Part shown: positions 1-64,000 of the stretch, in pieces
How the letters are laid out: each line of letters opens with the position of its first letter
How positions within the stretch are numbered: the stretch's first letter is position 1
Source: a bacterium
GTDB taxonomy: Bacteria; Patescibacteriota; Microgenomatia; Daviesbacterales; UBA10151
NCBI GenBank assembly: GCA_021790255.1
Contig: JAJYIE010000001.1
Span: 4,165-68,164, forward strand
Length of the DNA stretch: 64,000 bases
Direction of reading: 5' to 3'
Notes under the pieces: model-generated
The model's database searches: none
What the model saw: the letters and a program-made list of their open reading frames with translations, nothing else
Told to the model about the DNA's origin: nothing
Position numbers and translations under genes: made by a program

Positions 1-662
1 GTTTGTACAATTTCTTTATGGACCTCCTGTGGAGTTTTAACCTGGTCTTTTTTTAAACAATTAATCATTACCCAGTTCAAATCCTGCCTGGCCATATCCA
101 GATAAACATCAGCCGCTTCCTGTTGGTATTTAATATTATTTTCATGGATATCAGCACCTTTCTCTTTTAAATATTCCCTTTTTTCTTTTTTAGCTACCAG
201 CTTTATGCTTTGCTTCGGAGGCATAAACAAAAAAATAACCAGCTCTTCCCTGGGAATGCCGTTAATGTTATATTCCAAATCGTCCAGCCAGTCAATAAAA
301 TTCTGGCGCATCTCTTTGGGCAGCTTGGCGGACATATAAGCCTTATTGGAAGGAACGTAACGGTCAGCAATAACTAAATTACCCTCATGCAACCACTGCT
401 GGATTTGCGGTTTTGCCAAAAACCTGTCCCCGGCATAAGCCAGTGAAACAAGATAAGTTCCCACATCCGCTCCCAAATCCCCAAAATCGCCGTTTAAGTA
501 TTTACCGACCAGCTTACCGTAAGGATTTCCGCTGTAACGGGGAAATCCAATCACCTGATGCGGGAAGTCCATCATTTGAAGTTTGCGGCGCAGCATTTTT
601 GCCTGGGTCGCTTTACCGGACCCGTCAGTTCCTTCAATAACAACAAAATGCCCTTTTTTCAT
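1..662 (-). CDS. tmk: Thymidylate kinase, partial (C-terminus lies beyond the window start).
   Basis: Manual reverse-complement translation from the ATG at 662..660 gives MKKGHFVVIEGTDGSGKATQAKMLRRKLQ..., with the classic Tmk P-loop/LID signature. The reading frame stays open to position 1. This gene is absent from the ORF track because it has no in-window stop. Its ATG overlaps the dut stop as ATGA. Confidence 0.85.
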   Translation of the reverse strand, partial: MKKGHFVVIEGTDGSGKATQAKMLRRKLQMMDFPHQVIGFPRYSGNPYGKLVGKYLNGDFGDLGADVGTYLVSLAYAGDRFLAKPQIQQWLHEGNLVIADRYVPSNKAYMSAKLPKEMRQNFIDWLDDLEYNINGIPREELVIFLFMPPKQSIKLVAKKEKREYLKEKGADIHENNIKYQQEAADVYLDMARQDLNWVMINCLKKDQVKTPQEVHKEIVQ

Positions 663-1093
663 TTATGTCCGGTGGTTCCGAATCCTCCCCGGCTGGGTTT
701 TCGCATATTTTCCACTTCTTCCCACTCCGCAATTTCTACCGGTACAAAAATCCCCTGGGCAATCCTCTCTCCCCGCTCAACTACCACCTCTTGGGCTGTA
801 AAGTTATACACTGCTACTTGATATTCATCCTCCGGTCCGCAGAAATCCTGATCGCCAATACCTATTCCATGCGGCGGCAGTAATCCTTTTCTAAAAGGTG
901 TCGAGCCTCTTGATCCTACCACGAACATATACCCCGGCGGTGTTTCAATAATTACATTAGCAGGAATTTTAGCCAAGCTCCTCGGTGCCACTTTTGTTGT
1001 TATCCTGGCGTACAAATCACAGCCTACTGCGCCGGCAGTTTTATATTCCGGCAGGGGCAGGGTTTTGTCCAGTCGATAAATTTTGATCTTCAT
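659..1093 (-). CDS. dut: dUTP diphosphatase (dUTPase).
   Basis: 144 aa. The dUTPase motifs are present: AGAVGCDL, SRGSTPFRKG, ERIAQGIFVPVE and a C-terminal RGGFGTTG. Confidence 0.9.
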   Translation of the reverse strand: MKIKIYRLDKTLPLPEYKTAGAVGCDLYARITTKVAPRSLAKIPANVIIETPPGYMFVVGSRGSTPFRKGLLPPHGIGIGDQDFCGPEDEYQVAVYNFTAQEVVVERGERIAQGIFVPVEIAEWEEVENMRKPSRGGFGTTGHK

Positions 1094-1671
1094 TGAACTT
1101 TTAACTTTTTGAGCAGCTCATCCAGTTTCTTCTCAAACTCTTCCAAAGTACCATTGTTTTCAATCTTAAAATCAGCCATTTCAATCGTAGCGGGGATATT
1201 CCTTCCGTCACCATACTGTTCCCTACCCATCATCTCCTTAAACTCTTTCCAAATTACAGGGTCTTTTCTGCCGGTAGTCTTTGCCCTCTCAACCATTCTG
1301 GCAAACCTTATTTTTTCATCAGTGTCAATGAAAATAAGCCGGAAGTTAGGAATGTGTTTCCGGAAAAACTCTACTTCTTCCGTTCCTCTCAAAGAACCAA
1401 CCGTGGCTTTTCCCGGATGCTTATCCAATACATTCTGCCAGGTCCTTTCAGCTAAAACCATGGGGCCGAATTTTTCCCTCATCTCTCCCGCCACTTTCTG
1501 CAGGCTATCCCTGGTTATCTCTTTACCTTGACGTACTATCTCCTCCCTAATCCGATCTGATAAGGAAGAGCTGTAAAAACCATGTTTCTCCTGCAGATAG
1601 GCCAAAGCCGTGTCCTTGCCGGCGCAAAGCTGGCTTACAAACCCCAAAATAATTTTGGGTTGATCAGCCAT
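1090..1671 (-). CDS. Deoxynucleoside-monophosphate kinase, phage T4 gp1-like.
   Basis: 193 aa. The atypical P-loop FVSQLCAGKDT matches T4 gp1 SGVKRSGKDT as far as I remember it. The C-terminal ENNGTLEEFEKKLDELL resembles the gp1 C-terminus TNDGSLEELFSKIKN. Its start overlaps the dCMP deaminase stop (ATGGCTGA). Confidence 0.65.
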   Translation of the reverse strand: MADQPKIILGFVSQLCAGKDTALAYLQEKHGFYSSSLSDRIREEIVRQGKEITRDSLQKVAGEMREKFGPMVLAERTWQNVLDKHPGKATVGSLRGTEEVEFFRKHIPNFRLIFIDTDEKIRFARMVERAKTTGRKDPVIWKEFKEMMGREQYGDGRNIPATIEMADFKIENNGTLEEFEKKLDELLKKLKVQ

Positions 1672-2182
1672 TTTTCTCCTCCAGTTGAACTAGCTCAACT
1701 TTGGCTTTTTTTAACAATCTATGTGTTTCTGGATTTGGCCTATAATCATAGCGGTATACCATCCGGACCACCCCGGCGTTAATTAAAACCTTAGCGCAGT
1801 TATAACAAGGCAGATTATTGACATAAACCGTGGTATCTTTGGTGGAAGTCCCGTTAAAAGCTGCCTGGACAACCGCATTAATTTCAGCATGAACCGTCCG
1901 GACACAATGACCATCTTCCATTAAACATCCTGCTTCAAAGCAATCGGGCGTTCCTTTGGGTGAGCCGCAATAGCCGGTAGAGATGATTTTTCGATCACGT
2001 ACTAAAACCGCCCCCACTTTAAGTCTCTGGCAGGTGGCACGGGTAGACACCAGATCCGACAGTTGTAAAAAGTATTCATCCCACGACGGCCGGATATTTT
2101 GGCGCGGGATGACGCAGTGGACGCTGCAATATCTGCCGTCATGGCAATTAGGACATACGGTGGTAAGTTGAGCCTTGACCAT
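1664..2182 (-). CDS. comEB: dCMP deaminase (ComEB/Dcd-like cytidine/deoxycytidylate deaminase fold) with an N-terminal Cys/His-rich extension.
   Basis: HAEINA zinc-binding motif plus PCYNCAKVL. A SWDEYFL start motif appears at residue ~33. This is preceded by a 32-aa extension, CPNCHDGRYCSVHC. Confidence 0.85.
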   Translation of the reverse strand: MVKAQLTTVCPNCHDGRYCSVHCVIPRQNIRPSWDEYFLQLSDLVSTRATCQRLKVGAVLVRDRKIISTGYCGSPKGTPDCFEAGCLMEDGHCVRTVHAEINAVVQAAFNGTSTKDTTVYVNNLPCYNCAKVLINAGVVRMVYRYDYRPNPETHRLLKKAKVELVQLEEKNG

Positions 2183-2233
2183 AATTATTGATCTAATTTA
2201 GCATTAACCAGAAATATTTCAATAGATAAACTT

Positions 2234-3853
2234 TTACTTTTTAGTGACTCTACTTGCCGCCTTTACAAACCCCATGAAAAGCGGATGGGGCTGAAGCGGC
2301 CGGGATTTTAACTCGGGATGAAACTGCGTGCCGATGAAAAACGGGTGGTCTTTTAACTCAATCATCTCCACCAGTTTTTTATCCGGGCTGGTTCCGGCAA
2401 CCAGAAAGCCTTTTTTCGCAAAGTTTTTCAGGTAGCGGTTGTTAAATTCATAGCGGTGGCGGTGGCGCTCAGAAGTGTGTGGCCGGTTGTACAATTTTCT
2501 GGCCAGCGTCCCGGCTTTAATTAAACAATCCCACGCCCCAAGCCGCATTGTCCCACCGTAATCTTTTTTTAAAAGTTTTTTCTCCTGATCCGGCATAATA
2601 TGGATTACCGGGAATTTGGTTTTCGGATCCACCTCCGTTGTATGAGCTCCGCTTAAACCCAAGACACTTCGGGCAAACTCCACAGTAGCCAGTTGCATGC
2701 CGTAGCAAAGACCCAGATAAGGGATTCTATTTTCCCGACAAAACTTAATGGCGGCAATTTTTCCTTCCACATCCCGCGACCCAAACCCACCGGGGACGAT
2801 AATGCCCTGATATTCTTTAAGTTCTTCGACATGCTGTCCGTCATTGTAGCGGCCGGAGTCAATCCAGTTTATTTCCGGTTTTAATCCTTGTGTAAAGGCA
2901 GCATGTTTTAGGGCTTCAATCACGGAAATGTAGGAATCAGATAATACTCCTGCTCCAGAAGAGAAATACTTACCGACAATACCGATTTTCACCCCTCTCT
3001 CAGCCATTTCTGCTTTTGCCACAAAATCCCGCCACTTTTTCAGGTCTTTTTGTTTGCGCTTCAGGTGAAGCTTCTCCAGAATACGGTCAGTTAAATGGGC
3101 GTCTTCAAAATTTAAGGGCACCTTATAAACATTGGTTACATCCGGTGCCGGGATAATATCCTCGGCTTCGATCCCGGTGTTAAAAGACAGCCTTTTTATG
3201 CGTGGCGCATCAATGGCCACCGTGGAACGGGCGAGAAGAATATCCGGCTGAATTCCCACTGAATTTAAATCCCGGACAGACATTTGGGCCGGCTTGCTTT
3301 TCATTTCCCCTAAAAACTGCGGCACCGGCAAGTAAGTAACATGGACATGAATTACGTCCTCGTGTTTTTTTAATTTCATCAGCCGGTTGGCTTCCAGGAA
3401 CAGCATATTTTGATACTCCCCGGCAGTCCCGCCGATTTCCACCAGCACGATATCTGCATTGCGGTCACGGCCGGCTGCCTGAATGCGGGAGATGATTTCC
3501 TGCGTTACATTGTGGATGTCCACATAATCGCCGTCATATTCTAAATTCCGCTCCTTTTGGATAACCGAGAGGTAGATACTGCCTTGAGTGGCAATATTTG
3601 TGGAGTTTAAACTTTCTGCTAAGAATCTTTCATAGTGGCCTAAATCCTGGTCAGTTTCCCGGCCGTCATCCAAAACAAAGGTTTCCCCGTGCGCCAGCGG
3701 GTTCATCGTTCCAGCATCCACATTTAAATAAGGATCCATTTTAAGCGGAGCAACTTTAAAGCCGGCAGCTTTAAGAAGCAGGGCAATTGAAGCGGTGGCG
3801 ATACCCTTGCCAATCCCAGATATTACTCCACCGGAAACAAAAATGTACTTCAT
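2234..3853 (-). CDS. pyrG: CTP synthase.
   Basis: 539 aa. N-terminus MKYIFVSGGVISGIGKGIATASIALLLK, a glutamine amidotransferase C-domain and GYCGVCP-type motifs. Confidence 0.95.
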   Translation of the reverse strand: MKYIFVSGGVISGIGKGIATASIALLLKAAGFKVAPLKMDPYLNVDAGTMNPLAHGETFVLDDGRETDQDLGHYERFLAESLNSTNIATQGSIYLSVIQKERNLEYDGDYVDIHNVTQEIISRIQAAGRDRNADIVLVEIGGTAGEYQNMLFLEANRLMKLKKHEDVIHVHVTYLPVPQFLGEMKSKPAQMSVRDLNSVGIQPDILLARSTVAIDAPRIKRLSFNTGIEAEDIIPAPDVTNVYKVPLNFEDAHLTDRILEKLHLKRKQKDLKKWRDFVAKAEMAERGVKIGIVGKYFSSGAGVLSDSYISVIEALKHAAFTQGLKPEINWIDSGRYNDGQHVEELKEYQGIIVPGGFGSRDVEGKIAAIKFCRENRIPYLGLCYGMQLATVEFARSVLGLSGAHTTEVDPKTKFPVIHIMPDQEKKLLKKDYGGTMRLGAWDCLIKAGTLARKLYNRPHTSERHRHRYEFNNRYLKNFAKKGFLVAGTSPDKKLVEMIELKDHPFFIGTQFHPELKSRPLQPHPLFMGFVKAASRVTKK

Positions 3854-3986
3854 ATTTTCCTCTAAGGGGAAACCAACTTCGCACCGGACTCATATAACTG
3901 GGCAGTGGTAAGTCAAAATAGTCCGAAGATTTAAGGCCCTTACTATAGTTACAAATTTTGCCGGAAATTGTCAATGGTTTACTGGG

Positions 3987-4511
3987 CTATTTCACTTGCA
4001 GTTTGGGGTCAGCAGAAATTATAGAATCCCCTCCGGAAACTGAAGCTGTAAAAAAATAAACCGGAGCGCCACTTAATCCTCCAATCATTCCCCCGTTATC
4101 CTCAGCGACCCATTGCCCTATGGCTACTCCACCTTTAAAAACCGCCGGGTCTGGATTGATCTTAACTGCTCTGGTCCCGAAAATCCCCTGATCCTGCTGA
4201 ACATTAAACACCACTGTTTCACCGTCACAATCCCCGGCTCCTTTTACCTGCAGTGTCGCTGGCTCCCCCAGACCGATTGAATCGGTACCTCCCGGCACTA
4301 CCCAGCTTGCCCCGGTTAACTCACAGGCAGTAAATGAAACTGCCTGCGGACGCGGTGCAAAAACCTTCTCGCTGCTGGCAGAAGAGTTCAGGGTTTGTCT
4401 TTGCCCAAGTAGAGCAGTCGTAGCAAAAATTGACAACAAAACAACTCCCGTCAAAAGATAGATCAAAAGATTGCTGCCGGTTTTAAACTTTCGCTTTTTT
4501 TTAGACATCAC
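3987..4511 (-). CDS. Hypothetical membrane-anchored / secreted protein.
   Basis: 174 aa. Lys-rich N-terminus followed by one hydrophobic helix (LLIYLLTGVVLLSIFATTALL). No recognisable domain. Confidence 0.5.
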   Translation of the reverse strand: MMSKKKRKFKTGSNLLIYLLTGVVLLSIFATTALLGQRQTLNSSASSEKVFAPRPQAVSFTACELTGASWVVPGGTDSIGLGEPATLQVKGAGDCDGETVVFNVQQDQGIFGTRAVKINPDPAVFKGGVAIGQWVAEDNGGMIGGLSGAPVYFFTASVSGGDSIISADPKLQVK

Positions 4512-4585
4512 TAACTTTTCCCCTGTATTTAGTGGAGCATAAAAAGCAGTTCTTTGTCAATCTGAGAGAGTAGACAATATGTAGT

Positions 4586-6649
4586 TCATCTTTTATCACT
4601 ATTTACTGTCGTCTGTTCACTGTTCACTTTCTTGGGCTTCGTCCAGGACGCATACTTGCACTTGGGCCAATTTTTGCAGCCATAAAAGGGCCGGCCTTTT
4701 TTAGTCCGCCGCACGACAATTTCTCCGCCGCAATCAGGACAGCGCGCATTAACTTTTTCTTCAATGCTTTCCGTATATTTGCACTCCGGAAAACCGGTAC
4801 AAGCCAAAAACTTGCCGAATTTACCATATTTTACCTGCAAATTTTTGCCGCATTTGGGGCAAACTTTATCCGTTACCTCGCTTGCTATCTGCATCTTCTC
4901 CGCGTTTTCTGAAACCTCATTCAGCTTTTTCTCAAAAGGAGTGTAAAATTCCTCGATTGTCGGCTGCCACCTTCTTTCCCCGCGGGCAATCTCATCCAGC
5001 TCATCCTCCATCCGGGCCGTAAAATCATAATCAACAATATCCGGGAAATACTGAAGTAGAAAATCGGTAACTGCTATCCCCAAAGGGGTGGGGATAAACT
5101 TCTTTTCCATTTTTTCCACATAATAACGATCCTGGATTGTGGAAATGATCGGGGCGTATGTAGAGGGCCGCCCAATTCCCAGCTCTTCTAATTTTTTGAT
5201 CAGCGAAGCTTCGTTGTAGCGCGGAGGTGGCTCAGTAAAATGCTGAACCGGCATAAGCTGCAATAAACTCAGCCTATCGTCAGTATTAAGCACCGGCAAA
5301 TGCTGTCCTTTTTCATCTTTCTCTTCTTCATCAGCCCCTTTACCATAAGCTTTCAGCCAACCATCAAACTTAATTACGCTTCCGCTAGCACGAAGTAAAA
5401 ACTTACTTCCATTATTTTCCGCCTTTACATCAACTGTGGTTTGGTTCAAAACCGCCTCGCTCATCTGGCAGGCCAATGCCCGTTTCCAGATTAGTTCATA
5501 TAAACGCACATGGTCACGGGTCATCCCATCCATCATCTTCAACTGCTCACTCCCAAGACGAATATCAGTCGGCCTAACCGCCTCATGCGCCTCCTGAGCC
5601 ACCTTGGACTTGGTTTTATAAAAACGGGGGCTACCTGGCAGATAAGCCTTGCCCACCTGCTGCTCAATATAATTCCTGATTGCCCCAACTGCCTGAGTTG
5701 ATAAATTAACTGAATCCGTCCTCATATAAGTAATCAATCCCCGCTCATATAAAGTCTGGGCCACCATCATTGTTTTTTTGGCTGAAAAACCCAGGCGGGA
5801 AGAAGCAGTCTGCTGTATGGTTGAGGTGGTAAATGGCGGAGCAGGATATTTGCGGACTTCTCTAGTGTTTACCGATGACACCTTGTAAGTAGCAGCCTGC
5901 AGCTGCTTTGTGATCTCACCCGCCACCTCACCATTTGGGATTTCTACTTTTTTGCCGTCTTGTTCAATTAAAGTGGCAACGAAATTAGCATTTTTTCTCT
6001 CTGCCGCTTCCAGGTTCGCCTCAACACTCCAAAACTCGATAGGATTGAATGCCTGAACTTCCCGCTCCCGCTCAACAATTAACCGCAGTGCTACTGACTG
6101 CACCCGCCCGGCTGAGAGTCCCGATTTTACTTTTTTCCAAAGAAGAGGGGAAAGTTTATAACCTACAACCCGGTCGAGTACCCGCCGGCCCTGCTGGGCA
6201 TCAACCAACTGGAGATCAATGTCACGGGGGTGCTCAAAAGCCTCCTTAATTGCCCCCTCGGTAATTTCATGAAACTCCACCCGACGAATTGTGGGCAACT
6301 GGCTCTTAGCGCGCGGCTCGCGGGTCTTTTTCTTATCAGCCCCCAACCCCCCACCCGCTACTAGCTCCTGCAAATGCCAGGCAATCGCTTCCCCTTCCCG
6401 GTCAGGATCTGTGGCAAGCCATAAATTTTTGGCGGATGCGGCCGCTTTTTTTAACTCATTAACTTTTTTTAACTTATCCCGCGGGATAATATAGCGGGGA
6501 GTAAAGTGGTGCTCAATATCCACACCCAGCTCTGATTTGGGCAGATCGCGGATATGTCCCATTGAGGCCTCAACCTGATATTTGCCTCCCAAAAATTTTC
6601 CCAGTGTCCGGGCTTTGGTCGGTGATTCAACAATAACAAGATTTTGCAT
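4586..6649 (-). CDS. topA: DNA topoisomerase I.
   Basis: 687 aa. TOPRIM N-terminus MQNLVIVESPTKARTLGKFLG, active-site region ITYMRTDS, and C-terminal CxxC zinc ribbons (CPKCG...CPDCGG). Confidence 0.95.
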   Translation of the reverse strand: MQNLVIVESPTKARTLGKFLGGKYQVEASMGHIRDLPKSELGVDIEHHFTPRYIIPRDKLKKVNELKKAAASAKNLWLATDPDREGEAIAWHLQELVAGGGLGADKKKTREPRAKSQLPTIRRVEFHEITEGAIKEAFEHPRDIDLQLVDAQQGRRVLDRVVGYKLSPLLWKKVKSGLSAGRVQSVALRLIVEREREVQAFNPIEFWSVEANLEAAERKNANFVATLIEQDGKKVEIPNGEVAGEITKQLQAATYKVSSVNTREVRKYPAPPFTTSTIQQTASSRLGFSAKKTMMVAQTLYERGLITYMRTDSVNLSTQAVGAIRNYIEQQVGKAYLPGSPRFYKTKSKVAQEAHEAVRPTDIRLGSEQLKMMDGMTRDHVRLYELIWKRALACQMSEAVLNQTTVDVKAENNGSKFLLRASGSVIKFDGWLKAYGKGADEEEKDEKGQHLPVLNTDDRLSLLQLMPVQHFTEPPPRYNEASLIKKLEELGIGRPSTYAPIISTIQDRYYVEKMEKKFIPTPLGIAVTDFLLQYFPDIVDYDFTARMEDELDEIARGERRWQPTIEEFYTPFEKKLNEVSENAEKMQIASEVTDKVCPKCGKNLQVKYGKFGKFLACTGFPECKYTESIEEKVNARCPDCGGEIVVRRTKKGRPFYGCKNWPKCKYASWTKPKKVNSEQTTVNSDKR

Positions 6650-6754
6650 ATTCCTTTAAAAGTATGTGTAGTTTACCAGTATTGTCAAGACCTCCGCTGC
6701 AAACTTATGTAGGCTTGACAAAGCACAGCTTGTTAACATAAAGTAGCAGAAGGC

Positions 6755-7471
6755 ATGGGAATCGAGGCCCAAAACCCCTCCGCTGCTGGTCAACATCTTT
6801 CTTCCGTCCCAGAAGAGACTTTTGCTTTTCCTCCCGATTTAGACCCTTCGCTGTACGTTGTTGAGAGTCTGCCGGCAAATCCGACAGCTCCCGAGCCTGT
6901 TAACTTCTCAAGCTCGGAATTAAAGATTCTTTCAAAGCTTGAGTGGAACCTGGCGGATTTTATCTCATTGCCGCGCCAGGAAATTGCCACTCATGTTATG
7001 CCCGGAAGCCCACTACCCAAAACAGCCCGTCCCAAAAGAGTTGTCCGCATCTCGGCCATGGCCCTAGCACAAGAAGCAGCTGAAAGAACCCAAGCAAAAG
7101 CAAAAAGGGTTTGTCTTCTTGCTCCACCAGCTCCGGTTCTTCAACTTCCGCCACCTACACCACAAGATACTTATTATCCCGCTGATGAGAACCGGGCAAT
7201 TCCTGAAGAAGATCGTTTGTTTAATTTCTTGTCGCCTGAAAGTAAAACTTTTGACAGGTTAACCCGGATCATCCTGCAAGCCGATATCCTCAATATGCCC
7301 AGCCGGGAAACGTATCCGGCAGCAGTTTTTGTCTCCCGGCAAATGCCGCGCTATGAAGATGCAGCACTAAGCAAAGCATTGCGACTAGGTTACTGGAAAA
7401 ACTGGTTGGTTCTGGAAAATCTTTACCGCGGAAGTTCCCAAGGTATAAGCAACTACTTAATGTCTCTTTAA
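6755..7471 (+). CDS. Hypothetical Pro-rich protein.
   Basis: 238-aa ORF that fills the gap between the divergent topA and the next minus-strand gene. No domain recognised. Coding status uncertain. Confidence 0.35.
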   Translation: MGIEAQNPSAAGQHLSSVPEETFAFPPDLDPSLYVVESLPANPTAPEPVNFSSSELKILSKLEWNLADFISLPRQEIATHVMPGSPLPKTARPKRVVRISAMALAQEAAERTQAKAKRVCLLAPPAPVLQLPPPTPQDTYYPADENRAIPEEDRLFNFLSPESKTFDRLTRIILQADILNMPSRETYPAAVFVSRQMPRYEDAALSKALRLGYWKNWLVLENLYRGSSQGISNYLMSL

Positions 7472-7474
7472 TGA

Positions 7475-8290
7475 TTACTTTCCAGGGTTACCACATTCAC
7501 CTGGTTTGACTCCATCACTCTGCAAAGCGAAGTATTCACTGCCGTTGATTTTTAAATGTTCCGCAATAACTGTTTCATTGGTTTGATATCGATAACCATC
7601 GGGCGTTGGTCCCGTTGCCCCACACTGCGGGTACCTTTCATAGGTAGCATAAGTCGGACTAACATTAGCCACCTTGTAAAGAGTAGTAAAAGTTTTCGAT
7701 AATATCTTAGTCACCAAATCCGGCTCCCGAAACATGTCTTCGTTATACTTTCCTTCCCAAAGGGTCAACTGGTAAGTCGTACCTTCCTTCGGCACAAACA
7801 CCCGGTTAGCTCCGCGGATATTATTTATCGCTCCGTCAATCGTCGCGCCACTGTAGCGGTTAGTGTTGCTTTCAAAACTAAATAAATAGCGGTCGGCAGT
7901 GTTGTCATGGCCAACCTGATGAAACTCTGACCAAACGCCCGGATAGATTTTTCCATAGGTAGCAACGCCTCTAAAGGAAATTGCCAAATGCGGCATCAGG
8001 GTGTATCGGCCCATATACTCATGTGGGCCATGAATTCCGGAGAAAACCTCAACTTTGGTAGCAGGCTGCTCCGGACTATTCCCGGCTTCAACTTTATTGG
8101 CAATTGGCAAGGAAGCCGCCACCAGCGAGGCAGCAACAGCCGCGGCGCATGCTCCACAGGCCCACCTACCTCGGCCCTTTGCCCGGGGAACTCTCAAATT
8201 ATCCGTTTGATTCTTTTCCCCAGTGACAGTCAATTCAACTTTTCGATCCATGGCAGCGGCAACTATATCTAATTTGCCGTTAACTGTCAA
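7475..8290 (-). CDS. Hypothetical secreted protein.
   Basis: 271 aa. Signal-peptide-like stretch (WACGACAAAVAASLVAASLPIA). No recognisable domain. Confidence 0.5.
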   Translation of the reverse strand: MTVNGKLDIVAAAMDRKVELTVTGEKNQTDNLRVPRAKGRGRWACGACAAAVAASLVAASLPIANKVEAGNSPEQPATKVEVFSGIHGPHEYMGRYTLMPHLAISFRGVATYGKIYPGVWSEFHQVGHDNTADRYLFSFESNTNRYSGATIDGAINNIRGANRVFVPKEGTTYQLTLWEGKYNEDMFREPDLVTKILSKTFTTLYKVANVSPTYATYERYPQCGATGPTPDGYRYQTNETVIAEHLKINGSEYFALQSDGVKPGECGNPGK

Positions 8291-8317
8291 TATTCACAGG
8301 CCTTGGGTGCTGTTCCA

Positions 8318-10855
8318 TTAAGCCAAAATTTGTTCCCCGGCGATAAATTTTTCTCCCTTGGGAAGTTTTCCTGCTAAAATCAGCACCGAGAGTTTCGATT
8401 CCAGAGTATCCTGTATCAGCCGACGCATCGGTCTGGCCCCCAATACCGGGTCAAATCCCCGCCTGGTCAGGGCACTAACCAATGTTTTATCAAATTCAAT
8501 CAGGAAACCCTGATCTTTGAGTTGTTTTTGCAGCTGGGTTAGCTTAATTTGTACAATCTTTTCCAAATTTTCGGGAGAAAGCGGCTTAAACAACACCACC
8601 TCATCAAAACGGTTTATAAGCTCCGGTTTAAATATTTTCAGCAATTCCTCGCTAACCGGCTTTTTCAGCTGGTCGACACTCCAGCCCTGGCTAATTCCTT
8701 CAGCAATGGTCAGGCTGGCTGCATTGGAGGTGGCAATAATTATAGTGCTGGTAAAATCAACAGTGTGGCCTGAATAATCAGTCAGTCGCCCGTCGTCCAA
8801 AACCTGCAGGAAAACCGTCAATACTTTGGAGTCGGCTTTCTCAAATTCATCCAGCAGGATCAGCGTGTAGGGCTTATGGCGCACTTCCTCAGTCAACACC
8901 CCTTCATTGCCTTCCTCACCGATCAGTCTTTTTACAGAATCCGGAGTTTGAAACTCGGACATGTCCAGTCGTAAGAAATTGCCCTCCCCCTTAAAATATA
9001 TCTCGGAGAGAATTTTGGCCAGTTCAGTTTTACCGACACCAGTAGGCCCGACAAAAAGAAATGAACCGATCGGCCGGGTTTCTTCACGGAGGTGGGCTGC
9101 AGAGCGGCGTAGCGTATTGGCCACTGCCGAAACCGCCTCTTCCTGATCAACCAATTTTTGATGGATCAGATTTTCCAGATCCAAAAGCTGCAGTTTTTGC
9201 GCGGACTGGGCTTCTCCCACCGGAATATGGGTAATCTCTTGCACCAAACTTTCCGCCGCCGCCTTCTTTATCCAACCGTTCTCTGCCCGAGGAAGAAGCT
9301 GGGCAAAAAGCTGGAGAGCAGAATCCGGCAAACAGCGGTCATGGATATAATGCGCAGAAAGTTTCACCAGCTCTTTTTGCGCCAGCAGGGTAATATGGAT
9401 ATTGCCATGCCGCTCTTTTTCCAGAGCCCGGTTTTCCAGCACATCCAGAGTTTCCTCTGGGGATGCAGGCGGCAGGTCAACTTTTACAAAAAGACGGGTG
9501 AAACTGGCGTTTTTTTCTAAAATACGGGCAAAGCTGGCCGGATCGGTTGTGGCAATAAACTGGAAATTCGATGATTCAATGTACGGCAAAAGCAGCGAAT
9601 AGGTATTGAAGGCAGTTCCGGCCTCGCCCATTCCCAAATTTTGAATTTCATCGATACACAAAATGATATCCCCACAAAACTTCACGTCTTCAAAAATATT
9701 TTTAATCCTTTCCGCCAATTCACCCTGGGTCCTAATTCCCGTAATCAGCCCGGCAATATTCAGCCTAACCAGCTTTTTGGTGGCCAGGGCCGACGGTGCA
9801 TCACCGGCAATGATGGCTTGCGCCAGGGAATCTACCAGGGTAGTGCGGCCGGAACCTGCCTCACCGACAATAACCACATTGCGCCCCTTTTCCAAAGACA
9901 ATATATCCACTACCTGTTTGACATATTGCTGTCGGCCAATGAACTCACTTGCTTCTCCGTGGGCAGCCTTAAGGGTAATGTCCTCACTGTAATTATTCAG
10001 TTCGGGTGTAGGCACAGCTGTCCAGCCCCGGTTTACCCCGCGCAGGTGACGGGTGTGAAAATCATCATCCCAAACTGCCAATAAACGATGCGCGTTGACC
10101 TTCCGTTGCCAAAACATAGCCAGATCCCGAAAATCCTGGCTTGTTAATCCCATTTTTAACAATTTGCTGTCCAAATCCGGGATACCCAAGATATAAGCCA
10201 AAAAGAAGTGGCCGGCCGAAAGATAAGGAGCCTCTGTCTGCTTTCCGAGATCCCATGCCAGGCTAATCATCTGATCAAAGGAAGGGAGAGGAACCAGAGT
10301 AGCCAGACCGCCCGGGGTAAGTTCCAGATAAAATAGCATTTCTAAAACCTCCCGGTTTTTCAGCAGGCGGGCAAAATCTATCTCTTCTTTTTTGACCAAG
10401 CTACAGGCAAAAACCTCATCGGCATTTTTGATCTGTTTCACCTTTTTGTGGGGGGCGCTGACTACATGGTAGAAAAACAGTCCCAGGCCCAGCAGCACCA
10501 GCACTTTTGCCACTATTCCCGCTTCTTCGGGAACCATCACCGCTGCCACTGGCAGGAGCCACCATATTACTGCCAGAGTCAGCATTATGACAGAAACCGC
10601 AAACATCACCAGCAGGCCGAAAATTACCCGGAACATCCGGAAGCTGAAGCTCATAACCAGCCCGACGAAGGTCCGGTCATGAAAAAGCGGTTTAAACAGC
10701 AGGCGCAGCATCAGCCTTACTGCCAGGTCTTCTTCAAAAACAGCGAGGGTGTTGCGCCAGGAGCGCAGGAAGATAAAAAAACTTTCCTCAAACCAAAAAC
10801 GCAGCAAATGGACAGGCAAGTCAAGATAGTTCATGCGTTTAGTAATTAGTACCAA
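8318..10855 (-). CDS. ClpA/ClpC-like double-AAA+ ATPase with an N-terminal multi-helix membrane anchor.
   Basis: 845 aa. Residues ~60-140 form 3-4 hydrophobic helices, followed by a Clp_N-like repeat region. D1 has Walker A GEAGSGRTT and Walker B ILCIDEIQ. D2 has GPTGVGKTELAK, LILLDEFEKA and a GARPMRR sensor. The inter-domain linker is short with no long M-domain, and no obvious IGF/IGL ClpP-docking tripeptide is present. Confidence 0.85.
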   Translation of the reverse strand: MVLITKRMNYLDLPVHLLRFWFEESFFIFLRSWRNTLAVFEEDLAVRLMLRLLFKPLFHDRTFVGLVMSFSFRMFRVIFGLLVMFAVSVIMLTLAVIWWLLPVAAVMVPEEAGIVAKVLVLLGLGLFFYHVVSAPHKKVKQIKNADEVFACSLVKKEEIDFARLLKNREVLEMLFYLELTPGGLATLVPLPSFDQMISLAWDLGKQTEAPYLSAGHFFLAYILGIPDLDSKLLKMGLTSQDFRDLAMFWQRKVNAHRLLAVWDDDFHTRHLRGVNRGWTAVPTPELNNYSEDITLKAAHGEASEFIGRQQYVKQVVDILSLEKGRNVVIVGEAGSGRTTLVDSLAQAIIAGDAPSALATKKLVRLNIAGLITGIRTQGELAERIKNIFEDVKFCGDIILCIDEIQNLGMGEAGTAFNTYSLLLPYIESSNFQFIATTDPASFARILEKNASFTRLFVKVDLPPASPEETLDVLENRALEKERHGNIHITLLAQKELVKLSAHYIHDRCLPDSALQLFAQLLPRAENGWIKKAAAESLVQEITHIPVGEAQSAQKLQLLDLENLIHQKLVDQEEAVSAVANTLRRSAAHLREETRPIGSFLFVGPTGVGKTELAKILSEIYFKGEGNFLRLDMSEFQTPDSVKRLIGEEGNEGVLTEEVRHKPYTLILLDEFEKADSKVLTVFLQVLDDGRLTDYSGHTVDFTSTIIIATSNAASLTIAEGISQGWSVDQLKKPVSEELLKIFKPELINRFDEVVLFKPLSPENLEKIVQIKLTQLQKQLKDQGFLIEFDKTLVSALTRRGFDPVLGARPMRRLIQDTLESKLSVLILAGKLPKGEKFIAGEQILA

Positions 10856-10862
10856 CCTCTGA

Positions 10863-11222
10863 TTATTGGACTCTCACCAGATTCCCGTTGGTGTCAAGTT
10901 CAACAAAATGTTTAGCCCTCCCTTCCAGGTAAGCCGGGCACTGGTTTTGCGGTAGATCATCCATGGGTTCCCGGGGGCTGTGGACAATGTCCACCACCCA
11001 CCCCGGCATCAAATCATTGGTCAGACACGGCCCGTTGTCCATGCTCATACCCCCTGCTGCACGCTTTTTATATAGATCCACGGCAGCGGCTATTACTTCC
11101 CGCTCAGAAATTTTTCCCGTATCAATAGCAGGACGGGCTTCCAATTTTAAGACCGCTGCAGTCACTATTCCTACCCAAAACAGAGCCAGCCAAAAAATTA
11201 CTACCTTTCTTTTCTTAAACAT
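10863..11222 (-). CDS. Hypothetical small membrane-anchored protein.
   Basis: 119 aa with one N-terminal TM helix (VVIFWLALFWVGIVTAAVL). Confidence 0.45.
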   Translation of the reverse strand: MFKKRKVVIFWLALFWVGIVTAAVLKLEARPAIDTGKISEREVIAAAVDLYKKRAAGGMSMDNGPCLTNDLMPGWVVDIVHSPREPMDDLPQNQCPAYLEGRAKHFVELDTNGNLVRVQ

Positions 11223-11280
11223 AGTTTGCGACTATCTCTTAAGCAAAGCTTACGAGGATTTCATCCTCTTAATTACAATT

Positions 11281-11448
11281 TTAGCAGGTTTTGACATAAT
11301 TTCCTCCACCAAGGTTTTTAACCGCCCCGATAATCTCCATTTTAATGAGCGCGGCCGAAACGCCGGCTACGGGCACCTTCAGCTCCCGGCAAATTTCGTC
11401 AACATGCTTACCATCCCCGACTAAACATTCCAAAACCTCTTGTTCCAT
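11281..11448 (-). CDS. dprA: DprA C-terminal winged-helix (DML1-like) domain. It is encoded in frame downstream of the dprA TAG, so this is a split gene, a read-through candidate, or a sequencing artefact.
   Basis: Manual translation continues in the same frame after the TAG. It reads SKVKSNKLKVKSGNLSK, then MEQEVLECLVGDGKHVDEICRELKVPVAGVSAALIKMEIIGAVKNLGGGNYVKTC*. This matches the conserved DprA C-terminal pattern (EQxVLxxL...VDEI...LP...V..AL..LEL.G.V...G..Y). Confidence 0.6.
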   Translation of the reverse strand: MEQEVLECLVGDGKHVDEICRELKVPVAGVSAALIKMEIIGAVKNLGGGNYVKTC

Positions 11449-11499
11449 CTTTGACAGGTTCCCGCTTTTTACTTTTAATTTATTACTTTTTACTTTACT

Positions 11500-12372
11500 C
11501 TACCCAAGATCTTCAAATATCTCTCCCGCGTCCGTCACCAGCCTGGCTCCCTGCTTAATCAACATTGAAGGACCGAAGGATACTTCCGAGGTAATTGGCC
11601 CAGGCACAGCAAACACCTCTCTTCCTTGTTCAAGGGCATCTTTGGCAGTAATAAGCGATCCTGAATCCTCAGCAGCTTCAGTTACCAAAACTGCTTGGGA
11701 CAATCCGGAGATAATGCGGTTGCGGGCAGGAAAATTGCCGGGCAAAGATGGTTCATCGGGAGCAAACTCACTGATTAAAGCTCCTCCGCCATCAGCTATA
11801 CGATGAGCAAGGGCCAAATTTTCCGGCGGGAAAATTTTTTTTAAACCCCCACCCAAAACGGCCAGAGTTCGGCCTCCTGCTTCCAGAGCCACCCGGTGTG
11901 CCTCACTATCCACCCCACGGGCCAGACCTGAAACAACAGTTACCCCGGCCTCAGAAAGTCCGCGGGTCAGCTTCTCTGTAACCAGCTGCCCATAGCCAGT
12001 AATTTTGCGGGTACCTACAACGGCAACCGCCTTTTCATCTTCAGGCAAAGTCTGTCCGCGCACATATAAAACCACCGGCGGGTCATAAATCTCTTTTAAA
12101 AGTCGGGGGTAGTTTTCATCGAAAATGGTCAGCCAACCGATGCCAGCCTTTTCCACATCTTCCTGGTATTTTTGGGGGTCAAGTTTCCTGCGGGTTTCTA
12201 AAACGAGCGCTACCACATTTTTCGGTAGGCCGATTCGCGCCAGCTCGCGTCCGTCTGCTTCCCAGGCCAGCTTAGGATCCCCGAAATAATCCAGCACTGC
12301 CTTCAGCCTGATCGGCCCCAGACCCTTGATTGAGTGTAGCGCTAAAAGATACTCAGTATTACTAGTACTCAT
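11500..12372 (-). CDS. dprA: DNA processing protein DprA (Smf). The Rossmann/SAM portion ends at an in-frame TAG.
   Basis: 290 aa. Typical DprA core (GxGxD...VVSGLARGVDSEAHRVALEAGGRTLAVLGGGL). The stop is TAG at 11502..11500. Confidence 0.9.
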   Translation of the reverse strand: MSTSNTEYLLALHSIKGLGPIRLKAVLDYFGDPKLAWEADGRELARIGLPKNVVALVLETRRKLDPQKYQEDVEKAGIGWLTIFDENYPRLLKEIYDPPVVLYVRGQTLPEDEKAVAVVGTRKITGYGQLVTEKLTRGLSEAGVTVVSGLARGVDSEAHRVALEAGGRTLAVLGGGLKKIFPPENLALAHRIADGGGALISEFAPDEPSLPGNFPARNRIISGLSQAVLVTEAAEDSGSLITAKDALEQGREVFAVPGPITSEVSFGPSMLIKQGARLVTDAGEIFEDLG

Positions 12373-12428
12373 AAAATTCAGATTGTCTACCTCACCTTCA
12401 GAAATCTATCAACCATTATAATCTTCCC

Positions 12429-12454
12429 AAAACATTCTCGATCGAGAATGTTTT
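12429..12454. promoter_or_regulatory. Perfect 26-bp palindrome AAAACATTCTCGATCGAGAATGTTTT, a candidate operator at the -35 position of a dprA promoter.
   Basis: Lies 3 nt downstream of the regulator-gene stop and 57 nt upstream of the dprA ATG. On the minus strand it is followed by a 17-nt spacer and a perfect TATAAT (12420..12415). Confidence 0.5.
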
Positions 12455-12457
12455 GGA

Positions 12458-12934
12458 CTAAGCTTTGATTGTTTTTGACTCCATAACAGTAACCCATTCC
12501 CCAATTCCCACCTGATTTATATAATCTTTCAATACTACCCGACAATCTTTCTTGCTGGCCCAAACACTCTTTTGAATCATTGTGAAACCTAGAAGTTTCA
12601 GTTGATGGCGAAAAAGATCACGAGCCTTTCGTCTTTTTTCAGGAATATCCCAGATTACTAACCGCCATTTTCCATCCCATACCTCGTCATCCTGTCTCAT
12701 CTTAATTCGCAGAGCTTGGCTTTTCCCTTGGTCTGTTAACCTCAATGCCAGCTCTTGACCGGTTAAAAGCTCCACGAAACCTTTTTCTCTTAGCCTCTTT
12801 AAAGCTTTCGCTAGAGTAGATTTCTTGACTTCCCTCATCCCCTGAGCATATAAACTGGGGTTATAAGCAAAATCCTCAATTAGGATATATCCATCTACCG
12901 ACTTCTCGAGCGCTAACAGCATCAGCTTTGACAA
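12458..12934 (-). CDS. PaaX-like transcriptional regulator: N-terminal winged HTH plus C-terminal Cas2-like fold domain.
   Basis: 158 aa. wHTH segment STLAKALKRLREKGFVELLTGQ. C-terminal segment WDGKWRLVIWDIPEKRRKARDLFRHQLKLLGFTMIQKSVWAS, following the (Y/W)DI..RR....L...G.r.Q.SVW pattern of Cas2/PaaX_C. The ATG may be the internal M5 at 12922. Confidence 0.7.
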   Translation of the reverse strand: MSKLMLLALEKSVDGYILIEDFAYNPSLYAQGMREVKKSTLAKALKRLREKGFVELLTGQELALRLTDQGKSQALRIKMRQDDEVWDGKWRLVIWDIPEKRRKARDLFRHQLKLLGFTMIQKSVWASKKDCRVVLKDYINQVGIGEWVTVMESKTIKA

Positions 12935-12968
12935 ACTATCTTTTCGATCAAATCTTGCTACTTAAGTC

Positions 12969-12996
12969 CATTATATTCTCGATCGAGAATATAATG
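12969..12996. promoter_or_regulatory. Perfect 28-bp palindrome CATTATATTCTCGATCGAGAATATAATG, sitting between consensus -35 and -10 hexamers of the regulator's own promoter.
   Basis: Minus strand reads TTGACA (13000..12995), a 19-nt spacer made entirely of palindrome, then TATAAT. It shares the 16-bp core ATTCTCGATCGAGAAT with the 12429 copy. It also faces the divergent HD-domain gene. Confidence 0.55.
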
Positions 12997-13069
12997 TCAA
13001 TATTTGCGCGATATCTTCTTCTGTCTATTACCGATTTCTTTTTCAGGCAGCTTAATGTAAAATAGGCCA

Positions 13070-13615
13070 ATGGAATTTTTAAAATTTGCTTCCACGATTG
13101 GTAATCTAAAAAAAATTGAACGGACCGGTTGGGTTAAAAATAATCTTCCTAACCCCGAAAGCGTAGCCGACCACATCTTTAGGGTTGCTGTAATGGCGAT
13201 GGTCCTGGCACCAAAATTGAAAGTTGACCAAAATAAGGTGGTTAAAATGGCTTTGGTTCATGATCTGGCGGAGTCCACTGTCGGTGATTTAGTTCTCGAC
13301 GGTAAATACGCCAATGTTAGCCCGGAGGAGAAAGCTCAGAAAGAGGCAGCGGCACTAAATGAATTGCTCTCACTCATCGATTCCTCTGAAGAATACCAAC
13401 AACTCTTTGTCAAATATGAGGCAGGCAATACCCCAGAGGCAAAATTTGTCAGAAACATTGACCGGCTGGAGATGCTGCTACAGGCTGCAGAATATGAGAA
13501 GGAGTTTTCCACGGTTGATTTAAGTAATCATTTTGAAACGACTATACCTAAAATTGTTGACCCCAAGCTGCAGTCGTTACTGCAACAAATTATCAAGATG
13601 CGCTCAAGTAAGTAG
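13070..13615 (+). CDS. HD-domain phosphohydrolase (YfbR-like 5'-deoxynucleotidase family).
   Basis: 181 aa. H..H and HD motifs (ADHIFRVAVMA...VHDLAES). Confidence 0.8.
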   Translation: MEFLKFASTIGNLKKIERTGWVKNNLPNPESVADHIFRVAVMAMVLAPKLKVDQNKVVKMALVHDLAESTVGDLVLDGKYANVSPEEKAQKEAAALNELLSLIDSSEEYQQLFVKYEAGNTPEAKFVRNIDRLEMLLQAAEYEKEFSTVDLSNHFETTIPKIVDPKLQSLLQQIIKMRSSK

Positions 13616-13749
13616 TAGTATTTTATTTGTCACTCTGAATTTCACTCCTTCATCCTACCATACCAGCAGGACAAGGGTTTGACTTCATCTACGGGATCCG
13701 CCAACGCTTCGCTCGCAGGGCTAAGTTAGGAATTTACTAGAAGATAGCC

Positions 13750-15603
13750 TTACTCCCCCAGCGCCTTTGCTGAAGCTGTGGCCACCGGCGCCACATCAAA
13801 GTTTTTCACATGGTTTTTATCCGGGCTGAAATACCAGGAATAGATATTTTTTACAATCGGGGCAGCAATATTTGATCCTTCCCCTGCCCCTTCAACCAAA
13901 ACCGTTGCCGTAATTTGGGGACTTTTTGCCGGGGCATAAGAAGTATACCAGGCATGGGTTGCCCCTTTGGGATCACCGAACTCCGCCGTACCGGTTTTCC
14001 CAGCCGTGGGGATGGAAAAGTTAAAAAAAGGCCATGCTGTGCCGCCCTGCGACGGCACCAGCGCCAGCCCCTGCTTCACTAAACCCAAATCAGATTGGCG
14101 GAAGATATTTTGCACCAGAGGACTGAAGCTAAACTTTTTGACCCCGCTGCCATCCGGATCAGTAATCCGGATGGCCAGGTGGGGCTGGTACAGCTTTCCG
14201 TTTGCCGCCACAAACGACGTTTCACCCATAATCTGCAATGGGGTGGCCAAAACATAGCCCTGGCCGATCGCCATATGCAGTGTGTCACCCGGATACCAAA
14301 CCTGCCCCACACTAGCCTGCTTCCACTCATCAGTCGGAATCAATCCGTCCGCTTCCCCAGGCAGATCAACACCCAACTTTTTGCCGAAACCAATTTCTGT
14401 GGCAACCTCACCCAGTTTCTTTTCGCCGATCACTTCTCCGACATTATAGAAGTAGACGTCGTTTGAGCGCTGCAGCGCCCGGATCATGTTAATCCAGCCC
14501 TCCGTTTTGCCGTATTCAGTAAAGTACCAGTTGGCAAATGAATAAGGACCAAGCTTCATCACTCCGGTATCGTCAAACTCCGTTTGGGAATTAATTTTGC
14601 CGGATGAAAGGCCGGCCAAAGCAGTGGCAATTTTAAAAGTCGATCCGGGCGGATAGGTACCGGCGATAACCCGGTTTAAAAGCGGCGAGTTGGGATCGTT
14701 GAAATATGCAGATACTTCATCATTGCGTTTCGGATCAGTGAAAGCGTTCGGGTCAAAGGAAGGGTAAGAGGCCATCGCCAATATCCCGCCGGTATTGGGA
14801 TCCTCCACCACCGCCGCCCCGCAACAGCTTTTGGCTCGCTGTACCCCCTGTTTTAAATCATCGTAAACAGTTTTTTGCAGATCAGCGTCAATTGACAGGT
14901 AAATATTATGCCCCGGGATCGGGTCAATAGTACGAAGAGTCCGCAGCTTTTTCCCTGAAGCATCGACTTCAATCACCTCTGCCCCATCTGTCCCCCGCAG
15001 CTCAGCCTCATAAATCTGCTCTATTCCGGAGCGGCCGACACGGTCGCCGACACGGTAACCACTGTACTGTGGCAGCTTCAGCTCATTCTCACTAATCTGG
15101 CCGACGTAGCCTAAAATATGGGCGGTCTGTTCACCCATGGGGTAATAACGGATAGCATCAATTTCCAGATCATTAAAACGCGGGTCATTGTTTGCTTCCA
15201 GGGCTAAGGCCTCATCTCTACTGATAAACTGTTTTCCCAATCTAAATCCCGGATTTGTTTCCGCTAAAACTTTACCGTTTCGATCGAAGATAACCCCGCG
15301 GGGAGCGTGAATTATGCGCAGTTGAATTCGGTTGGAGTCAGCCAGCTCGCGGTTTTCCTGCCCCTGGACAATCTGCAGATGGAAAAGCCGCAGGAATAAC
15401 CCGAAAAAGGCCAGCAAAAAAATGCAGCTTAAAAAAACCAGCCTCCATGAGGAAACCGGAGTAGCAATCTCCCGCGGAATGAAATTCGGGATCAGTGTTT
15501 CCCGCCACTCCTCCTCCTGCCTGCCCTTATTCGGTCGTCCCGACAGGCCGGCATTCGTGAGCTCCCCGGGAAAAGCCAACCCTAAACTCTTTCTTCTTCT
15601 CAT
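13750..15603 (-). CDS. mrdA: Penicillin-binding protein 2 (class B PBP transpeptidase).
   Basis: 617 aa. N-terminal TM, dimerisation domain, STFK active-site motif and KTGTA. Located immediately downstream of mreD. Confidence 0.9.
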   Translation of the reverse strand: MRRRKSLGLAFPGELTNAGLSGRPNKGRQEEEWRETLIPNFIPREIATPVSSWRLVFLSCIFLLAFFGLFLRLFHLQIVQGQENRELADSNRIQLRIIHAPRGVIFDRNGKVLAETNPGFRLGKQFISRDEALALEANNDPRFNDLEIDAIRYYPMGEQTAHILGYVGQISENELKLPQYSGYRVGDRVGRSGIEQIYEAELRGTDGAEVIEVDASGKKLRTLRTIDPIPGHNIYLSIDADLQKTVYDDLKQGVQRAKSCCGAAVVEDPNTGGILAMASYPSFDPNAFTDPKRNDEVSAYFNDPNSPLLNRVIAGTYPPGSTFKIATALAGLSSGKINSQTEFDDTGVMKLGPYSFANWYFTEYGKTEGWINMIRALQRSNDVYFYNVGEVIGEKKLGEVATEIGFGKKLGVDLPGEADGLIPTDEWKQASVGQVWYPGDTLHMAIGQGYVLATPLQIMGETSFVAANGKLYQPHLAIRITDPDGSGVKKFSFSPLVQNIFRQSDLGLVKQGLALVPSQGGTAWPFFNFSIPTAGKTGTAEFGDPKGATHAWYTSYAPAKSPQITATVLVEGAGEGSNIAAPIVKNIYSWYFSPDKNHVKNFDVAPVATASAKALGE

Positions 15604-15604
15604 T

Positions 15605-16114
15605 CTAATCTTTTAGTTTCAAGCGGAGTTCTTTTTGTGGTATAAACCGCTCTTCCCAAAAACGAACCAAAAAGTAGGCCGGTAAAATAAGTAGTGCTGA
15701 TAAAAACCACCACAAAAAGACAAATCCGGAAAAAATACCTGCTCCACTTAAAAAATTACGCAACAGGCTCTCTGCAAAGAGTGCCAGTAGTACTATGGGA
15801 AGAGATAGACTCCAGTGGGAGAAAAAATCAACCTTTTTTACCATGTTAACTAAAGCCAGCGCCACCAGATAAAACAAGCTCAAACTTCCCAACGGTAGAT
15901 TGGCCAGAAAGGAAACCAGCAAACCCAGACCAAATGCCAGGTAAATGTTTAAGTCATCATCGGTTATCAGAAAGCGCACCACCAAGACCAAACCCACCAG
16001 ATCAACAGGCAAAAATACCGCCTGAAAAAAAGCCAGCGCCAAAAGTACCGCTATTGATATTCTCATTGTTTCTACAAGAGGATACCCCGATCGAAAGATC
16101 ACGGGTAAACTCAT
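15605..16114 (-). CDS. mreD: Rod shape-determining protein MreD.
   Basis: 169-aa polytopic membrane protein positioned between mreC and PBP2. Confidence 0.6.
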   Translation of the reverse strand: MSLPVIFRSGYPLVETMRISIAVLLALAFFQAVFLPVDLVGLVLVVRFLITDDDLNIYLAFGLGLLVSFLANLPLGSLSLFYLVALALVNMVKKVDFFSHWSLSLPIVLLALFAESLLRNFLSGAGIFSGFVFLWWFLSALLILPAYFLVRFWEERFIPQKELRLKLKD

Positions 16115-16118
16115 TTTT

Positions 16119-16910
16119 TCAAGGATTCTCTATAACAAAAACATTATCCAGATCCGCCACATCCCAGAGCGGTTTTACCTGGGCTTGTTTGAAAACACCA
16201 TTGGTGTTTTCAAACACCCTGCTCACTTGACCGACAATCAACCCTCTGGGCAACTTGTCCTCTGTGCCCTCCGTATACACAATGTCGCCTGCCGCGATAT
16301 TTTCCTGGTGTAAAATCTTATCCATTAAAATATCTGAACTGAATTGCCCCAGTAAAATCCCCTTGGCCCGGCCGCCAGTGTTTTGCGAAAAAACGGCGAT
16401 CTTGCTGTCCGGATCCTGCGGTAATATAACTTGACTGCTTTTTAGACTCACCTGCTTTATTTGTCCCACCAGGCTGTCTTCAAACACCACTGCCTCATCA
16501 GCTTTAATTCCGTTTTCTGATCCCTTATTTATAATAAGGTAGCGGCCGGAGCTTATCACCTTTGCCAAAATCATCTGATAAGTGGAAGCGCTCAGCTTTT
16601 GATATTGGATACCCAATACCTGGTCTTCTGCCAGTTGGCTGCGAAGTTTACTGTTTTCTGCCATAAGCTGGGACATTTGCATCTTTAAGGCCTTATTTTC
16701 CTGGGTGGCTGTACGGACCGCTGCCAGGTAATCCCACTGCTTGCCTAGAGAGCGGCCAGTCCGGTAAAGGCCATACTCAATCGGCAAGCTGACGTTTTGC
16801 AGCATACCTTTAGGCCAGTTTAAAACATTTAATCCGTCCAAAAGCAACAACAGTAAAGAAAGAATTGTTAAGGATAAAAGAAGCCCGGTGTTGACGGTCA
16901 AAGCCCTCAT
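16119..16910 (-). CDS. mreC: Rod shape-determining protein MreC.
   Basis: 263 aa. N-terminal TM, a coiled-coil (LKMQMSQLMAENSKLRSQLAEDQ) and a beta-rich C-terminal domain. Confidence 0.8.
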   Translation of the reverse strand: MRALTVNTGLLLSLTILSLLLLLLDGLNVLNWPKGMLQNVSLPIEYGLYRTGRSLGKQWDYLAAVRTATQENKALKMQMSQLMAENSKLRSQLAEDQVLGIQYQKLSASTYQMILAKVISSGRYLIINKGSENGIKADEAVVFEDSLVGQIKQVSLKSSQVILPQDPDSKIAVFSQNTGGRAKGILLGQFSSDILMDKILHQENIAAGDIVYTEGTEDKLPRGLIVGQVSRVFENTNGVFKQAQVKPLWDVADLDNVFVIENP

Positions 16911-16948
16911 CGCAGCTACTATACCATATCCGCGGAAGTGGCAAAAGC

Positions 16949-17287
16949 TTAGTCCGGCGTGAGTGATACCCAGGAGGCAACCGATCGAAAAGAGCTGATT
17001 TCTGTCGGGGTCTGCGGCTTACCTTCTCCGCAGTTTAAGCGCAGAAAAAATTGCCCCAGTTCGCTGCAGGAATTTAGCCAATGCGAATCAATGTAATTAT
17101 GGGCAATACTTCTCGAAGCACCTTGGTTATTCCATACCTCACCCCATTTTTCCGCTATCATGATGATCCGATCAAATGAATGTTCTCCAATCAGGTGCAG
17201 GCCCAGGTAATGCAACCCTGCGCCGGAATCGGTAATTATACCCGGTGGCAGGTTAAACTCCCTTAAAACCTGCTTAAAGTTACGCAT
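16949..17287 (-). CDS. Hypothetical ORF, possibly a gene fragment.
   Basis: 112 aa with no domain recognised. Lies in the atypical ~1 kb gap between mreC and mreB, next to ~600 bp with no long ORF. Confidence 0.3.
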   Translation of the reverse strand: MRNFKQVLREFNLPPGIITDSGAGLHYLGLHLIGEHSFDRIIMIAEKWGEVWNNQGASRSIAHNYIDSHWLNSCSELGQFFLRLNCGEGKPQTPTEISSFRSVASWVSLTPD

Positions 17288-17893
17288 TCCCCAGGCAATT
17301 TTAATCCGTGGATTTTTGCGGCAGAGGCAGTAACAACCTCAGCTTTGGATAAACCTCTTAGTTTTTCCATCTTAAGTTTCCAGCAGTTTAAACAACACCG
17401 CTTTAAAATATATGGTGTTGCCGAATTGGTCAAGCATCGAATTTTATTGTTCCAGCGTAATTTATACCCGGCCTAAATATCTTGACAAAAGGCGTAAATT
17501 TGGGCTACTGTCATCCCTACCTGCTCCGCTTTTATTGGCGCCGAAAACTTTTTTCGCCCTTACCGTCTGACTTCAGGTGAGCTTGATGACAATAATGCTA
17601 TTTTTCAACATGACTTAAGCTATAGCGGCATCTGCCTATTCAGACCCAGAAAAATTTAAAGATAATCGACAGGCCGACAGAGCAGGCAACAGCCGGCAGC
17701 CAGGCAGTTAAGCAGGAAGAACTTATCCGGGAAGCAGTTTTTATCCGCAATCATGGATATAAATCAGCCCGGCTCCGTAATACCATTACGGAAATCCAAA
17801 ATGCCTTAGCCGTCCGCAACCCAGTCAGCTCCCTGGATGAAGCGGCTAACCGTCAAAATGTGAAAAGCATCCTGACCTTGGAATAGGACTATG

Positions 17894-18949
17894 CTACTTT
17901 AACCCGCCGGTAACTTTGACTTTGGAGAGAAGGTCAAGGTCTTCCAGCACTCTGCCGCATCCGCGGACAACGGTAGTCAAAGGGTCCTCCGCCACCCAAA
18001 CCGGCATCTTGGTTTCCTCAGCAACTTTTTTATCCAAACCACGCAGCAGTGATCCGCCCCCCGTAATGACCAATCCTCTCTCCAGAATATCCGACAAAAG
18101 TTCCGGAGGTGTTTCTTCCAAAACCTCAGACAGCGTCCCAATAATTTGATTAATCGTCGAAGAAAGCGCTTCCCGGATTTCTCTGGAAGAGATTTTAATT
18201 GATTTGGGCAGGCCAGTGGAAAGATCCCGTCCCCGCACTACTGTTTCTTTTTCTTCTTTTAACGGGGAGGCCGAGCCAATCTCAAGTTTGACCACCTCCG
18301 CTGTCTTTTCCCCGATCAATAGGCCGTAGCGCATCTTCAGATAATTAATAATGTCCTGGTCCAGCTCATCCCCGGCAATCCGCAGCGAACGGTTCAAAAC
18401 CATCCCGCCCAGGGATATGACAGCAATTTCCGTGGTTCCGCCGCCGATATCCATGATCAGGTTGCCTTCCGGTTCTTCAATCGGCAACCCCGCCCCAATA
18501 GCTGCAGCCATTGGCTCTTCAATTAAAAATGCCCGCCTTGCCCCGGCAATTAAGGCAGCATCCTGGACAGCCCGTTTTTCTACCTCTGTTACACCTGATG
18601 GAATACCGATTACCACCCGCGGGCGGGGCAGCTTCGGCAGGCGCAGTCCTGATTGAGGATCCCGGTGAACCTTATGGATAAAATGGCGAAGCATTGCCTC
18701 AGTAGTATCAAAATCGGAGATTACCCCGTCGCGAAGAGGCCGGACAGCCTCAATAGCTGCCGGAGTGCGTCCAAGCATCCGCTTAGCTTCGTTGCCGATG
18801 GCTAAAACCTGCTTGGACTTTTTATGGATGGCGACAACGGAAGGCTCGCGGATAACAATCCCCTTCCCTCGCACTAAAACCAGCGTGTTAACCGTTCCCA
18901 AATCAATTCCGATATCGTGTGAAACAAGCCTCCAGAAAGAATCAAACAT
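17894..18949 (-). CDS. mreB: Rod shape-determining actin homolog MreB.
   Basis: 351 aa. DIGIDLGTVNTLV phosphate-1 motif and overall Hsp70/actin-fold signature. Confidence 0.95.
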   Translation of the reverse strand: MFDSFWRLVSHDIGIDLGTVNTLVLVRGKGIVIREPSVVAIHKKSKQVLAIGNEAKRMLGRTPAAIEAVRPLRDGVISDFDTTEAMLRHFIHKVHRDPQSGLRLPKLPRPRVVIGIPSGVTEVEKRAVQDAALIAGARRAFLIEEPMAAAIGAGLPIEEPEGNLIMDIGGGTTEIAVISLGGMVLNRSLRIAGDELDQDIINYLKMRYGLLIGEKTAEVVKLEIGSASPLKEEKETVVRGRDLSTGLPKSIKISSREIREALSSTINQIIGTLSEVLEETPPELLSDILERGLVITGGGSLLRGLDKKVAEETKMPVWVAEDPLTTVVRGCGRVLEDLDLLSKVKVTGGLK

Positions 18950-19020
18950 CTCAGGATTGAGTTTAACACAAGCTCAGAAGACTTTCCAACTGAAGATGAA
19001 TTTGGTAGGATTCAGTTGTA

Positions 19021-21153
19021 ATGCCTCAGAAAGTTATTACCATTTGTTTTTATCTCCTCTTCTTCCTCACCCCTTTAATCTGGAGCCCTGCAAACTTCGA
19101 GCTTTTTGAGTACGACAAAATGATGGTTGTTTACGGGCTGACAGTAATCATTATCGCTGCCTGGTTAATTAAGATGGTCTCCGCCCGGCAATTAGTTTTC
19201 AAACACACACCCTTAGACTGGCCGCTTCTTGCCTTCCTGGTTGCCAATATTATTTCAACTATTACCTCAATGAATCCGCATGTTTCCGTTTGGGGTTATT
19301 ATTCACGCTCCAACGGCGGGCTGCTCTCTACAATCTCCTATATAACGCTCTACTACGCTCTGGTTTCAAACTTTACCGCCCAATATGCGCTCAAGTTCAT
19401 TAAAGCTGCGCTTTTTGGCGGAGCGATCGTCGCCCTCTATGCAATCCCTGAACACTTTGGTGCCTCCCCGTCTTGCCTAATCCTCAACCATCAGCTGACT
19501 GACAGATGCTGGGTGCAGGATGTCCAGGCACGGGTTTTTGCCACACTCGGCCAGCCCAACTGGCTGGCAGCTTACCTTGCCATGCTCATCTTCCCGGCCA
19601 TTTATTTTTTCCTCACCTCAGCATCCCGCTCGTCAAAAGTTTTTTACTTTTTACTCTTTACTTTTTACTATCTCGCCTTTACCTTTACTTATTCCCGCGG
19701 AGGCACCCTAGGCTTTCTGATCAGCCTGGCGGTATTTATTCCCACTCTTCTTTTACGATTCAACTGGGGTGGCAGGCTAAATTTGATAGCAGTCTTACTC
19801 AGCCTATGTTTTGTCAGCCTGTTTTTTGGCACGGCACTGACTGATTTCAAGCTCATTTCTGCCTTTGCCCCACCCCCACGGCCGGCACTAACCGCGGCTG
19901 CCAGCGGAATGAGCCAGTTGGAAAACGGCGGCACTGAGTCCGGGGAAATCCGTCTGATTGTTTGGAAAGGAGCCCTGGATATTTTCCGCCACTATCCTTT
20001 GTTTGGATCCGGCGTGGAAACGTTTGCCTACTCTTATTACCAATACCGTCCACTTGCTCACAATATGGTTTCCGAATGGGATTTTCTTTATAACAAAGCG
20101 CACAATGAATACCTTAATTACCTGGCAACAACCGGTTTAATAGGATTCATCTCATACATGAGTATTATTGCTGTTTTTATATGGTGGAGCATGAAGTATG
20201 TGGTATTAAGTATAAAGGGAGGCGGTAAAAATTTCTCTGTACATCATACTTCATACTTTGTACTTGCCCTAGCTGCTGCCTACGTTTCCTACCTTATCCA
20301 AAACTTCTTCGGTTTTTCTGTGGTCATCATCGCCATGTTCTTTTATCTTTTCCCCGCCCTTGCCTTCCTCGTAACCGATTCAGCAAAACCGGCGACCTTT
20401 CCTAAATACAATATACCAAATACCATATGCTCCCTCATTTACCGTCGCTCTTTTTACTCAAAGCTTGCAAAATCAATCATTTTAGTTCTGGCAGCAGCTA
20501 TCATCTTCACCCTGGCCAAATATTGGGTAGCTGACACCATTTTTGCCCAAGGTGAGCATGCTTCCGATGCCAATAACCCAGGCCGGGCCTACAATGACCT
20601 GGCCGATGCCGCTGCCTTAAATCCGGGGGAGCCTTATTACAGAAGCGAGCTGGGGTTTGCTGCTGCTTCCGCAGCTGTGGCGCTGCAACAAGACGATGCT
20701 ACCGCTTCTGCCACGCTGGCCATACAAGCAGATGATCTGACCAAAAATGTGCTGCAAAAAAACAGCACGAATGTTTCTTTCTGGCGCACCGCCATCCGCA
20801 CCTATTTTATGCTTTCTGTCCTTGATCCTAAGTTTAACAGCTTAACCATTGATGCTGTCAACCAGGCTATTGCTCTGGCCCCCACCGACCCCAAATTAAT
20901 GTACAACAAAGGGATAATTTTAAACCAGCAGGGGAAAAACCAGGAGGCAGTTGCCGCCCTGCTGGAAGCTTTAAAATTAAAGCCCAACTACCGGGATGTA
21001 TATTTTACTCTGGCCGATGTCTATAACCAGCTCAACCAAAAAGATAAAGCCGTCTCTGCCCTGGAAAGCTATTTAAAATATGCCCCGGGTGATGCCCAGA
21101 CCATGGACAAAATCAGCAAACTGGAAGCAGCCACAACACCTGCGAGTAGATAG
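19021..21153 (+). CDS. O-antigen ligase/polymerase-like (Wzy_C) polytopic membrane protein fused to C-terminal TPR repeats.
   Basis: 710 aa with ~12 TM helices, followed by TPR-like repeats (LEALKLKPNYRDVYFTLADVYNQLNQKDKAVSALESYLKYAP). Confidence 0.75.
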   Translation: MPQKVITICFYLLFFLTPLIWSPANFELFEYDKMMVVYGLTVIIIAAWLIKMVSARQLVFKHTPLDWPLLAFLVANIISTITSMNPHVSVWGYYSRSNGGLLSTISYITLYYALVSNFTAQYALKFIKAALFGGAIVALYAIPEHFGASPSCLILNHQLTDRCWVQDVQARVFATLGQPNWLAAYLAMLIFPAIYFFLTSASRSSKVFYFLLFTFYYLAFTFTYSRGGTLGFLISLAVFIPTLLLRFNWGGRLNLIAVLLSLCFVSLFFGTALTDFKLISAFAPPPRPALTAAASGMSQLENGGTESGEIRLIVWKGALDIFRHYPLFGSGVETFAYSYYQYRPLAHNMVSEWDFLYNKAHNEYLNYLATTGLIGFISYMSIIAVFIWWSMKYVVLSIKGGGKNFSVHHTSYFVLALAAAYVSYLIQNFFGFSVVIIAMFFYLFPALAFLVTDSAKPATFPKYNIPNTICSLIYRRSFYSKLAKSIILVLAAAIIFTLAKYWVADTIFAQGEHASDANNPGRAYNDLADAAALNPGEPYYRSELGFAAASAAVALQQDDATASATLAIQADDLTKNVLQKNSTNVSFWRTAIRTYFMLSVLDPKFNSLTIDAVNQAIALAPTDPKLMYNKGIILNQQGKNQEAVAALLEALKLKPNYRDVYFTLADVYNQLNQKDKAVSALESYLKYAPGDAQTMDKISKLEAATTPASR

Positions 21154-21154
21154 C

Positions 21155-21439
21155 ATGAAAAAAATCGGGCAGATCATTGCTGAAAAACAATTTCCTGACC
21201 GGCCGAAAAACCTATTCACCGAATTTCAGGTCTACGGTGTTTATTTGGCGGAAAGTTTAAATGACACCAAGCATTACTCTTTATATATTAAGCTGGCAAA
21301 GCAACACGATCGGGCCATTTTGGAGGAGGCTTTATCTTACGCCAAAGGGTACATCTCGGCCAAATCCAAGGCAAAAGTGTTTATGTGGAAACTTACCAGT
21401 CTAAAAAACGATCAAAAAGTTTCTACTCAAGATCTTTGA
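21155..21439 (+). CDS. Hypothetical small protein.
   Basis: ATG at 21155 immediately after the previous stop. About 94 aa (MKKIGQIIAEKQF...). No domain recognised. Confidence 0.4.
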   Translation: MKKIGQIIAEKQFPDRPKNLFTEFQVYGVYLAESLNDTKHYSLYIKLAKQHDRAILEEALSYAKGYISAKSKAKVFMWKLTSLKNDQKVSTQDL

Positions 21440-21541
21440 AACAGAGTCAAAAGGTTCTCTTATGTTGAAACTCCAACAATTAAAAAATAGTAACTTACCC
21501 GACTAATTTTCTGGAAATCATCATCTTAAAATGCTAAAATT

Positions 21542-22078
21542 ATGCTCATGCACGCCAACAATTTGGCAGTTGTCCAGGCACCAAACCCGATTTTGCGCTC
21601 AAAAACCAAACCGGTTAAAAAAATCACCCCGGATTGTCTTAAGTTATCCAGGGACATGATTAAACTTACCAAAACCTTTATTGACCCGGAGGGAGTTGGG
21701 CTGGCGGCCAACCAAGTGGGCCGGGATGACTGTTTTTTTGTAGCCAAACAGGGCAAAAAGTTTATCACCTGCTTTAATCCCAAAATTCTCTCTTACGGAG
21801 ATAAGAAGAAAATCTTCTTTGAGGGCTGCCTGTCTATCCCTAATTATTATGCCTATATTAAACGCCCCACCAAGGTTACAGTAGAGTACCAGGATGAAAC
21901 TGGCCAAACTATCACCAAAAAACTGGGGGGCACTGCCGCCTGGATTTTTCAGCACGAAACCGACCACTTAAACGGTAAACTGTTTATGGACCTGGCCTTA
22001 GAACAAAAGGGGAGAATCTTTAAGGTTACAGGTAAAGACAGAGCCGGAGCGGATATTTTTGAGGAAGTGGAGTTTTAA
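21542..22078 (+). CDS. def: Peptide deformylase.
   Basis: All three PDF motifs are present: GVGLAANQVG, EGCLSIP and HETDHLNG. Confidence 0.95.
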   Translation: MLMHANNLAVVQAPNPILRSKTKPVKKITPDCLKLSRDMIKLTKTFIDPEGVGLAANQVGRDDCFFVAKQGKKFITCFNPKILSYGDKKKIFFEGCLSIPNYYAYIKRPTKVTVEYQDETGQTITKKLGGTAAWIFQHETDHLNGKLFMDLALEQKGRIFKVTGKDRAGADIFEEVEF

Positions 22079-22081
22079 TCG

Positions 22082-22966
22082 ATGCCCCAGGATCAAATTC
22101 ACTCCCAAACAACAACCCCTGATAAGTTATTATTTGCCGAGTTTCCCCCGCTGGTTTTTTTCGGCACTCCTGATTTTGCTGTTCCGGTTCTTAATGCCTT
22201 ACAGAAAAATTACCAAGTTGCAGCTATCGTAACCGCTCCAGATAAACCTGTTGGTCGACACCGAACACTGACCCCCTCGCCGGTAGCCCAGGCAGCACCA
22301 ACCCAAATTCCACTCCTTAAACCGAAACAGTTGGGCAATGAAACAATTCAACAATTACAAAATCTGAAACCTGGTCTTTTTATTGTCGCCGCTTACGGCA
22401 AAATTATTCCGCAAGAACTACTGGATATTCCTGCCTTGGGAGCTTTAAACATCCATCCGTCTCTTTTACCCAAATACCGGGGACCATCTCCCGTCCAAAA
22501 TGCCATTTTAAACGGCGATAACAAAACGGGTGTCACAATTATTAAAATGGATGCCCAAATGGACCACGGGCCAATAGTTTCAGCAAAAGAGTATAGGTTG
22601 TCTCAGAGTGATAATTATTTAACATTGGGTAATAAACTTTTTCAGACCGGAGCAAAGGACTTATTAGCCATCTTACCTGATTTTATCAACGGAAAAACTG
22701 CCCCCCAACCCCAAAATCATGCTGAGACCACTTACACAAAAATCATCACCAAAGAAAACGGCTTTTTCGACATTAATAATCCACCGTCGACGGAAAAACT
22801 GGACCGCATGGTCCGTGCTTTTTATCCCTGGCCCACCGCCTGGACACGCTGGAATAATAAAGTGGTAAAATTTCTCCCCGGCACTTTAGTGCAAATCGAG
22901 GGTAAAAAACCTGTTCCTTTAAAAGATTTTCTCAACGGCCACCCTGATTTTTCGCTGAAAAATTAG
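22082..22966 (+). CDS. fmt: Methionyl-tRNA formyltransferase.
   Basis: 294 aa. The formyltransferase N-domain motif (LNIHPSLLPKYRGPSP) is present. Immediately downstream of def. Its stop overlaps the rpmB stop on the other strand. Confidence 0.95.
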   Translation: MPQDQIHSQTTTPDKLLFAEFPPLVFFGTPDFAVPVLNALQKNYQVAAIVTAPDKPVGRHRTLTPSPVAQAAPTQIPLLKPKQLGNETIQQLQNLKPGLFIVAAYGKIIPQELLDIPALGALNIHPSLLPKYRGPSPVQNAILNGDNKTGVTIIKMDAQMDHGPIVSAKEYRLSQSDNYLTLGNKLFQTGAKDLLAILPDFINGKTAPQPQNHAETTYTKIITKENGFFDINNPPSTEKLDRMVRAFYPWPTAWTRWNNKVVKFLPGTLVQIEGKKPVPLKDFLNGHPDFSLKN

Positions 22967-23202
22967 GCCGCTGCATGAATTTCCACCTTAGGTTGGGAAG
23001 GGTTTTTCTGCGCTGATTTAACCATCCGCAGGCATTTGGTGCAAAGTTTCATACATTTATAGGCATGCAGGTTCACTTTCTGGGTACGCATATGGATTGG
23101 GGCCTTCATTTTCCATTGTCCGCCCGCACCGGAGGAACCCTTTTTATGACGGGAATAAGCAATGGTTTGCTTGGTTTTTCCACAAATTTGACAGACTAAC
23201 AT
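22963..23202 (-). CDS. rpmB: 50S ribosomal protein L28, zinc-ribbon type.
   Basis: 79 aa. CQICGK...SRHKK...KLCTKCLR pattern typical of Cys4 L28. Confidence 0.8.
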   Translation of the reverse strand: MLVCQICGKTKQTIAYSRHKKGSSGAGGQWKMKAPIHMRTQKVNLHAYKCMKLCTKCLRMVKSAQKNPSQPKVEIHAAA

Positions 23203-23254
23203 AGCCTCGTAACTATATCATTTTACCCTGCAGAATGCAACGGGATGGAAACAC

Positions 23255-23548
23255 TTGCCACCTTACCTCATCTGTGATATATTACCTGCAGCTACAAATA
23301 TGTTATCAGAACAAGCTGAACTGGCAATAAATTGCATTGATAAGGATGTCCGGGGTATACAAACCAAAGAAGGCACCATTATCCGCTTCCGCAGTGCTCA
23401 CGATTTTCTGGAAGCGTTAAGCGAAGAAGAAAACGTGCAGTTAGGCCACACTCACCGGAGGCATCCTGACTCTATGTTTTTCCTGCGTCCCAATCTGGTG
23501 AAGTTGGCAGAAGAGATTGCCTTGGAGCGCCAAAAAAGTTACAAGTAA
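23255..23548 (+). CDS. Hypothetical small protein.
   Basis: 97-aa ORF. The start may be the internal MLSEQ. No domain recognised. Confidence 0.35.
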   Translation: MPPYLICDILPAATNMLSEQAELAINCIDKDVRGIQTKEGTIIRFRSAHDFLEALSEEENVQLGHTHRRHPDSMFFLRPNLVKLAEEIALERQKSYK

Positions 23549-23588
23549 TTTCCATTTCGTCTCAGCCGTGATAAACTTATAAGGGTCA

Positions 23589-24212
23589 ATGGGTACATCC
23601 ACGCTTCTTGCAGCTAGCATTGTTATCCTGCTTTTTTCCGTCATTTTACATGAGGTAATGCACGGGCTGGCGGCCCTTTACTGGGGTGATACCACCGCCC
23701 AGCAGGCTGGCCGGCTGACTTTAAATCCTATTTCCCACATTGACCCTATCGGAACTATTTTAGTCCCTGCTCTGCTAGCCCTGACCCACTCCCCTTTTCT
23801 TTTCGGCTGGGCCAAACCGGTTCCTATTGATCCCTTCAATTTCCGGGACATCCGCAAGGGAGAACTGGCCACCTCCGCTGCCGGCATTGCCGCCAATTTA
23901 GCGTTGGCGCTTTTGGCTGCCTTACTTTTTCACCTGCTGGTATCTTTTGCCAACACGCTATGGCTTCAAATTCTTATCTTTACTTCTTACATTAATTTGC
24001 TACTAGCCGTTTTTAACATGATACCCATCCCGCCCCTGGACGGATCAAAAATACTTATCTCCCTACTGCCGCCAAAAGCGGCTGCCGGATTTGCTGCCCT
24101 GGAACAATACGGGATGTTTTTGCTGCTATTGCTCTTGGTCAGCGGTTTATTCGGGGCGGTCTTGGGCCCCGTTTTAATTTTACTCATGCATATTCTGGGG
24201 CTGCCGTTTTAA
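23589..24212 (+). CDS. Peptidase M50 family (site-2 protease-like) membrane metalloprotease, short form.
   Basis: 207 aa. HEVMHG HExxH motif inside a TM helix. A second conserved region matches NLLPIPPLDG (the LDG motif). Confidence 0.75.
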   Translation: MGTSTLLAASIVILLFSVILHEVMHGLAALYWGDTTAQQAGRLTLNPISHIDPIGTILVPALLALTHSPFLFGWAKPVPIDPFNFRDIRKGELATSAAGIAANLALALLAALLFHLLVSFANTLWLQILIFTSYINLLLAVFNMIPIPPLDGSKILISLLPPKAAAGFAALEQYGMFLLLLLLVSGLFGAVLGPVLILLMHILGLPF

Positions 24213-24313
24213 GTTTGTACGGCTAACTTTACGTTTTTCTTCCTCCGTTCTTACCGGGAATATTTTTTAAGAGCCTATTATTTGCTGGCAAATATTTACT
24301 GTGGAAAAATGCC

Positions 24314-26587
24314 ATGAGATTTAAAAAACCGCTACTTTCTCCTAACAGTCTCTGCATTCACTCTCACACACAACTTGATAGACAAACCGAAACGAGGCAA
24401 GCACCTTTTTTTGTCTTGAAAAAAATCTTCAGTATTAACTCTTCCGACCTTATCATTGCGGGACTTTCTATTTTAGCCTTTTTAATATTTGTACCCGTTT
24501 TCACATATGCATATTTTGCCAATGATCTTGTCAGCACTGATGCAATTATGAATAAAAACGATACCGGGATTGTTCTTTATGACCGGTCTGGCCGACCCTT
24601 TTTTACCTTTTACCAGGGTCAGCCGAAAAATTATATCCCCTTTGCGTCTATCCCCAAATACACCCAGCAGGCAATCATTGCCATGGAGGATAAAGATTTT
24701 TATTCCCACCCCGGCTTTTCTGTCCCCGCCATTGTCCGGGCCATGTGGGAAGATATACTGAGCCGTAACCTCTCTTATGGAGGTTCAACCATTACCCAGC
24801 AGTTGGTAAAAAATTCCCTTCTTACATCACGCAAGGATTTCTTACGAAAATACCAGGAGGTGGTTTTGGCCAGTGAAATCGAACGCCGCTACAGTAAAAA
24901 TCAAATTCTTGAGATGTACCTTAACTCTGTTTACTTTGGTGAAGGGTCATTCGGGGTGGAAGAAGCTGCACAAACATATTTTGGCACGGACGCAAAAAAT
25001 CTGGACCTGGCCCAGTCTGCTTTCCTGGCAGCACTCCTCCCTGCTCCATCCGCCCTCTCTCCTTTTCATGGAGACTTAGCTGCTGCCCGTGACAGGCAAA
25101 AATATATTTTGGGGAAGATGGCAGAGCAAGGATATATCACCCAAAAGCAGGCAGATCAAGCTGTCGCAGAGCCGCTGATCTTCCATCCTCCGGCTGATCC
25201 AATTAACTCTCAGGCTATCCATTTTGCTTTAATGGTTCGGGATGAGCTGGTCCAAAAATACGGCGAGGAACAAGTTTCCCGAGCTGGTTTACATGTAAAA
25301 ACCACCCTGGATTTAGGGCTCCAGGAATTTGCCCAGCAGGTAGTAGCCCAGCAGGTAGCCCGGCTTGCTCCCGACAACGTCAGCAACGGGGCAGCTGTGG
25401 TGATTGACCCCAAAACCGGAGAAATTCTGGCTATGGTTGGCAGCGCTGATTGGAATAACCCTAAATTTGGCAAAGTCAATGTTACACTGATGCCCCGCCA
25501 GCCGGGATCTTCTTTTAAACCGATTTATTATTCTGCAGCCCTTGATAAAGACATTATTACTCCAGCAACCATCTTAACGGACACTCCGACAACATTTCCC
25601 GGCGGATACAAACCGCATGATTATGACAATCAATTTTGGGGATCATTAACCGTGCGCCAGGCACTGGCAAACTCCCGCAATGTCCCCTCAGTGGAAGTGA
25701 TGAATAAATTAGGCGTGTTGAATGCTGTGGACCAAGCCCACGCCCTAGGGATTACTACCCTGCAGGATCCTTCCCAATACGGTTTGGCTCTGGCCCTGGG
25801 GGCCGGGGATGTCCGGCTGCTGGATCTTACCGGCGCCTATGCGGCCTTTGCCGACCAAGGCATGTACAATATCCCGACCTCTGTACTGCAGATCAAAGAC
25901 AAAAATAACAACATAATTTATTCCTACCAGCCCACTCCCAGTGAAGCTGTCTCACCACAGGCAGCATTTCTTATCTCCTCCATTTTATCTGATAACAATG
26001 CCCGGGCCCGGGAATTCGGCAACCTTTTGACAATTAGCCGCACTGCTGCCGTCAAGACAGGCACTACTGAGAATTACCGCGATTCACTAACTTTAGGCTA
26101 CACCCCATCTGTTACCGTGGGAGTATGGGTGGGCAACAATGACGGGGCGCCGATGGACAATGTGGCCGGGTCGCTGGGTGCAGCCCCAATTTGGAAGGCA
26201 ATTATGGAACATTACCTCGCCGGCACTCCCGTTGAGCAATTTATCCCTCCCCCCGGTATTATTTCTGCCACTACCTGTACAAGTATCTCCCAGCCAACTC
26301 CCACTCCGCCTCCCGGCAAGGAGCCTCCCGCAGCAAATAAACAAAGTTTGGTTTCCGGCGAAAATAAAACTACGGTTGTTCGCTTCAGTGAATATTTTAT
26401 TCAGGGAACCCAGCTGCGCAACCTTTGTCCAGGCACAAATTCTACGCCAGAAGGCCACAGTCAAAACCTGCCTCCGGTATTAACACCACTGCCGCTCACG
26501 ACTTTTTATCTGCCTTCCCCTGCCCCATCGCCAACTGCACCACCCACCCCGATGATCTCACTACCCGCTCCAACTCCAAATCCGTAA
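24314..26587 (+). CDS. mrcA: Class A penicillin-binding protein (PBP1A; glycosyltransferase GT51 plus transpeptidase) with a Pro-rich C-terminal tail.
   Basis: GT51 motifs AMEDKDFYSHPGF and GGSTITQQLVKN. Transpeptidase motifs SSFKP, SRN and KTGTT. Confidence 0.9.
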   Translation: MRFKKPLLSPNSLCIHSHTQLDRQTETRQAPFFVLKKIFSINSSDLIIAGLSILAFLIFVPVFTYAYFANDLVSTDAIMNKNDTGIVLYDRSGRPFFTFYQGQPKNYIPFASIPKYTQQAIIAMEDKDFYSHPGFSVPAIVRAMWEDILSRNLSYGGSTITQQLVKNSLLTSRKDFLRKYQEVVLASEIERRYSKNQILEMYLNSVYFGEGSFGVEEAAQTYFGTDAKNLDLAQSAFLAALLPAPSALSPFHGDLAAARDRQKYILGKMAEQGYITQKQADQAVAEPLIFHPPADPINSQAIHFALMVRDELVQKYGEEQVSRAGLHVKTTLDLGLQEFAQQVVAQQVARLAPDNVSNGAAVVIDPKTGEILAMVGSADWNNPKFGKVNVTLMPRQPGSSFKPIYYSAALDKDIITPATILTDTPTTFPGGYKPHDYDNQFWGSLTVRQALANSRNVPSVEVMNKLGVLNAVDQAHALGITTLQDPSQYGLALALGAGDVRLLDLTGAYAAFADQGMYNIPTSVLQIKDKNNNIIYSYQPTPSEAVSPQAAFLISSILSDNNARAREFGNLLTISRTAAVKTGTTENYRDSLTLGYTPSVTVGVWVGNNDGAPMDNVAGSLGAAPIWKAIMEHYLAGTPVEQFIPPPGIISATTCTSISQPTPTPPPGKEPPAANKQSLVSGENKTTVVRFSEYFIQGTQLRNLCPGTNSTPEGHSQNLPPVLTPLPLTTFYLPSPAPSPTAPPTPMISLPAPTPNP

Positions 26588-26609
26588 AATATTCTTACCT
26601 TACGCTTAC

Positions 26610-26638
26610 TTGACTGCCCAAAAGTGTTTTGCTACTAT
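26610..26638 (+). promoter_or_regulatory. Sigma-70-like promoter: TTGACT, 17-nt spacer, TACTAT.
   Basis: Hexamers at 26610..26615 and 26633..26638 with a 17-nt spacer, inside a 335-bp non-coding region. Confidence 0.35.
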
Positions 26639-26663
26639 ATAAGTGCCTTAAAAAGGCAAGTAG

Positions 26664-26816
26664 ATGGGTCAAAACCCAAGCCCTACTCGGTACGTTTACA
26701 ATCTAAAGAGTATTTTTCCTCCATCGTTTACCTACTACGGGTTAACCTGGAAGTTGATCCTGATTAAATCGGGGTCGCAGGGTTCCCACCTGTTAGTTTT
26801 GGGGAAAAAGCTTTAG
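26664..26816 (+). CDS. Candidate 50-aa small ORF. The alternative reading is that this whole region is a non-coding RNA or leader.
   Basis: AAGG Shine-Dalgarno sequence 8 nt upstream of the ATG. The ORF MGQNPSPTRYVYNLKSIFPPSFTYYGLTWKLILIKSGSQGSHLLVLGKKL ends 30 nt before a strong terminator. No homology recognised. Confidence 0.2.
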   Translation: MGQNPSPTRYVYNLKSIFPPSFTYYGLTWKLILIKSGSQGSHLLVLGKKL

Positions 26817-26847
26817 ATTACGGCCAAGTGGGGTGAAATTATTCTGT

Positions 26848-26876
26848 CCAGTCCCGTTTCCGGGGCTGGATTTTTT
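26848..26876 (+). terminator. Rho-independent terminator.
   Basis: Stem CCAGTCCCG / CGGGGCTGG (9 bp, one G-U pair), loop TTTC, then A and TTTTTT. Confidence 0.7.
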
Positions 26877-26922
26877 GTAGCCACTTTGACAACAAACTTA
26901 AAATCTTCTAATATTCCAAGCT

Positions 26923-27669
26923 ATGGTTGAGTCAATCAATTATCATACTATCTGGGGTCAACAAGCAGACCGCTTAGCTTATCTATTCGCCCCCGAGCTT
27001 GGTTTATCCAGAGACCAGTATATTGATCATCTGCCCCAATTTGCTCCTCAAGGTAAGGCCGATAAAGGCGTTTTTGATTTCCCACTCTTGGTACAAACTG
27101 CCACCCCAAATCTGACACTGGTGAGAATTTGTGAGGTTACCGGTATTAACGTAGGGTCACCAAACATCGACGAAATGGTAGATTGGCGAGACGATATGAT
27201 TATAAAAATGTGGCGTGATAAAAGAAGCGATACAATAACTAGCGCCACTGTAGACTGGAGTAATGATCCAAAAAAGTTTCGGACTCCCTCTGCACCTTAC
27301 TCAACCTGGATAAATACAAGGATTCAAAAAGACAACAGCGCTTATCAGACCAGAGCCGGCTTAACTTCTCAAGAACGTGGGGGAACAATTTATGACGGTT
27401 TATCACTCTTAATCCAAAAACCTGAGCTTTTAGACAGAGAGGGTCTTGCCCTGCCGGGATCTGAATACTTTTTTGACTTCTTCTTCTCAGATGAAGGTAC
27501 CGTCATTATACTTACTCAAGAGAGTAATCATAAAATCCTAGGTTTTGGTTATGCTGGTCTTAACTATGCCGGGTTTCAGTCCAAATTCCATCCACCCACA
27601 GGCTGTCTGGTAGCCAGCAGAAAAATTGCTACTAAGCGGCGCCAACCTCCAAGTGGCCAAAAACCCTAA
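26923..27669 (+). CDS. Hypothetical protein.
   Basis: 248 aa with no domain recognised. Located directly downstream of the terminator and leader region. Confidence 0.5.
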   Translation: MVESINYHTIWGQQADRLAYLFAPELGLSRDQYIDHLPQFAPQGKADKGVFDFPLLVQTATPNLTLVRICEVTGINVGSPNIDEMVDWRDDMIIKMWRDKRSDTITSATVDWSNDPKKFRTPSAPYSTWINTRIQKDNSAYQTRAGLTSQERGGTIYDGLSLLIQKPELLDREGLALPGSEYFFDFFFSDEGTVIILTQESNHKILGFGYAGLNYAGFQSKFHPPTGCLVASRKIATKRRQPPSGQKP

Positions 27670-27789
27670 TGCTTTAATCTATCTGGGTTGGCAACATGCC
27701 TTCAGAATAAAACCCCGGAGCCTTAGTTAGCCTTGCAAAACGTCCTCCTGTGTGCGCAAAGTTTCAGGTATGCCTGCGCGGGTAACATC

Positions 27790-27825
27790 AGTCCATTATA
27801 TTCTTGACCAAGAATATAATGGACT
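27790..27825. repeat. 36-bp inverted repeat AGTCCATTATATTCTTG-AC-CAAGAATATAATGGACT, the third member of the palindrome family.
   Basis: 17-bp arms with a 2-nt centre. It shares GTCCATTATATTCT...AGAATATAATG with the 12969 copy. It sits in a convergent intergenic region (after the nifU stop). Confidence 0.5.
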
Positions 27826-27859
27826 GATTCCTAAAATAGACTGTATAAATACCTGACAG

Positions 27860-28258
27860 TTATTTCCCGGAGCGGTAGTCGGCAATAGCCTTTTTTAAAG
27901 CCTCAGCAGACAAAACCGAGCAGTGGAATTTAATTGGAGGAAGTCCCCCAAGAGCTTCGGCAATAGCTTTTTCCGTCACTTTTTCCGCCTCGTCCAACCT
28001 TTTGCCTTTAACCAAAGTGGTGATCATGCTGGATGTAGCAATAGCTGCCCCACAGCCCAAAGTCTGAAACTTAATATCCTTAATATACTCCTGCCCGCCA
28101 TTTTTAATAATCTTCAAATACAGTTTCATCACATCCCCGCAATGCGGATTGCCCACCAAAGACTGCGCATTTGCATCAGCAATCTTCCCCATATTTTTTG
28201 GGTTTTTCATATGCTTTAAAACTTTCGGCGAATAAATCTTCTGAAAAATATCTTCCAT
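27860..28258 (-). CDS. nifU: Fe-S cluster scaffold protein NifU/IscU (N-terminal-domain type).
   Basis: 132 aa. GNPHCGD, GCGAAIATS and KFHCSVL Cys motifs. Confidence 0.9.
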   Translation of the reverse strand: MEDIFQKIYSPKVLKHMKNPKNMGKIADANAQSLVGNPHCGDVMKLYLKIIKNGGQEYIKDIKFQTLGCGAAIATSSMITTLVKGKRLDEAEKVTEKAIAEALGGLPPIKFHCSVLSAEALKKAIADYRSGK

Positions 28259-28261
28259 AGG

Positions 28262-29488
28262 CTAAATTGTTGCAAAAGCTCCTCTTAGCTCGGAAAGGTC
28301 AGGTGCCATCTCCCGCAACTTCTCCGTTGCCTCACGCAAAACTTTCAGCGTATAGCCGATCTCTTCTTCCGTAGTATCCTTACCCAAAGATACGCGCAGA
28401 GAACCGTGCGCGAGCTCTGCCGGAATGCCCACGGCAGAGAGGACATGGGAGGGAGTAAGGCTCTGGCTGGTACAAGCAGATCCTGTGGAAACAATCACCT
28501 TTTTATCAGATAAAAGCAGCTGCAAAGCTTCCCCTTCCACTCCTTCCACTATAAATGAAGCCAGGTGCGGTGCCCTGATTTTGGGGTGTCCTGTTAAACT
28601 GACCCCAGGAATTTCCAGCACTCCCTTGATCAGCTTATCTCTGAGCCTTTCCATCTCCTTTTGCCTTTTGATTTTTGATTTTTGACTTAACTCCACCGCT
28701 TTCCCCAACGCCACAATATACGGCACATTTTCCGTGCCAGAGCGCAATTTCCTCTCCTGGTCCCCTCCATCCAGTTGCCGAATCAGTGGAGTTCCCGTCT
28801 TGACAAAAAGTGCTCCCACCCCTTTTGGCGCATAAATTTTGTGCCCTGTAAACGAAAGCAGATCCACACCCAGCTTATCTGCACCACAGTCCAGATATTG
28901 GACAGCCTGCGTCGCGTCGGTATGAAAATAAATGTGTGGTTTGTTATGAGTTCGCTCGTGGTTGATAGCTTTCAACAACCGGCCGATCTGTGAAACCGGC
29001 TGAATTGTCCCCACCTCATTGTTTACATACATCACCGACACCAGCACCGTTTCCGGGCGTACTTCCTTTCGGACATCATATATGGAAACCATACCGTATT
29101 TATCTACCTGCAGGTAAGTAACCTTCGCCCGGCCCAAAGTTTCCAGGTGAGCACAAGTCTCGAGAACAGCCTTATGCTCCACAGTACTCGTAATAATATG
29201 CGGCCGCCTGCCGTTTTGAAACTGCGGCAGTAAAGCCTCAATCAGGCCTTTATGGGATAAATTTATTGATTCTGTTGCCGAACCGGTGAAAATTACCTCG
29301 GCATTTTTGCAACCCAACATCCCAGCCACTTGTTCCCGGGATTTTTCCACAGCTTCTTTCGCCTGCCGGCCTAACGAGTGTACTTCGGAAGGATTGCCGT
29401 ATTTTTGAGTAAAATAAGGCCGCATCGTCCGGAAAACCTGGGGATCAACCCTGGTGGTAGCAGCATTATCAAGATAAACCAGCTTCAT
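28262..29488 (-). CDS. nifS: Cysteine desulfurase (NifS/IscS).
   Basis: MKLVYLDNAATT N-terminus, PLP-lysine region GHKIYAPKG and catalytic-Cys loop SSGSACTS. The ORF track starts at a GTG at 29533. The ATG at 29488 avoids overlap with the upstream regulator. Confidence 0.9.
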   Translation of the reverse strand: MKLVYLDNAATTRVDPQVFRTMRPYFTQKYGNPSEVHSLGRQAKEAVEKSREQVAGMLGCKNAEVIFTGSATESINLSHKGLIEALLPQFQNGRRPHIITSTVEHKAVLETCAHLETLGRAKVTYLQVDKYGMVSIYDVRKEVRPETVLVSVMYVNNEVGTIQPVSQIGRLLKAINHERTHNKPHIYFHTDATQAVQYLDCGADKLGVDLLSFTGHKIYAPKGVGALFVKTGTPLIRQLDGGDQERKLRSGTENVPYIVALGKAVELSQKSKIKRQKEMERLRDKLIKGVLEIPGVSLTGHPKIRAPHLASFIVEGVEGEALQLLLSDKKVIVSTGSACTSQSLTPSHVLSAVGIPAELAHGSLRVSLGKDTTEEEIGYTLKVLREATEKLREMAPDLSELRGAFATI

Positions 29489-29501
29489 AATAAAGTTAAA
29501 T

Positions 29502-29765
29502 CTATGAAAACAGCTTACAAATATTTTCATCACATTTCGGGTGTAATTTATAAAAAACTTTCCGTCCTTCTTTGCGGGAAGTGACTATCCCCGAATCTTC
29601 CAGGTATTTTAAGTGGTGGGTGATGGTTGGTTGGGCGATCTGGAAATGTTTGGCAATTTCCATCACCGACATCTCGGGCTTTTCCTGGAGCAAACCGATA
29701 ATTTCAATCCGGGAACTGCAGGACAGCCCTGCAAAACATCCCGCACAACCAGAGTCCATTTTCAT
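29502..29765 (-). CDS. ArsR/SmtB-family transcriptional regulator with a Cys-rich N-terminus.
   Basis: HTH MSVMEIAKHFQIAQPTITHHLKYLEDSGIV. N-terminal DSGCAGCFAGLSC. The likely ATG is at 29765; the track's 29774 is a TTG. Confidence 0.8.
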   Translation of the reverse strand: MKMDSGCAGCFAGLSCSSRIEIIGLLQEKPEMSVMEIAKHFQIAQPTITHHLKYLEDSGIVTSRKEGRKVFYKLHPKCDENICKLFS

Positions 29766-29778
29766 AATTTGCAATGTA

Positions 29779-29810
29779 TTGACAATAATCTATATTTCAG
29801 TTATTGTCAA
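29779..29810. promoter_or_regulatory. Dyad TTGACAATAA-N12-TTATTGTCAA, forming a symmetric divergent promoter/operator.
   Basis: 10-bp perfect inverted repeat. Each arm supplies a TTGACA -35 hexamer and, 17 nt away, a TATTGT -10 on its own strand. Located 14 nt upstream of the ArsR ATG and 87 nt upstream of the FNR-like gene. Confidence 0.4.
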
Positions 29811-29896
29811 GCTGTTCAGTTTTCGGTTTTCGGATAATAGTCAGCTGAAAACCGGCAGACTAAATTCCGACAGCTGAGAATTGATAGCCCTAAGGT

Positions 29897-30646
29897 ATGC
29901 CCACTTTTTTTTCATCAATTGTGCTTGAAAATAAGAAACTCAACGATAAGTTCCACCATCTTCGCCTCCGTGCAGAAAACCCGGACTTTCAGTTTAAGAC
30001 CGGCCAATTTACTGTTCTCAAGATTGACAGTCTCACGTACCGCAGTTATTCCATTTCTTCAACTCCGCAAAAACTCCCTCTTTGGGAGATGTTTGTGGAT
30101 GTCACACCGCAGGGCCCCGGCACACGTTACCTGGAAAGCCTAAAACCCGGCCAGGCTATTGAAACCAGCAGACCTGCCGGCAATTTCATCATCACCCAAA
30201 AGGCTCCCAGGAATATTATTTTTGGTGCCACTGGATGTGGGATTGCCTCAATTAAACCCCTTATTGAACAACTCCTTACTCAACCCGCTTCGCCAGCCAA
30301 GCAGAACGAGCAGCCGGCAATCCACATCCAACTCTTCTGGGGCCTGCGGCATATCAAAGACATTGTCTGGCAGGAAAATTTCAAGCAGTGGGCTAAAGAC
30401 CATCCTAGTTTTCATTATCAGATATATCTTTCCCGCCCTGAGGGGCCGTGGGACGGTAAGACAGGCCATATAAATACCGGTCTGCTGACACTCACCAAAA
30501 CGCTGCTTCCACTTCAAACCGCAGTTTATCTTTGCGGCAGCCTGGAAATGATCACGGATATCACTGAGCAATTGTCGGTTGCGGGTTTCCCGGATAAGCA
30601 AATCTTTTTTGAGCATTACTTTGCTGGGAATAAAAACCGGACATAG
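29897..30646 (+). CDS. FAD/NAD(P)-binding oxidoreductase (ferredoxin-NADP reductase-like).
   Basis: 249 aa. RSYSISS (RxYS FAD motif), GATGCGIASI (NAD(P) motif) and a C-terminal YLCGSLEM. Confidence 0.75.
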   Translation: MPTFFSSIVLENKKLNDKFHHLRLRAENPDFQFKTGQFTVLKIDSLTYRSYSISSTPQKLPLWEMFVDVTPQGPGTRYLESLKPGQAIETSRPAGNFIITQKAPRNIIFGATGCGIASIKPLIEQLLTQPASPAKQNEQPAIHIQLFWGLRHIKDIVWQENFKQWAKDHPSFHYQIYLSRPEGPWDGKTGHINTGLLTLTKTLLPLQTAVYLCGSLEMITDITEQLSVAGFPDKQIFFEHYFAGNKNRT

Positions 30647-31733
30647 GCCAGTTTTCCCCAAAACCTTTAACCAGTGTTATCTTAATATTATTCGCCAACC
30701 TGCCCGATCTTCTCTTAGCTAAGCTGGTAGAGGTCCCCCTGACCAAACCTAAAGCATAGGACAAATGAGCAACTAAAAATAACAGCGGCAGGAAAAGCGC
30801 CAGGTAAAGCTTTCTCCTCCTTTTGGAAAAACCCGCAGCAGAAGCAAATGCGGCAGCAAAATAGACAAATATCGGCATTAAAACCAAGGCTGCATGGTAA
30901 AAAAACAGTAAAACAAAATACAAAAGCAAGCCCAGTGGTAACAGAAATAGTTTGCCTGTTCTAAACCCAGTTACCCGCAGGTTTTCCATCCGCCCCCGGC
31001 CGTAGTTGAAAAACATCTCCATGATTGTACTTAAAGATTCACGCCTTGGCCGGTTAACATAGATCCCCGGGTGATAAATCAAGCCATAGCCCTTTCTGCT
31101 CAGCCGGCTTAAAAACTCGTTTTCTTCATTCGGATAAAGTTCTTCACGAAACCCTCCCGACTCACTAAAGACTTTCCTTCGGACAGCCAGATTACATAAG
31201 ATCAGCTCCCTCTCGTCGGTAAAACGAAAACGGCCGGTGGGCCGAAACCTGCTGCTCATAACATAGTATGCAAAAAAAGATTCAAGGATAATCCCGCCTA
31301 TCGATGCCCAGAATGATTCCCGGCGGTTCCAGATACTCGGGCCTCCGACTACGGCAATCTTTTCTCGGGGCCGGCGGCTGGAAAAAAACACTTTCTCCAC
31401 CTGCTCACAAATCAAAGGAGGAAGTACGGAGAAAGTCCTCATCGGAGCCGGCCCACCCAAATCTTGACCCCCAAAGGCTGCTACAACACGGGTCAAAGAT
31501 TCCCGGGAAAGTTCAGAATCGTTATCCAAAAAATACAGAATCTGCCCGCGGGCAGATTTTGCCGCCTCGTTCCTTTGCCGAGAAGGGGATGAACCCTGAC
31601 AAATGATCACTTCTAAAAGCCGGGGGTCAAAATCCAGTCTGGTCAGAGATTTTAAAGAAGCTCCGGGAAACTCGGTAGGCCGGGCTGCAATAATAATACT
31701 GAATTTAGGCTGCTTGCTTTCCATATTCGCCAT
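30561..31733 (-). CDS. GT2-family glycosyltransferase with a C-terminal TM domain.
   Basis: FSIIIAARP N-terminus, YFLDNDSE DxD-like motif and 3-4 C-terminal TM helices. The start is chosen downstream of the upstream gene's stop; the track's 31799 start would overlap it by ~95 nt. Confidence 0.7.
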   Translation of the reverse strand: MANMESKQPKFSIIIAARPTEFPGASLKSLTRLDFDPRLLEVIICQGSSPSRQRNEAAKSARGQILYFLDNDSELSRESLTRVVAAFGGQDLGGPAPMRTFSVLPPLICEQVEKVFFSSRRPREKIAVVGGPSIWNRRESFWASIGGIILESFFAYYVMSSRFRPTGRFRFTDERELILCNLAVRRKVFSESGGFREELYPNEENEFLSRLSRKGYGLIYHPGIYVNRPRRESLSTIMEMFFNYGRGRMENLRVTGFRTGKLFLLPLGLLLYFVLLFFYHAALVLMPIFVYFAAAFASAAGFSKRRRKLYLALFLPLLFLVAHLSYALGLVRGTSTSLAKRRSGRLANNIKITLVKGFGENWPMSGFYSQQSNAQKRFAYPGNPQPTIAQ

Positions 31734-32559
31734 GGTGCTTTCCCCAACCTGATCGGTATTTTTCTGCTTCAAAGTAGCATGAAACTCCATTCCTTCCAAC
31801 CCTTGAATCCACTTTCAGGACAAGTAAATCGGCCAGCCAGGCGTTAACCCACTCCGGTCTAAGGATTACCCATCTTTTAAATAACTTTTTTAAGAAATAT
31901 TGTAAGGCCGATACCGGCATCAGCAAATCCATCGTCACTACTACTTTTGGGTCAACGAACTCCGAAGCCTCTCTGACCCGGAAGTTGTTCTGCTCCAGAA
32001 GTTTTATCCAATACTTCTTAGGATAAAGCTCCTGCTGCCAAAGGCGGTTTTTCCAGTTAATATAGGCACTGCCCGCTTTGGAAAATCCCATCGCACGCAG
32101 GCTGTTTCCCAAAACATAGTGCTGTTTGGTCCGTTCGTTAGGTACGGTAAACATTAACTTGCCGCCCCTTTTTAATACCCTGTTGATCTCAGAAAAAACC
32201 CGGTCATGGTCCGGGAGATGCTCAAAGACGCTATTGGAAATCACGGTAGAAAAACTGTCTCCGGCGAAAGGCATCCGACCGGCTTCGCCTACAACAACTT
32301 TTTTATAAGCACCTCGCCGGCGGGCCAACTTTATTTCGGCGCTGTTGAAGTCTAAACCGGTATCAATTCCCTTCTTTCCAAAGCACGCGGCAGCAAAAAC
32401 ACCGTCACCACAACCGATGTCCAGTATTGGTGGTTCCAATTTTTTACCGGCAAAGGCTATTGCTTCACAACTCCTGGCCAGGGCGTGAGCTACCGGTAAA
32501 TCTTTCAGAAAAACTTTCAGAATTTCTTTTTCGTCCGCTGTCTTACGTGCCATAATCAA
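31705..32559 (-). CDS. Class I SAM-dependent methyltransferase.
   Basis: 284 aa. Motif I ILDIGCGDG, and motif II/III regions present. Confidence 0.8.
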   Translation of the reverse strand: MIMARKTADEKEILKVFLKDLPVAHALARSCEAIAFAGKKLEPPILDIGCGDGVFAAACFGKKGIDTGLDFNSAEIKLARRRGAYKKVVVGEAGRMPFAGDSFSTVISNSVFEHLPDHDRVFSEINRVLKRGGKLMFTVPNERTKQHYVLGNSLRAMGFSKAGSAYINWKNRLWQQELYPKKYWIKLLEQNNFRVREASEFVDPKVVVTMDLLMPVSALQYFLKKLFKRWVILRPEWVNAWLADLLVLKVDSRVGRNGVSCYFEAEKYRSGWGKHHGEYGKQAA

Positions 32560-32649
32560 AAAAATTTTTTAGCAAGAGCTTTAAGATGATAAAGTTGCTA
32601 CAACCTTCGGTTATAAATTGTTATAATTCCAACAGCCAATAAATACAAG

Positions 32650-33693
32650 GTGGCAAATATGTCCCACAAGCTCACTTATCTGGTTATATCTTTGACACAC
32701 CGGTGCAATTCCCGCTGTCAGGCTTGTCTTGAGTGGCAAATGCCGGCCCCCGATAAAAACAGAGAACTTTCGGCCGGACAATACCGGCAAGTATTTCAAA
32801 GCTGGAAAGACACTATTCCCTACTTATCATTTGTCGGCGGGGAGGCTTTCCTGCGGGAAGACCTGGCAGAAATTGTGATTACCGCTGCAAAAAATTTACA
32901 CCCGAAGAATATCAACCTGGCCACAAACGGGCTTCTGCCTGAAAAAATTGTGAGCGACACTAAAACTATCTTGTCAAAGATCCCTTTCTCCACCATCCTC
33001 ACAATTAATTTATCTATTGACGGAGTTCGGCATGTCCACGATTTCAGCCGGGGAGAAAAGGGGTTTTTTGCTAAACTATTTTCGACTTATCATGGTCTGA
33101 AGCCGCTCCAAAAAGATTTCCCAAATTTACGCATCGCCTTCCACAGTGGTTTATCTGTTTATAATAACACCCGCCTTCCGGCACTATTTCGCCTCCTGGA
33201 AAGCCTTAAACCGGATAGCTATATACTGGAACCTGCTGCCGACAGAGATGAACTGCTGGAAAAGATGCGCAAGGTGCAAATAGATGCAACCAGCTGGCAA
33301 AATATAATACAAAAACACAAAAAAGCCCTTTGGGACTTAAACGGCAAGGTAAGCCTGCCTTATCATTTGGCTCGTTTCGGCTATTATCCCTTTTCCGCGG
33401 AAGTTTTAAAAAAGTTCGACCAGGTTATCCCCTGTCAGGCCGGCAGGAAAGCTCTTTTTATTGACCAGGCAGGAAATGTCAAAGCCTGCGAAAACCGTCC
33501 TACAATTGCAGGTCTCCCTCAGTTTAAATACAACCTAAAGAAAATTTTCCACTCCAATACCACTAAGGCTGAGCAGCAAAAGATTGCCGTCCGAGAGTGT
33601 TTTTGCCACAGCAGTTACCACTATTATATCAGTATCGAAAGCAGGCCCTGGTATTTGGTAAAATTACTGCTGAAAATGCTCATGGACAGATGA
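32650..33693 (+). CDS. Radical SAM protein with a C-terminal Cys-rich (SPASM/twitch-like) region.
   Basis: 347 aa. CNSRCQAC (CX3CX2C) at residues ~19-26. C-terminal Cys residues (CQAGRK...NVKAC...CFCHSS). Confidence 0.8.
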   Translation: MANMSHKLTYLVISLTHRCNSRCQACLEWQMPAPDKNRELSAGQYRQVFQSWKDTIPYLSFVGGEAFLREDLAEIVITAAKNLHPKNINLATNGLLPEKIVSDTKTILSKIPFSTILTINLSIDGVRHVHDFSRGEKGFFAKLFSTYHGLKPLQKDFPNLRIAFHSGLSVYNNTRLPALFRLLESLKPDSYILEPAADRDELLEKMRKVQIDATSWQNIIQKHKKALWDLNGKVSLPYHLARFGYYPFSAEVLKKFDQVIPCQAGRKALFIDQAGNVKACENRPTIAGLPQFKYNLKKIFHSNTTKAEQQKIAVRECFCHSSYHYYISIESRPWYLVKLLLKMLMDR

Positions 33694-35093
33694 CTGATGT
33701 TTTGCTAATCAACCCTTACGCCAAATCCACTACCTGGGCCTCCGGTTACCGGGTTATGCCCTTGGGGCTTTCCTATATAGCCTCTTTTTTGGAGCAATCA
33801 GGTGTTATTGTTAAAGCGCTTGATTTAAACATTAACCATCTCTCCTCCCAGGAGCTGAAAAAAATCATCTTGCGGGATAAGCCACGCCTGGTCGGGATAA
33901 CTGCGACCACCCCTATGGTTAAAAGCAGCTGGCAGCTTGCCGAACTGATCAAGGAAACAATTGACACAAAAATTGTTCTGGGGGGGCCGCATCCCTCTGC
34001 CTTACCGGAAGAGTCGGCTTCGTTGCCCCAAATTGACTTTGTTGTCAACCACGAAGGTGAAGAAACTATGGCAGAGCTTACAAAAGCAATTTTTAACCAC
34101 CAGCCAACCACACAAATCCCAGGGATAAGCTACAAAAAAGGGCAGCAAGTGATAAACAACCTGCCCCGCCCTTATATTAAAAACCTGGACAGCCTGCCTT
34201 TTCCGGCCCGCCACCTTTTCCCTGTCAAAAAATACCGTCCCTCCCAACCACTTTTATCGATGCGCTACCCCGCTGCGCACATTTTGACCTCCCGTGGATG
34301 TCCATATGGCTGCAACTTTTGTTATAAGGGTGTTTTCGGCAGAACTTACCGGACCCGTTCCGTAGAAAGTGTGTTAAATGAGTGGGAAATATTGGTTAAA
34401 AAATATAAGGTCAAAGAGATTGAGATTGTTGACGATAATTTTGCCCTTGATGTCTCGCGGGCAATTAAGATCTGCGAGGGAATTATCCGCCGGAAGTTGG
34501 TCGTTCCCTGGGCAACCTACTCCGGAATCAGGGTTGATCATCCTCATTCCGGGGAACTAATTAAGCTGATGAAAAAAGCCGGCTGCTACCGGATCGCTTT
34601 TGGGGTAGAATCCGGGTCGGACAAAGTTTTATCCCGCATTGAGAAAAAAATCAGCACCCGCCAAGTGCAAAAAGCTGTTGCTACTGCGAAAGAGGCAGGA
34701 TTTTTAACTATGGCATATTGTATGGTCGGCAATATTGGCGAAGACAGACAAACCATGCAGCAGACAGTTGATTTTGCCAAAAACTTAGGCTGCGACTTTG
34801 CCCAGTTTACCGTCAGTACCCCCTTCCCCGGTACCGCACTTTATAGGCAAGTGCTCGAAGAAGGCAGGCTTCTGATAACCGATTGGGACCGGTTTGATAA
34901 CATGGGCGGCAAAGCTTTTTTTGAAATCGGCAGTGTCAGGAAAGATGATGTAGAACAGATGCGGAGCAAGGCTTATTGGCAGTTTTACACTCAGCCGCGG
35001 GTTTTGTTAACTCTGGGGCGAAAAATGGTTGAAAATCCCAGGATGATACAATTTTTCCTGCCAAAACTGCTGTCTGCTATCAAAAGGTCATGA
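33690..35093 (+). CDS. B12-binding (class B) radical SAM protein.
   Basis: N-terminal cobalamin-binding Rossmann-like domain. Radical-SAM motif SRGCPYGCNFC. ATGA overlap with the upstream gene. Confidence 0.85.
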   Translation: MTDVLLINPYAKSTTWASGYRVMPLGLSYIASFLEQSGVIVKALDLNINHLSSQELKKIILRDKPRLVGITATTPMVKSSWQLAELIKETIDTKIVLGGPHPSALPEESASLPQIDFVVNHEGEETMAELTKAIFNHQPTTQIPGISYKKGQQVINNLPRPYIKNLDSLPFPARHLFPVKKYRPSQPLLSMRYPAAHILTSRGCPYGCNFCYKGVFGRTYRTRSVESVLNEWEILVKKYKVKEIEIVDDNFALDVSRAIKICEGIIRRKLVVPWATYSGIRVDHPHSGELIKLMKKAGCYRIAFGVESGSDKVLSRIEKKISTRQVQKAVATAKEAGFLTMAYCMVGNIGEDRQTMQQTVDFAKNLGCDFAQFTVSTPFPGTALYRQVLEEGRLLITDWDRFDNMGGKAFFEIGSVRKDDVEQMRSKAYWQFYTQPRVLLTLGRKMVENPRMIQFFLPKLLSAIKRS

Positions 35094-36112
35094 AAATTTT
35101 TTTAACCGGCGCTACCGGTTTTATCGGTACTCACCTGGCAGATGCCCTCATTGGCAAGGGCTATGAAGTCTGCTGTCTGGTCAAAAGTCCGGGTCAGGCA
35201 AAGAATCTAAAGCAAAAAGGGTGTCACACCATAACAGGGGACCTTACCGATATTCACCTGGGCAGGAAAATTTCTCCCGAACTAACAAATACCGACCTGG
35301 TCATTCACCTGGCAGCACTTTTTGCCGAATGGGGGCCTTCAAAAGGGGACTACCAGGAAGTGAACGTCGAAGGTACAACCAGGCTGCTGCAAGCCAGCTG
35401 GGAAAACCGGGTAGAGCATTTTATTTTAATCAGTACGGCTCATGTTTTAGGCAACCCTCCAAACCATACACCCGCTGCGGAAACAGACACACCTCATCCG
35501 GATTCAGGCTATGCCCATTCCAAACTAGCTGCAGAAAAAAAGGCAGTGGCTTATTTTAATAAAGGGCTGCCGGTCACAATCCTTCGGCCGACGTTCGTTT
35601 ACGGCCCCGGGGACAGCCGCGGAGCGTTCTTCCGTTTTTTTCAAAGGATTAAAAACGGCCGGGTAATCATTGTCGGATCCGGCCGAAATTTTTTCCAGCC
35701 GCTTTTTGTCGAAGACCTGGTTGCTGCCATCCTTGCTGCTGCCAAAAAGCCCGGCCGCGGTGAAATTTATCTTATTGCCGGCAGGCAGCAGATCAGGCTG
35801 CAACAACTGCTGAAGCTTCTGGCAAAGTCCCTGAAAGTCCGCAATCCCAAAATTATCAGGCTTCCGTATTTACTCAGTTTAGCTGTCAGTTATCCTGCAA
35901 GCACACTGTTTACCTTGGGCAGAATGCTTCATCTGCCGATTCTAAGAGATGAACCATTTCTGGAGCCGCGTAAAGTGAAATTCAGTACCGGTAGCTTCAC
36001 TTATAAAATAACCAGGGCGGAAACAGATTTGGGATATCGTCCTCGCCACAACCTCAAGATTGGACTCAGGGAAACTGCTGAAAGTTTAGAAAAATCATTT
36101 CCTCTTCTCTAA
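35090..36112 (+). CDS. NAD-dependent epimerase/dehydratase (extended SDR).
   Basis: 340 aa. GATGFIG Rossmann motif and a YxxxK-type catalytic region (YAHSK). ATGA overlap with the upstream gene. Confidence 0.85.
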   Translation: MKIFLTGATGFIGTHLADALIGKGYEVCCLVKSPGQAKNLKQKGCHTITGDLTDIHLGRKISPELTNTDLVIHLAALFAEWGPSKGDYQEVNVEGTTRLLQASWENRVEHFILISTAHVLGNPPNHTPAAETDTPHPDSGYAHSKLAAEKKAVAYFNKGLPVTILRPTFVYGPGDSRGAFFRFFQRIKNGRVIIVGSGRNFFQPLFVEDLVAAILAAAKKPGRGEIYLIAGRQQIRLQQLLKLLAKSLKVRNPKIIRLPYLLSLAVSYPASTLFTLGRMLHLPILRDEPFLEPRKVKFSTGSFTYKITRAETDLGYRPRHNLKIGLRETAESLEKSFPLL

Positions 36113-36730
36113 CCTCAACAGCAAATCTGCAGGGAAGATTGCGGAAAGAAGACAATTTAAATTTTTCCCAAGCCGCCCGATAGAGTTTGTAAAAACCATC
36201 TCCTCGATAGTAAAATCCCGGCTCACCAGGCTAATGAGTTGTCCCCGGCTCAGTTCCGCCAGATGAGAAGGATCATGAATCATGATTTTTTTGTACAAAC
36301 TGTGTTTATCAGGAGTAGAGATAATCAGGATCCCTTTATCTTTTAACACCCGGCCTGCTTCCCGCAAAAGTTTGGGCTGCTCACCGGAGCTGACATGTTC
36401 AATGAGATTGATCATAAAAATAGTATCAAATGATTTATCCCTAAAAGGCAGACGGTTATTTTTAAGTAGGATAAATTTAAGATTAGGATAAAGAGCGTGG
36501 GCACCTTTAACGGCTACTTCTGAGGTATCCACCCCGAAGCCTTTTGCTCCCGTGCAAAAACAACTCCAATGCAGCAGATAGCCTAAACCACAACCGATAT
36601 CTAAGATCTTTGCCGGGCGCTTAAGGTCTAACCACTGCCCGATTTTGGCAAAAAGCGGCACATCGCCCAGGTTAATCTTTAAATAATGGTCATAGCGGCG
36701 AAAATAGATTTCATTGTAATGATCATTCAT
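36095..36730 (-). CDS. Class I SAM-dependent methyltransferase.
   Basis: 211 aa. ILDIGCGLG motif I. Confidence 0.8.
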   Translation of the reverse strand: MNDHYNEIYFRRYDHYLKINLGDVPLFAKIGQWLDLKRPAKILDIGCGLGYLLHWSCFCTGAKGFGVDTSEVAVKGAHALYPNLKFILLKNNRLPFRDKSFDTIFMINLIEHVSSGEQPKLLREAGRVLKDKGILIISTPDKHSLYKKIMIHDPSHLAELSRGQLISLVSRDFTIEEMVFTNSIGRLGKNLNCLLSAIFPADLLLRLEKRK

Positions 36731-38189
36731 AGTCCGTCACATGACCAAAGTGGGAAAAAGCCCCCCGCATTAAAAATTTAATATCATTGAAACTTCGCAC
36801 AGAAAGAGTGGTTTTGAGCAAAAATACTGGATGCAGGTGTATATTCCAGATTTTTTTGCACCAGTAGGCATTATCAATATTGCTTTTTAAAACCGGCTGG
36901 CTCATATCGTATTTTTCAAATTTATGGGAGTCAATAATAAACCAGCTGTGTCTTTCAGCCTGATTCCACAACGGCGTACCGGGATAAGGCACAATAACTG
37001 AAGCCTGCAGGCTGTCCCCAACCCGTGTTTTATAAAACAGCAGCTCTTTCATAAAACTGAGGGTTGCTGCCGCATCCTCTTCTTTTTCCCAAGGATATCC
37101 CACCATTGCTGAAAGATGAACGATCAACCCGGCATCTTTGGCGTTTTTAACCCCCCATCGGATTATTTCTGTTGTCTCACCTTTGCCGATCATCTTAAGG
37201 GTACGGTCAGTACCCGCCTCCACACCAACTTTAAGCATCCTGAAACCACATTTTTTTAAAAGTCGACATGTTTTTTTATCCAAAACATCCGCCCGGGAAT
37301 TGGCAGAGAACTTAATTTTGCCAAGCAATTTTTCTTTTTTTAAAAGCTCATAAAATTGCGAGAGCCAGGCAAAGTCATAGTGAGCGCCCCCGTCGGTATC
37401 GTCAAAAATTTCCCTGATTTTATACTTGCCTACCAAAAACCGGATTTCTGAAACTACATGCTCGGGGGAACGAAGCCTGGGTTTTAAAGCCCAAAGACAG
37501 TGCTGCCAAATGCAAAAAGTGCAGGCGCCGGGCCTTCCGTCTACACCACCGCATCCCCGCCCAAACATCATGTAGGCGCAGGGGCTTAAAACGTCAGCCT
37601 CTTTGTATTTCCAAAAACGAGTCAGATCCCGGTCAATTAGCGGTGATTGGTCCAGATTGTGATTTGGTATAAACTCTCCGGTGCTTCTGATCATCTTACC
37701 GGCCCTAAAATAGACCCCGTTCTCCAATTTTTCATCTTTTTCTAGATGCTCTGCCAAATTTACAGCCAGAAAATCCCAGTCTCCCCCTGTCAAAACATAA
37801 TCCGCCCTGCTTTCTTTAAGGCATTCCTTTGGAAAATATGTGACGTGGTCACCCACCAGCGCCACCTTCACATCCTTCCAGCGTTTTTTCAGCGAATCCA
37901 CAAACCCCCATGTTTTTCCAGCCACCGGAGCTTTTGTTTCCGTGATCACCAAATCCGGTTCGAATGCTTTCAGCCGGCGGAGGGTTTCTGCCATGCTCAG
38001 GTTCTCGGTAATTCCGTCCAGCCAGAAAACGGTATGGCCTGCCTGCCGCAACATAGTTGCCGCCGTGGCAGCTAGAACAGGATAAAGCCGGACCTCTTTG
38101 GAGGAAGAATAAACAAACTGGCGGTTTTGAGGCAGGAAAGCAACTTTTTGGCCCTTTTTAAAAGGAGGATAAACAAAGGCAACTCTCAT
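36723..38189 (-). CDS. B12-binding radical SAM protein with a non-canonical CX9CX2C cluster motif.
   Basis: 488 aa. N-terminal B12-binding-like domain. RGCGGVDGRPGACTFC in place of CX3CX2C. Confidence 0.7.
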   Translation of the reverse strand: MRVAFVYPPFKKGQKVAFLPQNRQFVYSSSKEVRLYPVLAATAATMLRQAGHTVFWLDGITENLSMAETLRRLKAFEPDLVITETKAPVAGKTWGFVDSLKKRWKDVKVALVGDHVTYFPKECLKESRADYVLTGGDWDFLAVNLAEHLEKDEKLENGVYFRAGKMIRSTGEFIPNHNLDQSPLIDRDLTRFWKYKEADVLSPCAYMMFGRGCGGVDGRPGACTFCIWQHCLWALKPRLRSPEHVVSEIRFLVGKYKIREIFDDTDGGAHYDFAWLSQFYELLKKEKLLGKIKFSANSRADVLDKKTCRLLKKCGFRMLKVGVEAGTDRTLKMIGKGETTEIIRWGVKNAKDAGLIVHLSAMVGYPWEKEEDAAATLSFMKELLFYKTRVGDSLQASVIVPYPGTPLWNQAERHSWFIIDSHKFEKYDMSQPVLKSNIDNAYWCKKIWNIHLHPVFLLKTTLSVRSFNDIKFLMRGAFSHFGHVTDYE

Positions 38190-38191
38190 CT

Positions 38192-41128
38192 TTACACTTC
38201 ATCTTGCTCATCCCAGAAAGACTTGATCTTTTGGACAATTTTTGGTGAAGGTAAAGCAATTTTAGCAGATGGAGTGGCTAATTTTCTACCACCAAGTGCC
38301 AGCAGCCAGGCAATAATTAGCCCGATCATAGTAAGAGCCGAGATCAGGAAAGCGATTTTTACTGTCAAAGACCGGTCATAATTTAAGACCAGCTTATCTC
38401 CTGCATGCACCTGCGGCAAAATATACCCCTGCAACCCCGGCCCCATCCTTGCCTGGGTGACAGAAGTATCACCACCACCCGCGCTGGTATATTGATAATG
38501 CCAGTCAGGCGAGAAACCTTCTTTCCAGACAAGGGTTGTTCCAGCAGGCAAATCTTTTGTAAAATCGAATTCCACACGGTCCGGATAATTTCTTATTAAG
38601 GTTAGTCCATCCAGCTCTTCCCCACCTTGGGGCAACAGCCATGCCATTATGTCCCGGAAAAAACGCGATTCTTCTTTATTGTTATTACGGCGGGCGTGGT
38701 TTATTAAGTTAAAACCGCTCCAGACAATCCGTCCCTGCCCCAAATTTCCGGCTGCCACCAAAATATGCTGTCCGTCAGTTAGAACTGGTTTCGCCCAGGA
38801 CCTCAGGCTATCAGACGAGACCACATCCAACCCCCAATCTTTGCCCTCCCAATCAAGATTATCAAAAGCCGTGGCGCTGGCGGTTGAAATATTTTCTACC
38901 TGCCAGTTTGCCAAAGATTTACCGACACTGCCCCATTTAACTCCGGTGACGGGAAAAACATCGCCCAGCTTGGGGTTATCCCAGTCAGCGGCTGTATATT
39001 GCCATCCCGTATCCACAAATACCCGGCCGCCGGAATTTACATAATCCAAAAGCAGTTGCTGGGCTCTTTGGGCATTATGGTACTCATAGGCGTTCAGAAT
39101 CAATACCGGATATTTTTGTAACTCTGCCAGGGTATAGTCATCAACCGCTGACTTACCCTCCACCGGTATCAGCTGGTCATAGGTAAAGCCTCCCAAAAGC
39201 CCCATTCGGAAAAATCCTTCATAAGCGTGAATTTTGGAGTAATCACCGATCACCAGCACCCGGGGTTTGGTAGTCAGCCTCCAAAGCCGGGTTGGCTGTT
39301 TTAAGGCAAAAACTTTTCCCATAAGCATCTGTGTTCCCAGCTTGTTAATATAAAAATCCGGTGCCGGATGCCAATACAGGCTACCAAACTTCTCGAGTGG
39401 ATCCTGGGCACCGGCTACAGCAATGTTTACTCCAAACCATTTCGCAAGCTCAGCTACCATGAAAGGGTCTCCAAACTCCCGGTTATAAAACGCCCCCTGC
39501 TGAATCCCGGCGTATTCGCGGAAAAATGACTCGCCGGCACTATAGATGGACAGTTGCGGAACATCACTAAAGGCATTCAGGAGCTCCACAATCCCCCCCA
39601 ATCTCGGTGAAAGATCCACTCTCCCACCCTTCAAATCCAGGTTATCAAAATAAGATTTTATTGAATCCCGCTCCTCATGATCAATATCTTCCGGAGAAAC
39701 CTGCCAAGTGGGCTGGTGATAAGTACATTTATCCGGCCCATTACTACAATCCACTACCCAAGGCGGAAGCATGGCACCGGGGCCATAGGGACCATAACCT
39801 AAATAATAAACGCCAGTGGTGGATTTGTGCTGGAAAGGAATCATTGCCTGCCACAAAAAAAACATGGCTGCAAAAGATGCTAGCGTCACAACCCAAAAAC
39901 GCGCTGCCCGCCAGATAATATTGCGCCAGCCGGAAACTTTTTGCCAAAGAGCGAAAATGGTGTCAAAAAGCCCCACCAGTGCCCAGCCGGCCATCAGCGG
40001 AATTAAGAAGAGCAAGGCTACTATAAAACGGACAGCAAAGGCGACGGCAACCGGCATGATATTATACAGCCAGCCAAAAGTGCGGGGAGAACCAACATAT
40101 AAAATCAACACGCCGATAGTAGCCATCAAAGCCAGCGCCTGCCCGTTTCTTCTGATCAGAGCTGCCAGCAGCGCCACTCCCAGCAGCAGACTGTAAATAT
40201 ATGGGAAAAAGCCTATTTCAAAGAGGGCATTGGGATCATTCGGGTCAGAGCTGAAAACAAATAAATATTTTGCCCGCACCGCTCCTACATCCTGCAGAGA
40301 CGGATAAACACTTGCCCCACGGCTAACCGCATGCAGCGGAACTGAATAGAGCTCATAAAATCCTAAGGTGACCGCTCCAAGCAGGCAGGTCAGCAGTCCC
40401 AACATAATCAGACCCCTCTTCTTTTGATGACGAAAATCCGGGCGCAGCACCAACTGAAAGCCCTCAAACAGCACAAAGGTCAGCCCTAGTGAAGCAGCTA
40501 CAGCTTGGTGAAAAGCAAAACTTAAAGAAAAAAGCGCCGCTGCTAAAATAAATGGGGCAAGCCACTTTTTAGCTGGCTTCCCCGACATAAGATAGTCAAA
40601 AGCTATAATCAAAAGAAGCAGGGTGATGGGGAAAAAAGGCAAAGCGATCGCCTGGGAAGCTAAACCTCCAAAGGTCGTATATGTCCAGGAGGCCGGAGCC
40701 AAAATATACATGACAGCCGCAAGGATAGCCGCCGGCACCCCCCACAACCTTAAAGCCAGAAGATACAAAAAAATTGCTGAGAGAGGGACTGAGGCGAACA
40801 ACCCTAGCTTTAGAGTCTGAACCGTATTGAGGTTAAAGTAGGAGGCAAAATCATGCTGGAAAAAAGCCAGCAGTAACCGGTCACCAAAGGGGTGCAGTTC
40901 AATCGGGGCTGAGCCTGCACCCTGCAGGGGAAACCAAAAGGGAATTTGTGGCCACCACTTGGTAAACCAGAGCAGATAGGTATAGGCCAGAGGGGTGTCG
41001 TTGCCGGATAGCCCATTCTGAAGGTACATAAAACCAAGAATATATGCAAAATAGAAAATGCCTGCAGCCACCACCACAAATAAACCAAAATGCACAAAAA
41101 CCTTAACTACCCTAAGCAGCAGCCTCAT
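38192..41128 (-). CDS. Large polytopic membrane protein with a big extracytoplasmic domain; putative GT-C-fold glycosyltransferase.
   Basis: About 978 aa from the ATG at 41128 (the track starts at a TTG at 41173). It has ≥10 TM helices in the N-terminal half, a soluble domain, and a final C-terminal TM helix. Confidence 0.6.
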   Translation of the reverse strand: MRLLLRVVKVFVHFGLFVVVAAGIFYFAYILGFMYLQNGLSGNDTPLAYTYLLWFTKWWPQIPFWFPLQGAGSAPIELHPFGDRLLLAFFQHDFASYFNLNTVQTLKLGLFASVPLSAIFLYLLALRLWGVPAAILAAVMYILAPASWTYTTFGGLASQAIALPFFPITLLLLIIAFDYLMSGKPAKKWLAPFILAAALFSLSFAFHQAVAASLGLTFVLFEGFQLVLRPDFRHQKKRGLIMLGLLTCLLGAVTLGFYELYSVPLHAVSRGASVYPSLQDVGAVRAKYLFVFSSDPNDPNALFEIGFFPYIYSLLLGVALLAALIRRNGQALALMATIGVLILYVGSPRTFGWLYNIMPVAVAFAVRFIVALLFLIPLMAGWALVGLFDTIFALWQKVSGWRNIIWRAARFWVVTLASFAAMFFLWQAMIPFQHKSTTGVYYLGYGPYGPGAMLPPWVVDCSNGPDKCTYHQPTWQVSPEDIDHEERDSIKSYFDNLDLKGGRVDLSPRLGGIVELLNAFSDVPQLSIYSAGESFFREYAGIQQGAFYNREFGDPFMVAELAKWFGVNIAVAGAQDPLEKFGSLYWHPAPDFYINKLGTQMLMGKVFALKQPTRLWRLTTKPRVLVIGDYSKIHAYEGFFRMGLLGGFTYDQLIPVEGKSAVDDYTLAELQKYPVLILNAYEYHNAQRAQQLLLDYVNSGGRVFVDTGWQYTAADWDNPKLGDVFPVTGVKWGSVGKSLANWQVENISTASATAFDNLDWEGKDWGLDVVSSDSLRSWAKPVLTDGQHILVAAGNLGQGRIVWSGFNLINHARRNNNKEESRFFRDIMAWLLPQGGEELDGLTLIRNYPDRVEFDFTKDLPAGTTLVWKEGFSPDWHYQYTSAGGGDTSVTQARMGPGLQGYILPQVHAGDKLVLNYDRSLTVKIAFLISALTMIGLIIAWLLALGGRKLATPSAKIALPSPKIVQKIKSFWDEQDEV

Positions 41129-41145
41129 GCTATTGTAATTGTAAC

Positions 41146-42600
41146 ATGGGTAGCTACAATACAGACATGACAAAAAGGGTCATTCTTGTCCATCCGCCGA
41201 TGTATTTGAGCGTCCTTTATGGTGACCTGGCAGCTGCCGGATCGGAACTTCCGCCGCAGGGGTTGTGCATCATCGCGGCAGTGCTTCGGCAAAAAGGTTT
41301 CGAACCGGTCATTATCGATGCTACTGCTGAAAAGTTGGGCTACAAAGAAACTCTCACCCGCATTAAAAGCTTTCTTCCGGCACTTTTTGTCGGTATGGGG
41401 GTTTATTATGTTGCGGAAGGAACTGTCGGTAGGCTGGCCAAGGCGCTGAAAAAAATAAACCCGGATTTGCCGATTGTTGTGGGCGGAGGACACATCTCTA
41501 TCCTTGGTGAGAAAGTGATGGAAAGGCACCCGCAGTTTGACATTGCCGTTTTTGGTGAGGGCGAAGAAACCATAGTTGATGTTGCCAAAGCTCTTAGCCA
41601 AAGCCGTCCCCTGGGCAATCTGAAGGGAGTTGTTTGCCGTCAAGGCGGTAAAATTATTAAAAACTCTCCTCGGCCTTTTTTAAAAAACCTTGACAAAATC
41701 CCCTTTCCGGCGTGGGATCTGCTTCCCGATATCACCAGATACTACACCCCTGCAGGTGACAGTTTAAAAAGGTGGCCTTCTACCGGATTGGTTACTTCCA
41801 GAGGCTGCCCCGGCACCTGCTTTTTCTGCAACCGAAACTCTTTCGGCACCCATGTCCGCCAAAACAGCCCGGATTATGTCATCGCCGAAATTAAAGATCT
41901 CCAGAAAAAATATAACATTAAAGACATCTACTTTCAGGATGACACTTTTGTTGCAAACCGCAAGTGGGTTGTAAAGTTTTGCCGCCTGCTTATCAGGGAA
42001 AAGCTGGACTTAACCTGGGCCTGCCATGGCCGGGTAGACTTTGTTGATCTGCCTCTTTTAAAATTGATGAAAAAAGCCGGATGCTGGCAGATGGCCTTCG
42101 GTCTGGAGTCAGGCAGCCAGCAGGTTCTTGATGCCATTAATAAGCGCACTACCGTCAAGCAAAATTATCAGGCTCTGCAGTATTGCCGGAGGGCAGGTTT
42201 GTCTACCAAGGGACTGTTTATGATCGGAGCATTTGGCGAAAACCTTGAAACGATAAATGTAACGAAACAGTTCCTGAAAAAAGCTTACCTTACCGATATT
42301 CACATCACCTTCTTCACGGTCATTCCCGGCACTGTCGCGTCAATAGTCTGGCCCCGCTTCGGCAAAAACCCTGCCGGCCGGGTTCCGGCGGTTACGGCCA
42401 AACCATCCTTTATCGCCAACGGCCTTTCTACCCGGCTGCTTATAAAAAAGCACCGTGAGCTTTATAGAACATTTTACTTTCAGCCGAAGATCATCTGGTA
42501 TTTTCTCACTAAATTACGTTACCCGCATCAGGCCAAAAAAATTATCACCAGCGCTATGGCCCTGGCCAGATATACTCTTAAACCCAAACCTGCCACCTAG
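41146..42600 (+). CDS. B12-binding (class B) radical SAM protein.
   Basis: 484 aa. B12-binding domain, SRGCPGTCFFC motif. Its TAG stop overlaps the convergent gene's stop (CTAG). Confidence 0.85.
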   Translation: MGSYNTDMTKRVILVHPPMYLSVLYGDLAAAGSELPPQGLCIIAAVLRQKGFEPVIIDATAEKLGYKETLTRIKSFLPALFVGMGVYYVAEGTVGRLAKALKKINPDLPIVVGGGHISILGEKVMERHPQFDIAVFGEGEETIVDVAKALSQSRPLGNLKGVVCRQGGKIIKNSPRPFLKNLDKIPFPAWDLLPDITRYYTPAGDSLKRWPSTGLVTSRGCPGTCFFCNRNSFGTHVRQNSPDYVIAEIKDLQKKYNIKDIYFQDDTFVANRKWVVKFCRLLIREKLDLTWACHGRVDFVDLPLLKLMKKAGCWQMAFGLESGSQQVLDAINKRTTVKQNYQALQYCRRAGLSTKGLFMIGAFGENLETINVTKQFLKKAYLTDIHITFFTVIPGTVASIVWPRFGKNPAGRVPAVTAKPSFIANGLSTRLLIKKHRELYRTFYFQPKIIWYFLTKLRYPHQAKKIITSAMALARYTLKPKPAT

Positions 42601-44255
42601 ATCCTGGGGGAGTTGTAACTGCTCATATTAACTGCATAAACATCCAAAATCTCTCCATTCTCTTTCAGGGTAAAATACTGCGGCTCTTTTGCCACCAGTT
42701 TACGGTAGCGATCCGATTGTGCGGGGAAAGCCATCAGCCGGATATCTTCATTTTTTAACCAACTCAAAACTTTGACCCGGTTAAGGTTCCAGTGGACATA
42801 CGGGTCACCTTCCATATAAAAATACGGGTCAAACATTTCCCCGACAATATTTTCCCCATTGATCCCGTTAAAACGAACCAGGGCGTAGGTAAACGGCGCT
42901 CGGTCCTCAGGAATCAGGATCCTGCCCCCATCATAGAACTTAGCTACGTCCGCCGCTAGGGCCTGCTGCGGCGGCCAGCCCTGCTGGGCGGCAGTGAAGT
43001 AGCCCATTATCACAGGCCAAAATATTACCTGAGCAAACGCCAGTAGTATCAAGACCATGAGAGCACCCAGCTTCAGCTTGCCCCACAATCTTACCTTTTG
43101 ACCGAGGTAGTAGACAAAAAAGACCGAAAGCAAAAAACCCAGGTAGATATAAGACAGGTCAAGCAGGCGGTCAACGTAGTAGCGGTTCAGCCAGCCATAG
43201 ATATATGCGGAAAAGCCGAAGAAAATGCCGTTGAAGATAAGCACCCCACTGCCCAGCAAATACAAAAGGTAGCCCCTGGGCTTTTTGAAAAAAGTCAGAA
43301 GTGCTCCCACCACTCCCATTAAAAACAGTCCCCGGAAAACCCATTGGGCCAAAATTGCATCAGCAGTAAGTGGTTTTTCCACCTCCCATCTCCCGGCAGC
43401 ATTACCCAAATAATTCCACCAGACCGGGTAAATCGGATTCCCGGTCTTATCCAGCAGATATTTCATATAAAGAAGGCTGATAAAACCCCAGGTAACCAGC
43501 GCTAGGATTATCCTCTCGCCTTTCCTGTCTATCAGGCCCGCGGCAATCAGCAAACCCAAGCCATAGATCCAAAATTCCGACCGCCCCATTCCCGCAACGC
43601 CCCAAAGAAGTCCTGAAAGCGCCGGTTTTGCAGGCCAGAAGTAGATACCTCCCAAAAGTATAAACAAGGCCAGCTGGTCCTGCATCCCCAATCCGTCTGA
43701 ATAAACCATTACCGGGAAAAAGGCTGCCCAGGCTGCTGCCAAAATAGCCGTACCCGTGCCGAAATAGCGGCGGATAATTAAAAACAGCAGCCACACGATT
43801 CCGGCACCGCTTGCTGCTGAGAGCAAACGCGGCACCAACAAATCAATAGAACCGGTGATGGTAAACAGGGCGCTTAAAATCAGCGGGTGCAGCAGTCCCC
43901 AAAAATACTCCATCCCCTTAAGGTCCCACAGCCGCAGGAAGCCGTTATGAAAGCCGACAGTCCAGGAAAGATAAGCAATCTGCCAGTGGTGGTAAACATC
44001 ACCATACCAGTCAGGACCTGCATTCTCTACGCCGGAGACAAAAAATAAAAAATACAGGCGGGGCAAAAGCGCCGCGATAAAAACCAAAGAAGGCAATACA
44101 GCCTGCTGCCAGACACCAGATACCTTACCCTCAACATCAGTATCGTCTTGTTTAGTCAGTTCAGCAGCCTTTTCCCGGGTGGCGTTGCGCAGGTTTTGCA
44201 GCCACTGCTCATGAGCGCTGGTTTCGTTTTTTGGATCAGGTTGCTCTTTTACCAT
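42597..44255 (-). CDS. Polytopic membrane glycosyltransferase-like protein (GT-C fold, GT39/ArnT-like).
   Basis: 552 aa, multi-TM, with an extracytoplasmic C-terminal domain. The family assignment rests on topology and gene context only. Confidence 0.5.
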   Translation of the reverse strand: MVKEQPDPKNETSAHEQWLQNLRNATREKAAELTKQDDTDVEGKVSGVWQQAVLPSLVFIAALLPRLYFLFFVSGVENAGPDWYGDVYHHWQIAYLSWTVGFHNGFLRLWDLKGMEYFWGLLHPLILSALFTITGSIDLLVPRLLSAASGAGIVWLLFLIIRRYFGTGTAILAAAWAAFFPVMVYSDGLGMQDQLALFILLGGIYFWPAKPALSGLLWGVAGMGRSEFWIYGLGLLIAAGLIDRKGERIILALVTWGFISLLYMKYLLDKTGNPIYPVWWNYLGNAAGRWEVEKPLTADAILAQWVFRGLFLMGVVGALLTFFKKPRGYLLYLLGSGVLIFNGIFFGFSAYIYGWLNRYYVDRLLDLSYIYLGFLLSVFFVYYLGQKVRLWGKLKLGALMVLILLAFAQVIFWPVIMGYFTAAQQGWPPQQALAADVAKFYDGGRILIPEDRAPFTYALVRFNGINGENIVGEMFDPYFYMEGDPYVHWNLNRVKVLSWLKNEDIRLMAFPAQSDRYRKLVAKEPQYFTLKENGEILDVYAVNMSSYNSPRI

Positions 44256-44258
44256 AGG

Positions 44259-44840
44259 TTACTTTTCTACCATTAAAAATGCTCCCATGGATAAAACAAT
44301 TATTGCCACAGTTTCTACGGCGCTTGCTGTAAACAGGCCGCCTGAGAAATTTAGGAAGATCCGCTTGAGAGCATATTCACCAAGGTAAACCACAGCCAGT
44401 ATCAGCAAGTAAAATATTGCCGCTCCCCATACTTTTCCCTGCACAGCCGTCCGGCTTTCATCTGTTGAGATATAGTTTAAAACACCTTCCCGGGCCAAAT
44501 ACTGCTCAGCCTCCTCACGGGTCTGCTCATTGTGAGCCTTTAATATGTAGGCACAGGCCACACATTGCTCGGATGGGGTGAGTGTGTGTTCAAACCGACG
44601 GACATTTTCCAGGTTGCCCTCCTTTAAGGCCTCATAAAAGTCCGGCAGATGGTTGGAGCAAACTTTTACCGGGATACTCTCTCGCTGCGGCAGACTGATC
44701 ATATTCTTATGCTTTTTAACATACCACGATTGCCGCACAAAGAAAATACCGGCCGGTATATATATAGGATAAACCACGGAGCCCTGACGCAAACTACGCG
44801 ATTTGGTGTCCAGCGAAAGCGGGCTATTCGACAATGTCAT
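44259..44840 (-). CDS. Hypothetical membrane protein.
   Basis: 193 aa with two C-terminal TM helices. Confidence 0.45.
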   Translation of the reverse strand: MTLSNSPLSLDTKSRSLRQGSVVYPIYIPAGIFFVRQSWYVKKHKNMISLPQRESIPVKVCSNHLPDFYEALKEGNLENVRRFEHTLTPSEQCVACAYILKAHNEQTREEAEQYLAREGVLNYISTDESRTAVQGKVWGAAIFYLLILAVVYLGEYALKRIFLNFSGGLFTASAVETVAIIVLSMGAFLMVEK

Positions 44841-45072
44841 TGCAGGGATGATCCGGCTACACTGGAGATAACTCTAAATCTGGCCAGAAGACGAGATGGC
44901 AGGCGGCTTACCGTCATAAATATTACCACAATCAAAGTTTACCCGGGTATTCCGACCTGCTGGCAGTCTTTCACTCCTGTTTCCACCTGGTCCCCACGCG
45001 AACTTGTGCGCAGTCTGACAAAATCTCACCTAGCCATGCCCGGCCACGCTACGCTTTGCATACGCCAAGCCT

Positions 45073-46317
45073 TCAGGTATACTCACGGATATATTTTTCC
45101 AAAATATCGGCGTGCCGTTCCCAGGAAAAACTCCTTTTTACTCTTCTCCAAGCTGATAACCCCATTTGGCTTCGCTGGGTTTGGCTTTGCAATGCTTCCA
45201 CAATCTTATCAGCAAAATCTTCCACCACATACGGTTTGGCCAAAAACCCGGTCACTCCGTTTTTGACCGTTACTGTCGGCCCGGCAAAATTCCAGGCTAC
45301 AACAGGCACTCCCCACCCCATTGCCTCAATCACCCCCATCCCAAAATCCTCCTCCGGCGCAGTATAAATATAAACCGCAGCGTTGCGGTATAACTTCTGC
45401 AGAGTTTCCTCATCTACCTGTCCGGTAAAGATCACTCTTTTATCTACTCCCAGCTTCCTGGCCAGGCTGATCAGGTTCAGGGTATAAACAGTATGCGGAC
45501 CCGGAATAACCAGGCGCAAATTGGGGTGCTTTTTTAATACCAGCTTCAGGGATGCAATACCGTATTCAAATTTTTTCTGCGGAACATGGCGGTTAGTAAG
45601 CAGGAAAAAGGGGCGGTTTATCCTAAAGACCCGTCCGGCCAGATTTTCAGCTTTAAACCAACCTGTGTAAGCAGTATGGGGGTTAACCCGCAAAAGTTGC
45701 CGGGGCCAGACATTGGCTCCGGCCGGGCAGGTGACGGTTTTCCGGCCATAAACTGACTCGATTACCTGGCCAATATACTCCCCGTTGACAAGCATCACCC
45801 GGCCGGAAGTAAAAGAAACTCTGTCTGCCCAGGTTACAAATCGCTTAATTTTTCTGATCAGCCGGTCGATATAGTAGTATTCCTTAAGGTTTTGCCAGCG
45901 AACCGCTTCATCAATAGCCCGGGGATAAAGCAGGCGGTTAGGCTGGTTTAGGTAAACCAGGTAAGGTTTGCCCAGTACTCGGGAGACACAGTAGGCAATC
46001 CAAGCCCCAGGCTGGTTGGCACCGATAATTACATCGTATCGGCGGAACCGCCAGGCCAAAAACGGCGCCAGCAGTGATGAAAGTACCATGGATGCAGCGT
46101 ATCGTGCCGGTATGAATGGTGGAAATTGAGGTAAAAATGTTTGCACATTTAAACGTTTAATCTCTTCCGGAAAGCATAACTTATTATTCAAGGTTGGCGA
46201 ATAGACATCGACCAAATAACCTCTCGCCCGCAAGTTTTTTGCCTCTTCCAAGACCAACCTCTCTCCTCCTCCTGAATAAACAAAACCGCAATGGAAAATG
46301 GCAATCTTTTTTTTCAT
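45073..46317 (-). CDS. GT1/GT4-family glycosyltransferase.
   Basis: EX7E motif EEDFGMGVIEAMGWGVPVV. N-terminus MKKKIAIFHCGFVYSGGGE. The ATG at 46317 overlaps the upstream stop (ATGA). Confidence 0.85.
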   Translation of the reverse strand: MKKKIAIFHCGFVYSGGGERLVLEEAKNLRARGYLVDVYSPTLNNKLCFPEEIKRLNVQTFLPQFPPFIPARYAASMVLSSLLAPFLAWRFRRYDVIIGANQPGAWIAYCVSRVLGKPYLVYLNQPNRLLYPRAIDEAVRWQNLKEYYYIDRLIRKIKRFVTWADRVSFTSGRVMLVNGEYIGQVIESVYGRKTVTCPAGANVWPRQLLRVNPHTAYTGWFKAENLAGRVFRINRPFFLLTNRHVPQKKFEYGIASLKLVLKKHPNLRLVIPGPHTVYTLNLISLARKLGVDKRVIFTGQVDEETLQKLYRNAAVYIYTAPEEDFGMGVIEAMGWGVPVVAWNFAGPTVTVKNGVTGFLAKPYVVEDFADKIVEALQSQTQRSQMGLSAWRRVKRSFSWERHADILEKYIREYT

Positions 46318-47672
46318 TGTTCCTGCTCCGGAATCCACACGCGCCTTTTGATATAGGCCCAGCAAATTACCAGCAAAGTTACCCCGGTAATAGTATAACC
46401 TACCAGAGCAGATGTTCCTGTAAAGTTATCCCGTAGCACCCACAGCGTGCTTTTGTCCACATTATCGAGTAGTTTATTGCTGCTGTATAAGCCGGAAGAT
46501 ATATCTTTTCGCAAGATTATGCTGCCTGCAACCAGTAAGCCTAAAACTAAAGTAATAAGTGGATTGGAAAAAGCCGGCCGATTAAGCTGCGGAATACGGG
46601 TAATTTTTGACTGCTTCATAGAATCAATAAAATATGTTATCCCGAGCCCGAGCAAAAAAGCCAAAGTGAGTCCCAACTCCGGCAGATAGCGGGACGTGCC
46701 GGAAGGCGGGAAACCGCCGGAGCTAATACAATCAATGATTAAAAAGCCAATCGTCCAGAAACTGGCCAGAAAAACTGCCTGCAGGTTGGGCTTGCGGTCA
46801 AACAGTAAAAATCCGAAAGTCCCCAAAACCGGTATGATAAAAAGCGATAAGGGGATCAGGTCAACAATCCCTGTGCGCAACCCGTCTCCAAGCGGCCCGA
46901 AAATCAGCCAAAAAGTGAAAGATGGGTTATACCAAAAAGAGGTTAAAGCTCCCACCAGAAGAAAAAGCGAGGCAAACCGCAGTATTTTTATCCTGCTGCC
47001 TCCGAGGAGCGCTTCTGAAAATGTGGCGAAAATTGCCAGCAAAAAATAAGAAATTGCTCCGGAAGGCGAGATCAGGATAATTGCTGCGCTGAGGGCTGAG
47101 GCGATCACCAGATTTTTCATTCCTCCACGGCGCAAAAAGGCAATCAGGCAAAACAGCGCCAGTGGCATTAAACCCAGGCTTGCTACGTGTGAGCTGTCCC
47201 CGCCCAAAAGTCCTGCCTCTACCCGCCCCTGAAGGAATAAAGTCAAAGGCAGAGTGGCAATAAGCACGGCAAAAAGAGCCGTCAGGATCCGGTTGGTTAA
47301 TAATTTTATTAGGATATAAAGAGAAACCGGCAGGAGGAGGAAGAAAAAAACATTGACCATCTGGGCAGCGTATGAAAAAGGTATTCGGGAAATTGTAGCT
47401 ACAATACTGGCCAGGAACGGGATAAGCGGCCCGGAATAAGTGTTGCTTGGGCTGGCGGTACCCACCAGCGGAGAAAGCAAAAATAAGTTAAGCACACTAA
47501 TCAAAGTTAATGCAGCCAGCTCAACATAACCGCTGCGCCACCAGGCATCAGCAGTAAATAACCCCCCGTCGGCGCTTTCTATCCGCCGCAACAGGCGGTG
47601 GCTGCGGCGGGCAGCAATGGTTGCCTCTGTGGTAGGAATATAATCTAGCTCTGAATCTTCCTGCTTTACCAT
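46314..47672 (-). CDS. Polytopic membrane protein (GT-C/O-antigen-polymerase-like).
   Basis: 452 aa, with ≥10 TM helices. Confidence 0.55.
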   Translation of the reverse strand: MVKQEDSELDYIPTTEATIAARRSHRLLRRIESADGGLFTADAWWRSGYVELAALTLISVLNLFLLSPLVGTASPSNTYSGPLIPFLASIVATISRIPFSYAAQMVNVFFFLLLPVSLYILIKLLTNRILTALFAVLIATLPLTLFLQGRVEAGLLGGDSSHVASLGLMPLALFCLIAFLRRGGMKNLVIASALSAAIILISPSGAISYFLLAIFATFSEALLGGSRIKILRFASLFLLVGALTSFWYNPSFTFWLIFGPLGDGLRTGIVDLIPLSLFIIPVLGTFGFLLFDRKPNLQAVFLASFWTIGFLIIDCISSGGFPPSGTSRYLPELGLTLAFLLGLGITYFIDSMKQSKITRIPQLNRPAFSNPLITLVLGLLVAGSIILRKDISSGLYSSNKLLDNVDKSTLWVLRDNFTGTSALVGYTITGVTLLVICWAYIKRRVWIPEQEQ

Positions 47673-47703
47673 CCTTAACTATTTAATATGATAATCATTT
47701 CAA

Positions 47704-49464
47704 TTACAACAGGTCCTGTTTAACTGTTACCTGCTTTGCTCCTTCTGTTTGAATTACCATCATACCGAAGCCGTCAGTACTGCTTCCGAGCAATTCCCCT
47801 TTTTCTGAATAGGCATGAATGCCAGGGGAAAAGTTTACCAGGAGCAATACACAAGAGCTCCCTTCGCTGGAAATTTCCCAACCCTCAGTTGTTTTTTTAA
47901 CCGGTAAAGGCTTCCCCCAGGCCGAAAGATAGTTTTTTAAAACGGCTCTGTCATTACCTGTTTGAGGATGTTTTATATTCAATATAGCATTTTTATCCAC
48001 TGCCCACGCTAAATTATTACCCTCAAATTCATAGACAGTTTCACCATTACCGCTCCACACAAGTTTTCCCAGCTCATCCCACTTATCCAGATTTTTAAAA
48101 TCGTGGTAGTATTCCGTAGATTTGCTGCCTTCCACCAAAACTGCCCTGACCCCCAAAATTTTCAGCCACATTCCGGCAATATCCGCATCTTTTCCTTCAC
48201 GAATCTGATAAGAAGCCATCGCCCAAACAGGATTTTGTGAAACCTCATCGCGTCCGCCCCGCACCTGATCAAGGCCGTACAGGTTGTCTGCCCAAAATAC
48301 CGGCGTGCCTGACAGGAAAACCCTGCCCTGATCACCAACCAAAAAGTTCAGCGCACTCAAGCCATCAAGACCCGGCGGCAAAATCGGCGATAAAAGCGGC
48401 GGGGTACCCAACGCTGCATAAATTCTGAGCGTCAGCAGCCAGGGCAGATAAAATAACGCTACCGCTCCCCCTATCCCCCTAAAACCTCTAATCTCCTTTG
48501 TCCCTCCTGCCAAAAGCAAAGCTATCCCAACCTCAATTTCAGCGAACCAGCTTGTCCAATCCTGCCAAAAGTCAGGGTTCAAAATCAGCCGGTATACAGT
48601 GAGGATCGCAAAAGTTAAAAGCCAGATTAAGGCAAAACCCATTAAACCACCCTTGCTTTTCCTTCCCAACTTAACCACCCAAATTGCCGCCGCCACAGGC
48701 AAAGCTGCCTTGGCAAAGCCGATTAACTGCCAGATTGCCGTCCAGCCGCTCGCCCCGCCTATTGAAGGGTTACTCAAAATCGTCCACCAAAATTGGGGGG
48801 TATACCAAAAAGTCACCAACACAAAAGCTGATATTAGAACAGGCAAAACATCCTTCAGGCGGTCAACAAAGTTTTCTGTAGTCCCCTGGTTCTCCGTTTT
48901 TTCCCGGCTTGCTGCTGCCCAGGCCAAAGCTGCCGCCCCCACCAGTAAAACCGGTATGACCGAGGTGCTAATAAGCAATGCCAGACTTATAAATAGTGTT
49001 GCCGGAATCGCTCTCAAATAAGTTTTTTGGGTAAAATAATATTCCAGACTGATTAAAGCAAAGGGCACTAAGCTCTCTGCCAATACATTCACCGGGTTGC
49101 TTAAAGCTAAGGCAGATAGGTACTTCCAGGGTAGTGCTAAATATATTGCTCCCGCCGTCATCCCAATCACCCCCGTCTCCCTTACTCCTCTTACCCCCGC
49201 CAGTCTTCCTGCCAGGAGTCCCCAACCGAATGCCTGTACCAAAAAACCGGTTGCTAAAATACCGTAGGTTAGCTCAAAAAAAGACAGCCAGGGGAAAACT
49301 GTCTGCAGGTAAAGCAAAAGCTGTGGCAATACCGGCCCCGCCAAAAATCTGACCGGTACCCCCAAATACCAGTTTGGGTAAATTGCCCACCAGCCGTGGG
49401 CCTGCACAAAGCCGGTCACAGCCAAAACTACCGGGATAAGCGATGTCTGTGGCGGATAAACCAT
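47704..49464 (-). CDS. Polytopic membrane protein with a C-terminal extracytoplasmic domain (GT-C-like).
   Basis: 586 aa, multi-TM, followed by a soluble ~200-aa C-terminus. Confidence 0.55.
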   Translation of the reverse strand: MVYPPQTSLIPVVLAVTGFVQAHGWWAIYPNWYLGVPVRFLAGPVLPQLLLYLQTVFPWLSFFELTYGILATGFLVQAFGWGLLAGRLAGVRGVRETGVIGMTAGAIYLALPWKYLSALALSNPVNVLAESLVPFALISLEYYFTQKTYLRAIPATLFISLALLISTSVIPVLLVGAAALAWAAASREKTENQGTTENFVDRLKDVLPVLISAFVLVTFWYTPQFWWTILSNPSIGGASGWTAIWQLIGFAKAALPVAAAIWVVKLGRKSKGGLMGFALIWLLTFAILTVYRLILNPDFWQDWTSWFAEIEVGIALLLAGGTKEIRGFRGIGGAVALFYLPWLLTLRIYAALGTPPLLSPILPPGLDGLSALNFLVGDQGRVFLSGTPVFWADNLYGLDQVRGGRDEVSQNPVWAMASYQIREGKDADIAGMWLKILGVRAVLVEGSKSTEYYHDFKNLDKWDELGKLVWSGNGETVYEFEGNNLAWAVDKNAILNIKHPQTGNDRAVLKNYLSAWGKPLPVKKTTEGWEISSEGSSCVLLLVNFSPGIHAYSEKGELLGSSTDGFGMMVIQTEGAKQVTVKQDLL

Positions 49465-49523
49465 TGTTTTAAGTTAGTACGGATGTGCCTTTTTTGTCAA
49501 ACACATCGTGAGTCTCGGAAAAG

Positions 49524-51761
49524 TTGCCAACAGGCCCTGCATTATACATAATATGTAGCATGAAGACTTTTCTGCTCCGCATGGCTTTGCTTATCGCCCT
49601 GGCAATCGCCTTACCTTTATTTTTATTCCACGAAGTGTTTTTTAACAACATCATTGTTCTGGGGGACTTATCCGGCAGCGACCTTCTAAATCTTCATCTT
49701 CCCTTTAAATATATCCTGCACACTAACCTTCTCGCCGGACAACTGCCTCTTTGGGAACCGAACCTGGCAATGGGCTTTCCGGTTTTTGCAGAAGGCCAGA
49801 CAGGAGTGTTTTACCCGATAAACCTCATCCTTGCCTTCATCTCTCCTTATCTAAGCTTAAACTTAAGCATTATTGCCGTATTTTTTATATCTTTCATCTC
49901 TTCATTCCTTTATCTCAAAAGCCTGAAAAGGTCCACTCCTGCATCAATTTTCGGCAGCATCGCTTTTTCCTTTTCCGCTTTTTTTATAACCCGTTTTAAG
50001 CATCTGAACCTGGTCAATGTTGCCTCACTCTTTCCGCTGCTGTTTCTTTTTACCAGACTGTATTTTGACCGCAAAAAGATGCGGTATGTCCTGCTGACGG
50101 GGTTTACCATTGCCGCCATGGTTTTTGCCGGACATCCGCAGATGATGTTTTACTGCGTGCTTGTCTTTCTAATTTATACGCTCTTTGAAGCCTTCCGTAT
50201 CTTTTACAACGGAAAGGATCAGGCGGTAGCGGCCAGCGTCGTTTTCTTTTTAACCGTGTCGATTGTCACCGGCGTAGGCCTGTCTGCCGTTCAGACTCTC
50301 CCCACCGTCGAATTTCTCCAGCTGACCCAGCGCCAGGATTTTAATGATGTGACGCTTACCGCCTATCCTTATAACCCCAGAAATCTTATTACCTTAATTT
50401 CCCCGTACTTTTTCGGCAACCCGGCCCTGGGCACATACAAAGAAGATGAAAATGTTATGGGAATTTTTTGGGAGAATGCCTCGTATTTTGGTGTCATCCC
50501 GCTTCTTTTTGCCCTGTTTTGGATTTACAAAGCGGTACGAAAAAAGGGCAGTTTTGATGATTTTTTCTTTATTTTTCTGGCTCTTTTTTCGCTTCTGCTG
50601 ATGTTTGGTAAAAACACCCCCTTGTTTTTGGCTTTAACCAAAATCATCCCCCTTTTTAACCTCTTCCGCTTTCCCACCCGGTTTAATTTATTCTTCATCT
50701 TTGCCCTGGTTGCCCTCTCCACCAACACTTTTGACTATCTCTTAAACAGGCTTCCCGCAAAACGGAAAAAAATTTTTACTTTTGGCACGATTTTACTGTT
50801 GATTGCCGACCTCTTCGTTTTTGCCACCCCTTATATCTCCTACCTTCATCTTGAGGAGTACCGGAAAGTTCCGGAGATAGTTAAGAAGATATCTACTGAC
50901 AAAAACTTTTTCCGCATCTACAGCCTTACCCAATACGGACAATCTCCCTATGCAGTGTTTGGATGGAAAAATGATGCTGCTACCCTGCTGGCCACAGGTG
51001 AAATGCTACCCCCCAACAACAATGTTTTTTACAAACTGCCCTCTTTTACTGACCGCGGCTGGTTTGAAGGTGGCTTAAGCCTGCAACGGCGCAACCGGGT
51101 GGAAAACTTCCTTCTCAAAGAAAATCAAAACCCCGCCTTAACCGGAAAAATTCTCGGTCTGTACAATGTCAAATATTTAATCTCTTTTGCCGACCAACTG
51201 GGTATCGAAATTACCAAAATCGGTGAATATAACTTAGGTCCAGCCTATGCCAGCCCCGTAAATATATTTGAAAATATGCAGGTAATGCCCCGGGTTTACT
51301 TTGTCCCGGAAGCAGAAGTGGCCCAAAACAAGGAAGAGGCCTTTCAAAAAATAACCGATCCGAACTTTCTGCCCACCAAAACGGTCATCCTGGAAAAAAT
51401 GCCACAAACGCTGCCGCCGCGGTTTAATGAGGTAATCGATACTTTCCAACATGACAATCCGGTCCGAATTATCGATTATCAGCCGCAGGAGGTCTTGATC
51501 AGCGCAAACCTGAAAAACTCCGGTTTTTTAGTATTTTCAGATATTTATTACCCCGGCTGGAAGGCGGAGGTTGACGGGAAAAGCCAAGAAATTCTCCGGG
51601 CCAACTATTTAAATCGGGCCCTCGAACTTACCCCGGGACAGCATCAGATCCGCTTCGATTACGATCCGGTTTCTTTTAAAATCGGTTTTGCTATCTCAGC
51701 GGTAACTTTCCTTGGCCTGATAGTGGTCGGAGGATGGCTGCTGGTTAGTAAGCGGCGCTAA
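49524..51761 (+). CDS. YfhO-family membrane protein (GT-C glycosyltransferase).
   Basis: GHPQ motif. C-terminal SDIYYPGWKAEVDGK...FDYDPVSF followed by a final TM helix. Confidence 0.8.
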   Translation: MPTGPALYIICSMKTFLLRMALLIALAIALPLFLFHEVFFNNIIVLGDLSGSDLLNLHLPFKYILHTNLLAGQLPLWEPNLAMGFPVFAEGQTGVFYPINLILAFISPYLSLNLSIIAVFFISFISSFLYLKSLKRSTPASIFGSIAFSFSAFFITRFKHLNLVNVASLFPLLFLFTRLYFDRKKMRYVLLTGFTIAAMVFAGHPQMMFYCVLVFLIYTLFEAFRIFYNGKDQAVAASVVFFLTVSIVTGVGLSAVQTLPTVEFLQLTQRQDFNDVTLTAYPYNPRNLITLISPYFFGNPALGTYKEDENVMGIFWENASYFGVIPLLFALFWIYKAVRKKGSFDDFFFIFLALFSLLLMFGKNTPLFLALTKIIPLFNLFRFPTRFNLFFIFALVALSTNTFDYLLNRLPAKRKKIFTFGTILLLIADLFVFATPYISYLHLEEYRKVPEIVKKISTDKNFFRIYSLTQYGQSPYAVFGWKNDAATLLATGEMLPPNNNVFYKLPSFTDRGWFEGGLSLQRRNRVENFLLKENQNPALTGKILGLYNVKYLISFADQLGIEITKIGEYNLGPAYASPVNIFENMQVMPRVYFVPEAEVAQNKEEAFQKITDPNFLPTKTVILEKMPQTLPPRFNEVIDTFQHDNPVRIIDYQPQEVLISANLKNSGFLVFSDIYYPGWKAEVDGKSQEILRANYLNRALELTPGQHQIRFDYDPVSFKIGFAISAVTFLGLIVVGGWLLVSKRR

Positions 51762-51780
51762 CCCACAGAAGGTGTCAGGG

Positions 51781-52416
51781 TTATTTTTTGACCTTAAACA
51801 CCACTGCCAGTCCCCAGAAAGCTGTTTTTTCTTCGGTGATAACTAGTCCGACCCTCCGGAGTGAAGTGTCAATACTTTTCCTGCTCAGGCTGTGCAAGTG
51901 GGCTCCCCGCCAAACTTTTCCGGGGCCGAAGCGAATCCACCAAAACCAGCCGGCTTTAAACCGAGCACTCAGGCTGTCCACTGATAAGATCAGATAACCG
52001 TCCGTCTGAAGACAACGGGAAATTTCTGCCAACACCCGCTGCGGATCCAGAACGTGTTCCAGCAGTTCGGTCGCTAAAATTATCCTGAACTGCCCATTCC
52101 GGAATGGTAAATTATGGGCATCAGCCGTGATAAATTTCACCCCCGGGTGTTTCCGCCTGGCAAATTCCACAAAATTCCGGGAGACGTCAATCCCGGTAAC
52201 AGCAGCATCCGGAAAAACTGACTTAACCTTGGCGGTTATTTCACCGGAAGCGCAGCCAACGTCCAGAACGCTGTCGGGTTGGTCCTCCAGCAATCCGCGG
52301 ATTACTTGCCATTTTCTGCCATGCCAGGTCCGCTGGAGCCGATTCTGCCCAATCCCCTTCTCGTAATAATCCGCTGGAGCCTGAGCCCAGATCAGCTTCA
52401 ATTTCTTCTTATCCAT
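51781..52416 (-). CDS. Class I SAM-dependent methyltransferase.
   Basis: 211 aa. VLDVGCASG motif I. Confidence 0.8.
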   Translation of the reverse strand: MDKKKLKLIWAQAPADYYEKGIGQNRLQRTWHGRKWQVIRGLLEDQPDSVLDVGCASGEITAKVKSVFPDAAVTGIDVSRNFVEFARRKHPGVKFITADAHNLPFRNGQFRIILATELLEHVLDPQRVLAEISRCLQTDGYLILSVDSLSARFKAGWFWWIRFGPGKVWRGAHLHSLSRKSIDTSLRRVGLVITEEKTAFWGLAVVFKVKK

Positions 52417-54704
52417 ATCTTGGCCTTAAGCGTGATAACCAGTATTGCTCCGGCCACTCCCGCCAGAGCAAAAATACTGATCCTTACCCCAAAGTAAAAG
52501 CTGTCCGGATCGTAGGTAAAAACCACGCTGTGTTTGCCCTCGGGTACCGGCACTGCCCGGAAAGCATAATCCGCCCGCAGAATTTTAGTTTCCCGACCGT
52601 CTACATAAGCTTTCCAGCCGGGATAGTAAGTATCCGACAGAAAAAGATACCCATTTCCTGAAGCCTGGGTGCTCACATCTATTTTTTGATCCGTGTATTT
52701 TGTAAATAAAGCGGTGGCAGCATAGCCGCCCTGGGCCTTCCATGTCGTATGGTCCACGCTCTTCACCTCAGCAGCGCTCCGGCCGGATAAAGAATCCAGC
52801 CACCCCAGTACCCCGTCAAATACGGAAAGCGGCAAGCTTTTGTCCTCATCATCCACGAAAATTTCATTTTTCGGATCAAAGTCGCCTTTTAAAAGACGGG
52901 CTTTTATATCTGCCGGCGCAGCTTTTTCCGCTTTGGGCACCATAAAAACCCGTGGGAAATAATCTGTAAACTCATAAACGTACACAGGATCCTGACCGTT
53001 TTGAAAATTTACCTGGAAAGCTTTAGTTAACAGGTCGTTTTGTACAGGCTCAGTTAAGAGTACAAATCGCACTCCCATCAGCCTGTTTAGAAAGAGGAAA
53101 GAATCTGAAAGCTTGAGGGTATTTATATCCGGATAGCTTATCCCGTTGTAGAATATCTCATATTCCAACTCATTGTAGCGGTCCAGTTTCAGGCCTCCGG
53201 AATTGGCAATGCCGACATTTTCCGGGATACCGTACATCAAATTGTTAAAAACCGGAAGCAGGTTTCTCAGGTTGATAAAAACATCCGGATCTCCCCAAAG
53301 ATCCGGTTTTTCCAGGAATATTTTTAAGCTCGGATAAAAGTAGTACTCCGTTGTAACCCTTTCCTGATCACTCAACTTCCCCTGCAAAAAAGTGGCTACC
53401 TGCGGCTTTTTGTACCAGCTATTTGTATCAACACTGGGGTGTAAATCCACCGCGGCAATTTTCAGGTTAATAAAACTGAATAAGATCACCGCTCCCGAAA
53501 TACCGAAAACAGCCGCCTTGCTGATTTTAATCTTCTCCAGGCCGCTTTGCAGCTCCTGCATCGAGAAAGCCGCAAGGACCCCCAAAGAAAAGCTCACCAA
53601 AAAGATCAGACGAAATGGGATCCGGAAAAATGAAAACGGCATCAGGGTCAAAATGTACCCAACTGTAAGCTGAGAGCCGAAAGATAAAAGCAACGCTATA
53701 CCGGCTGTTGCCAGAAAAATGTAACTGTAAGGAGTGTACTTTTTCAGCCTTAATAAGGCAAAGGCCGCCAGAACCAGGCCCAGAAGCCCTAGATAAACAT
53801 ACCTTTCATCTGCCGGCCAGCCATTATTTATAAAAGCACTGAAAGTATGGCTCCCATCAAAGGTGGCCTGTGGAGCGATAAAATCCGCAAGGTTGGACAG
53901 GGGAAAAGAATATTGGTTAATTGAAGATGCTGCCAGCCCAGCTGACCTGCTGGAGTGGAGCATCAGTTCTGCTTCCGGCAAGACCTGGACAGCTCCAATA
54001 GCAAAACCGCAGAAGACAAAAAGCGCGAAGTAAGGAATGAAAGAAAAAGTTGCTTCTTTCCTCCGGTACCAAAACAGCATCCAGTAAAAAAACAAGAAAA
54101 TCAGGCTGTAAAAGATAACCTGGGGATGGCCGCCTAGAAGCGACAACCCCAGCAAAACCCCCATTAAAAGTACCCAAATTGCTTCTTTCTTCTTCCCCTG
54201 CAGAAAAACTTCCAGAAAATAGAGCTGGCCTACGAAAAGGTAGAAGGAAACCACCATCGGAAAACGGACCAGTTCACCCACAGCAAAACCTGAAAAAGTA
54301 ATAATCGAGGCGCCGAAAAACGCTGGAAAGGCAAACAGGCGGATCTTTGATAAATATAAAAAGCTGAGCAGAAAAAGAAAAAAGAAGCTACAGACCAGTG
54401 TTATATTGATTGAGGTGGTAGTATCGAAGTATGCTGCCAGCAGATTTAACGGATAGAGAGCTCCAATTTGCCCATCAGCAAAAAGGGGGAAACCACTGCT
54501 TATAGCAGAAGACCAAAGTGGCAGCTGCCCCTCTCTGAGAGACTGCGAGAGAAAATAACGGAAGGGGTAATGCAAATCCGTCAGCTCATTGGTTCCAACA
54601 TTAGGGGTAATATTGACCGCCCCCCTCAGATTGCCGATCAGGAAAAACACCACTAAAGCCAGACCGGCTAAAACTGACGCCAGCAGGCTAAGCCTCTTTT
54701 TCAT
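52398..54704 (-). CDS. YfhO-family membrane protein (second paralog).
   Basis: GGHPQVIFY. C-terminal SDTYYPGWKAYVDGRETKILRADYAFRAV...TYDPDSF followed by a TM helix. Confidence 0.8.
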   Translation of the reverse strand: MKKRLSLLASVLAGLALVVFFLIGNLRGAVNITPNVGTNELTDLHYPFRYFLSQSLREGQLPLWSSAISSGFPLFADGQIGALYPLNLLAAYFDTTTSINITLVCSFFFLFLLSFLYLSKIRLFAFPAFFGASIITFSGFAVGELVRFPMVVSFYLFVGQLYFLEVFLQGKKKEAIWVLLMGVLLGLSLLGGHPQVIFYSLIFLFFYWMLFWYRRKEATFSFIPYFALFVFCGFAIGAVQVLPEAELMLHSSRSAGLAASSINQYSFPLSNLADFIAPQATFDGSHTFSAFINNGWPADERYVYLGLLGLVLAAFALLRLKKYTPYSYIFLATAGIALLLSFGSQLTVGYILTLMPFSFFRIPFRLIFLVSFSLGVLAAFSMQELQSGLEKIKISKAAVFGISGAVILFSFINLKIAAVDLHPSVDTNSWYKKPQVATFLQGKLSDQERVTTEYYFYPSLKIFLEKPDLWGDPDVFINLRNLLPVFNNLMYGIPENVGIANSGGLKLDRYNELEYEIFYNGISYPDINTLKLSDSFLFLNRLMGVRFVLLTEPVQNDLLTKAFQVNFQNGQDPVYVYEFTDYFPRVFMVPKAEKAAPADIKARLLKGDFDPKNEIFVDDEDKSLPLSVFDGVLGWLDSLSGRSAAEVKSVDHTTWKAQGGYAATALFTKYTDQKIDVSTQASGNGYLFLSDTYYPGWKAYVDGRETKILRADYAFRAVPVPEGKHSVVFTYDPDSFYFGVRISIFALAGVAGAILVITLKAKIWIRRN

Positions 54705-56974
54705 TTGGCCGTTTTCTCCACTGCAGCGGAGGGGCTGGCTAAGTTATCCGTCTGAGCCGCTGTTTCCCCTGTTTGCTTAGAGGACTTATCCTGCAGATCA
54801 GAAATCATACTCTGGGCTTCCTGGGCCAGTTCCCCGTCACCGCTTCCTAAGACTGACAGATAATCCTGCAAATAATTTATGGCGCTCGCGTAATCCGGCG
54901 GTTTCTTCTCGTACCCATAAATTCTTCCCAAACCTGCCAGTGCTTCCTTAAAATAAGGGTCAATCTGAAGCACCCGCTTATATTGGGTAATGGCATCATC
55001 ATATAGTTTCACCTGTTCAAAAACATACCCCAGATTATAGAAATGACGGCTGTAGTAAAAGATAATTAATCCTTCAAAGAGCGGGGCATCCCTTTTTATT
55101 CTGGCAAACGATGCTAAATCCAGGCTGTTCCAGAATTTGTCGTTTTCTGCCCGGTAATCCTCCAGCTTCAGGCTCTTTCCGGACTTCAAAACCAAAAAGA
55201 GCATATTTTTCGGCCAGAGGGTATATTTTTGCTCAAGCTCAGGGTCATGAACCACCAAGTCCGGGTTAACATAAATGGGGCGTCTACCGTAGTTTGCATT
55301 AACCAATTGAGTAGTAGATGTGAACACTTTCCCGGGTTTAGGCGTCGGAATGACTAAATCAGGGTAGCGTGCTTTCAGTTGCGGGATAAACCAGGCGAGG
55401 TGGAACTGGCCGGGCGAAAAAGTAACCATGTGATCTTTTCCTTTCTGCTGCACGTAGCGGAAATAGTCCATGGTCATGCCGGCAATATCACCCGACTGCA
55501 ACACCAGGGCGTTATCCGGAAGACCGGCGTAAGCTGCTTGCGTATAATCAATTGTCGCTGTCCCCGCCCGGCCGTTGGCACGGTCGAAATTTATAAGGAA
55601 AGGGGTGACAAAAGAGGTTATAAGCAGCACTTTGCCGATGGCCAGTCCGAATCTCTGATCAGCGGAGCCACTCAGAATTTTATTCTTAATCGAGAATACC
55701 CCGTCTGCTTGCAGCGAGGATGAATCAATCACAGAAGAACCTGCCCGGGGGGAAACCTCGCCAGCTTTGCTGCGAGGTAGTTCATTAAATAATTTATATA
55801 TCATCAGCAGTCCGAATGCTATAAAAAGAGTAACAAAAATGTTCGGCAGCATAAAAAACCGTGCCGCTGTTGCCTGGCTGAAATCATCTCCCAGAGGGAA
55901 ATCGGCGTAAGCAAGAAAAAGAAAGCCGCTTACAAAAAAACCCGTGCTGATAAAAATAAGTATCCGGTGAAAGGCAAGGGGCCTCCCCCGCCCCTCCTTC
56001 CACAGATAGAAAATACCGGCCACAGCAAAGATTGCCCCGATGATCGAAAAATCAAGGACAATATATTTCAAGTAAAACCAGGCCTCCTCAAACACAGACG
56101 GCGCGCCGCTGGTATCCGATCCGGCCAGGTAGGCAGAAAAAGTCCCGAAGTCCTGGCGGGTTAGGGCGCTTATCGCATCCGGAATAGTTTTTATACCCCC
56201 CCAATTAAGCGGCGGGTTTTTTGAGGCAATAAAGATCAGCAAAAATACATACGGCAGAATCCCCACTAAAAAAGCCGGAATTATCAAAGCGGCCCTGGAC
56301 GGGCTCTTGAAGATATTTACTACCGGGGTTGTTAAAAGCAGAAAAAATACCGCCGGGAAAACCAACACCGCTGTTTCATGATGTGAGAAGGCAAATCCGG
56401 ACAAAACCGCCAAAATCAGCAGCATTTTTAAAGAGCTTAGAAAGGAAATGGTTGGCGCCGATTTAAACTTCCGGCAAATCCGCACCGTGATAAACAGGAT
56501 ACTTACTACAAAAAAGTTGTTTAGGGGAAACACTTCAAATTTAGTGGCATACTGCCAAAAAACAGTGTTAAAAGCTAAAAACATGCCGGCGGTAAATGCA
56601 ACCAGATAGTAGCCAGTTTCCGGGTCCTTATCCAGCCCGGAGTCCGGCAACCGGCGAGAGTCTGAGTCAGCGAGCCTGAAAAGATCCAGCACCAGAAAAT
56701 AAAACACGAGCACGCTCAAAGCTTGAAGGAGCGCGGAAACCGCATTAATCCGCTCAATCGGGTTAAGCGGCAGCGGCAGTTCGTAAGCAATATGGCCCAA
56801 AAGCGTATTGACCGGGTAGCTTGGTTGGTGCGGTACTCCCAGCACCACGGCGGCAGTGACCATTTCAGTACTATCTCCGGCAGATATGGAGGGCGATAAA
56901 GTAAAAATATAGACGCAAAAAGGTATTAAAAAGGCCAAAAGGGCAACCAGTTGTTTAAAAATAATTTTTTTCAT
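54701..56974 (-). CDS. DUF2723/TMTC-like polytopic membrane protein with C-terminal TPR repeats.
   Basis: N-terminal SAGDSTEMV motif region. About 11 TM helices. TPR-like repeats (YDDAITQYKRVLQIDPYFKEALAGLGRIY). Confidence 0.65.
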   Translation of the reverse strand: MKKIIFKQLVALLAFLIPFCVYIFTLSPSISAGDSTEMVTAAVVLGVPHQPSYPVNTLLGHIAYELPLPLNPIERINAVSALLQALSVLVFYFLVLDLFRLADSDSRRLPDSGLDKDPETGYYLVAFTAGMFLAFNTVFWQYATKFEVFPLNNFFVVSILFITVRICRKFKSAPTISFLSSLKMLLILAVLSGFAFSHHETAVLVFPAVFFLLLTTPVVNIFKSPSRAALIIPAFLVGILPYVFLLIFIASKNPPLNWGGIKTIPDAISALTRQDFGTFSAYLAGSDTSGAPSVFEEAWFYLKYIVLDFSIIGAIFAVAGIFYLWKEGRGRPLAFHRILIFISTGFFVSGFLFLAYADFPLGDDFSQATAARFFMLPNIFVTLFIAFGLLMIYKLFNELPRSKAGEVSPRAGSSVIDSSSLQADGVFSIKNKILSGSADQRFGLAIGKVLLITSFVTPFLINFDRANGRAGTATIDYTQAAYAGLPDNALVLQSGDIAGMTMDYFRYVQQKGKDHMVTFSPGQFHLAWFIPQLKARYPDLVIPTPKPGKVFTSTTQLVNANYGRRPIYVNPDLVVHDPELEQKYTLWPKNMLFLVLKSGKSLKLEDYRAENDKFWNSLDLASFARIKRDAPLFEGLIIFYYSRHFYNLGYVFEQVKLYDDAITQYKRVLQIDPYFKEALAGLGRIYGYEKKPPDYASAINYLQDYLSVLGSGDGELAQEAQSMISDLQDKSSKQTGETAAQTDNLASPSAAVEKTAK

Positions 56975-56981
56975 ATAAGTT

Positions 56982-59900
56982 TTACCCGCTTCCCGGGCCC
57001 GACCTGAAATTGTTTTTAGCGGTTTTCAGTAAATTTATCTTATGCGTCGAGCCTCTCCCTCTTTTTCCCTGGGTTTTTCTTCTAACAAACAGGGGGATTA
57101 GGACACCCAAGGACAGCAGATAGACGAGCCTTTCCGGAATAATAATATAGTTCCAGTTTAAAGTATACGGAGAGGATGTGCCTGAGGTCCACTCGGCAAA
57201 GACCCTTCCTGAGGCAGGCAGACTGGCAGTAAGGTAACGGGGAGTGGTGCCTGTCGTCCAGCCTGTTGAGGCCTCTTTGGTCCCCCATGATCCTGAGAAG
57301 TAGCGGGAATAATAAATTGCCGGAGTGGCGCTTTTAATATACAGAACATAAATATCTCCGTTGGCAGTATCCGAGGTGATACTTACAGATGACATCCCGC
57401 CTGTTGAGTCAACTCTGGTAGGTGAAGCGTCCCATGAAGTGCCGTTGTATTTTTTATACTGGACATAACCTGAGGAGTCAATGTAAGCAAGATGGGTATT
57501 ATAACTTGAGTCAAAGGTTGTCGAGATACCGTTGGCAAAGCCTGTCTGGCCGGTAGCAATACTGTCCAGCGTTTGCCAACCGGATCCGGAAATCCACTTC
57601 TTGCCTTCAATTGCTGTCCCGCGAATCCAGGTAGCGTAAATATTGCCTGAGGCAGCAGGTTCCAGGGCCCCGTAAAGGTTGGGGTCGGTATTTGTGCCTG
57701 AAGAAAGTGAAACGGCTGCGTTCCAGCTCGAGGGATTCTGGATACTGGTTGACTGGACGCCATACATGGCAATATAGCGGCCGCCGGTCGTGCTGTATGA
57801 TTGACCCAAGACCCAAAGGTAACCGTTGGTGTCCTGGCCGATATACGCCAGATGGTATAAAGAAGACGAGGAACCAGTCAAGGCAACATAGCCCGAAGCA
57901 TCCCAGCTGATATTGGTGGCAGAAACCGTGCCGCGCCTGACCATAATGCTGTATGAGTTGGCCCCGGTTGTTTCAAAATAGGCAATATATATATAGGAAG
58001 AAGAGTAGTCTTTAAAGACTGAAAAATCAGCTGTGTTTTCCGCCAAAGGTGAAATAGCCGTCCAGCCGGTATTCCAGGGAGAGGCGCTGTATTCAATCTT
58101 AATATCCAGGCCGGTGCTGTCATACGAGAAGCGCCAGTAAGATCCGCCGGTGGCATCATAAAAAGTTTTTCTCTGGAAAGAGTAAGCAGTAATCCCGCCG
58201 TCTGCCGCCCCGCCGCAGGTATCAGAGGTAATAACCCAGTTACTATTGTCTCCCGAGTCGGATGAATCAATTGCCCCAATCCGCGCTATATTATTTGAGT
58301 CTTTAATGTCGGCAAACCTGACGGCTCCCGTTGCCGAGACATTTAAAGCATACTGGCTGCCTGCTAAATCTGAATACAGCTTGACTTTACTGCTGCAGGC
58401 TCCCCCGCTCGCTGTAAGCGTCCCCGTCACATTCGTCTGGTGAAGATGGTCAAAGTCAACCTCCTTTGAGGCGGTAGAAACGGTTAGGTTATAAAAGCTG
58501 GTGGCAACAGAGTATGTAAGAACCGATGCCCCGGCTCCGTTGAATGTAACCGTGCCGGAGTTGGCGGTAAAAGTGCCGTTATTGGTAAAGTTGCCGGAGA
58601 TGGTAAAACCAGCAGAGCCGGAGGCAGAGAAGGTATGGCCGGAGCCGATCGTCAAGTTGCCGGTGATATTTATGGCAGGATTGTTAGTGCTTGCATTGAC
58701 GGTTAAAGTCCCTGCTCCTGAAGTAGTAAAATTCCCGTTAACAGTCAGTGTACCGCTGTTTAAATAATAAATTTGTGTGCCTGAGGCCGGAGCAAAACTT
58801 AAAGCATTATAAGTTGTAGCCTCAATATCAGAGGCAGATGTGCCGGTAAAGGTGGTAGTTGCGGGGGCAGTAAATGTCCCTCCGTTAATATAAAGGGGCC
58901 GGGATGTTGTTTGTCCTGAACCGGTTAAAGTTAATGTTTCTGTTGACCCGGAATATGTTCCCCCTGTAACAATATGGAGTTCTGGTGTGGTTACATTTGT
59001 TCCGGGAGCGTATGATCCCATTACGTGCAGCTCTGATCCTGAAACAGTTAAATTATTGCTTCCATCACAGGTAAAAAGGTTATCCCCTGAGGGAGGATAA
59101 GTGGAAAAAGAGCATATATTGGCATTTGTTGTAGAGGAGGAGTTATTGTTGGTAACAGCCAGCCTTCCTATGTATAAGTTGAGGTTGGAGATGGTAGCAG
59201 CGCCAAAAATGGTAGTTGTGTTGGCATTATTTGTGGCTCCGGAAATATAAACCATCACTTTGGCTCCGGCCGCGGCAGTTATGCCTGAGAAAGTAAATGT
59301 GCTTTGACCTGCAGAAACAGTTGTGGTGGTTGGAGCAGCGTTATTGACGGACAAAGCTACGGTATAACCTGTGGTATCAGGGGTCGTCTCGTCAGATTGG
59401 TAAATAGTCCCGCCGATTGAAGGGTACGGGGTAAACGGCGACCCGGTAATTGTCACGCCGGTATCGTAGTTCAGGTAACCGTCAGCCTGGAAGATTTTGT
59501 AGGAGTAAGTAGTCCCATTAGTGACAGTCGTATCAGTGCAGTTGACAGCCGTGGAGTAAGCATCGGTTGTTCTCACACAGGCCACAGTTGCACTGCCGAT
59601 GGTATTCCCGGCGCTGTAACTTGAGCCTTCTGCCGGGACATCAGATCCGGGGGTCGAGGCGGTCCAGCGCAGGAGCACCGACTGGGAAAAGTCGGTGCTT
59701 GAAGAGGTGGTCCAGTTGATGGTCACGGAGTTGCCCCCAACCGACCCCGAAGTTGAGGTAGCCCCGTTGGGTGAGAGGTTGTCAATTGTGACGGTAGCTG
59801 AGGCACCGTCGCTACCAGCATGGGCATTAGTGGAAGTAAAAGCGGTGACTGTCCCTGTTATGGCGTACGATCCCCCCGGAGGAGCAGGCATGGCTGAGGC

Positions 59901-62900
59901 GGATTTGGGGGTGATGCGCACTTTGAAGGTGGTAAGGGTGGTTGTCACAGCGATGTTGCAGCCGGTAAAGCTTAAAGTTGTCGAGGCGGGGTTGGTAATG
60001 GAGGTGCACTGGGCGGTGTTGGAGGTGTCGGTAATATCCGCCTGGCCGATACCGGTGTAGGAGTTTAAGGTCACCGTTAGGGCAGTTACCGTATCGGTCG
60101 CGGCGGAAGTTTGCAGAGTAAAAGCATCCAAATCGGTGGCAGCCCCACCCGGGCCGATGGTGACATTGGAGGGATTTGTCCCGTCCCCTAAGGTAGTGGT
60201 TTTGGGGTCAAGTGCCAATTGCCAGGGGTGAAGCTCAGTAAAAATAACCTGTCCTTTCTCAGAAACCCTGGACGGGCCTAAAGCATACAAAGCCGGGGAG
60301 ATTTTTGGGGCCTGATAAGTATAACTTAAGGTTGCGCTCTTCCCCGCCGCTAGGTTAATATTCCAGTCAATCTTCTGATCGGTCATCCCTGCTCCATTAT
60401 TTTGGATTCCTGCCTGCGCAGAAATGACGGAAGATGCAGAAGCGGGAGAAACGGATTTGATGACAAAGCCTGCAGGAACCGCCTCTTCTACCACTCCGTT
60501 GGTAATCCGCCGGGCGGCTGTTACCTTCATAGTCATGGTGTAAGCGGACAGGAAAGGATTGATTCTGGTAGCCCCGACTCTTTGAATAGCCAGCGGATCA
60601 CCACTCCTCACCACAAAAAAGGATGAGGCGTCAGCTCCGTTGTCGGTGTTGGTCAGCTGAATGTCATATTGTCCGGCGGAGAAGGTTGAAATATAGGCAA
60701 AATAGTCCGGCGAATTGGTAAAATTATCCGGCCCGCATGTTGGTGATGTCCGAACCCCGGGGTGCAAAACTACCCCCTCAGGAGTTGTAACAGTCAGAGT
60801 CAGGTTAGAGGTGCAGAGGGTGTGTCCGTTATTATCTAACGAGGCCATCTGAATATAGGCGCTTTCCCCTGATACATAAACTGTCTTGTCAGTATTTATG
60901 GCCAAGACTCCCCACAAAAAGTCCTGGCTCATAACCTTGCCTGATGAACCGGTGATTTGCAGTGTCATTTTTCCCGGGTGGGTACCCTGAGGAAAGTTTA
61001 GCTGCAGGCTGTGACTGCTTCCGTTTGTCTGGGCGCTGCTTGAAAAGTTGACCTTTTCGCCAAAGGAGTCCAAAACCGTAAAGCGGTAGAAGGAGGCTGC
61101 GTGACCACCCAGGTTGATATTTACGGATTCCCCTGCCTGGTATGCTTTCTTCGGCAAGGCAAAGGTCGGATCAAAGAACGAGTTTATTGCCGGGGTTGGA
61201 GTGGTGGTTGGGGCCAGAGTAACTGCCGCTGCCGGGGTATCGCTATACACTACCCACGGGTTTCCTTCCTCAAAAACGCTCACCAATTGCGCTTGTGGTG
61301 CCGTCAGCTCCTGCGCCAAGACCCGGGTCGCTCCAATCTCCCCAATACCCCCAACCTGAACGTGTGATAGTGTTTGCAGTATTGCGTGATAGATTGATGT
61401 AGTGATGGAAGTAATTTCGTTGATAACCCCTGCAAACAAATTACCACCTGAAGTTACCGGTTGTAATCCGGACACCGCTTTGCTGCCGTTTGCAAGGTAA
61501 GCTTGAAATGCAGGAGATGCTGTCGCCGAAGCTCCCAATATCTGAGCTGATGGTGTGGCAGAAACCGTTGATTCTGTTAACTTGTTACTGCGAGCCGAAG
61601 GCAGAGTGGGGGTGGGCGTTATCTCTTTTTCCTGCTGAATTATAAGCGGTCCGAATGAATAATCAACCGGCGAGGCAGCAGAGGTTTGGAAAATGTATGA
61701 AAACCCCGCTGCCTTACCTCCCTTTAAATTAACTGTCCAGGTTAAGGTAGCCGAACCGTCTAAATTGGGAGTTTGAGTAAGTCCGGTGGAAGGCTGGACA
61801 CTCGCCACGCTCACCCCCGCAGGTACAGTTTCTTTTACCAAACCCGTGAAGTCATCTACGGTGGTGAGGGTAAACTTCATCCGCTGGTCCCCGTCTTTGG
61901 AATAGATCCTGACAGGAGCCTGTCTTGTGACGGTAAACTGCGGCTTAACCTCAGTTTTGATATATGAGGTAATAGCCGCATTTGTATCAGTATTTATCAG
62001 TGTGATAGTGTATGTACCTACCTCGGATAAGGTGAAGGCTGAGGTGTAATCAGGGTTTTGCGGTGTCTGGCCAGCCCGGCAGTTGTGAACTTGCATTATG
62101 GCCGGTTTTAATGTTAGGCCCGACGGCGTGGTAATGGTTAAAGCAAGGTTTGCATCGCACAAAAGGTGGCCCGAATCTCCGGTTGCTTCCATATAGAGAC
62201 TGGCCCTTTCCCCTACTTTGTACAAAGAGGAGCTGCTGTTTAGCGCCAAAGTCCCCCAGCTAAACGGCAGGGAAATTACTTTTCCTCCTGTGTCAGTTAA
62301 GCTAAGGGTATATTTTCCGGGGACAAACGTTCCTTTTTGGGTAATAACTAAAACATCAGACCCTGTACCATCTTCTTCGCTTATTACAACCGGCACAACC
62401 TCCCCGTTGTAACTGGTTAGTTTTACACCCAGATGGTCCAGGTGAGACGAGCCGATGTTCACCTTCACCACCTCTTCTGCCTTAAGGCTTGTCTTCTCTA
62501 AACTCATCTGACCGGTTAGATCTGATGGTTGGTTGAGCCCCGAAAACTTGCCGCTTAAAAAATCCTTCAGTGATAGAACAGGAGAGAGAATAGCGGGCAG
62601 GGAGCCGGAAGAGGTCGAAGATGGGGATGAAGAGGCAGAAGGCGCTACAGTGGGAGTGGGTCCCGGAGCAGGGGTAGGAACAATTGTTGGTGCAGGCATT
62701 GTGGTTGGCGTGGGTGTGTTGTCACCAGCGGAGGAAGCGGCAGCGACAACTCCGGAATCTGATACTGAAGGCCGGGATGATGATGCTGCAGGTGTGGGCG
62801 TGGGGGTAACTGATATAGTTTGAGCACTTTGGCTAGCCTCAGATGAGGTATTTTGCAAGATTTGGGATGAACCACTTTGCACAGCGCCAGGGGCAAGAAG

Positions 62901-64000
62901 TACACCTGATGATGTGCCCTGGGCATAAGCCGGAGCAGGGCTAAAGTATGGAGCATAGGGGGCCAAAGATAGAACGGTATTGGTTACGAGCAGGAGCATG
63001 GCAAGAAATGCTTTTGATGCATAGCGCCAGCCGCGCCTTGGCAGGGCAAATGAATCAAAGCGTGAGTTTGCAGATGTCAGGGCGAGGTAGGGTGTGGCGG
63101 AACTGTTAGCAGACAGACTGAATGCCGCCCTGGAACCTGAGAAAATCCCTGACACAAGACGGTAAAACGTTCCCCTGGTAAATACATCCGTGACCCTTCC
63201 TGTTTTGGGTGTCCTGAACCACCCACCCTCTTTTTCTTCGGTAAACCCTTTGACGGCAGCATAAGCCTGGAATGGCACGATTAGGTAACATAGAACAACA
63301 AATGAGGCAATTCCAAGGTAATCTTTTTCCTCTGACTCTTCCAGAAAAAGCCCGACGATATTTACAAGGGGAAGGGATAACATATTTGTGAGAACCAGCG
63401 ACCAGCCCCAAAGAGATGTCCAGAAAGGAAGCCTGACCTGGAAAGCCACCTCAGCCAAAAGCCAGGAAAAAGTCCCCAAAAGAAAGAAGAAGGCCTGAAG
63501 ATAATACGGGGCAAGGTATACTGTTTCAAACTTTTCTGCTCCGGTTAAGTTTTGGGAAACAAGAAGTTTTCTGAGCATCAGCTTAATATTAAAAGAGTGC
63601 CCCTCCGCCCATCGCATCCTCTGTCTGATAAGCCTCTTGAATGTTGACACACACTCTGCGGGAGCCTGAATGTATGGAGTGTAAACTACTTTATAGCCCG
63701 CCTCATAAAGGCGCAGGGTCAACTCAAAATCTTCAGTAATGGACGACCCCCAGCCCACCTTCTGCAGCGGATCTTTGCGGATCATATACACTGAGCCTGA
63801 GATCATCTTCAGCCCCCCGTAAAGCTCAGTTCCGGCACGCTCGATAACATAAGATCCTGCATACTCGGTTCTTATCCCTCTGGTAATCCAGTTTTCTGAT
63901 TTGTTTAAAACATGCCACTGGTATCCCTGAACTGCTGCAACTTTGGAGCTGGTGTAATCTTCTGATCCGTTATTTTGTACTTTGAAATACTTTAAGAAGA
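56982..64000 (-). CDS. Giant fusion protein, partial (N-terminus beyond the window end). A GT2 processive glycosyltransferase catalytic/TM module is fused to a ~2,000-aa Ser/Thr-rich extracellular multi-domain region with a C-terminal TM anchor.
   Basis: The 2274-aa ORF is extended manually in frame to position 63998 (FLKYFKVQNNGSEDYTSS...). It carries the GT2 ITEDFE and QRMRW (QxxRW) motifs, then ~5 TM helices. Next comes a PT-rich linker and two paralogous ~300-aa modules. After that is an NxT/GxT-rich beta-helix-like repeat region and a Y/W-rich blade-like repeat region. The sequence ends with LVYLLSLGVLIPLFV followed by RRK. Confidence 0.8.
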   Translation of the reverse strand, partial: FLKYFKVQNNGSEDYTSSKVAAVQGYQWHVLNKSENWITRGIRTEYAGSYVIERAGTELYGGLKMISGSVYMIRKDPLQKVGWGSSITEDFELTLRLYEAGYKVVYTPYIQAPAECVSTFKRLIRQRMRWAEGHSFNIKLMLRKLLVSQNLTGAEKFETVYLAPYYLQAFFFLLGTFSWLLAEVAFQVRLPFWTSLWGWSLVLTNMLSLPLVNIVGLFLEESEEKDYLGIASFVVLCYLIVPFQAYAAVKGFTEEKEGGWFRTPKTGRVTDVFTRGTFYRLVSGIFSGSRAAFSLSANSSATPYLALTSANSRFDSFALPRRGWRYASKAFLAMLLLVTNTVLSLAPYAPYFSPAPAYAQGTSSGVLLAPGAVQSGSSQILQNTSSEASQSAQTISVTPTPTPAASSSRPSVSDSGVVAAASSAGDNTPTPTTMPAPTIVPTPAPGPTPTVAPSASSSPSSTSSGSLPAILSPVLSLKDFLSGKFSGLNQPSDLTGQMSLEKTSLKAEEVVKVNIGSSHLDHLGVKLTSYNGEVVPVVISEEDGTGSDVLVITQKGTFVPGKYTLSLTDTGGKVISLPFSWGTLALNSSSSLYKVGERASLYMEATGDSGHLLCDANLALTITTPSGLTLKPAIMQVHNCRAGQTPQNPDYTSAFTLSEVGTYTITLINTDTNAAITSYIKTEVKPQFTVTRQAPVRIYSKDGDQRMKFTLTTVDDFTGLVKETVPAGVSVASVQPSTGLTQTPNLDGSATLTWTVNLKGGKAAGFSYIFQTSAASPVDYSFGPLIIQQEKEITPTPTLPSARSNKLTESTVSATPSAQILGASATASPAFQAYLANGSKAVSGLQPVTSGGNLFAGVINEITSITTSIYHAILQTLSHVQVGGIGEIGATRVLAQELTAPQAQLVSVFEEGNPWVVYSDTPAAAVTLAPTTTPTPAINSFFDPTFALPKKAYQAGESVNINLGGHAASFYRFTVLDSFGEKVNFSSSAQTNGSSHSLQLNFPQGTHPGKMTLQITGSSGKVMSQDFLWGVLAINTDKTVYVSGESAYIQMASLDNNGHTLCTSNLTLTVTTPEGVVLHPGVRTSPTCGPDNFTNSPDYFAYISTFSAGQYDIQLTNTDNGADASSFFVVRSGDPLAIQRVGATRINPFLSAYTMTMKVTAARRITNGVVEEAVPAGFVIKSVSPASASSVISAQAGIQNNGAGMTDQKIDWNINLAAGKSATLSYTYQAPKISPALYALGPSRVSEKGQVIFTELHPWQLALDPKTTTLGDGTNPSNVTIGPGGAATDLDAFTLQTSAATDTVTALTVTLNSYTGIGQADITDTSNTAQCTSITNPASTTLSFTGCNIAVTTTLTTFKVRITPKSASAMPAPPGGSYAITGTVTAFTSTNAHAGSDGASATVTIDNLSPNGATSTSGSVGGNSVTINWTTSSSTDFSQSVLLRWTASTPGSDVPAEGSSYSAGNTIGSATVACVRTTDAYSTAVNCTDTTVTNGTTYSYKIFQADGYLNYDTGVTITGSPFTPYPSIGGTIYQSDETTPDTTGYTVALSVNNAAPTTTTVSAGQSTFTFSGITAAAGAKVMVYISGATNNANTTTIFGAATISNLNLYIGRLAVTNNNSSSTTNANICSFSTYPPSGDNLFTCDGSNNLTVSGSELHVMGSYAPGTNVTTPELHIVTGGTYSGSTETLTLTGSGQTTSRPLYINGGTFTAPATTTFTGTSASDIEATTYNALSFAPASGTQIYYLNSGTLTVNGNFTTSGAGTLTVNASTNNPAINITGNLTIGSGHTFSASGSAGFTISGNFTNNGTFTANSGTVTFNGAGASVLTYSVATSFYNLTVSTASKEVDFDHLHQTNVTGTLTASGGACSSKVKLYSDLAGSQYALNVSATGAVRFADIKDSNNIARIGAIDSSDSGDNSNWVITSDTCGGAADGGITAYSFQRKTFYDATGGSYWRFSYDSTGLDIKIEYSASPWNTGWTAISPLAENTADFSVFKDYSSSYIYIAYFETTGANSYSIMVRRGTVSATNISWDASGYVALTGSSSSLYHLAYIGQDTNGYLWVLGQSYSTTGGRYIAMYGVQSTSIQNPSSWNAAVSLSSGTNTDPNLYGALEPAASGNIYATWIRGTAIEGKKWISGSGWQTLDSIATGQTGFANGISTTFDSSYNTHLAYIDSSGYVQYKKYNGTSWDASPTRVDSTGGMSSVSITSDTANGDIYVLYIKSATPAIYYSRYFSGSWGTKEASTGWTTGTTPRYLTASLPASGRVFAEWTSGTSSPYTLNWNYIIIPERLVYLLSLGVLIPLFVRRKTQGKRGRGSTHKINLLKTAKNNFRSGPGSG

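Follow-up and report, generated by a model that had tools for sequence, protein, structure and literature searches.

The 64,000-nucleotide stretch of genomic DNA analyzed here (the window; a patescibacterial contig of the order Daviesbacterales) begins with a cluster of pyrimidine genes, one of which encodes a P-loop kinase that the sequence-only reading had likened to the deoxynucleoside-monophosphate (dNMP) kinase of phage T4, gp1. The locus raises the question of whether this protein is a phage-type enzyme or a member of a cellular family, and of what it does beside its neighbor, a dCMP deaminase. In the answer we favor, to which we assign a probability of about one half, it would be a catalytically intact phosphotransferase with the P-loop nucleoside-monophosphate (NMP) kinase fold, dedicated to pyrimidine deoxynucleotides (dCMP/dCDP) and partnering the deaminase. 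To our knowledge, no member of its family has been characterized by experiment.

Organization of the thymidylate operon

The gene order in this strain is pyrG-deaminase-kinase-dut-tmk-thyX (Table 1). The last gene follows tmk directly, just outside the window, on a contig (L086) that is 100% identical to window positions 1–2320, and the operon is adjoined by topA and rpsB-tsf-frr. The neighbors recognized in the sequence-only reading (tmk, dut, the dCMP deaminase and pyrG) were recovered with Pfam and NCBIfam models, and its description of a compact dUMP/dTMP supply module agrees with our finding that a nucleotide-kinase-fold protein sits in a translationally coupled operon. The 193-aa kinase with an unusual P-loop and a C-terminal motif, encoded on the minus strand, was likewise found as described, and so were its coupling to the deaminase through the ATGGCTGA overlap and the extra Cys/His cluster at the deaminase N-terminus, CPNCHDGRYCSVHC. 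This cluster, probably a small zinc knuckle, is kept in one relative (P0157) and is absent from other CPR partner deaminases (150–164 aa). The Rfam scan of the window returned no matches, and the promoter and terminator scan gave nothing beyond chance level, with a single promoter-like site (2222–2195, minus strand) upstream of the deaminase.

Table 1. Features of the pyrimidine operon at the start of the window.
Feature	Positions	Strand	Evidence or remark
tmk, thymidylate kinase	1–662	–	PF02223 2e-19; codons 1–220 of 234, the rest lying beyond the window edge
dut stop/tmk start overlap, ATGA	659–662	–	ORF coordinates
dut, dUTPase, 144 aa	659–1093	–	PF00692 4e-15, NF001862 3e-25
Kinase stop/dut start overlap, ATGA	1090–1093	–	ORF coordinates
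P-loop kinase ORF, 193 aa	1090–1671	–	NMP-kinase fold, deaminase-associated clade related to UPF0200; starts MADQPKIILGFVSQLCAGKDT
C-terminal motif of the kinase, ADFKIENNGTLEEF	1135–1176	–	D167, N172 conserved; sole stretch alignable with T4 gp1
SLSDRIREE motif of the kinase (D39, R42)	1540–1566	–	Aligned in HMMER with LSAGDLLRAE, the NMP-binding motif of yeast UMP kinase
Walker A/P-loop of the kinase, GFVSQLCAGKDT	1609–1644	–	G18, K19 invariant in the family; S13, D20 lineage-specific
Deaminase/kinase overlap, ATGGCTGA	1664–1671	–	Kinase ATG inside the deaminase 3' end, 8 nt; translational coupling
dCMP deaminase, 172 aa, Zn-dependent (HAE and PCxxC motifs)	1664–2182	–	PF00383 2e-23, ComEB TIGR02571 2e-48
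Deaminase N-terminal Cys/His cluster, CPNCHDGRYCSVHC	2114–2155	–	Lineage-specific
pyrG, CTP synthase	2234–3853	–	PF06418 8e-94; 51 nt upstream of the deaminase

Family assignment of the kinase

Across 52 homologues there is no variation at residues G18, K19, R54, R65, R95 and R122, and hardly any at R42, R129 and D167. The same residues are kept in 77–78 of 78 kinases from independent genomes, a set seeded with a kinase motif covering residues 36–44, so that conservation within this segment is there by construction. The window kinase displays the hallmarks of short-lid NMP kinases (G18-K19 of the Walker A motif, D39/R42, R95 and R122/R129); its lid, ERAKTTGRKD, aligns in HMMER with the lid motif of yeast UMP kinase, and its AF2 model reaches a pLDDT of 95.3. 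This large cellular family comprises 1393 clusters (50% identity) at E ≤ 1e-30. All the traits by which we define the deaminase-associated clade, i.e., adjacency to a deaminase, the invariant R54, SLSDRIREE and NNGT, are present in the window protein.

With T4 gp1 (1DEK; PF21448; phrog_139) the kinase shares the P-loop superfamily, a GKDT loop, a C-terminal D-x-x-I-x-N-x-G-[ST]-x-E-E-L motif and a dNTP-precursor setting with dCMP deaminase, thymidylate synthase and dUTPase activities. The gp1 motifs cited in the sequence-only reading were accurate (our gp1 query is 100% identical to gene 1 of X03016), but neither is diagnostic: GKDT is a private, coincidental substitution of this lineage, seen in 2/52 relatives against a family consensus of GKGT, the form that adenylate and UMP-CMP kinases have, and the C-terminal xNxGxxEEL occurs also in UPF0200 (3LW7 alignment). 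CoaE carries it as well. If the kinase were a gp1-type enzyme of broad specificity (dGMP, dTMP, modified dCMP) that had come from a phage by horizontal transfer, this would fit the full-length match of phrog_139, the PHROG containing gp1 (E 9.5e-11, 42.7 bits), the 22/52 family members touched by Pfam DNMK at E ≤ 0.01 (best 1e-7), the alignment of the C-terminal motif with gp1, and a few phage "dNMP kinase" genes found by tblastn at E 2e-4 to 5e-4. Yet gp1 itself scores 222.6 bits with phrog_139, and the UPF0200 protein SSO1041, at 43.3 bits, does as well as the window kinase. Pfam DNMK, a 232-position model with a threshold of 27.1 bits, matches the window kinase at 14.3 bits (E 0.032) over residues 17–54 only; hhalign of the 52-sequence profile against gp1 aligned 26 C-terminal columns alone, at 57% probability; BLASTP returned short local matches only; and the closest structure is that of UPF0200, not 1DEK. 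Overall, the T4 gp1 reading is weakly supported: the relationship to phage dNMP kinases is real but remote, as seen in the phrog_139 match and in the DNMK matches of relatives, whereas the DNMK score of the window kinase and hhalign speak against the gp1 type. Gp1 uses dGMP, dTMP and hydroxymethyl-dCMP as substrates, and neither dCMP nor dAMP.

A recent phage or other horizontal origin, suggested in the sequence-only reading, was rejected, as the best tblastn match among 50,697 phage records had an E-value of 2e-4, the IMG/VR scan yielded no relatives of the kinase, the GC profile is flat and the synteny of the locus is kept across Microgenomates. All in all, a phage-derived gp1-type kinase seems quite improbable, and the resemblance of motifs to gp1 should be read as a superfamily trait, which is no evidence for phage origin. 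A paper on a dU-DNA phage mentions a dUMP kinase in passing only. The sequence-only reading had held that best hits to another P-loop family, coupled with no significant similarity to gp1, would count against it. Half of this applies: the best matches are indeed to another such family (UPF0200, with CoaE next), but at profile level the resemblance to the PHROG that contains gp1 is significant.

The family profile matches UPF0200 (3LW7/3H0K) over its full length with an E-value of 4e-28, and CoaE, the next best, with 6e-8. UPF0200 includes SSO1041 of S. solfataricus (3H0K/3LW7, "adenylate kinase-related protein bound to AMP"), PF1294 of P. furiosus and PRK08356. The window kinase resembles SSO1041 in sequence and fold over its entire length and scores 50.5 bits with the NCBIfam PRK08356 model (NF006226), where the cutoff is 189. 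Nevertheless, UPF0200 proteins possess neither the invariant R54 nor the SLSDRIREE signature. In a neighbor-joining tree of 232 kinase domains (a simple distance tree with rough support), all 87 UPF0200 sequences group together, and no deaminase-linked kinase falls among them. In three archaeal loci, UPF0200 genes neighbor those for a PF01877 RNA-binding protein, the CCA-adding enzyme, LigT and a THUMP methyltransferase; such an RNA-processing neighborhood is absent at the window locus. Orthology with archaeal UPF0200 was rejected on account of the separate clade and the different neighborhood, and the comparisons indicate that the deaminase-linked family is related to UPF0200, yet phylogenetically and contextually distinct. 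Our literature search on UPF0200/SSO1041/3LW7, on kinase-dCMP deaminase fusions and on the AvcD structure found nothing on function. We regard it as highly improbable that the protein is a dephospho-CoA kinase (CoaE), or a UPF0200 orthologue with the RNA-related role of that family; in its favor, JGI labels relatives "dephospho-CoA kinase", 31/52 relatives weakly match Pfam CoaE (best 2e-6), CoaE structures are the second-best sequence matches and UPF0200 is the closest structure. The window kinase itself scores 13.4 bits with CoaE TIGR00152 (cutoff 65.55), and PF01121 was not reported at E ≤ 0.1.

Similarity to the eukaryotic-type UMP/CMP and adenylate kinases (Ura6, 1UKY/1UKZ) is marginal, with E 1e-3 to 1UKY; TIGR01359 gives 21.7 bits (cutoff 207.6), and PF00406 ADK (cutoff 26.8) was not reported. 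Unlike these kinases, the deaminase-linked family has the C-terminal NNGT motif and R54 as its own. An unlikely alternative is a eukaryotic-type NMP kinase acting generally on UMP/CMP(/dCMP), which would replace PyrH and/or Cmk in reduced CPR/DPANN genomes and owe its place in the operon to pyrimidine metabolism at large. E. coli sequences of cmk, pyrH, ndk, gmk and adk gave no tblastn matches in the window or the CPR loci, a search that took in about 70 kb of this genome, too little to speak for the absence of these genes. Against this alternative, the kinase also occurs as a dCMP deaminase fusion in large genomes of Acidobacteriota, which would be expected to encode PyrH and Cmk of their own, and the partners (deaminase, tmk, dut, thyX) are deoxy-specific rather than ribonucleotide genes.

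Pairing with dCMP deaminase and predicted role

We surveyed 76 genomes chosen solely by the kinase motif, from CPR bacteria, DPANN archaea, Acidobacteriota and Clostridia, and found that a deaminase is fused or adjacent to the kinase in 70/76 loci. The 78 kinase ORFs divide into 46 deaminase fusions (45 kinase-first, one deaminase-first), 17 kinase-then-deaminase pairs, eight in the reverse order and seven kinases alone. Pairing with a Zn-dependent dCMP deaminase is nearly always found and is the hallmark of the family; the six loci with no deaminase nearby have uninformative contexts (dnaB, lepA, LemA, Hsp20, glnA). In CPR Microgenomates, the two are separate, translationally coupled genes, deaminase then kinase, in operons such as deam-kin-thyX-tmk-glyA-folD or deam-kin-dut-tmk. 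In Aminicenantes and Clostridia, the kinase comes first, and in Acidobacteriota and DPANN archaea both domains form a single kinase-deaminase polypeptide. Further fusions join deaminase and kinase (P0264), Tmk and kinase (P0232), and Dut and kinase (P0273). The suggestion in the sequence-only reading that the kinase compensates for a streamlined genome does not hold, since the kinase-deaminase unit is also present on Acidobacteriota chromosomes of 4–7 Mb.

For the dCMP/dCDP phosphotransferase favored here, family identity, fold, conserved catalytic residues, pairing or fusion and operon structure are directly supported, and we infer the substrate, the reaction direction and the formation of a physical complex. 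The pyrG-deaminase-kinase-dut-tmk-thyX operon would make dTDP from cytidine and uridine nucleotides. The kinase would bind ATP/ADP at the GxxxxGK(G/D)T loop, hold a pyrimidine deoxynucleoside monophosphate with D39-x-x-R42, R95 and the lid arginines R122 and R129, and catalyze the reversible reaction dCMP + ATP <-> dCDP + ADP beside the deaminase. In this way, dCDP from ribonucleotide reductase could enter deamination to dUMP in the form of dCMP or, alternatively, dCMP could be diverted to dCTP. Substrate and direction are predicted from association; tmk, dut and the deaminase would each suit more than one pyrimidine substrate, and for a fused kinase deoxycytidine, UMP/CMP, dUMP or dTDP would be just as plausible. 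The partner deaminase retains a GY(N/C)G motif, which marks the dCTP/dTTP allosteric site in dCMP deaminases, and regulation therefore does not obviously call for the kinase.

A deoxycytidine (nucleoside) kinase, making dCMP for the deaminase from salvaged deoxycytidine, would catalyze the directly preceding step and would suit the salvage of episymbiotic CPR and DPANN; moreover, the related CoaE and shikimate kinase phosphorylate hydroxyl groups, and a few relatives have weak dNK Pfam matches. We nonetheless consider this very improbable. The D-x-x-R spacing, the position of R95 and the shortness of the lid line up with NMP kinases, whose acceptor is a phosphate, and AMP is the ligand in the nearest structure. 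Nor did we notice anything corresponding to the acidic motifs that provide the catalytic base in kinases with a hydroxyl acceptor (DxD in CoaE, Glu in dNK).

Relation to anti-phage dCTP deaminases

The kinase has a further homologue in the kinase-like domain that forms the N-terminal part of anti-phage dCTP deaminases. The PADLOC dCTPase model (PDLC02373) matches the kinase at 2.3e-15 (residues 4–188), the deaminase at 3e-24 and a fusion protein (P0052) at 2e-61, and hhalign pairs the kinase family with a Rhizobium anti-phage dCTP deaminase at 97.7% probability over 165 columns. These defence proteins (AvcD, NF041025) similarly combine a kinase-like domain with a dCMP-deaminase-type Zn deaminase and share the IDSIRxPxEV and ADffIxN motifs. 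They differ in being one polypeptide, kinase-like domain then deaminase, of 430–580 aa with large insertions (the definition in the methods of Tal et al. is a single polypeptide >350 aa), whereas the window has two ORFs (172 + 193 aa) with the deaminase first. The neighbors of the defence example are HTH, ImmA and ubiquitin-like system genes, in contrast to the housekeeping dTMP operon of the window kinase. With NF041025 (cutoff 400 bits) the window kinase scores 28.8 bits and the deaminase 65.5 bits, the latter being ComEB-like (164 bits) rather than of the defence type. The Walker lysine, kept in the window kinase, is replaced by G, S, T, A or I in 24/24 defence-clade sequences examined. A split defence system was rejected on its context, the NCBIfam scores far under the cutoff and the retained Walker lysine.

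It is conceivable, although rather unlikely, that the kinase is a non-phosphorylating nucleotide-binding subunit that lets the Zn deaminase accept dCTP/dCDP or sense nucleotides. The pair would then be a housekeeping dCTP deaminase, its dUTP cleaved by Dut, and the ancestor of the anti-phage enzyme. Besides the homology described above and the position of dut directly downstream, this would agree with the finding that dCTP depletion requires the kinase-like domain (Tal et al., bioRxiv 10.1101/2021.04.26.441389) and with the report that AvcD deaminates dCTP as well as dCMP (PMC10511110). On the other hand, neither the Walker lysine nor any of the NMP-kinase arginines varies in the housekeeping family, and many relatives have operons with no dut beside the kinase-deaminase pair. 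Retention of the lysine in the cellular family, set against its loss in the defence sequences, argues that the cellular protein still transfers phosphate.

Tentatively, and with considerable doubt, the phosphotransferase reading may be extended to a so far unrecognized housekeeping enzyme of two subunits (a single chain elsewhere), in which kinase and dCMP deaminase would convert dCDP/dCTP from ribonucleotide reductase to dUMP via dCDP + ADP -> dCMP + ATP and channelled deamination; it would also be the active ancestor of AvcD-type dCTP deaminases, which would have arisen through loss of the Walker lysine. If true, this would show where the dCMP comes from when dTMP synthesis depends on dCMP deaminase, a point long unclear, in CPR, DPANN, Acidobacteriota and others. 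The papers we read on anti-phage dCTP deaminases yielded no explanation for their essential N-terminal kinase-like domain, and the kinase family bears on this open point of phage defence: its housekeeping relatives keep every catalytic residue and are separable in CPR into two small proteins, and may thus offer a simpler system for studying the role of that domain. If the pairing is functional, at least 1,400 clusters from several phyla, many of them uncultured, currently labeled "AAA family ATPase" or, wrongly, "dephospho-CoA kinase", would gain a testable role in thymidylate precursor supply.

The kinase gene and its operon

A public contig that is 100% identical to window positions 1-2320 (L086) extends beyond the edge that cuts tmk and contains the tmk remainder, a 28-nt gap, a gene encoding a 321-aa ThyX and rpsB-tsf-frr; therefore, the operon that surrounds the kinase has the organization pyrG-deaminase-kinase-dut-tmk-thyX. 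The descriptive statements of the sequence-only reading (ORF, motifs, overlaps, Pfam/NCBIfam neighbors) were all correct. The nearest relatives of the kinase are encoded by Candidatus Daviesbacteria and Shapirobacteria (CPR Microgenomates), and the rest of the window carries ordinary bacterial genes, e.g., topA and those for Clp ATPase, PBPs, Wzy and YfhO.

Features of the operon and its surroundings (window coordinates unless a locus is named)
Feature	Position	Strand	Match or detail
Thymidylate kinase (tmk)	3-662, cut by window edge		PF02223 2e-19
ATGA overlap, dut/tmk	659-662
dUTPase (dut)	659-1093		PF00692 4e-15
ATGA overlap, kinase stop/dut start	1090-1093
Kinase ORF	1090..1671	minus	193 aa
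Kinase C-terminal motif	1135-1176	minus	ADFKIENNGTLEEF
Kinase P-loop	1609-1644	minus	GFVSQLCAGKDT
Kinase start codon within 3' end of deaminase gene	1664-1671		overlap ATGGCTGA
Zn-dependent dCMP deaminase	1664-2182		PF00383 2e-23; ComEB 2e-48
Deaminase N-terminal cluster, codons 10-23	2114-2155	minus	CPNCHDGRYCSVHC
Promoter-like site	2195-2222	minus	TTGAAA, 16 nt, TAAATT, upstream TG
CTP synthase (pyrG)	2234-3853		Pfam/NCBIfam 8e-94
ORFs flanking topA (174-271 aa)	3987-4511; 6755-7471; 7475-8290	minus; plus; minus	no Pfam match at E<=1e-4
Very long ORF at the far end of the window	56982-63806	minus	2274 aa
ORF between thyX and rpsB, window's strain	L086 3466-3975		169 aa; no Pfam match
rpsB-tsf-frr without pyrH	L086 4051-6006; L004 9167-10588		just downstream of the operon

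The promoter-like site lies inside the 51-nt pyrG-deaminase gap and could be an internal promoter for deaminase-kinase-dut-tmk-thyX; across the region, such sites are no more numerous than in the shuffled expectation. In bacteria, pyrH (UMP kinase) usually resides between tsf and frr, and we detected no PyrH-like or Cmk-like sequence within the window or the CPR loci.

The N-terminal cluster of the deaminase belongs to a 30-aa extension. CPDCHDGRYCSVHC is kept in a ~90%-identical relative (P0157) despite changes on either side of it, which shows that the cluster is under selection. It is absent from the partner deaminases (150-164 aa) of other CPR loci and its sole match is a weak zf-MYND (E 0.02); the cluster probably forms an additional small zinc knuckle.

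Relation to T4 gp1 and UPF0200

The kinase had been proposed to be T4-gp1-like, and we made four comparisons with gp1 (reference sequence confirmed, 100% to X03016). Against the gp1 family in Pfam, DNMK, the kinase scored 14.3 bits (E 0.032; cutoff 27.1), over the P-loop only. The hhalign comparison of a 52-sequence family profile with gp1 covered the last 26 columns only, at 57% probability, and BLASTP matched nothing beyond the P-loop and 28 residues at the C-terminus. Among structural neighbors, gp1 (1DEK) ranked 15th with a score of 13.6, behind UPF0200 3LW7 (23.2; 1.7 A over 169/170 residues), phosphomevalonate kinase (17.9), yeast UMP kinase (17.1) and CoaE (15.3). Nor are the motifs taken as a gp1 signature diagnostic: D20 of "GKDT" occurs in 2/52 relatives, the family consensus being GKGT, which adenylate and UMP-CMP kinases share, and the C-terminal motif is also found in UPF0200. 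CoaE has this motif too. What stands of the proposal is a remote similarity, as the kinase matches phrog_139, the PHROG holding gp1, at 9.5e-11 and 22/52 of its relatives touch DNMK. Yet, UPF0200 matches phrog_139 equally well; therefore, by sequence similarity, the link to gp1 is one at the superfamily level. As for a phage origin, nothing points to it: the IMG/VR scan retrieved no kinase relatives, the best phage tblastn hit had an E of 2e-4, GC content is flat and synteny is conserved among related CPR genomes.

The family is large, comprising 1393 clusters (50% identity) at E<=1e-30. Its profile aligned at full length with S. solfataricus UPF0200 SSO1041 (3LW7/3H0K; E 4e-28), followed by CoaE (6e-8). 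However, the 87 UPF0200 sequences formed a pure clade in a distance tree, and they do not have R54, a residue that never varies in the deaminase-linked proteins. The archaeal UPF0200 genes also have other neighbors: a PF01877 "RNA_binding" gene lies close by in the Pyrococcus (PF1294), Sulfolobus (SSO1041) and Nezhaarchaeota loci (L083, L084, L085; adjacent in 2/3), and the latter two contain CCA-adding enzyme, LigT-type 2',5' RNA ligase and THUMP methyltransferase genes, which hints that this uncharacterized family has a role connected with RNA or tRNA ends. The separate clade, R54 and the different gene neighborhood rule out UPF0200 proper, and the kinase falls below the curated thresholds of the gp1, UPF0200, CoaE and anti-phage dCTP deaminase families alike. 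The most fitting classification is that of an NMP-kinase-fold enzyme paired with a dedicated deaminase. Our literature search retrieved no paper that addresses the function of UPF0200 or describes a housekeeping unit of kinase and dCMP deaminase.

Pairing with dCMP deaminase and the proposed reaction

In 76 genomic loci selected by the kinase motif alone and annotated locally, a dCMP deaminase is fused or adjacent to the kinase in 70. Counted per kinase ORF, kinase-deaminase fusions of 331-365 aa prevail (45 ORFs; Acidobacteriota including 4-7 Mb Bryobacterales chromosomes, DPANN archaea, Omnitrophota), followed by adjacent kinase then deaminase genes (17; Aminicenantes, Clostridia, Armatimonadota) and deaminase then kinase, the window's arrangement (8; CPR Microgenomates). 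A single ORF, in one locus, has the opposite fusion order and 7, in six loci, are kinases alone. Top representatives include further fusions, i.e., deaminase-kinase (P0264), Tmk-kinase (P0232), Dut-kinase (P0273) and tandem kinases, of which some may be gene-calling merges. CPR operons follow the order topA-(pyrG or DUF1846)-deam-kin-thyX-tmk-glyA-folD or deam-kin-dut-tmk. Fusion and adjacency together constitute strong Rosetta-stone and neighborhood evidence, and the kinase and dCMP deaminase appear to act jointly in supplying thymidylate precursors. The Bryobacterales chromosomes argue against the suggestion that it patches reduced genomes only. Five loci with the first CPR order (L008, L009, L018, L043, L048) are titled "uncultured Gammaproteobacteria" in TPA records, yet this looks like a taxonomic mislabel.

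Across 52 homologs and 77-78/78 further kinases, the invariant residues are Walker A G18-K19, R54, R65, R95, R122 and N172, with R42, R129 and D167 close to invariant. In the HMMER alignment to yeast UMP kinase, SLSDRIREE falls on LSAGDLLRAE, the NMP-site motif, and ERAKTTGRKD on the short lid, ERGKTSGRSD, and the nearest crystal structure has AMP bound; judged by these features, the kinase possesses what a phosphate-acceptor NMP kinase requires. It may alternatively be a general UMP/CMP kinase. The ligand common to the kinase and its fused deaminase would be dCMP, and the simplest reaction beside the deaminase would be dCMP + ATP <-> dCDP + ADP, which would direct dCDP from the reductase towards dUMP synthesis or, alternatively, divide dCMP between the branches leading to dCTP and to dTTP; the kinase may instead be a deoxycytidine kinase. 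We hold identity and pairing to be very probable and the specific dCMP/dCDP reaction to be tentative; for the explanation as a whole, we estimate a probability of about 0.5.

Relation to anti-phage dCTP deaminases

The PADLOC anti-phage dCTP deaminase model matches the kinase (2.3e-15, residues 4-188), the adjoining deaminase (3e-24) and natural 332-aa kinase-deaminase fusions (2e-61), and hhalign aligned the family with an annotated Rhizobium anti-phage dCTP deaminase at 97.7% probability over 165 columns. AvcD has been described to deaminate both dCTP and dCMP (PMC10511110). Like the defense enzymes, the window pair may form a dCTP-accepting deaminase complex, with Dut downstream. In the anti-phage enzymes the kinase domain is essential, its role being left open (Tal et al., bioRxiv 10.1101/2021.04.26.441389). 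In our defense sample, drawn from a single query and thus covering one subclade, Walker A reads G-x-x-G-x-G-[GSTAI]-[SGT], with G, S, T, A or I in place of the lysine, in 24/24 relatives of the Rhizobium defense protein that span the P-loop (L088 3569-5194 and relatives P0307-P0341). With such a Walker A, the kinase-like domain of these Rhizobium-type enzymes is unlikely to transfer phosphate canonically, and the replacement is consistent with the "G29, C30" motif mutated by Tal et al. The lysine never varies in the housekeeping family, by contrast, so that the window pair looks like a housekeeping version of the defense architecture, split in two and predicted to be catalytically intact. The gene itself encodes an ordinary-looking small kinase of predicted chemistry; it is the breadth and strictness of its deaminase pairing and the link to the unexplained defense domain that make it a concrete experimental target.

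Follow-up and report, generated by a model that had tools for sequence, protein, structure and literature searches.

Clp/Hsp100 machines are the textbook protein threaders: substrates enter their rings at the N-terminal face, and the pore-loop tyrosines are regarded as essential, the D2 tyrosine of ClpB being needed for translocation. In ClpA, D1 serves mainly for assembly, the main motor being D2. Torsins are eukaryotic AAA+ proteins of the ER and nuclear envelope that are related to the D2 module of Clp/Hsp100. They have a single AAA module without an Arg finger of its own, need LAP1/LULL1 and reside in the ER lumen. These membrane-associated Clp/Hsp100 relatives have no aromatic pore loops, and substrate threading is not believed to be part of their action (PMC5425593). 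Other AAA+ machines at membranes are built differently. FtsH and Msp1/ATAD1 place a ring on the cytoplasmic face behind N-terminal TM helices and turn its entry face to the bilayer, as the protein described here would also do; however, they belong to another AAA+ clade and have a single classical AAA module with aromatic pore loops, to which FtsH adds protease and periplasmic domains, all absent from our protein. Plasmodium HSP101 of the PTEX translocon is likewise an Hsp100 working at a membrane, but it is soluble, keeps its pore-loop tyrosines and M-domain, and docks on a separate pore protein via its D2 face.

We analysed a gene on the minus strand of a 64,000-nucleotide stretch of bacterial DNA (the window) whose product belongs to a family of ATPases that derive from class-I Clp/Hsp100 proteins, are embedded in the cytoplasmic membrane and are specific to Patescibacteria. 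The protein resembles ClpA and ClpC in its Clp_N fold, in having D1 and D2 with ClpB_D2-small and no long M-domain, and in its best structural matches. It differs from them by a membrane hairpin and a novel N-terminal module, by the lack of an IGL/VGF tripeptide and of pore tyrosines in either ring, by Arg for the D1 Walker A Lys, and by NCBIfam scores of less than half the cut-off. Its likeness to ClpB/Hsp104 lies in D2, where similarity is highest, and in the absent ClpP docking motif, with a gap-free corresponding loop; in contrast to ClpB/Hsp104, D2 GYVG is deleted, D1 KYRG is replaced, the protein is membrane-anchored, and coupling to DnaK/Hsp70 is not expected because there is no M-domain. 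With Torsins it shares Clp/Hsp100 descent, an N-terminal hydrophobic membrane segment and the absence of aromatic pore loops, a functional analogy rather than membership: it is bacterial, faces the cytoplasm and has two modules, with an invariant D2 Arg finger of its own (R742), and membership of the Torsins was rejected on these last two grounds.

Gene boundaries, N-terminal module and membrane anchor

The ORF at 8318..10855 (minus strand) is genuine and encodes 845 aa when read from TTG at 10855, a start that adds seven residues supported by no homologue. Translation probably starts at the ATG at 10834, which yields an 838 aa product (8318..10834, minus strand; stop codon 8318-8320) that is identical to database protein P0001; the 120 homologues align starting at their own Met, with coverage of 95-100 %. 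Residue numbers below refer to the 838 aa form, and those in an earlier model-generated reading of the same DNA (the first-pass annotation) are higher by seven. A promoter and terminator scan of 6.5-12.6 kb gave counts not above those in shuffled sequence.

From the N-terminus, the protein consists of the N-terminal module, membrane hairpin, Clp_N fold, D1 AAA and D2 AAA. Pfam matches comprised AAA (residues 328-438), AAA_lid_9, AAA_2 (594-753; 6.6e-47) and ClpB_D2-small (5.1e-23). The AlphaFold model had a pLDDT of 83 overall and of 90.6 across its first 283 residues, and its best Foldseek matches were ClpC (E = 1e-47), then ClpB and ClpA. Its two AAA+ modules lie in tandem, and the second is of AAA_2 type and followed by ClpB_D2-small, which makes the protein a class-I Clp/Hsp100 AAA+ at the superfamily level. 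The first-pass assignment to a ClpA/ClpC/ClpB type, with a Clp_N fold and two AAA modules, stands.

The cytoplasmic N-terminal module (residues 1-66; 10637..10834, minus strand) has a long amphipathic helix ahead of the motif EEDLAVxLMxxLLFxPLFHD...FR, contains invariant residues and has no counterpart among Pfam or NCBIfam families. Its conservation is on a par with that of D2 (pairwise identity 0.70 over the 66 residues versus 0.72), and in Paceibacterota it is a separate 113-118 aa gene directly upstream of the ATPase gene, overlapping or abutting it. This conservation and the stand-alone gene indicate that the module is a functional unit. In its wider form, the family feature is a ...LAVxLMxxLLFxPLFxD...FRxxR module plus TM hairpin, fused or in an adjacent small gene, and the present protein carries it. 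A profile search with diverse N-terminal regions returned nothing above threshold, its word-based candidate step probably having been swamped by hydrophobic words, so that this result has no bearing on how widely the family occurs. PF20030 (bpMoxR), which is listed for many homologues, proved to be a weak, sub-threshold match to D1 and not an N-terminal domain.

The module is followed by a two-helix membrane hairpin (residues 70-126; 10457..10627, minus strand). Kyte-Doolittle hydropathy was maximal at residues 70-101 and 107-126, and AlphaFold predicted a helical hairpin with helices at 56-100 and 103-126. The hairpin has a short outside loop, PEEAG (102-106), and no external domain. Lys and Arg numbered nine before the hairpin, zero in the loop and four after it, a distribution indicative of N-in/C-in topology by the positive-inside rule. 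The membrane tethering proposed in the first-pass annotation is thus borne out by hydropathy, predicted helices and charge bias together. Its hydrophobic block is real, but hydropathy and AlphaFold support two membrane passes, not three to four. Nor is the block the artefact of a mis-called start that the annotation had considered; the anchor is kept at full coverage in the 120 homologues.

Between hairpin and D1 lies a divergent Clp_N-fold domain (residues about 135-250; 10085..10432, minus strand). The fold is present, yet its sequence signal is weak, with no Pfam match and a profile E-value of 0.0024. A linker (residues 255-285; 9980..10072, minus strand) then leads into D1, with the motif WDxDF....HLRGVNRGW..PTPxL, at a pairwise identity of 0.74 the most conserved stretch of the protein. 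The linker is family-specific and kept in distant members; the family form, WxxD[FY]....GGVNRGW...TPxLD, occurs here as WDDDFHTRHLRGVNRGWTAVPTPEL (residues 255-279).

ATPase modules, pore loops and the ClpP-docking position

D1 (residues 286-530; 9245..9979, minus strand) was delimited by Pfam AAA and AAA_lid_9 matches and by alignment to ClpB D1, and is degenerate in its catalytic features. In the HMMER alignment to ClpB, which the first-pass annotation had proposed as a check, GEAGSGRTT (residues 324-332; 9839..9865, minus strand) fell opposite GEPGVGKT, confirming the reported Arg (Arg330) at the Lys position of Walker A. The Arg330 codon, CGC (9845-9847), is at least two nucleotide changes away from any Lys codon, and the position is occupied by Lys in 99 and Arg in 21 of the 120 homologues; a Lys-to-Arg change has recurred independently in P0240. 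Walker B, ILCIDEIQ (9641..9664, minus strand), had been described as a variant but is a canonical hhhhDE motif in which only the Cys is unusual. Among the 120 relatives, its first acidic residue is Asp in 45, Glu in 72 and another residue in three. The Walker A Lys and the Asp-Glu pair of Walker B are retained together in only 22/120 close relatives. Distant relatives lack D1 Walker motifs, none being recognizable in the L074 ATPase or in the majority of Paceibacterota members, and most of the 217 membrane-anchored relatives that we collected have a degenerate D1 (Lys-to-Arg, DE-to-EE, or without Walker A).

Set against an invariant D2, these patterns uphold the view that D1 is catalytically compromised, and it is a reasonable inference from the motifs that D1 may bind but not hydrolyse ATP. 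The sensor-1 Thr and one Arg finger are still present in D1 of >90 % of close relatives, and with the intact Walker B DE here they suggest that slow hydrolysis may persist. The family offers a natural decay series of D1, running from Lys plus DE through Arg or EE to no Walker motifs, which could serve to probe what a 'dead' first ring contributes.

D2 with ClpB_D2-small (residues 560-838; 8321..9157, minus strand; Pfam and the 120-homologue alignment) is catalytically complete. K602 (Walker A), D662, N704 (sensor 1), R742 (Arg finger), R801 and R805 are invariant in 120/120 homologues, E663 is found in 119/120, as is the Walker B DE pair, and the sensor 2 Arg is likewise kept in 120/120. Judged from this alignment, D2 is the most constrained AAA part, with every residue for ATP hydrolysis present. 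The first-pass description of D2 as canonical holds for Walker A, Walker B, sensor 1, Arg finger and sensor 2 but fails for the pore loop, which is shortened and without an aromatic residue. The combination of a complete D2 lacking the pore-loop tyrosine with a relaxed or degenerate D1 is a family feature that the protein displays.

The aromatic pore residues typical of the superfamily (D1 KYRG, D2 GYVG) are missing from both rings. In D1, ITGIRTQGEL (9716..9745, minus strand) aligned with AGAKYRGEF of ClpB, so that KYRG is replaced by RTQG, with Thr for Tyr. In D2, the remnant RLIGEEGNEGVLTE (8888..8929, minus strand) contains no aromatic residue: relative to ClpB, a six-residue deletion removes GYVG, and GAPPGYVGYEEGG is cut down to GEEGNEG. 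Both tyrosines are absent from the present protein, the Daviesbacteria family consensus and 29 distant members. An aromatic D2 pore motif was found in 0/217 membrane-anchored relatives compared to 23/31 non-anchored Clp proteins from the same searches, and the residues of the D2 loop vary within the family. The missing tyrosines are the most unusual feature of the protein and had been overlooked in the first-pass annotation. Aromatic loss does not itself prove that nothing passes through the pore.

The position of the ClpP-docking loop is occupied by EGISQGWSVD (8672..8701, minus strand; alignments to ClpC, ClpA and ClpB). QGW stands here where ClpC has VGF and ClpA IGL, by comparison with ClpC and ClpA reference stretches, and the region aligns gap-free to QKGW of Thermus thermophilus ClpB. 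No [LIV]-G-[FL] docking tripeptide was found in the D2 helix-loop-helix of this protein, and [LIVM]G[FLMW] occurs at the docking position in 0/120 relatives, in agreement with the earlier remark that an IGF/IGL-type tripeptide was absent. A tblastn search with an Escherichia coli ClpP query found no clpP either in the window or among 81 related loci.

The first-pass annotation was also right that this is not a typical ClpB M-domain. Alignments to ClpB split in two and skip the coiled-coil M-domain, which is absent, whilst ClpA residues 168-729 are collinear in one continuous aligned stretch; the D1-D2 linker is about 30 residues long. NCBIfam models were matched below their cut-offs throughout: ClpB (TIGR03346) was the top match at 468 bits (cut-off 1232.1), ClpA (TIGR02639) reached 424.4 bits (993.15) and ClpV/TssH 369.7 bits (884.95). 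An identity as ClpV/TssH was rejected on its score and on the absence of a T6SS neighbourhood, the neighbours being dprA and topA.

Family distribution and genomic neighbourhood

The family comprises >200 sequence clusters across Patescibacteria. The linker motif, used as a search pattern, retrieved 68 genome loci, and a degenerate DNA pattern for GG[VI]NRGWT.R.TP retrieved 21 loci from metagenomes. Literature searches combining CPR/Patescibacteria groups with Clp, AAA+ or membrane terms returned no description of the family; the mentions of clpP and clpB in a TM7x transcriptome paper concern host genes. Databases name these proteins 'ATP-dependent Clp protease ATP-binding subunit', a label that probably misleads. 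As the genomes of Patescibacteria are tiny, a ~2.5 kb gene that is so widely retained is likely to be important for membrane or envelope biology.

The neighbours conserved across ~70 Daviesbacteria loci are dprA, a gene for a 119 aa protein and topA, in a stable, housekeeping-type synteny (mreCD-PBP2-dprA...topA). The 119 aa protein (10863..11222, minus strand) carries a membrane helix at its N-terminus as well as a domain containing Cys, matches no family, and is 50 % identical to the corresponding neighbour at locus L002. Its gene ends 28 nt ahead of the ATPase start and lies directly upstream in 65 of ~73 Daviesbacteria loci; it is a probable co-transcribed partner. A 271 aa downstream ORF was rejected as a partner, being present in the source organism alone. 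Outside Daviesbacteria, all 20 informative patescibacterial loci displayed a secA...CLP-prfB-ftsEX block, often with a gap of just 0-5 nt between the ATPase gene and prfB, and in four lineages a half-size MFS membrane protein is encoded directly downstream. The neighbourhood differs between clades, and no partner conserved across all lineages was found. The first-pass proposal of quality control for large envelope proteins encoded nearby was abandoned, because the genes in question are not syntenic with the ATPase gene in any related locus; they lie 25-50 kb off and encode glycosyltransferase-like membrane proteins.

Proposed mechanism and competing explanations

A conserved D2 combined with the loss of tyrosines, ClpP loop and M-domain and the gain of an anchor and a module suggests a different use of the Hsp100 ring. 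From the motifs that are missing, we put at about even the likelihood of a membrane ATPase that works independently of ClpP, is driven by D2, uses D1 as a structural ring and would remodel membrane-proximal partners without threading. A Clp-like hexamer would sit with its N-terminal (D1) face against the inner face of the membrane. Two counterpoints are that the entry face of the ring is turned towards the membrane, a geometry suited to a membrane-protein extractor, and that the complete D2 motor is strictly conserved, which implies real mechanical work. D1 would bind nucleotide for ring assembly or regulation, as it largely does in ClpA, and D2 alone would power the conformational cycle. With neither gripping pore loops nor a protease partner, processive threading or unfolding would not be expected. 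Instead, the N-terminal module and the Clp_N domain might hold partners close to the membrane while ATP-driven ring movements remodel them, put them together, take them apart or gate them, analogous to the action proposed for Torsins.

The first-pass label of unfoldase or disaggregase is difficult to maintain, as both pore-loop tyrosines needed for canonical threading are absent here and from all 217 membrane-anchored relatives, and a classical unfoldase role is improbable without these, a protease-docking loop or a DnaK-coupling domain. It is extremely unlikely that the protein is an ordinary ClpC/ClpA-type unfoldase feeding ClpP, as public annotations say. The database names, Clp_N fold, two AAA modules, missing M-domain, collinearity with ClpA and top Foldseek match to ClpC would all be in keeping with this, yet the docking tripeptide occurs in 0/120 relatives, the pore-loop tyrosines are gone, the ClpA model scored 424 against a cut-off of 993, the protein is membrane-anchored, and neither the window nor the related loci contain clpP. 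A ClpB-type disaggregase acting with DnaK at the membrane is very unlikely: the M-domain coiled coil is lacking, the D1-D2 linker of about 30 residues is ClpA-collinear, the D2 pore tyrosine is deleted and the ClpB score is 468 against 1232, even though ClpB D2 gives the best sequence matches (1qvr, E = 8e-114), the docking-loop region aligns gap-free to T. thermophilus ClpB and ClpB heads the NCBIfam matches. Degenerate D1 motifs and a PADLOC match to DolB (124 bits over D2) could be taken to signify a decaying, non-functional Clp gene or a DolB-like anti-phage defence component. This is scarcely credible for an ORF that >200 genomes carry intact and at full length, in which D2 is invariant and the N-terminal module highly conserved, and which lies in stable synteny of housekeeping type (mreCD-PBP2-dprA...topA) with no adjacent defence partner. 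The PADLOC matches to DolB and PDC-M37B were rejected as defence evidence because they cover the generic AAA_2 region only.

Possible, if on balance doubtful, is a dislocase that threads non-canonically, its ring drawing membrane proteins, or else secretory or nascent chains that have stalled, from the bilayer through the pore in the manner of an FtsH without its protease or of Msp1. Grip would then come from non-aromatic loops or the N-terminal module. The N-in/C-in hairpin, which sets the D1 face at the membrane, the fully conserved D2 motor, the secA...CLP-prfB-ftsEX block in 20/20 informative non-Daviesbacteria loci and the half-size MFS protein directly downstream in four lineages are all consistent with such a role. 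Against it stand the family-wide loss of pore-loop tyrosines, a short and variable D2 loop, the lack of a protease domain or partner for disposing of extracted chains, and the absence of the secA/prfB context from the source organism's own clade.

A remodelling ATPase that does not thread could, more tentatively, embody the Torsin principle in bacteria, as a membrane machine with a dedicated small membrane subunit, which is fused to the ATPase here and separately encoded in Paceibacterota, and, in some lineages, a half-size MFS protein. If so, it would be a new Patescibacteria-wide membrane machine that works without substrate threading. Within this reading, D2 hydrolysis might be coupled to an envelope, secretion or division complex that it gates or helps to assemble, or the machine might handle translation-termination or stalled-translocon events. 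Leads for the latter are independent fusions of Clp-like and release-factor-like sequences outside Patescibacteria, which join a TM segment, a Clp-like ATPase and a PCRF domain, and the tight prfB adjacency in many lineages.

Gene model, domain content and topology of the ATPase

The ATPase open reading frame lies on the minus strand of the window (8318..10855) and from its TTG start would encode 845 aa, whilst the product read from the ATG at 10834 has 838 aa. We adopted the 838-aa numbering because this product is identical to a database protein (P0001) and because 120 homologues with 49–58 % identity align from their own first Met with its start, at 95–100 % coverage. Pfam matches comprised AAA (residues 328–438), AAA_lid_9 (465–524), AAA_2 (594–753, E = 6.6e-47) and ClpB_D2-small (759–836). 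The NCBIfam models for ClpB, ClpA and ClpV scored 468, 424 and 370 against curated cut-offs of 1232, 993 and 885, respectively. The protein is clearly Clp/Hsp100-like and is an orthologue of no named Clp. Public records name such proteins 'ATP-dependent Clp protease ATP-binding subunit', 'ClpC', 'ClpA' or 'AAA family ATPase', and the literature searched yielded no account of a patescibacterial Clp family that is anchored in the membrane and lacks the tyrosines.

The hydrophobic N-terminal block described in the first-pass annotation was recovered by both hydropathy (stretches 70–101 and 107–126) and AlphaFold, as two helices and not the three to four proposed. The AlphaFold model (pLDDT 83 for the whole protein; pLDDT 90.6 and pTM 0.79 for the N-terminal 283 residues) placed a long helix at 3–37, a helical hairpin at 56–100 and 103–126, and a helical domain at 135–250. 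Lys and Arg residues number nine ahead of the hairpin, none in its PEEAG loop and four just past it, and this charge distribution indicates a predicted N-in/C-in topology that would put both AAA rings on the cytoplasmic side. The first 130 residues had no informative match in PDB, Pfam or NCBIfam. The ATPase is a membrane-anchored derivative of the class-I Clp/Hsp100 proteins, and it contains a Clp_N fold.

Catalytic motifs, pore loops and their conservation

Motifs were positioned by alignment with the solved structures of ClpB and ClpA (1ksf). The D1 Walker A GEAGSGRTT faces ClpB GEPGVGKT with Arg330 at the Lys position, bearing out the earlier reading of a Lys-to-Arg change; its codon, CGC, is at least two substitutions from the nearest Lys codon, and a read error is therefore ruled out. 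The D1 Walker B, ILCIDEIQ, had been called a variant but fits canonical hhhhDE, and D1 also keeps the sensor-1 Thr and one of the two D1 arginines (R447). D2 had been described as canonical, which held for Walker A (GPTGVGKT), Walker B (LILLDEFEKA), sensor-1 N704, the Arg finger R742 and sensor-2 GARPMRR, but not for the pore loop. There, ClpB GAPPGYVGYEEGG corresponds to GEEGNEG, a six-residue deletion having removed GYVG, whilst in D1 ClpB AGAKYRGEFE corresponds to TGIRTQGELA. Alignment to the solved structures thus placed no aromatic pore-loop residue in either ring, a loss that the first motif survey had overlooked.

Alignment to ClpB gave two stretches that skip the M-domain, and alignment to ClpA gave a single stretch (ATPase 278–828 to ClpA 168–729), from which we conclude that the ATPase lacks an M-domain. 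The reported absence of a ClpP tripeptide was upheld: QGW occupies that position, judged against approximate ClpC and ClpA comparison stretches, and the region aligns without gaps to QKGW of Thermus thermophilus ClpB, which does not bind ClpP.

When the 120 closest homologues, from Candidatus Daviesbacteria and related Patescibacteria, were aligned with MAFFT, the two modules differed in conservation. At the D1 Walker A position, 99 sequences have K and 21 have R, those with R being dispersed within the nearest subclade; in 72, Glu takes the place of the Walker B Asp, and K and DE were retained together in only 22. D2 residues K602, D662, N704, R742, R801 and R805 were invariant (120/120) and E663 was present in 119. 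At the ClpP-loop position, [LIVM]G[FLMW] occurred in 0/120, and the pore tyrosines were missing from all, with D2 loop residues varying among sequences. Mean pairwise identity was 0.74 for the WDxDF..HLKGVNRGW..PTP linker, 0.72 for the D2 large domain, 0.70 for the cytoplasmic N-terminal module, 0.60 for the D1 large domain, and 0.42 for both the TM hairpin and the Clp_N-like domain.

The wider family and possible modes of action

The pattern HL[KR]G[VI]NRGW, scanned over one genome per species, identified 68 loci, essentially all in Daviesbacteria or Microgenomates MAGs. An exhaustive phmmer search with residues 1–287 returned 125 cluster representatives in two groups. The first comprised full-length proteins of 830–880 aa with 25–31 % identity, in all of which both pore tyrosines are missing. 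The second comprised about 60 small proteins (105–155 aa) matching residues ~10–100 only, whose genes lie directly upstream of, and abut or overlap, a gene for an 830–846-aa Clp-like ATPase; the conserved new N-terminal module can exist as a separate subunit. The ATPase of this split form, typical of Candidatus Paceibacterota, carries two transmembrane helices of its own, together with a Clp_N-like region, an N[QR]AWTA.PTP.LD motif and a canonical D2 without the pore tyrosine. Its D1 is dead or dying: Walker A is unrecognisable in most members, GNSNLEQT standing for it at one locus (L074), and YIPDIH stands for Walker B at another (L077). Among 248 full-length Clp-like proteins collected, 217 had an N-terminal hydrophobic anchor; the aromatic D2 pore motif was found in none of these and in 23 of the 31 without an anchor. 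The D1 K-to-R change arose independently in another protein (P0240). The window ATPase is a typical member of this family, in which D1 is under relaxed catalytic constraint and the D2 motor is fully conserved. All members lack the ClpP tripeptide and the M-domain as well as the tyrosines of both pore loops, and Arg330 is a single step in family-wide D1 decay.

All statements on function are inferred. A hexamer would form with its N-terminal face against the membrane. A Lys-to-Arg Walker A typically keeps binding and cripples hydrolysis (RecA K72R, AAA+ mutants); D1 may serve as a nucleotide-binding or assembly ring, and D2 would be the sole motor. Aromatic pore loops grip substrate in Clp/Hsp100 proteins. 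Torsins, the only Clp-related proteins known to be without them, associate with membranes and are regarded as non-threading (PMC5425593). Given this precedent and the missing gripping loops, we favour, with roughly even confidence, an ATP-driven remodelling or switch role for the ATPase, acting on partners close to the membrane that the N-terminal module and Clp_N domain would hold.

The main rival, a non-canonical dislocase, is a tentative possibility to which an entry face towards the bilayer and an intact motor lend support. Unlikely roles include that of a classical ClpP adaptor, clpP being absent from the window and 81 related loci when searched with an approximate ClpP query, and that of a ClpB-type disaggregase. 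Gene decay and anti-phage defence are also unlikely.

Genomic neighbourhood

Gene order in the window (minus strand) is PaaX_M-like, dprA, a 119-aa protein, the ATPase, a 271-aa ORF, topA and CTP synthase, and the conserved Daviesbacteria block is mreC-mreD-PBP2-dprA-small protein-ATPase-...-topA. Among about 73 Daviesbacteria loci, 65 have the gene for the 119-aa protein (10863–11222 in the window, minus strand) abutting that of the ATPase; its product combines a membrane helix at the N-terminus with a conserved two-Cys domain (GPCL...NQCPAY), and matched no known family. Other Patescibacteria display the order secA-(121 aa)-(endonuclease-IV-like)-ATPase-prfB-x-ftsE-ftsX-pcsB. There, prfB (RF2) directly follows the ATPase in 18 loci, often with a gap of 0–5 nt, and a half-size MFS protein intervenes in two more, such that prfB follows the membrane Clp-like gene in 20/20 informative non-Daviesbacteria loci (L079–L081, L084–L104), counts that are not independent as 21 metagenome loci were picked by a subclade-favouring motif. 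No partner gene common to all clades was found among the related loci compared.

The region at 36–64 kb encodes large glycosyltransferase-like membrane proteins: two with a YfhO C-terminal match, PMT_2, TMEM260-like and PTPS_related proteins, and a 2274-aa protein with GT2 and MG2 domains, alongside a radical-SAM/B12 enzyme. The first-pass annotation had suggested that the ATPase may serve these large envelope proteins, a link we abandon, as the glycosyltransferase-like genes never accompany it in related loci; 36000–64000 probably serves envelope glycosylation and has no connection with the ATPase.

Several further features were observed. The half-size MFS-like protein (203–221 aa) matches the six helices that make up the N-terminal half of MFS transporters. 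In several lineages (L077, 9014–9661; L080, 7591–8202; L083, 7495–8160; L104) its gene immediately follows that of the ATPase, in some cases with an overlap; it is absent from the window. Three proteins of non-CPR, high-GC bacteria (P0344, P0346 and P0351; 940–1147 aa) carry a Clp-like double AAA and a C-terminal PCRF/release-factor-like domain, echoing the prfB adjacency of the Patescibacteria loci. The D2 pore loop is lost, P0344 and P0346 retain D1 pore KY[IV]GE, and an N-terminal transmembrane segment was predicted in these two and not in P0351. Directly downstream of the ATPase, 45 Daviesbacteria loci, including L002 (8511–8894), encode a conserved secreted protein (115–127 aa, 62–82 % identity) that is missing from the window. 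The 271-aa ORF (7475–8290, minus strand) was seen in this organism alone; its true start may lie further inside, since the TTG overlies a near-consensus promoter-like site (TTGACA-17-TATAGT, 8290–8262). The dprA gene, a single gene of 358–363 aa in related genomes, is split in the window (11281–12372, minus strand) into a 290-aa DNA_processg_A ORF (11500–12372) and a 55-aa ORF with the DprA winged-helix domain (11281–11448), which could reflect a frameshift, a nonsense change or a genuine split. Between PBP2 and dprA lies a gene for a 158-aa protein with a PaaX_M/Cas2-like domain (12458–12934, minus strand), and L005 has it at the corresponding position. GC skew changes sign at ~56 kb: it is negative over the stretch from 1 up to that point and positive over the rest to 64 kb, where the 2274-aa minus-strand gene sits, with a cumulative minimum near 56 kb (region about 56000–58000).

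Follow-up and report, generated by a model that had tools for sequence, protein, structure and literature searches.

Probable recent nonsense substitution separating the winged-helix domain from the DprA core in a Candidatus Daviesbacteria lineage

In the stretch of DNA analysed here (64,000 nucleotides in all, hereafter the window), the dprA gene of an uncultured Candidatus Daviesbacteria lineage is interrupted by an in-frame TAG, past which the frame continues into the C-terminal winged-helix (WH) domain of DprA. This is probably the outcome of a recent and genuine nonsense substitution at codon 291 of a standard three-domain dprA, an event of an ordinary kind in a known gene family, which involves no new coding mechanism. 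On the minus strand (12372..11500), the gene opens with an ATG at 12372 and encodes a 290-aa DprA core that ends at the TAG stop (11502..11500), and past this stop the frame runs on for a further 72 codons, to a TAA at 11283..11281. The first 17 of these codons, six of which encode Lys, are followed by an ATG at 11448 that opens a 55-aa ORF terminated by the same TAA. All of these coordinates had been given in an initial annotation of the window, and every one of them was borne out by the sequence and its ORFs. The locus comprises the following parts:

11500..12372, minus strand: dprA core ORF, 290 aa, TAG included; putative N-terminal SAM-like region and Rossmann-fold DprA domain (PF02481)
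11500..11502, minus strand: premature in-frame TAG, seen in the sequence, replacing the Ile, Leu, Met or Trp codon of all orthologues
11449..11499, minus strand: Lys-rich inter-domain linker of 17 codons, SKVKSNKLKVKSGNLSK, which aligns with the linker of fused relatives
11281..11448, minus strand: 55-aa ORF, ATG to TAA, encoding the DprA WH domain (PF17782, E-value 7.7e-9)

Both pieces scored above the Pfam cut-offs (gathering scores of 29.6 bits for PF02481 and 22.9 bits for PF17782). The 290-aa piece matched PF02481 (DNA_processg_A) with 262.2 bits (E-value 3.2e-78), with residues 73-280 aligned to profile positions 2-211 of 212, and the 55-aa piece matched PF17782 (DprA_WH) with 35.9 bits, substantiating the earlier proposal that this segment corresponds to the DprA C-terminal winged helix. 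When the TAG was bridged, the PF17782 match began at residue 305, inside the linker and four residues ahead of the ATG at 11448. Residues 1-72, the putative SAM-like region, are conserved among 23 relatives, and the alignment with PDB 3MAJ starts at residue 15. Compared with three-domain DprA/Smf proteins (SAM, Rossmann fold and a C-terminal winged helix, also described as DML1 or Z-alpha-like), represented by the Daviesbacteria orthologues P0002-P0120, the read-through product has the same domains in the same order, the SAM domain putatively, and the same overall length, being encoded by 363 codons versus 353-382; its identity to Daviesbacteria DprA is 62-71% over 97-100% of its sequence. Furthermore, it aligns across the stop with the three-domain DprA of Rhodopseudomonas palustris (PDB 3MAJ), over residues 15-356. 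The difference from the three-domain proteins is that codon 291 is a TAG here, leaving two separate ORFs, and such a stop is present in no relative examined; the single uninterrupted ORF that encodes the core and the WH domain in all orthologues is thus not found in this dprA.

A 72-codon open frame past a stop is, on its own, not rare in the window. Across all six frames, 17 same-frame pairs, including dprA, were found with at least 100 open codons upstream of a stop and at least 50 downstream. The dprA pair is nevertheless non-random, because the downstream part matches the WH domain and the read-through product is colinear across the stop with every orthologue and with 3MAJ. Five pairs involve a gene, namely, dprA itself, three pairs of adjacent genes (nifS/nifU, def/fmt, and a 193-aa ORF followed by a PMT-like gene), and one open frame that follows the ORF at 3987..4511 and extends into the start of pyrG. 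A further interrupted gene, which would hint at TAG read-through or at poor assembly, was looked for in the window and rejected, the other gene pairs being separate genes or the pyrG overlap. The nifS/nifU pair (27860..29533, minus strand), in which the two genes share a frame and are set apart by TAG plus one codon, mimics an interrupted gene in a stop-to-stop scan and consists of two normal genes.

To place the gene among its relatives, we searched the read-through product against 5.8 billion protein clusters, with 119 relatives among the matches listed. Each of these 119 nearest homologues is one protein of 353-382 aa that carries both PF02481 and PF17782, shows 62-71% identity and covers 96-100% of the query, and the only short entry among the matches listed was the source genome's own 290-aa protein. 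The named relatives belong to Candidatus Daviesbacteria, Patescibacteria or Microgenomates. The initial annotation had suggested the closest relatives as a check on whether dprA is normally fused or split, and had considered that the orthologues might all lack the C-terminal domain; the listed relatives are uniformly fused and retain it. In 23 aligned relatives, the column beneath the TAG reads ILMLIILIMWIIILIIMMILLIM, that is, Ile, Leu, Met or Trp, all hydrophobic, and the codons found at this position in 8 related loci are ATG, TTA, CTG, ATC and CTC, with no stop codon there in any of the 23 aligned relatives or the 8 loci. The linker is nearly identical to that of one relative, P0076 (GKVKSSKLKVKSVEELSK), and both the linker and the invariant WH residues are in register with the 23 relatives. 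A Daviesbacteria MAG locus, L001, has the same gene order as the window (PBP2, one other gene, dprA, a 120-aa ORF and a ClpB-like AAA+ gene), and its dprA is a fused gene of 366 aa. Given that all relatives found are fused, the TAG is derived and specific to the Daviesbacteria lineage studied. The collections searched contained no relative closer than 71% identity, which was the best value among the matches listed from the protein clusters; the best relative reached 64% identity among the GTDB species representatives and 63% in the JGI metagenomes. These relatives, sought in order to date the nonsense mutation, are too distant for that purpose.

The neighbourhood of the gene in the window is that of an ordinary chromosome, with mreB, mreC, PBP2, an HD hydrolase, a PaaX-like gene, dprA, a ClpB-like gene, topA and pyrG. 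The ClpB-like double-AAA+ protein (8318..10855, minus strand) carries a hydrophobic N-terminal region of ~300 aa, without a Pfam match, in the place of Clp_N; its equivalent in L001 lies after dprA, at 4495..7026, and is preceded by an unannotated ORF of ~120 aa. Directly upstream of dprA, the window encodes a small PaaX_M (Cas2-like) protein (12458..12934, minus strand). A small PaaX_M protein is also encoded directly upstream of dprA on a Patescibacteria-like scaffold, L024 (299..547), and this position is occupied by a DUF5615/PIN-like gene in L001.

The WH segment past the stop shows no detectable decay. It is 61% identical to the relatives, which are 65% identical to each other; the ratio of WH to core identity is 0.85, versus 0.88 +/- 0.09 in the relatives, and there are no frameshifts. 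The WH residues that are invariant among the relatives are all retained, including H323, D325, E326, E346, I347, N353, G355, G357 and Y359. This preservation fits a very recent mutation and continued selection on a separate or read-through product equally well. On the view of a recent nonsense substitution, the intact look of the downstream sequence would be explained by a mutation that is young on the scale of the divergence between this dprA and that of any sequenced relative. The likeliest change would be Leu TTG to TAG, by one transversion, as suggested by the Leu codons present at this site in relatives, and the TAG sits precisely where the Rossmann-fold core gives way to the WH linker. 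Translation would then stop at the TAG, yielding a 290-aa DprA with the SAM and Rossmann domains, which, by homology and from the literature, should still bind incoming ssDNA and load RecA. The WH domain would be detached and made, if at all, in small amounts, through leaky read-through or re-initiation at the ATG 51 nt downstream.

The 290-aa and 55-aa proteins are both recorded in NCBI, ENA and Logan; an exact look-up of the 290-aa protein gave no match, and look-ups of the 55-aa ORF and of a neighbouring gene matched. In the Logan assembly of SRR13170411, the locus lies on a 10.7-kb contig, from which 6136 bases were retrieved that are 100% identical to positions 6863..12998 of the window, TAG included. 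A second assembly with the same TAG makes a simple assembly error less likely. It is unlikely that the TAG is an artefact or an unfixed variant, in which case a sense codon would stand here in the true (or majority) dprA, and the stop would represent a consensus or base-call error or the allele of a sub-population. Such an explanation draws on the fact that the window comes from a MAG seen in a single sample, with three contig records (NCBI, ENA and one from Logan) that are probably built from the same reads, and the agreement of two different assemblers over the 6136 bases speaks against it, although both assemblies may rest on these reads. It would also accommodate a WH domain that follows the TAG without any decay, and other 'standalone WH' proteins in public data turned out to be assembly artefacts where checked (L024 and L023). 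However, the TAG is a substitution and not an indel, and it lies in non-repetitive sequence, outside any homopolymer and with no adjoining scaffold gap. Moreover, the 64-kb window is otherwise made up of intact genes, one of them an ORF of 2274 aa, and holds no second interrupted gene.

We consider it similarly improbable that the two ORFs make up a functional two-piece DprA, in which the 55-aa WH domain is translated from the ATG at 11448, by re-initiation or independent initiation, is kept by selection and acts in trans, for example, by binding ComM. The retention of every invariant WH residue is compatible with this arrangement, as is the position of the ATG, which in the AlphaFold model of the 55 aa (mean pLDDT 82) stands immediately ahead of helix 1; the ORF holds three helices (2-9, 16-23 and 27-46), and the C-terminal wing is poorly modelled. 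Met, however, occupies the column of this ATG in 3 of the 23 fused relatives as well, so that the ATG need not be an adaptation. A Foldseek search with the 55-aa model gave generic wHTH and Z-alpha matches, none significant, and there was no DprA C-terminal domain chain among the 50 matches listed.

The 55-aa ORF was predicted by the gene callers used for the NCBI, ENA and Logan records, and the region upstream of its ATG is A-rich and not significantly structured. Shine-Dalgarno pairing upstream of this ATG amounts to -4.7 kcal/mol, no worse than in two thirds of the genes in the window. The median anti-Shine-Dalgarno pairing is -2.9 kcal/mol at 36 gene starts (e.g., 12372, 11222 and 15603) versus -3.0 kcal/mol at all 1570 ATGs of the window, and because gene starts pair no more strongly than random ATGs, this test cannot discriminate whether the 55-aa ORF is translated. 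With the genes of the window generally devoid of strong Shine-Dalgarno sites, a weak site would be no obstacle to translation of the small ORF. More broadly, translation initiation in this Daviesbacterium may be largely independent of Shine-Dalgarno sequences. On the other side, no promoter-like or terminator-like signal above the shuffled expectation was detected between the core ORF and the 55-aa ORF. Furthermore, under the ComM-recruitment model, a free WH domain would be unable to bring ComM to DprA-coated DNA, as can be deduced from the work on the DprA-ComM interaction (bioRxiv 10.1101/2024.10.21.619469).

The comparative data also weigh against a two-piece DprA, the gene being split in none of the 119 relatives listed and mini-WH proteins elsewhere being artefacts where checked. 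An exhaustive HMMER search with the 55-aa piece against 1.84 billion representatives recovered 52 representatives, many of them short, and the short hits mostly begin inside DprA sequence, like fragments at contig edges. Two candidates for a standalone WH gene were rejected: in L024 (598..1627), a scaffold run of N inside dprA shifts the frame, and in L023 (317..472), the contig is only 543 bp long. Both of the clean-looking mini-ORFs inspected were thus artefacts, and no conserved two-gene DprA was found in this search. In metagenomic protein catalogues, as this case illustrates, entries of the 'mini DprA_WH protein' type are for the most part fragments or artefacts.

In the window, TAG acts as an ordinary stop and ends 12 of the 43 long ORFs. 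The nifS gene, which covers the PF00266 profile up to position 368 of 371, ends in TAG, with the ATG of nifU one codon later, and the terminal TAG of the gene in the mreD position (15605..16114) abuts the start of the next gene. Genome-wide reassignment of TAG, which the initial annotation had already deemed unlikely on the strength of the PaaX-like gene (12458..12934) and a B12-binding radical SAM gene (41146..42600), both ending in TAG, can be rejected on these counts. Low-level near-cognate read-through of UAG does occur in bacteria, and in dprA the frame is perfectly kept across the stop, with the linker and the domain intact. Production of full-length DprA by read-through or suppression of the TAG (near-cognate decoding, a suppressor tRNA(CUA) or pyrrolysine), with the stop lowering or regulating the dose of the WH-bearing form, is nonetheless very unlikely: the stop is conserved in no relative, its TAG-A context is common to two other genes in the window, the 64-kb window contains neither a tRNA gene nor an Rfam element, and the RNA around the stop is no better structured than shuffled sequences (z = -1.1). 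With the stop not conserved, no tRNA in the window and no significant RNA structure, nothing marks the position as a programmed read-through site. The initial annotation had set out three readings without ranking them, namely, a nonsense mutation or pseudogenisation, a genuinely split gene, and programmed read-through or a base-call error. This framing held up, and the data narrow it to a recent nonsense mutation as the best reading and lend no evidence to programmed read-through.

If a nonsense substitution indeed truncated the gene, the product would resemble the DprA of bacteria that naturally lack the WH domain. The architecture consisting of SAM and Rossmann domains is the natural form of DprA in Firmicutes. 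Among the PDB DprA chains, 3UQZ (E-value 2.7e-46) and 3MAJ (E-value 9.2e-40) were matched; in 3UQZ, the two-domain DprA of Streptococcus pneumoniae (SAM and Rossmann fold, without WH), residues 59-278 of 288 align to query residues 64-287, and the C-terminal end of the 290-aa product coincides with that of the pneumococcal protein. Unlike in the two-domain proteins, the WH-less form here would come about via truncation of a three-domain gene that still carries its WH codons, in frame, past the stop. In Gram-positive bacteria, the DprA WH domain is absent, and so is ComM (bioRxiv 10.1101/2024.10.21.619469). In Riemerella, where the native DprA carries the WH domain, the WH-less S. pneumoniae DprA (SAM+RF) restores transformation to a dprA mutant (PMC6533540).

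In Gram-negative bacteria, as studied in Vibrio cholerae and Helicobacter pylori, the C-terminal WH domain of DprA binds the branch-migration helicase ComM and brings it to the site of recombination, and mutants in the DprA-ComM interaction phenocopy a comM deletion while the presynaptic function of DprA is kept (bioRxiv 10.1101/2024.10.21.619469). The segment past the stop belongs to the same Pfam family, PF17782, that defined the ComM-binding domain in that work (10.1101/2024.10.21.619469); the interaction with ComM is known from V. cholerae and H. pylori and may, by analogy, extend to Patescibacteria. The competence genes of Patescibacteria, among them dprA, are conserved throughout the group, and Saccharibacteria have been demonstrated to undergo natural transformation (PMC10633639). 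The 64-kb window contains no comM gene. By analogy with these systems, we infer that the truncated protein would be a partly functional DprA without a tether to ComM. If the mutation is real and fixed, the population would probably still protect incoming DNA and load RecA, and the loss of DprA-mediated ComM recruitment would predict reduced integration of longer or heterologous DNA, so that the lineage would offer, on a small scale, a natural experiment into what the DprA winged helix does in Patescibacteria. It is quite improbable that the split is being maintained, either as a WH-less DprA alongside a free 55-aa ComM-binding WH peptide or through a small, regulated fraction of read-through; were this true, a Patescibacterium would tune ComM-dependent branch migration, or uncouple it from RecA loading, in the course of natural transformation. 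The importance of the finding beyond annotation is little. For annotation, the locus is to be described as a dprA with an internal stop (a truncated core and an orphaned WH ORF), which is neither two independent genes nor a recoding event.

Elsewhere in the window, positions 30561..63806 hold a large gene cluster that resembles those for envelope glycosylation or modification. It contains four radical SAM genes:

33597..35093: B12-binding radical SAM gene
36723..38189: B12-binding radical SAM gene
41146..42600: B12-binding radical SAM gene
32650..33693: plain radical SAM gene

The cluster further encodes three class-I methyltransferases, glycosyltransferases of the GT1, GT2 and GT4 types, two YfhO-like proteins, and PMT_2- and TMEM260-like membrane proteins, along with a protein of 2274 aa that combines a GT2 N-terminus with an MG2 domain. 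The GC skew of the plus strand is negative from position 1 to ~56 kb and positive from ~56-58 kb onwards, where the cumulative skew reaches its minimum. This change of sign near 56000..58000 may be the trace of a replication origin or terminus, or may stem from the composition of the giant gene located at 56982..63806.

Follow-up and report, generated by a model that had tools for sequence, protein, structure and literature searches.

PaaX, the phenylacetyl-CoA-responsive regulator of Escherichia coli (PDB 8a39; TIGR02277), consists of an N-terminal winged helix, a Cas2-like dimerisation domain and a C-terminal five-helix effector domain. It binds widely spaced inverted half-sites (TGATTC-N27-GAATCA) and has been shown experimentally to repress its own promoter, Px, by steric hindrance (PMC9493321). 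Cas2 and VapD (a CRISPR adaptation subunit and an endoribonuclease toxin, respectively) have a β1–α1 pattern that includes a conserved Asp, and Cas2 is a stand-alone protein of about 90–100 amino acids (aa) that occurs with cas1 and a CRISPR array. [quoted passage not shown] MarR/PadR proteins are small dimeric winged-helix repressors that dimerise by their terminal helices, act on a palindrome that overlaps the promoter of their own gene and regulate a neighbouring gene.

To our knowledge, how bacteria of the candidate phyla radiation regulate their genes is almost unknown, and very few transcription factors are recognisable in them. These organisms are thought to depend on the uptake of foreign DNA and nucleotides, and DprA acts in the processing of incoming DNA, which makes a regulator beside dprA a candidate control point in such cells. 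Here we analyse a 64-kb stretch of DNA from a Daviesbacteria-like bacterium of this radiation (the window), for which an original prediction had proposed a minimal PaaX-like regulator flanked by two palindromes and controlling dprA and an HD-domain gene. The explanation that we consider probable is that the gene encodes an autoregulated PaaX-type repressor, bracketed by two copies of its operator, which would also gate dprA.

Predicted architecture of the regulator

The regulator gene (Table 1) is read from TTG 12934, the earliest possible start; the public record begins at ATG 12922, giving a protein of 154 aa (P0001, 100% identical). The proposed combination of a winged helix with a Cas2-like domain of PaaX type agreed with the profile searches. 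Residues 84–155 matched PF20803 (PaaX_M, the Cas2-like middle domain of PaaX) with an E value of 7.6e-22 and 77.7 bits against a cut-off of 24, and PaaX was the best match in both structure and sequence. The C-terminal segment had been assigned to a Cas2/PaaX_C pattern; it is indeed Cas2-like, but the domain that matches is PaaX_M, and the Pfam search gave no match to PaaX_C (PF08223), the protein ending at aa 158 straight after the Cas2-like domain. The TIGR02277 equivalog model aligned with aa 39–142 and scored 36.5 bits against a cut-off of 264.55; this model and the sequence of the PaaX crystal structure both align from about residue 39–50 onward. In the N-terminal half all profile matches were sub-threshold (PadR, MarR and GntR; E 0.01–0.2), with 16.1 bits for PadR (cut-off 27) and 12.7 bits for MarR (cut-off 24.6). 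A PADLOC search returned Cas2 (4e-7) and weak winged-helix matches and nothing else, and a PHROGs search returned a single weak match to a transcriptional regulator.

A structure model based on an alignment of 117 homologues (pLDDT 76.7) had helices at residues 3–24, 26–30, 40–51 and 68–81, a wing of low confidence at 54–66 and a confident β-α-β-β-α-β domain. An earlier model from 23 sequences was poor in the N-terminal half, and the 117 sequences improved it overall, the wing excepted.

Together, these data support a minimal PaaX-like architecture, a winged helix-turn-helix followed by a Cas2-like domain, with PaaX as the closest relative. The regulator nevertheless departs from PaaX in effector domain, family score and gene context: it is half the size, it ends without the five-helix domain, no effector domain or signal is evident, its score lies under the TIGR02277 cut-off, and no paa genes were found among its neighbours (dprA, the HD gene, PBP2 and others). 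It keeps the Cas2-type D-x-P-E motif and a basic α1, both absent from E. coli PaaX in the alignment. The Asp of this motif (D96, in D-[IV]-P-E), which corresponds to the metal-binding residue of Cas2, is invariant in the family and might provide a metal-dependent switch or remnant nuclease activity.

The regulator has in common with Cas2 and VapD the β1–α1 pattern and, with Cas2, the ferredoxin-like fold with a conserved Asp after β1. Cas2 profiles cover β1–α1; the Pfam profile stayed just under its gathering threshold (1.7e-4, 22.1 against 23.8 bits), whereas the NCBIfam cas2 cut-off was narrowly exceeded (27.8 against 24.5 bits). This narrow pass accounts for public annotations as ‘CRISPR-associated endonuclease Cas2’, which are probably wrong. 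Unlike Cas2, the protein is fused to a winged helix-turn-helix; cas1 is absent from its commonest neighbour families, and the window has no CRISPR array. As for the remaining families, the HTH_AsnC and AsnC_trans_reg/RAM domains that define Lrp/AsnC were not found in the regulator. The MarR/PadR way of acting on the own promoter and an adjacent gene is also the one proposed here, but the regulator is predicted to dimerise by its separate Cas2-like domain, remains below the profile thresholds and has a putative operator of about 30 bp in three blocks.

Family and genomic distribution

We found more than 1158 homologues of the regulator, mostly of 150–200 aa, the named ones from Candidatus Daviesbacteria; their public labels vary between ‘hypothetical’, ‘Cas2’ and ‘PaaX repressor’. 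When 1.84 billion cluster representatives were searched with a profile, 5619 clusters matched at E ≤ 1e-3, and 2767 did so at E ≤ 1e-10. The regulator belongs to a lineage-expanded family of thousands of 50%-identity clusters; the literature searched contained no publication on this short PaaX-like family. A genome scan located 79 regulator loci in Daviesbacteria, Curtissbacteria, Blackburnbacteria and other Microgenomates, with up to seven paralogues in one genome of about 1 Mb and a single copy in the window.

The genes beside the paralogues are diverse, both downstream (DprA, M1 aminopeptidase, Mur ligase, ZIP transporter and others) and upstream (PBP2, GH1 glycosidase, DnaB and others). 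Fourteen other genomes carry the regulator in the same neighbourhood as the window (mreC-mreD-PBP2-[x]-regulator ... clp), and dprA with its winged-helix domain lies downstream in 13 of these 14, although the syntenic regulators are only 51–68% identical at the protein level.

Palindromes on both sides of the regulator gene

The 16-bp core ATTCTCGATCGAGAAT, which the two flanking palindromes had been said to share, occurs exactly twice in the 64-kb window, once in each of them. Allowing up to three mismatches gave four matches, against 0.17 expected. Counting perfect palindromes whose arms reach 10 nt or more, the window contains only five distinct ones, compared with a mean of 0.33 hits in first-order Markov simulations, and three of the five belong to this motif. 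The palindromes first noted are real, and chance falls far short of accounting for them. The two palindromes beside the gene lie about 540 bp apart.

The upstream palindrome had been placed exactly between TTGACA and TATAAT of the regulator’s own promoter. Its position and length held, but TATAAT lies inside it and TTGACA overlaps it by 2 nt. A consensus scanner that accepts spacers of 16–18 nt did not call this promoter because the spacer is 19 nt long. The downstream palindrome was likewise present, with a length of 30 bp rather than 26 bp, and the perfect TATAAT announced before dprA was found; the palindrome had been put at its −35 position, but inspection of the sequence revealed no recognisable −35 box there.

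Table 1 Features of the regulator locus and the additional palindrome in the window (strand: +, −, or. for none)
Feature	Position	Strand	Details
DprA winged-helix domain, separate 55-aa ORF	11281..11448	−	Profile search
dprA core, 290 aa	11500..12372	−	PF02481 3e-78; ends at in-frame TAG
TATAAT before dprA	12415..12420	−	6 nt past downstream palindrome, 42 nt ahead of dprA ATG 12372; read from sequence
Downstream putative operator, 30-bp perfect palindrome CCAAAACATTCTCGATCGAGAATGTTTTGG	12427..12456	.	Begins 1 nt past regulator stop codon
Regulator gene	12458..12934	−	158 aa from TTG 12934; stop TAG 12458..12460; PaaX_M 7.6e-22
Cas2-like (PaaX_M) domain, aa 84–155	12470..12685	−	β-α-β-β-α-β; invariant D96-x-P-E; basic helix α1 aa 99–115
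Winged-helix-like N-terminal region (about aa 19–81)	12692..12880	−	Sub-threshold profile matches, model
Upstream putative operator, 28-bp perfect palindrome CATTATATTCTCGATCGAGAATATAATG	12969..12996	.	Core ATTCTCGATCGAGAAT at 12975..12990
−10 box TATAAT, regulator promoter	12970..12975	−	Within upstream palindrome; 19-nt spacer
−35 box TTGACA, regulator promoter	12995..13000	−	Overlaps upstream palindrome by 2 nt
HD-domain (YfbR-like) gene	13070..13615	+	Divergent; HD_3 1.6e-42, YfbR-like 2e-16; operator link not conserved
Orphan 42-bp palindrome	27787..27828	.	Arms identical to upstream operator, centre TGACCA; between convergent genes

In the mechanism that we favour, the regulator would be a dimeric sequence-specific repressor, made of a winged helix and a Cas2-like dimerisation core without the C-terminal effector-binding domain of PaaX, and would bind a palindrome of about 30 bp with CGRYCG at its centre, flanked on each side by a paralogue-specific inner arm and an outer arm. 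The spacer between TTGACA and TATAAT is taken up by the upstream copy, and regulator bound there would exclude RNA polymerase, resulting in negative autoregulation.

Conservation of the putative operators

We surveyed putative operators at 81 homologues of the gene, drawn from Daviesbacteria and other Microgenomates, and recorded CGRYCG within 130 nt upstream and 100 nt downstream. A CGRYCG-centred site lay upstream in 80 of the 81 loci, between a TTGACA box and a −10 box, so that the layout expected for autorepression, an operator in the gene’s own promoter, is kept almost throughout. A second site lay downstream in 70 of the 81, its core most often 12 nt past the stop codon. Nearly all of the 14 syntenic loci have TTGACA, a few bases, an nTTCnCGRYCGnGAAn palindrome and a −10 box, with the second copy after the stop codon. 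Across the family, the TTGACA-like −35 box of the upstream sites averages 5.2 of 6 matches (at least 5 of 6 in 71%), and the −10 box follows at 18–19 nt with the operator between. The family consensus has three blocks: outer ACAAA/TTTGT, inner arms that are paralogue-specific and a near-invariant ACGRYCGT centre. These alignments yield a promoter model for the family (TTGACA, a spacer of 18–19 nt holding the predicted operator, and a −10 box that is often positioned as in leaderless transcription) and a conserved gene-bracketing layout; in both the central CGRYCG and the placement on either side of the gene the putative operator differs from that of PaaX, as does the regulator in being multi-copy per genome.

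Within a locus the arms of the two sites matched at 14.1 of 20 positions (20 flanking bases, the centre left out), as against 8.5 of 20 between loci. Both sites carry GTGACGATCGTCAC in L014, a member of the syntenic group, both have a CGGCCG centre in L001 and both a CGACCG centre in L004. The arms of both palindromes thus change together between genomes, which argues that the same factor reads both. Operator-arm identity also tracked protein identity (rho 0.28, reached by none of 500 Mantel permutations), whereas a control 16-mer 54–70 nt further upstream did not (rho 0.02). Conservation and coupling to the adjacent protein are strong indirect evidence that the regulator binds the palindromes. 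As far as sequence comparison reaches, they show that the palindromes are under selection and coupled to the protein encoded between them, and the regulator, whose family is uncharacterised, very probably acts as a local repressor that controls itself.

Palindromes of this kind might instead be nucleic-acid structures, such as terminator hairpins or REP-like repeats, whose position beside the gene is incidental. All three copies in the window fold strongly as RNA (−15.6 to −27.1 kcal/mol, z −3.8 to −7.4), and the third is flanked by convergent genes, a natural setting for a terminator. None of the three hairpins, however, is followed by a U tract, and the upstream copy is outside the regulator transcript because it lies between −35 and −10. 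In addition, many paralogues keep an asymmetric, poorly pairing site, for example TCCTCCGRYCGTGGTACA, in both copies and in orthologues, and the arms co-vary with the adjacent protein. We regard structure as a very unlikely basis for the conservation. Rfam and tRNA scans of the 64-kb window gave zero matches.

Direct copies of a palindrome of about 30 bp bracketing a gene in 70 of 81 loci, up to seven paralogues in a genome, an invariant D96 at the place of the Cas2 metal-binding Asp and an orphan site elsewhere in the window would also suit a mobile or selfish cassette, in which the Cas2-like domain cuts or recombines the repeats site-specifically, loosely like the duplication of repeats by Cas1–Cas2, and the orphan is an empty or solo site. 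Yet the cassette holds stable syntenic positions across genomes despite the low protein identity, and cas1, other cas genes, integrase and transposase are absent from the 25 commonest neighbour families on either side; nor does the window contain a CRISPR-like array. The repeats differ between paralogues, as fits diverging operators and not a shared recombination site, and a canonical promoter encloses the upstream copy. Mobility of this kind, or nuclease action on the repeats, seems to us highly improbable, with the invariant D96 as the point that still gives it a small chance. Xer/dif-like recombination sites (11-6-11) were considered as well and rejected, as the arms differ between paralogues of one genome.

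Putative specificity determinants in the Cas2-like domain

Mutual information between protein columns and operator positions peaked in α1 of the Cas2-like domain rather than in the presumed recognition helix. When residue 106 in α1 is Asp, the base at −2, adjacent to the centre, is C, T or A, with G in none of 108 half-sites; when the residue is Asn, His, Glu or Gln, G occurs in 22 of 52 half-sites, and all of these have Asn or His (Fisher 4e-13, a value uncorrected for phylogeny). The switch is seen in at least five separate lineages, including L014 within the dprA orthogroup, and offers a specificity rule, linking amino acid to base, that can be tested. Neither the putative recognition helix, KRLRE, nor the outer operator arms vary within the family. 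Together with the 27-bp separation of the PaaX half-sites, this suggests an arrangement with the winged helices on the outer arms and the dimer of Cas2-like domains over the centre.

A more far-reaching and rather doubtful proposal is that the Cas2-like domain itself reads DNA, with α1 contacting the inner arms and the CGRYCG centre while the winged helices hold the outer ACAAA/TTTGT, so that changes in α1 would re-target paralogues. If this is true, Daviesbacteria would hold mutually orthogonal, self-bracketed repressor–operator cassettes, each of which would bring a regulated promoter for whichever gene lies downstream.

The invariant centre could alternatively be the target of another factor, a global regulator or a restriction-modification component reading CGRYCG, with the adjacent protein in a different role; CGRYCG is the specificity of type II enzymes of the BsiEI type. 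This motif is not depleted in the window (57 sites against about 49 expected from base composition), and the restriction-modification link was dropped in view of this lack of avoidance. Furthermore, the paralogue-specific arms co-vary with the adjacent protein, down to residue 106 and base −2, and one global factor could not read seven arm sequences within one genome. We regard a factor of this sort as very improbable.

Downstream copy and dprA

The identity of dprA was confirmed by its profile match (Table 1), and its linkage to the regulator survived in all but one of the syntenic genomes. The downstream site is, however, a feature of the cassette as a whole, and does not make the regulator the ‘dedicated’ dprA repressor that had been envisaged. 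A downstream operator was present in 19 of 22 loci with a convergent next gene, as against 43 of 50 with a co-directional one, and the −35-like quality at the site was no higher when the next gene was co-directional. Being as frequent before convergent genes, the downstream copy belongs to the regulator cassette and is not specific to dprA. It holds its distance from the stop codon (mode 12 nt), not from the next gene, keeps to the regulator where a gene has been inserted before dprA (L005, L008 and L010) and is retained in L009, where dprA is absent. In L028 the dprA ATG lies inside an operator arm, so that the site there cannot be a classical promoter. The centre-to-centre distance of the two sites is 542 ± 14 bp (range 518–570, with one outlier of 612).

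The frequency before convergent genes, the attachment to the stop codon and to the regulator, and the spacing would all be expected if the downstream palindrome were an auxiliary operator for the regulator itself, by looping over about 540 bp or as a roadblock or insulator at the 3′ end, and dprA a mere syntenic neighbour. We take this to be a genuine possibility, though somewhat improbable: in the 43 co-directional loci the site is directly before the next gene, often with a −10-like box, and the spread of distances does not suggest a tight constraint of helical phase. A roadblock at this place would, moreover, still gate read-through into dprA, so that both readings overlap.

Under the preferred reading, that of an autoregulated repressor that also gates dprA, a dimer on the downstream copy would keep polymerase from reading on past the regulator gene and would also mask the dprA promoter, and dprA expression would follow the occupancy of this site. 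Given its place in the window, an occupied downstream copy would have to affect transcription entering dprA, as it could occlude the TATAAT region or block read-through, and control of dprA by the regulator is plausible.

The divergent HD-domain gene

The profile matches agreed with the predicted identity of the HD gene, but its proposed place under the regulator was not supported. No HD homologue adjoins the regulator in the other loci, this adjacency being particular to the window, and some orthologous loci have unrelated hypothetical genes at its position. The gene has its own −10-like box, TAAAAT at 13058..13063, 6 nt ahead of its ATG; this arrangement, common to many genes in these loci, suggests leaderless transcripts. 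The plus-strand TATAAT inside the upstream palindrome is without a −35 box and follows simply from the perfect symmetry. We find no support for control of the HD gene by the regulator.

Sites away from the cassette

A genome-wide half-site scan had been proposed to define the regulon. Scanning the 64 kb with core and half-site gave, beyond the two operators, only the variant palindrome at 27787..27828 and a match at 55682, the latter with two mismatches and inside a coding region; no extra locus-specific operator copies were found in the 8-kb loci. The variant palindrome lies between the convergent genes for a 248-aa hypothetical protein and nifU, and its RNA would fold into a hairpin of −27 kcal/mol with no U tract after it. 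In L002 and L028, the gene that diverges from the orthologous regulator encodes a distant homologue of the 248-aa protein. The idea that this palindrome is the relic of a lost paralogue was rejected, as no regulators were found beside nifU, sufS or the 248-aa gene in other genomes.

A metagenome scan for CCANNNNATTCTCGATCGAGAAT returned ten matches, nine of them in contigs of 49–66% G+C; these nine had neither a regulator homologue nor a promoter-like context and probably arose by chance. The tenth, TGACAATAAATTCTCGATCGAGAATATAATGG in L081, is a plausible orphan promoter–operator, 55 nt before a 93-aa membrane ORF and with no regulator nearby, which indicates that targets away from the cassette may exist.

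Conserved and co-varying residues of the regulator

Alignment of the family of the PaaX-like regulator revealed that D96, which lies within a D-[IV]-P-E motif and is the equivalent of the metal-binding Asp of Cas2, is invariant (80/80 members). Residue 106, located in helix alpha1 of the Cas2-like domain, showed co-variation with the operator base -2 beside the centre, which was never G when residue 106 was D and often G when it was N or H. The regulators narrowly pass the NCBIfam cas2 cut-off (TIGR01573; 27.8 versus 24.5 bits), and the public record of the homologue P0030, like those of its relatives, bears the name 'CRISPR-associated endonuclease Cas2', which is probably a systematic misannotation.

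Operator-like sequences away from the regulator gene

A palindrome located between the convergent genes for a 248-aa hypothetical protein and nifU has arms identical to the upstream operator of the regulator, with TGACCA rather than CGATCG at its centre; it forms a strong hairpin and lacks a U tract. Searches of the 248-aa protein against Pfam and PHROG returned no match; its distant homologue (E ~1e-9) is encoded by the gene divergent from the orthologous regulator in two other loci, L002 and L028. Downstream of the PBP1A gene, an intergenic stretch closes with a terminator-like GGGGCTGGATTTTTTG; the stretch matched nothing in Rfam or tRNA/tmRNA searches and could be an unannotated RNA.

In the region 1140..1504 of L081, a 3.9-kb metagenome contig (35% GC), we found TGACAATAAATTCTCGATCGAGAATATAATGG, which is near-identical to the predicted promoter-operator of the window. 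The ORF of a 93-aa membrane protein starts 55 nt downstream, and the regulator gene is absent from the contig. Separately, the mreC coding region contains a perfect palindrome, TGTTTGAAAACACCATTGGTGTTTTCAAACA, that bears no relation to the CGRYCG motif; the whole window has just five long perfect palindromes, this one included.

Features in the window
Feature	Position	Strand	Remark
dprA, split	11281..12372	-	in-frame TAG 11500..11502
Codon of residue 106	12617..12619
Codon of D96	12647..12649
-10-like box region, HD gene	13058..13072
mreC palindrome	16186..16216		31 bp
Intergenic stretch after PBP1A gene	26588..26922		335 nt
248-aa hypothetical protein gene	26923..27669	+
Palindrome between convergent genes	27787..27828		42 bp, 20-nt arms

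Split dprA and leaderless starts

The in-frame stop codon splits dprA within the linker preceding the winged-helix domain, which forms its own 55-aa ORF starting at ATG 11448. The identical split was present in a second assembly (Logan, sequencing run SRR13170411), and DprA of another regulator-homologue locus, L007, ends naturally at the same point. Upstream regions of loci L001–L079, which carry regulator homologues, revealed a -10-like box just 4–8 nt 5′ of the ATG in many genes, among them the HD gene of the window and the majority of the regulator paralogues, suggesting that leaderless transcripts are widespread in these genomes.
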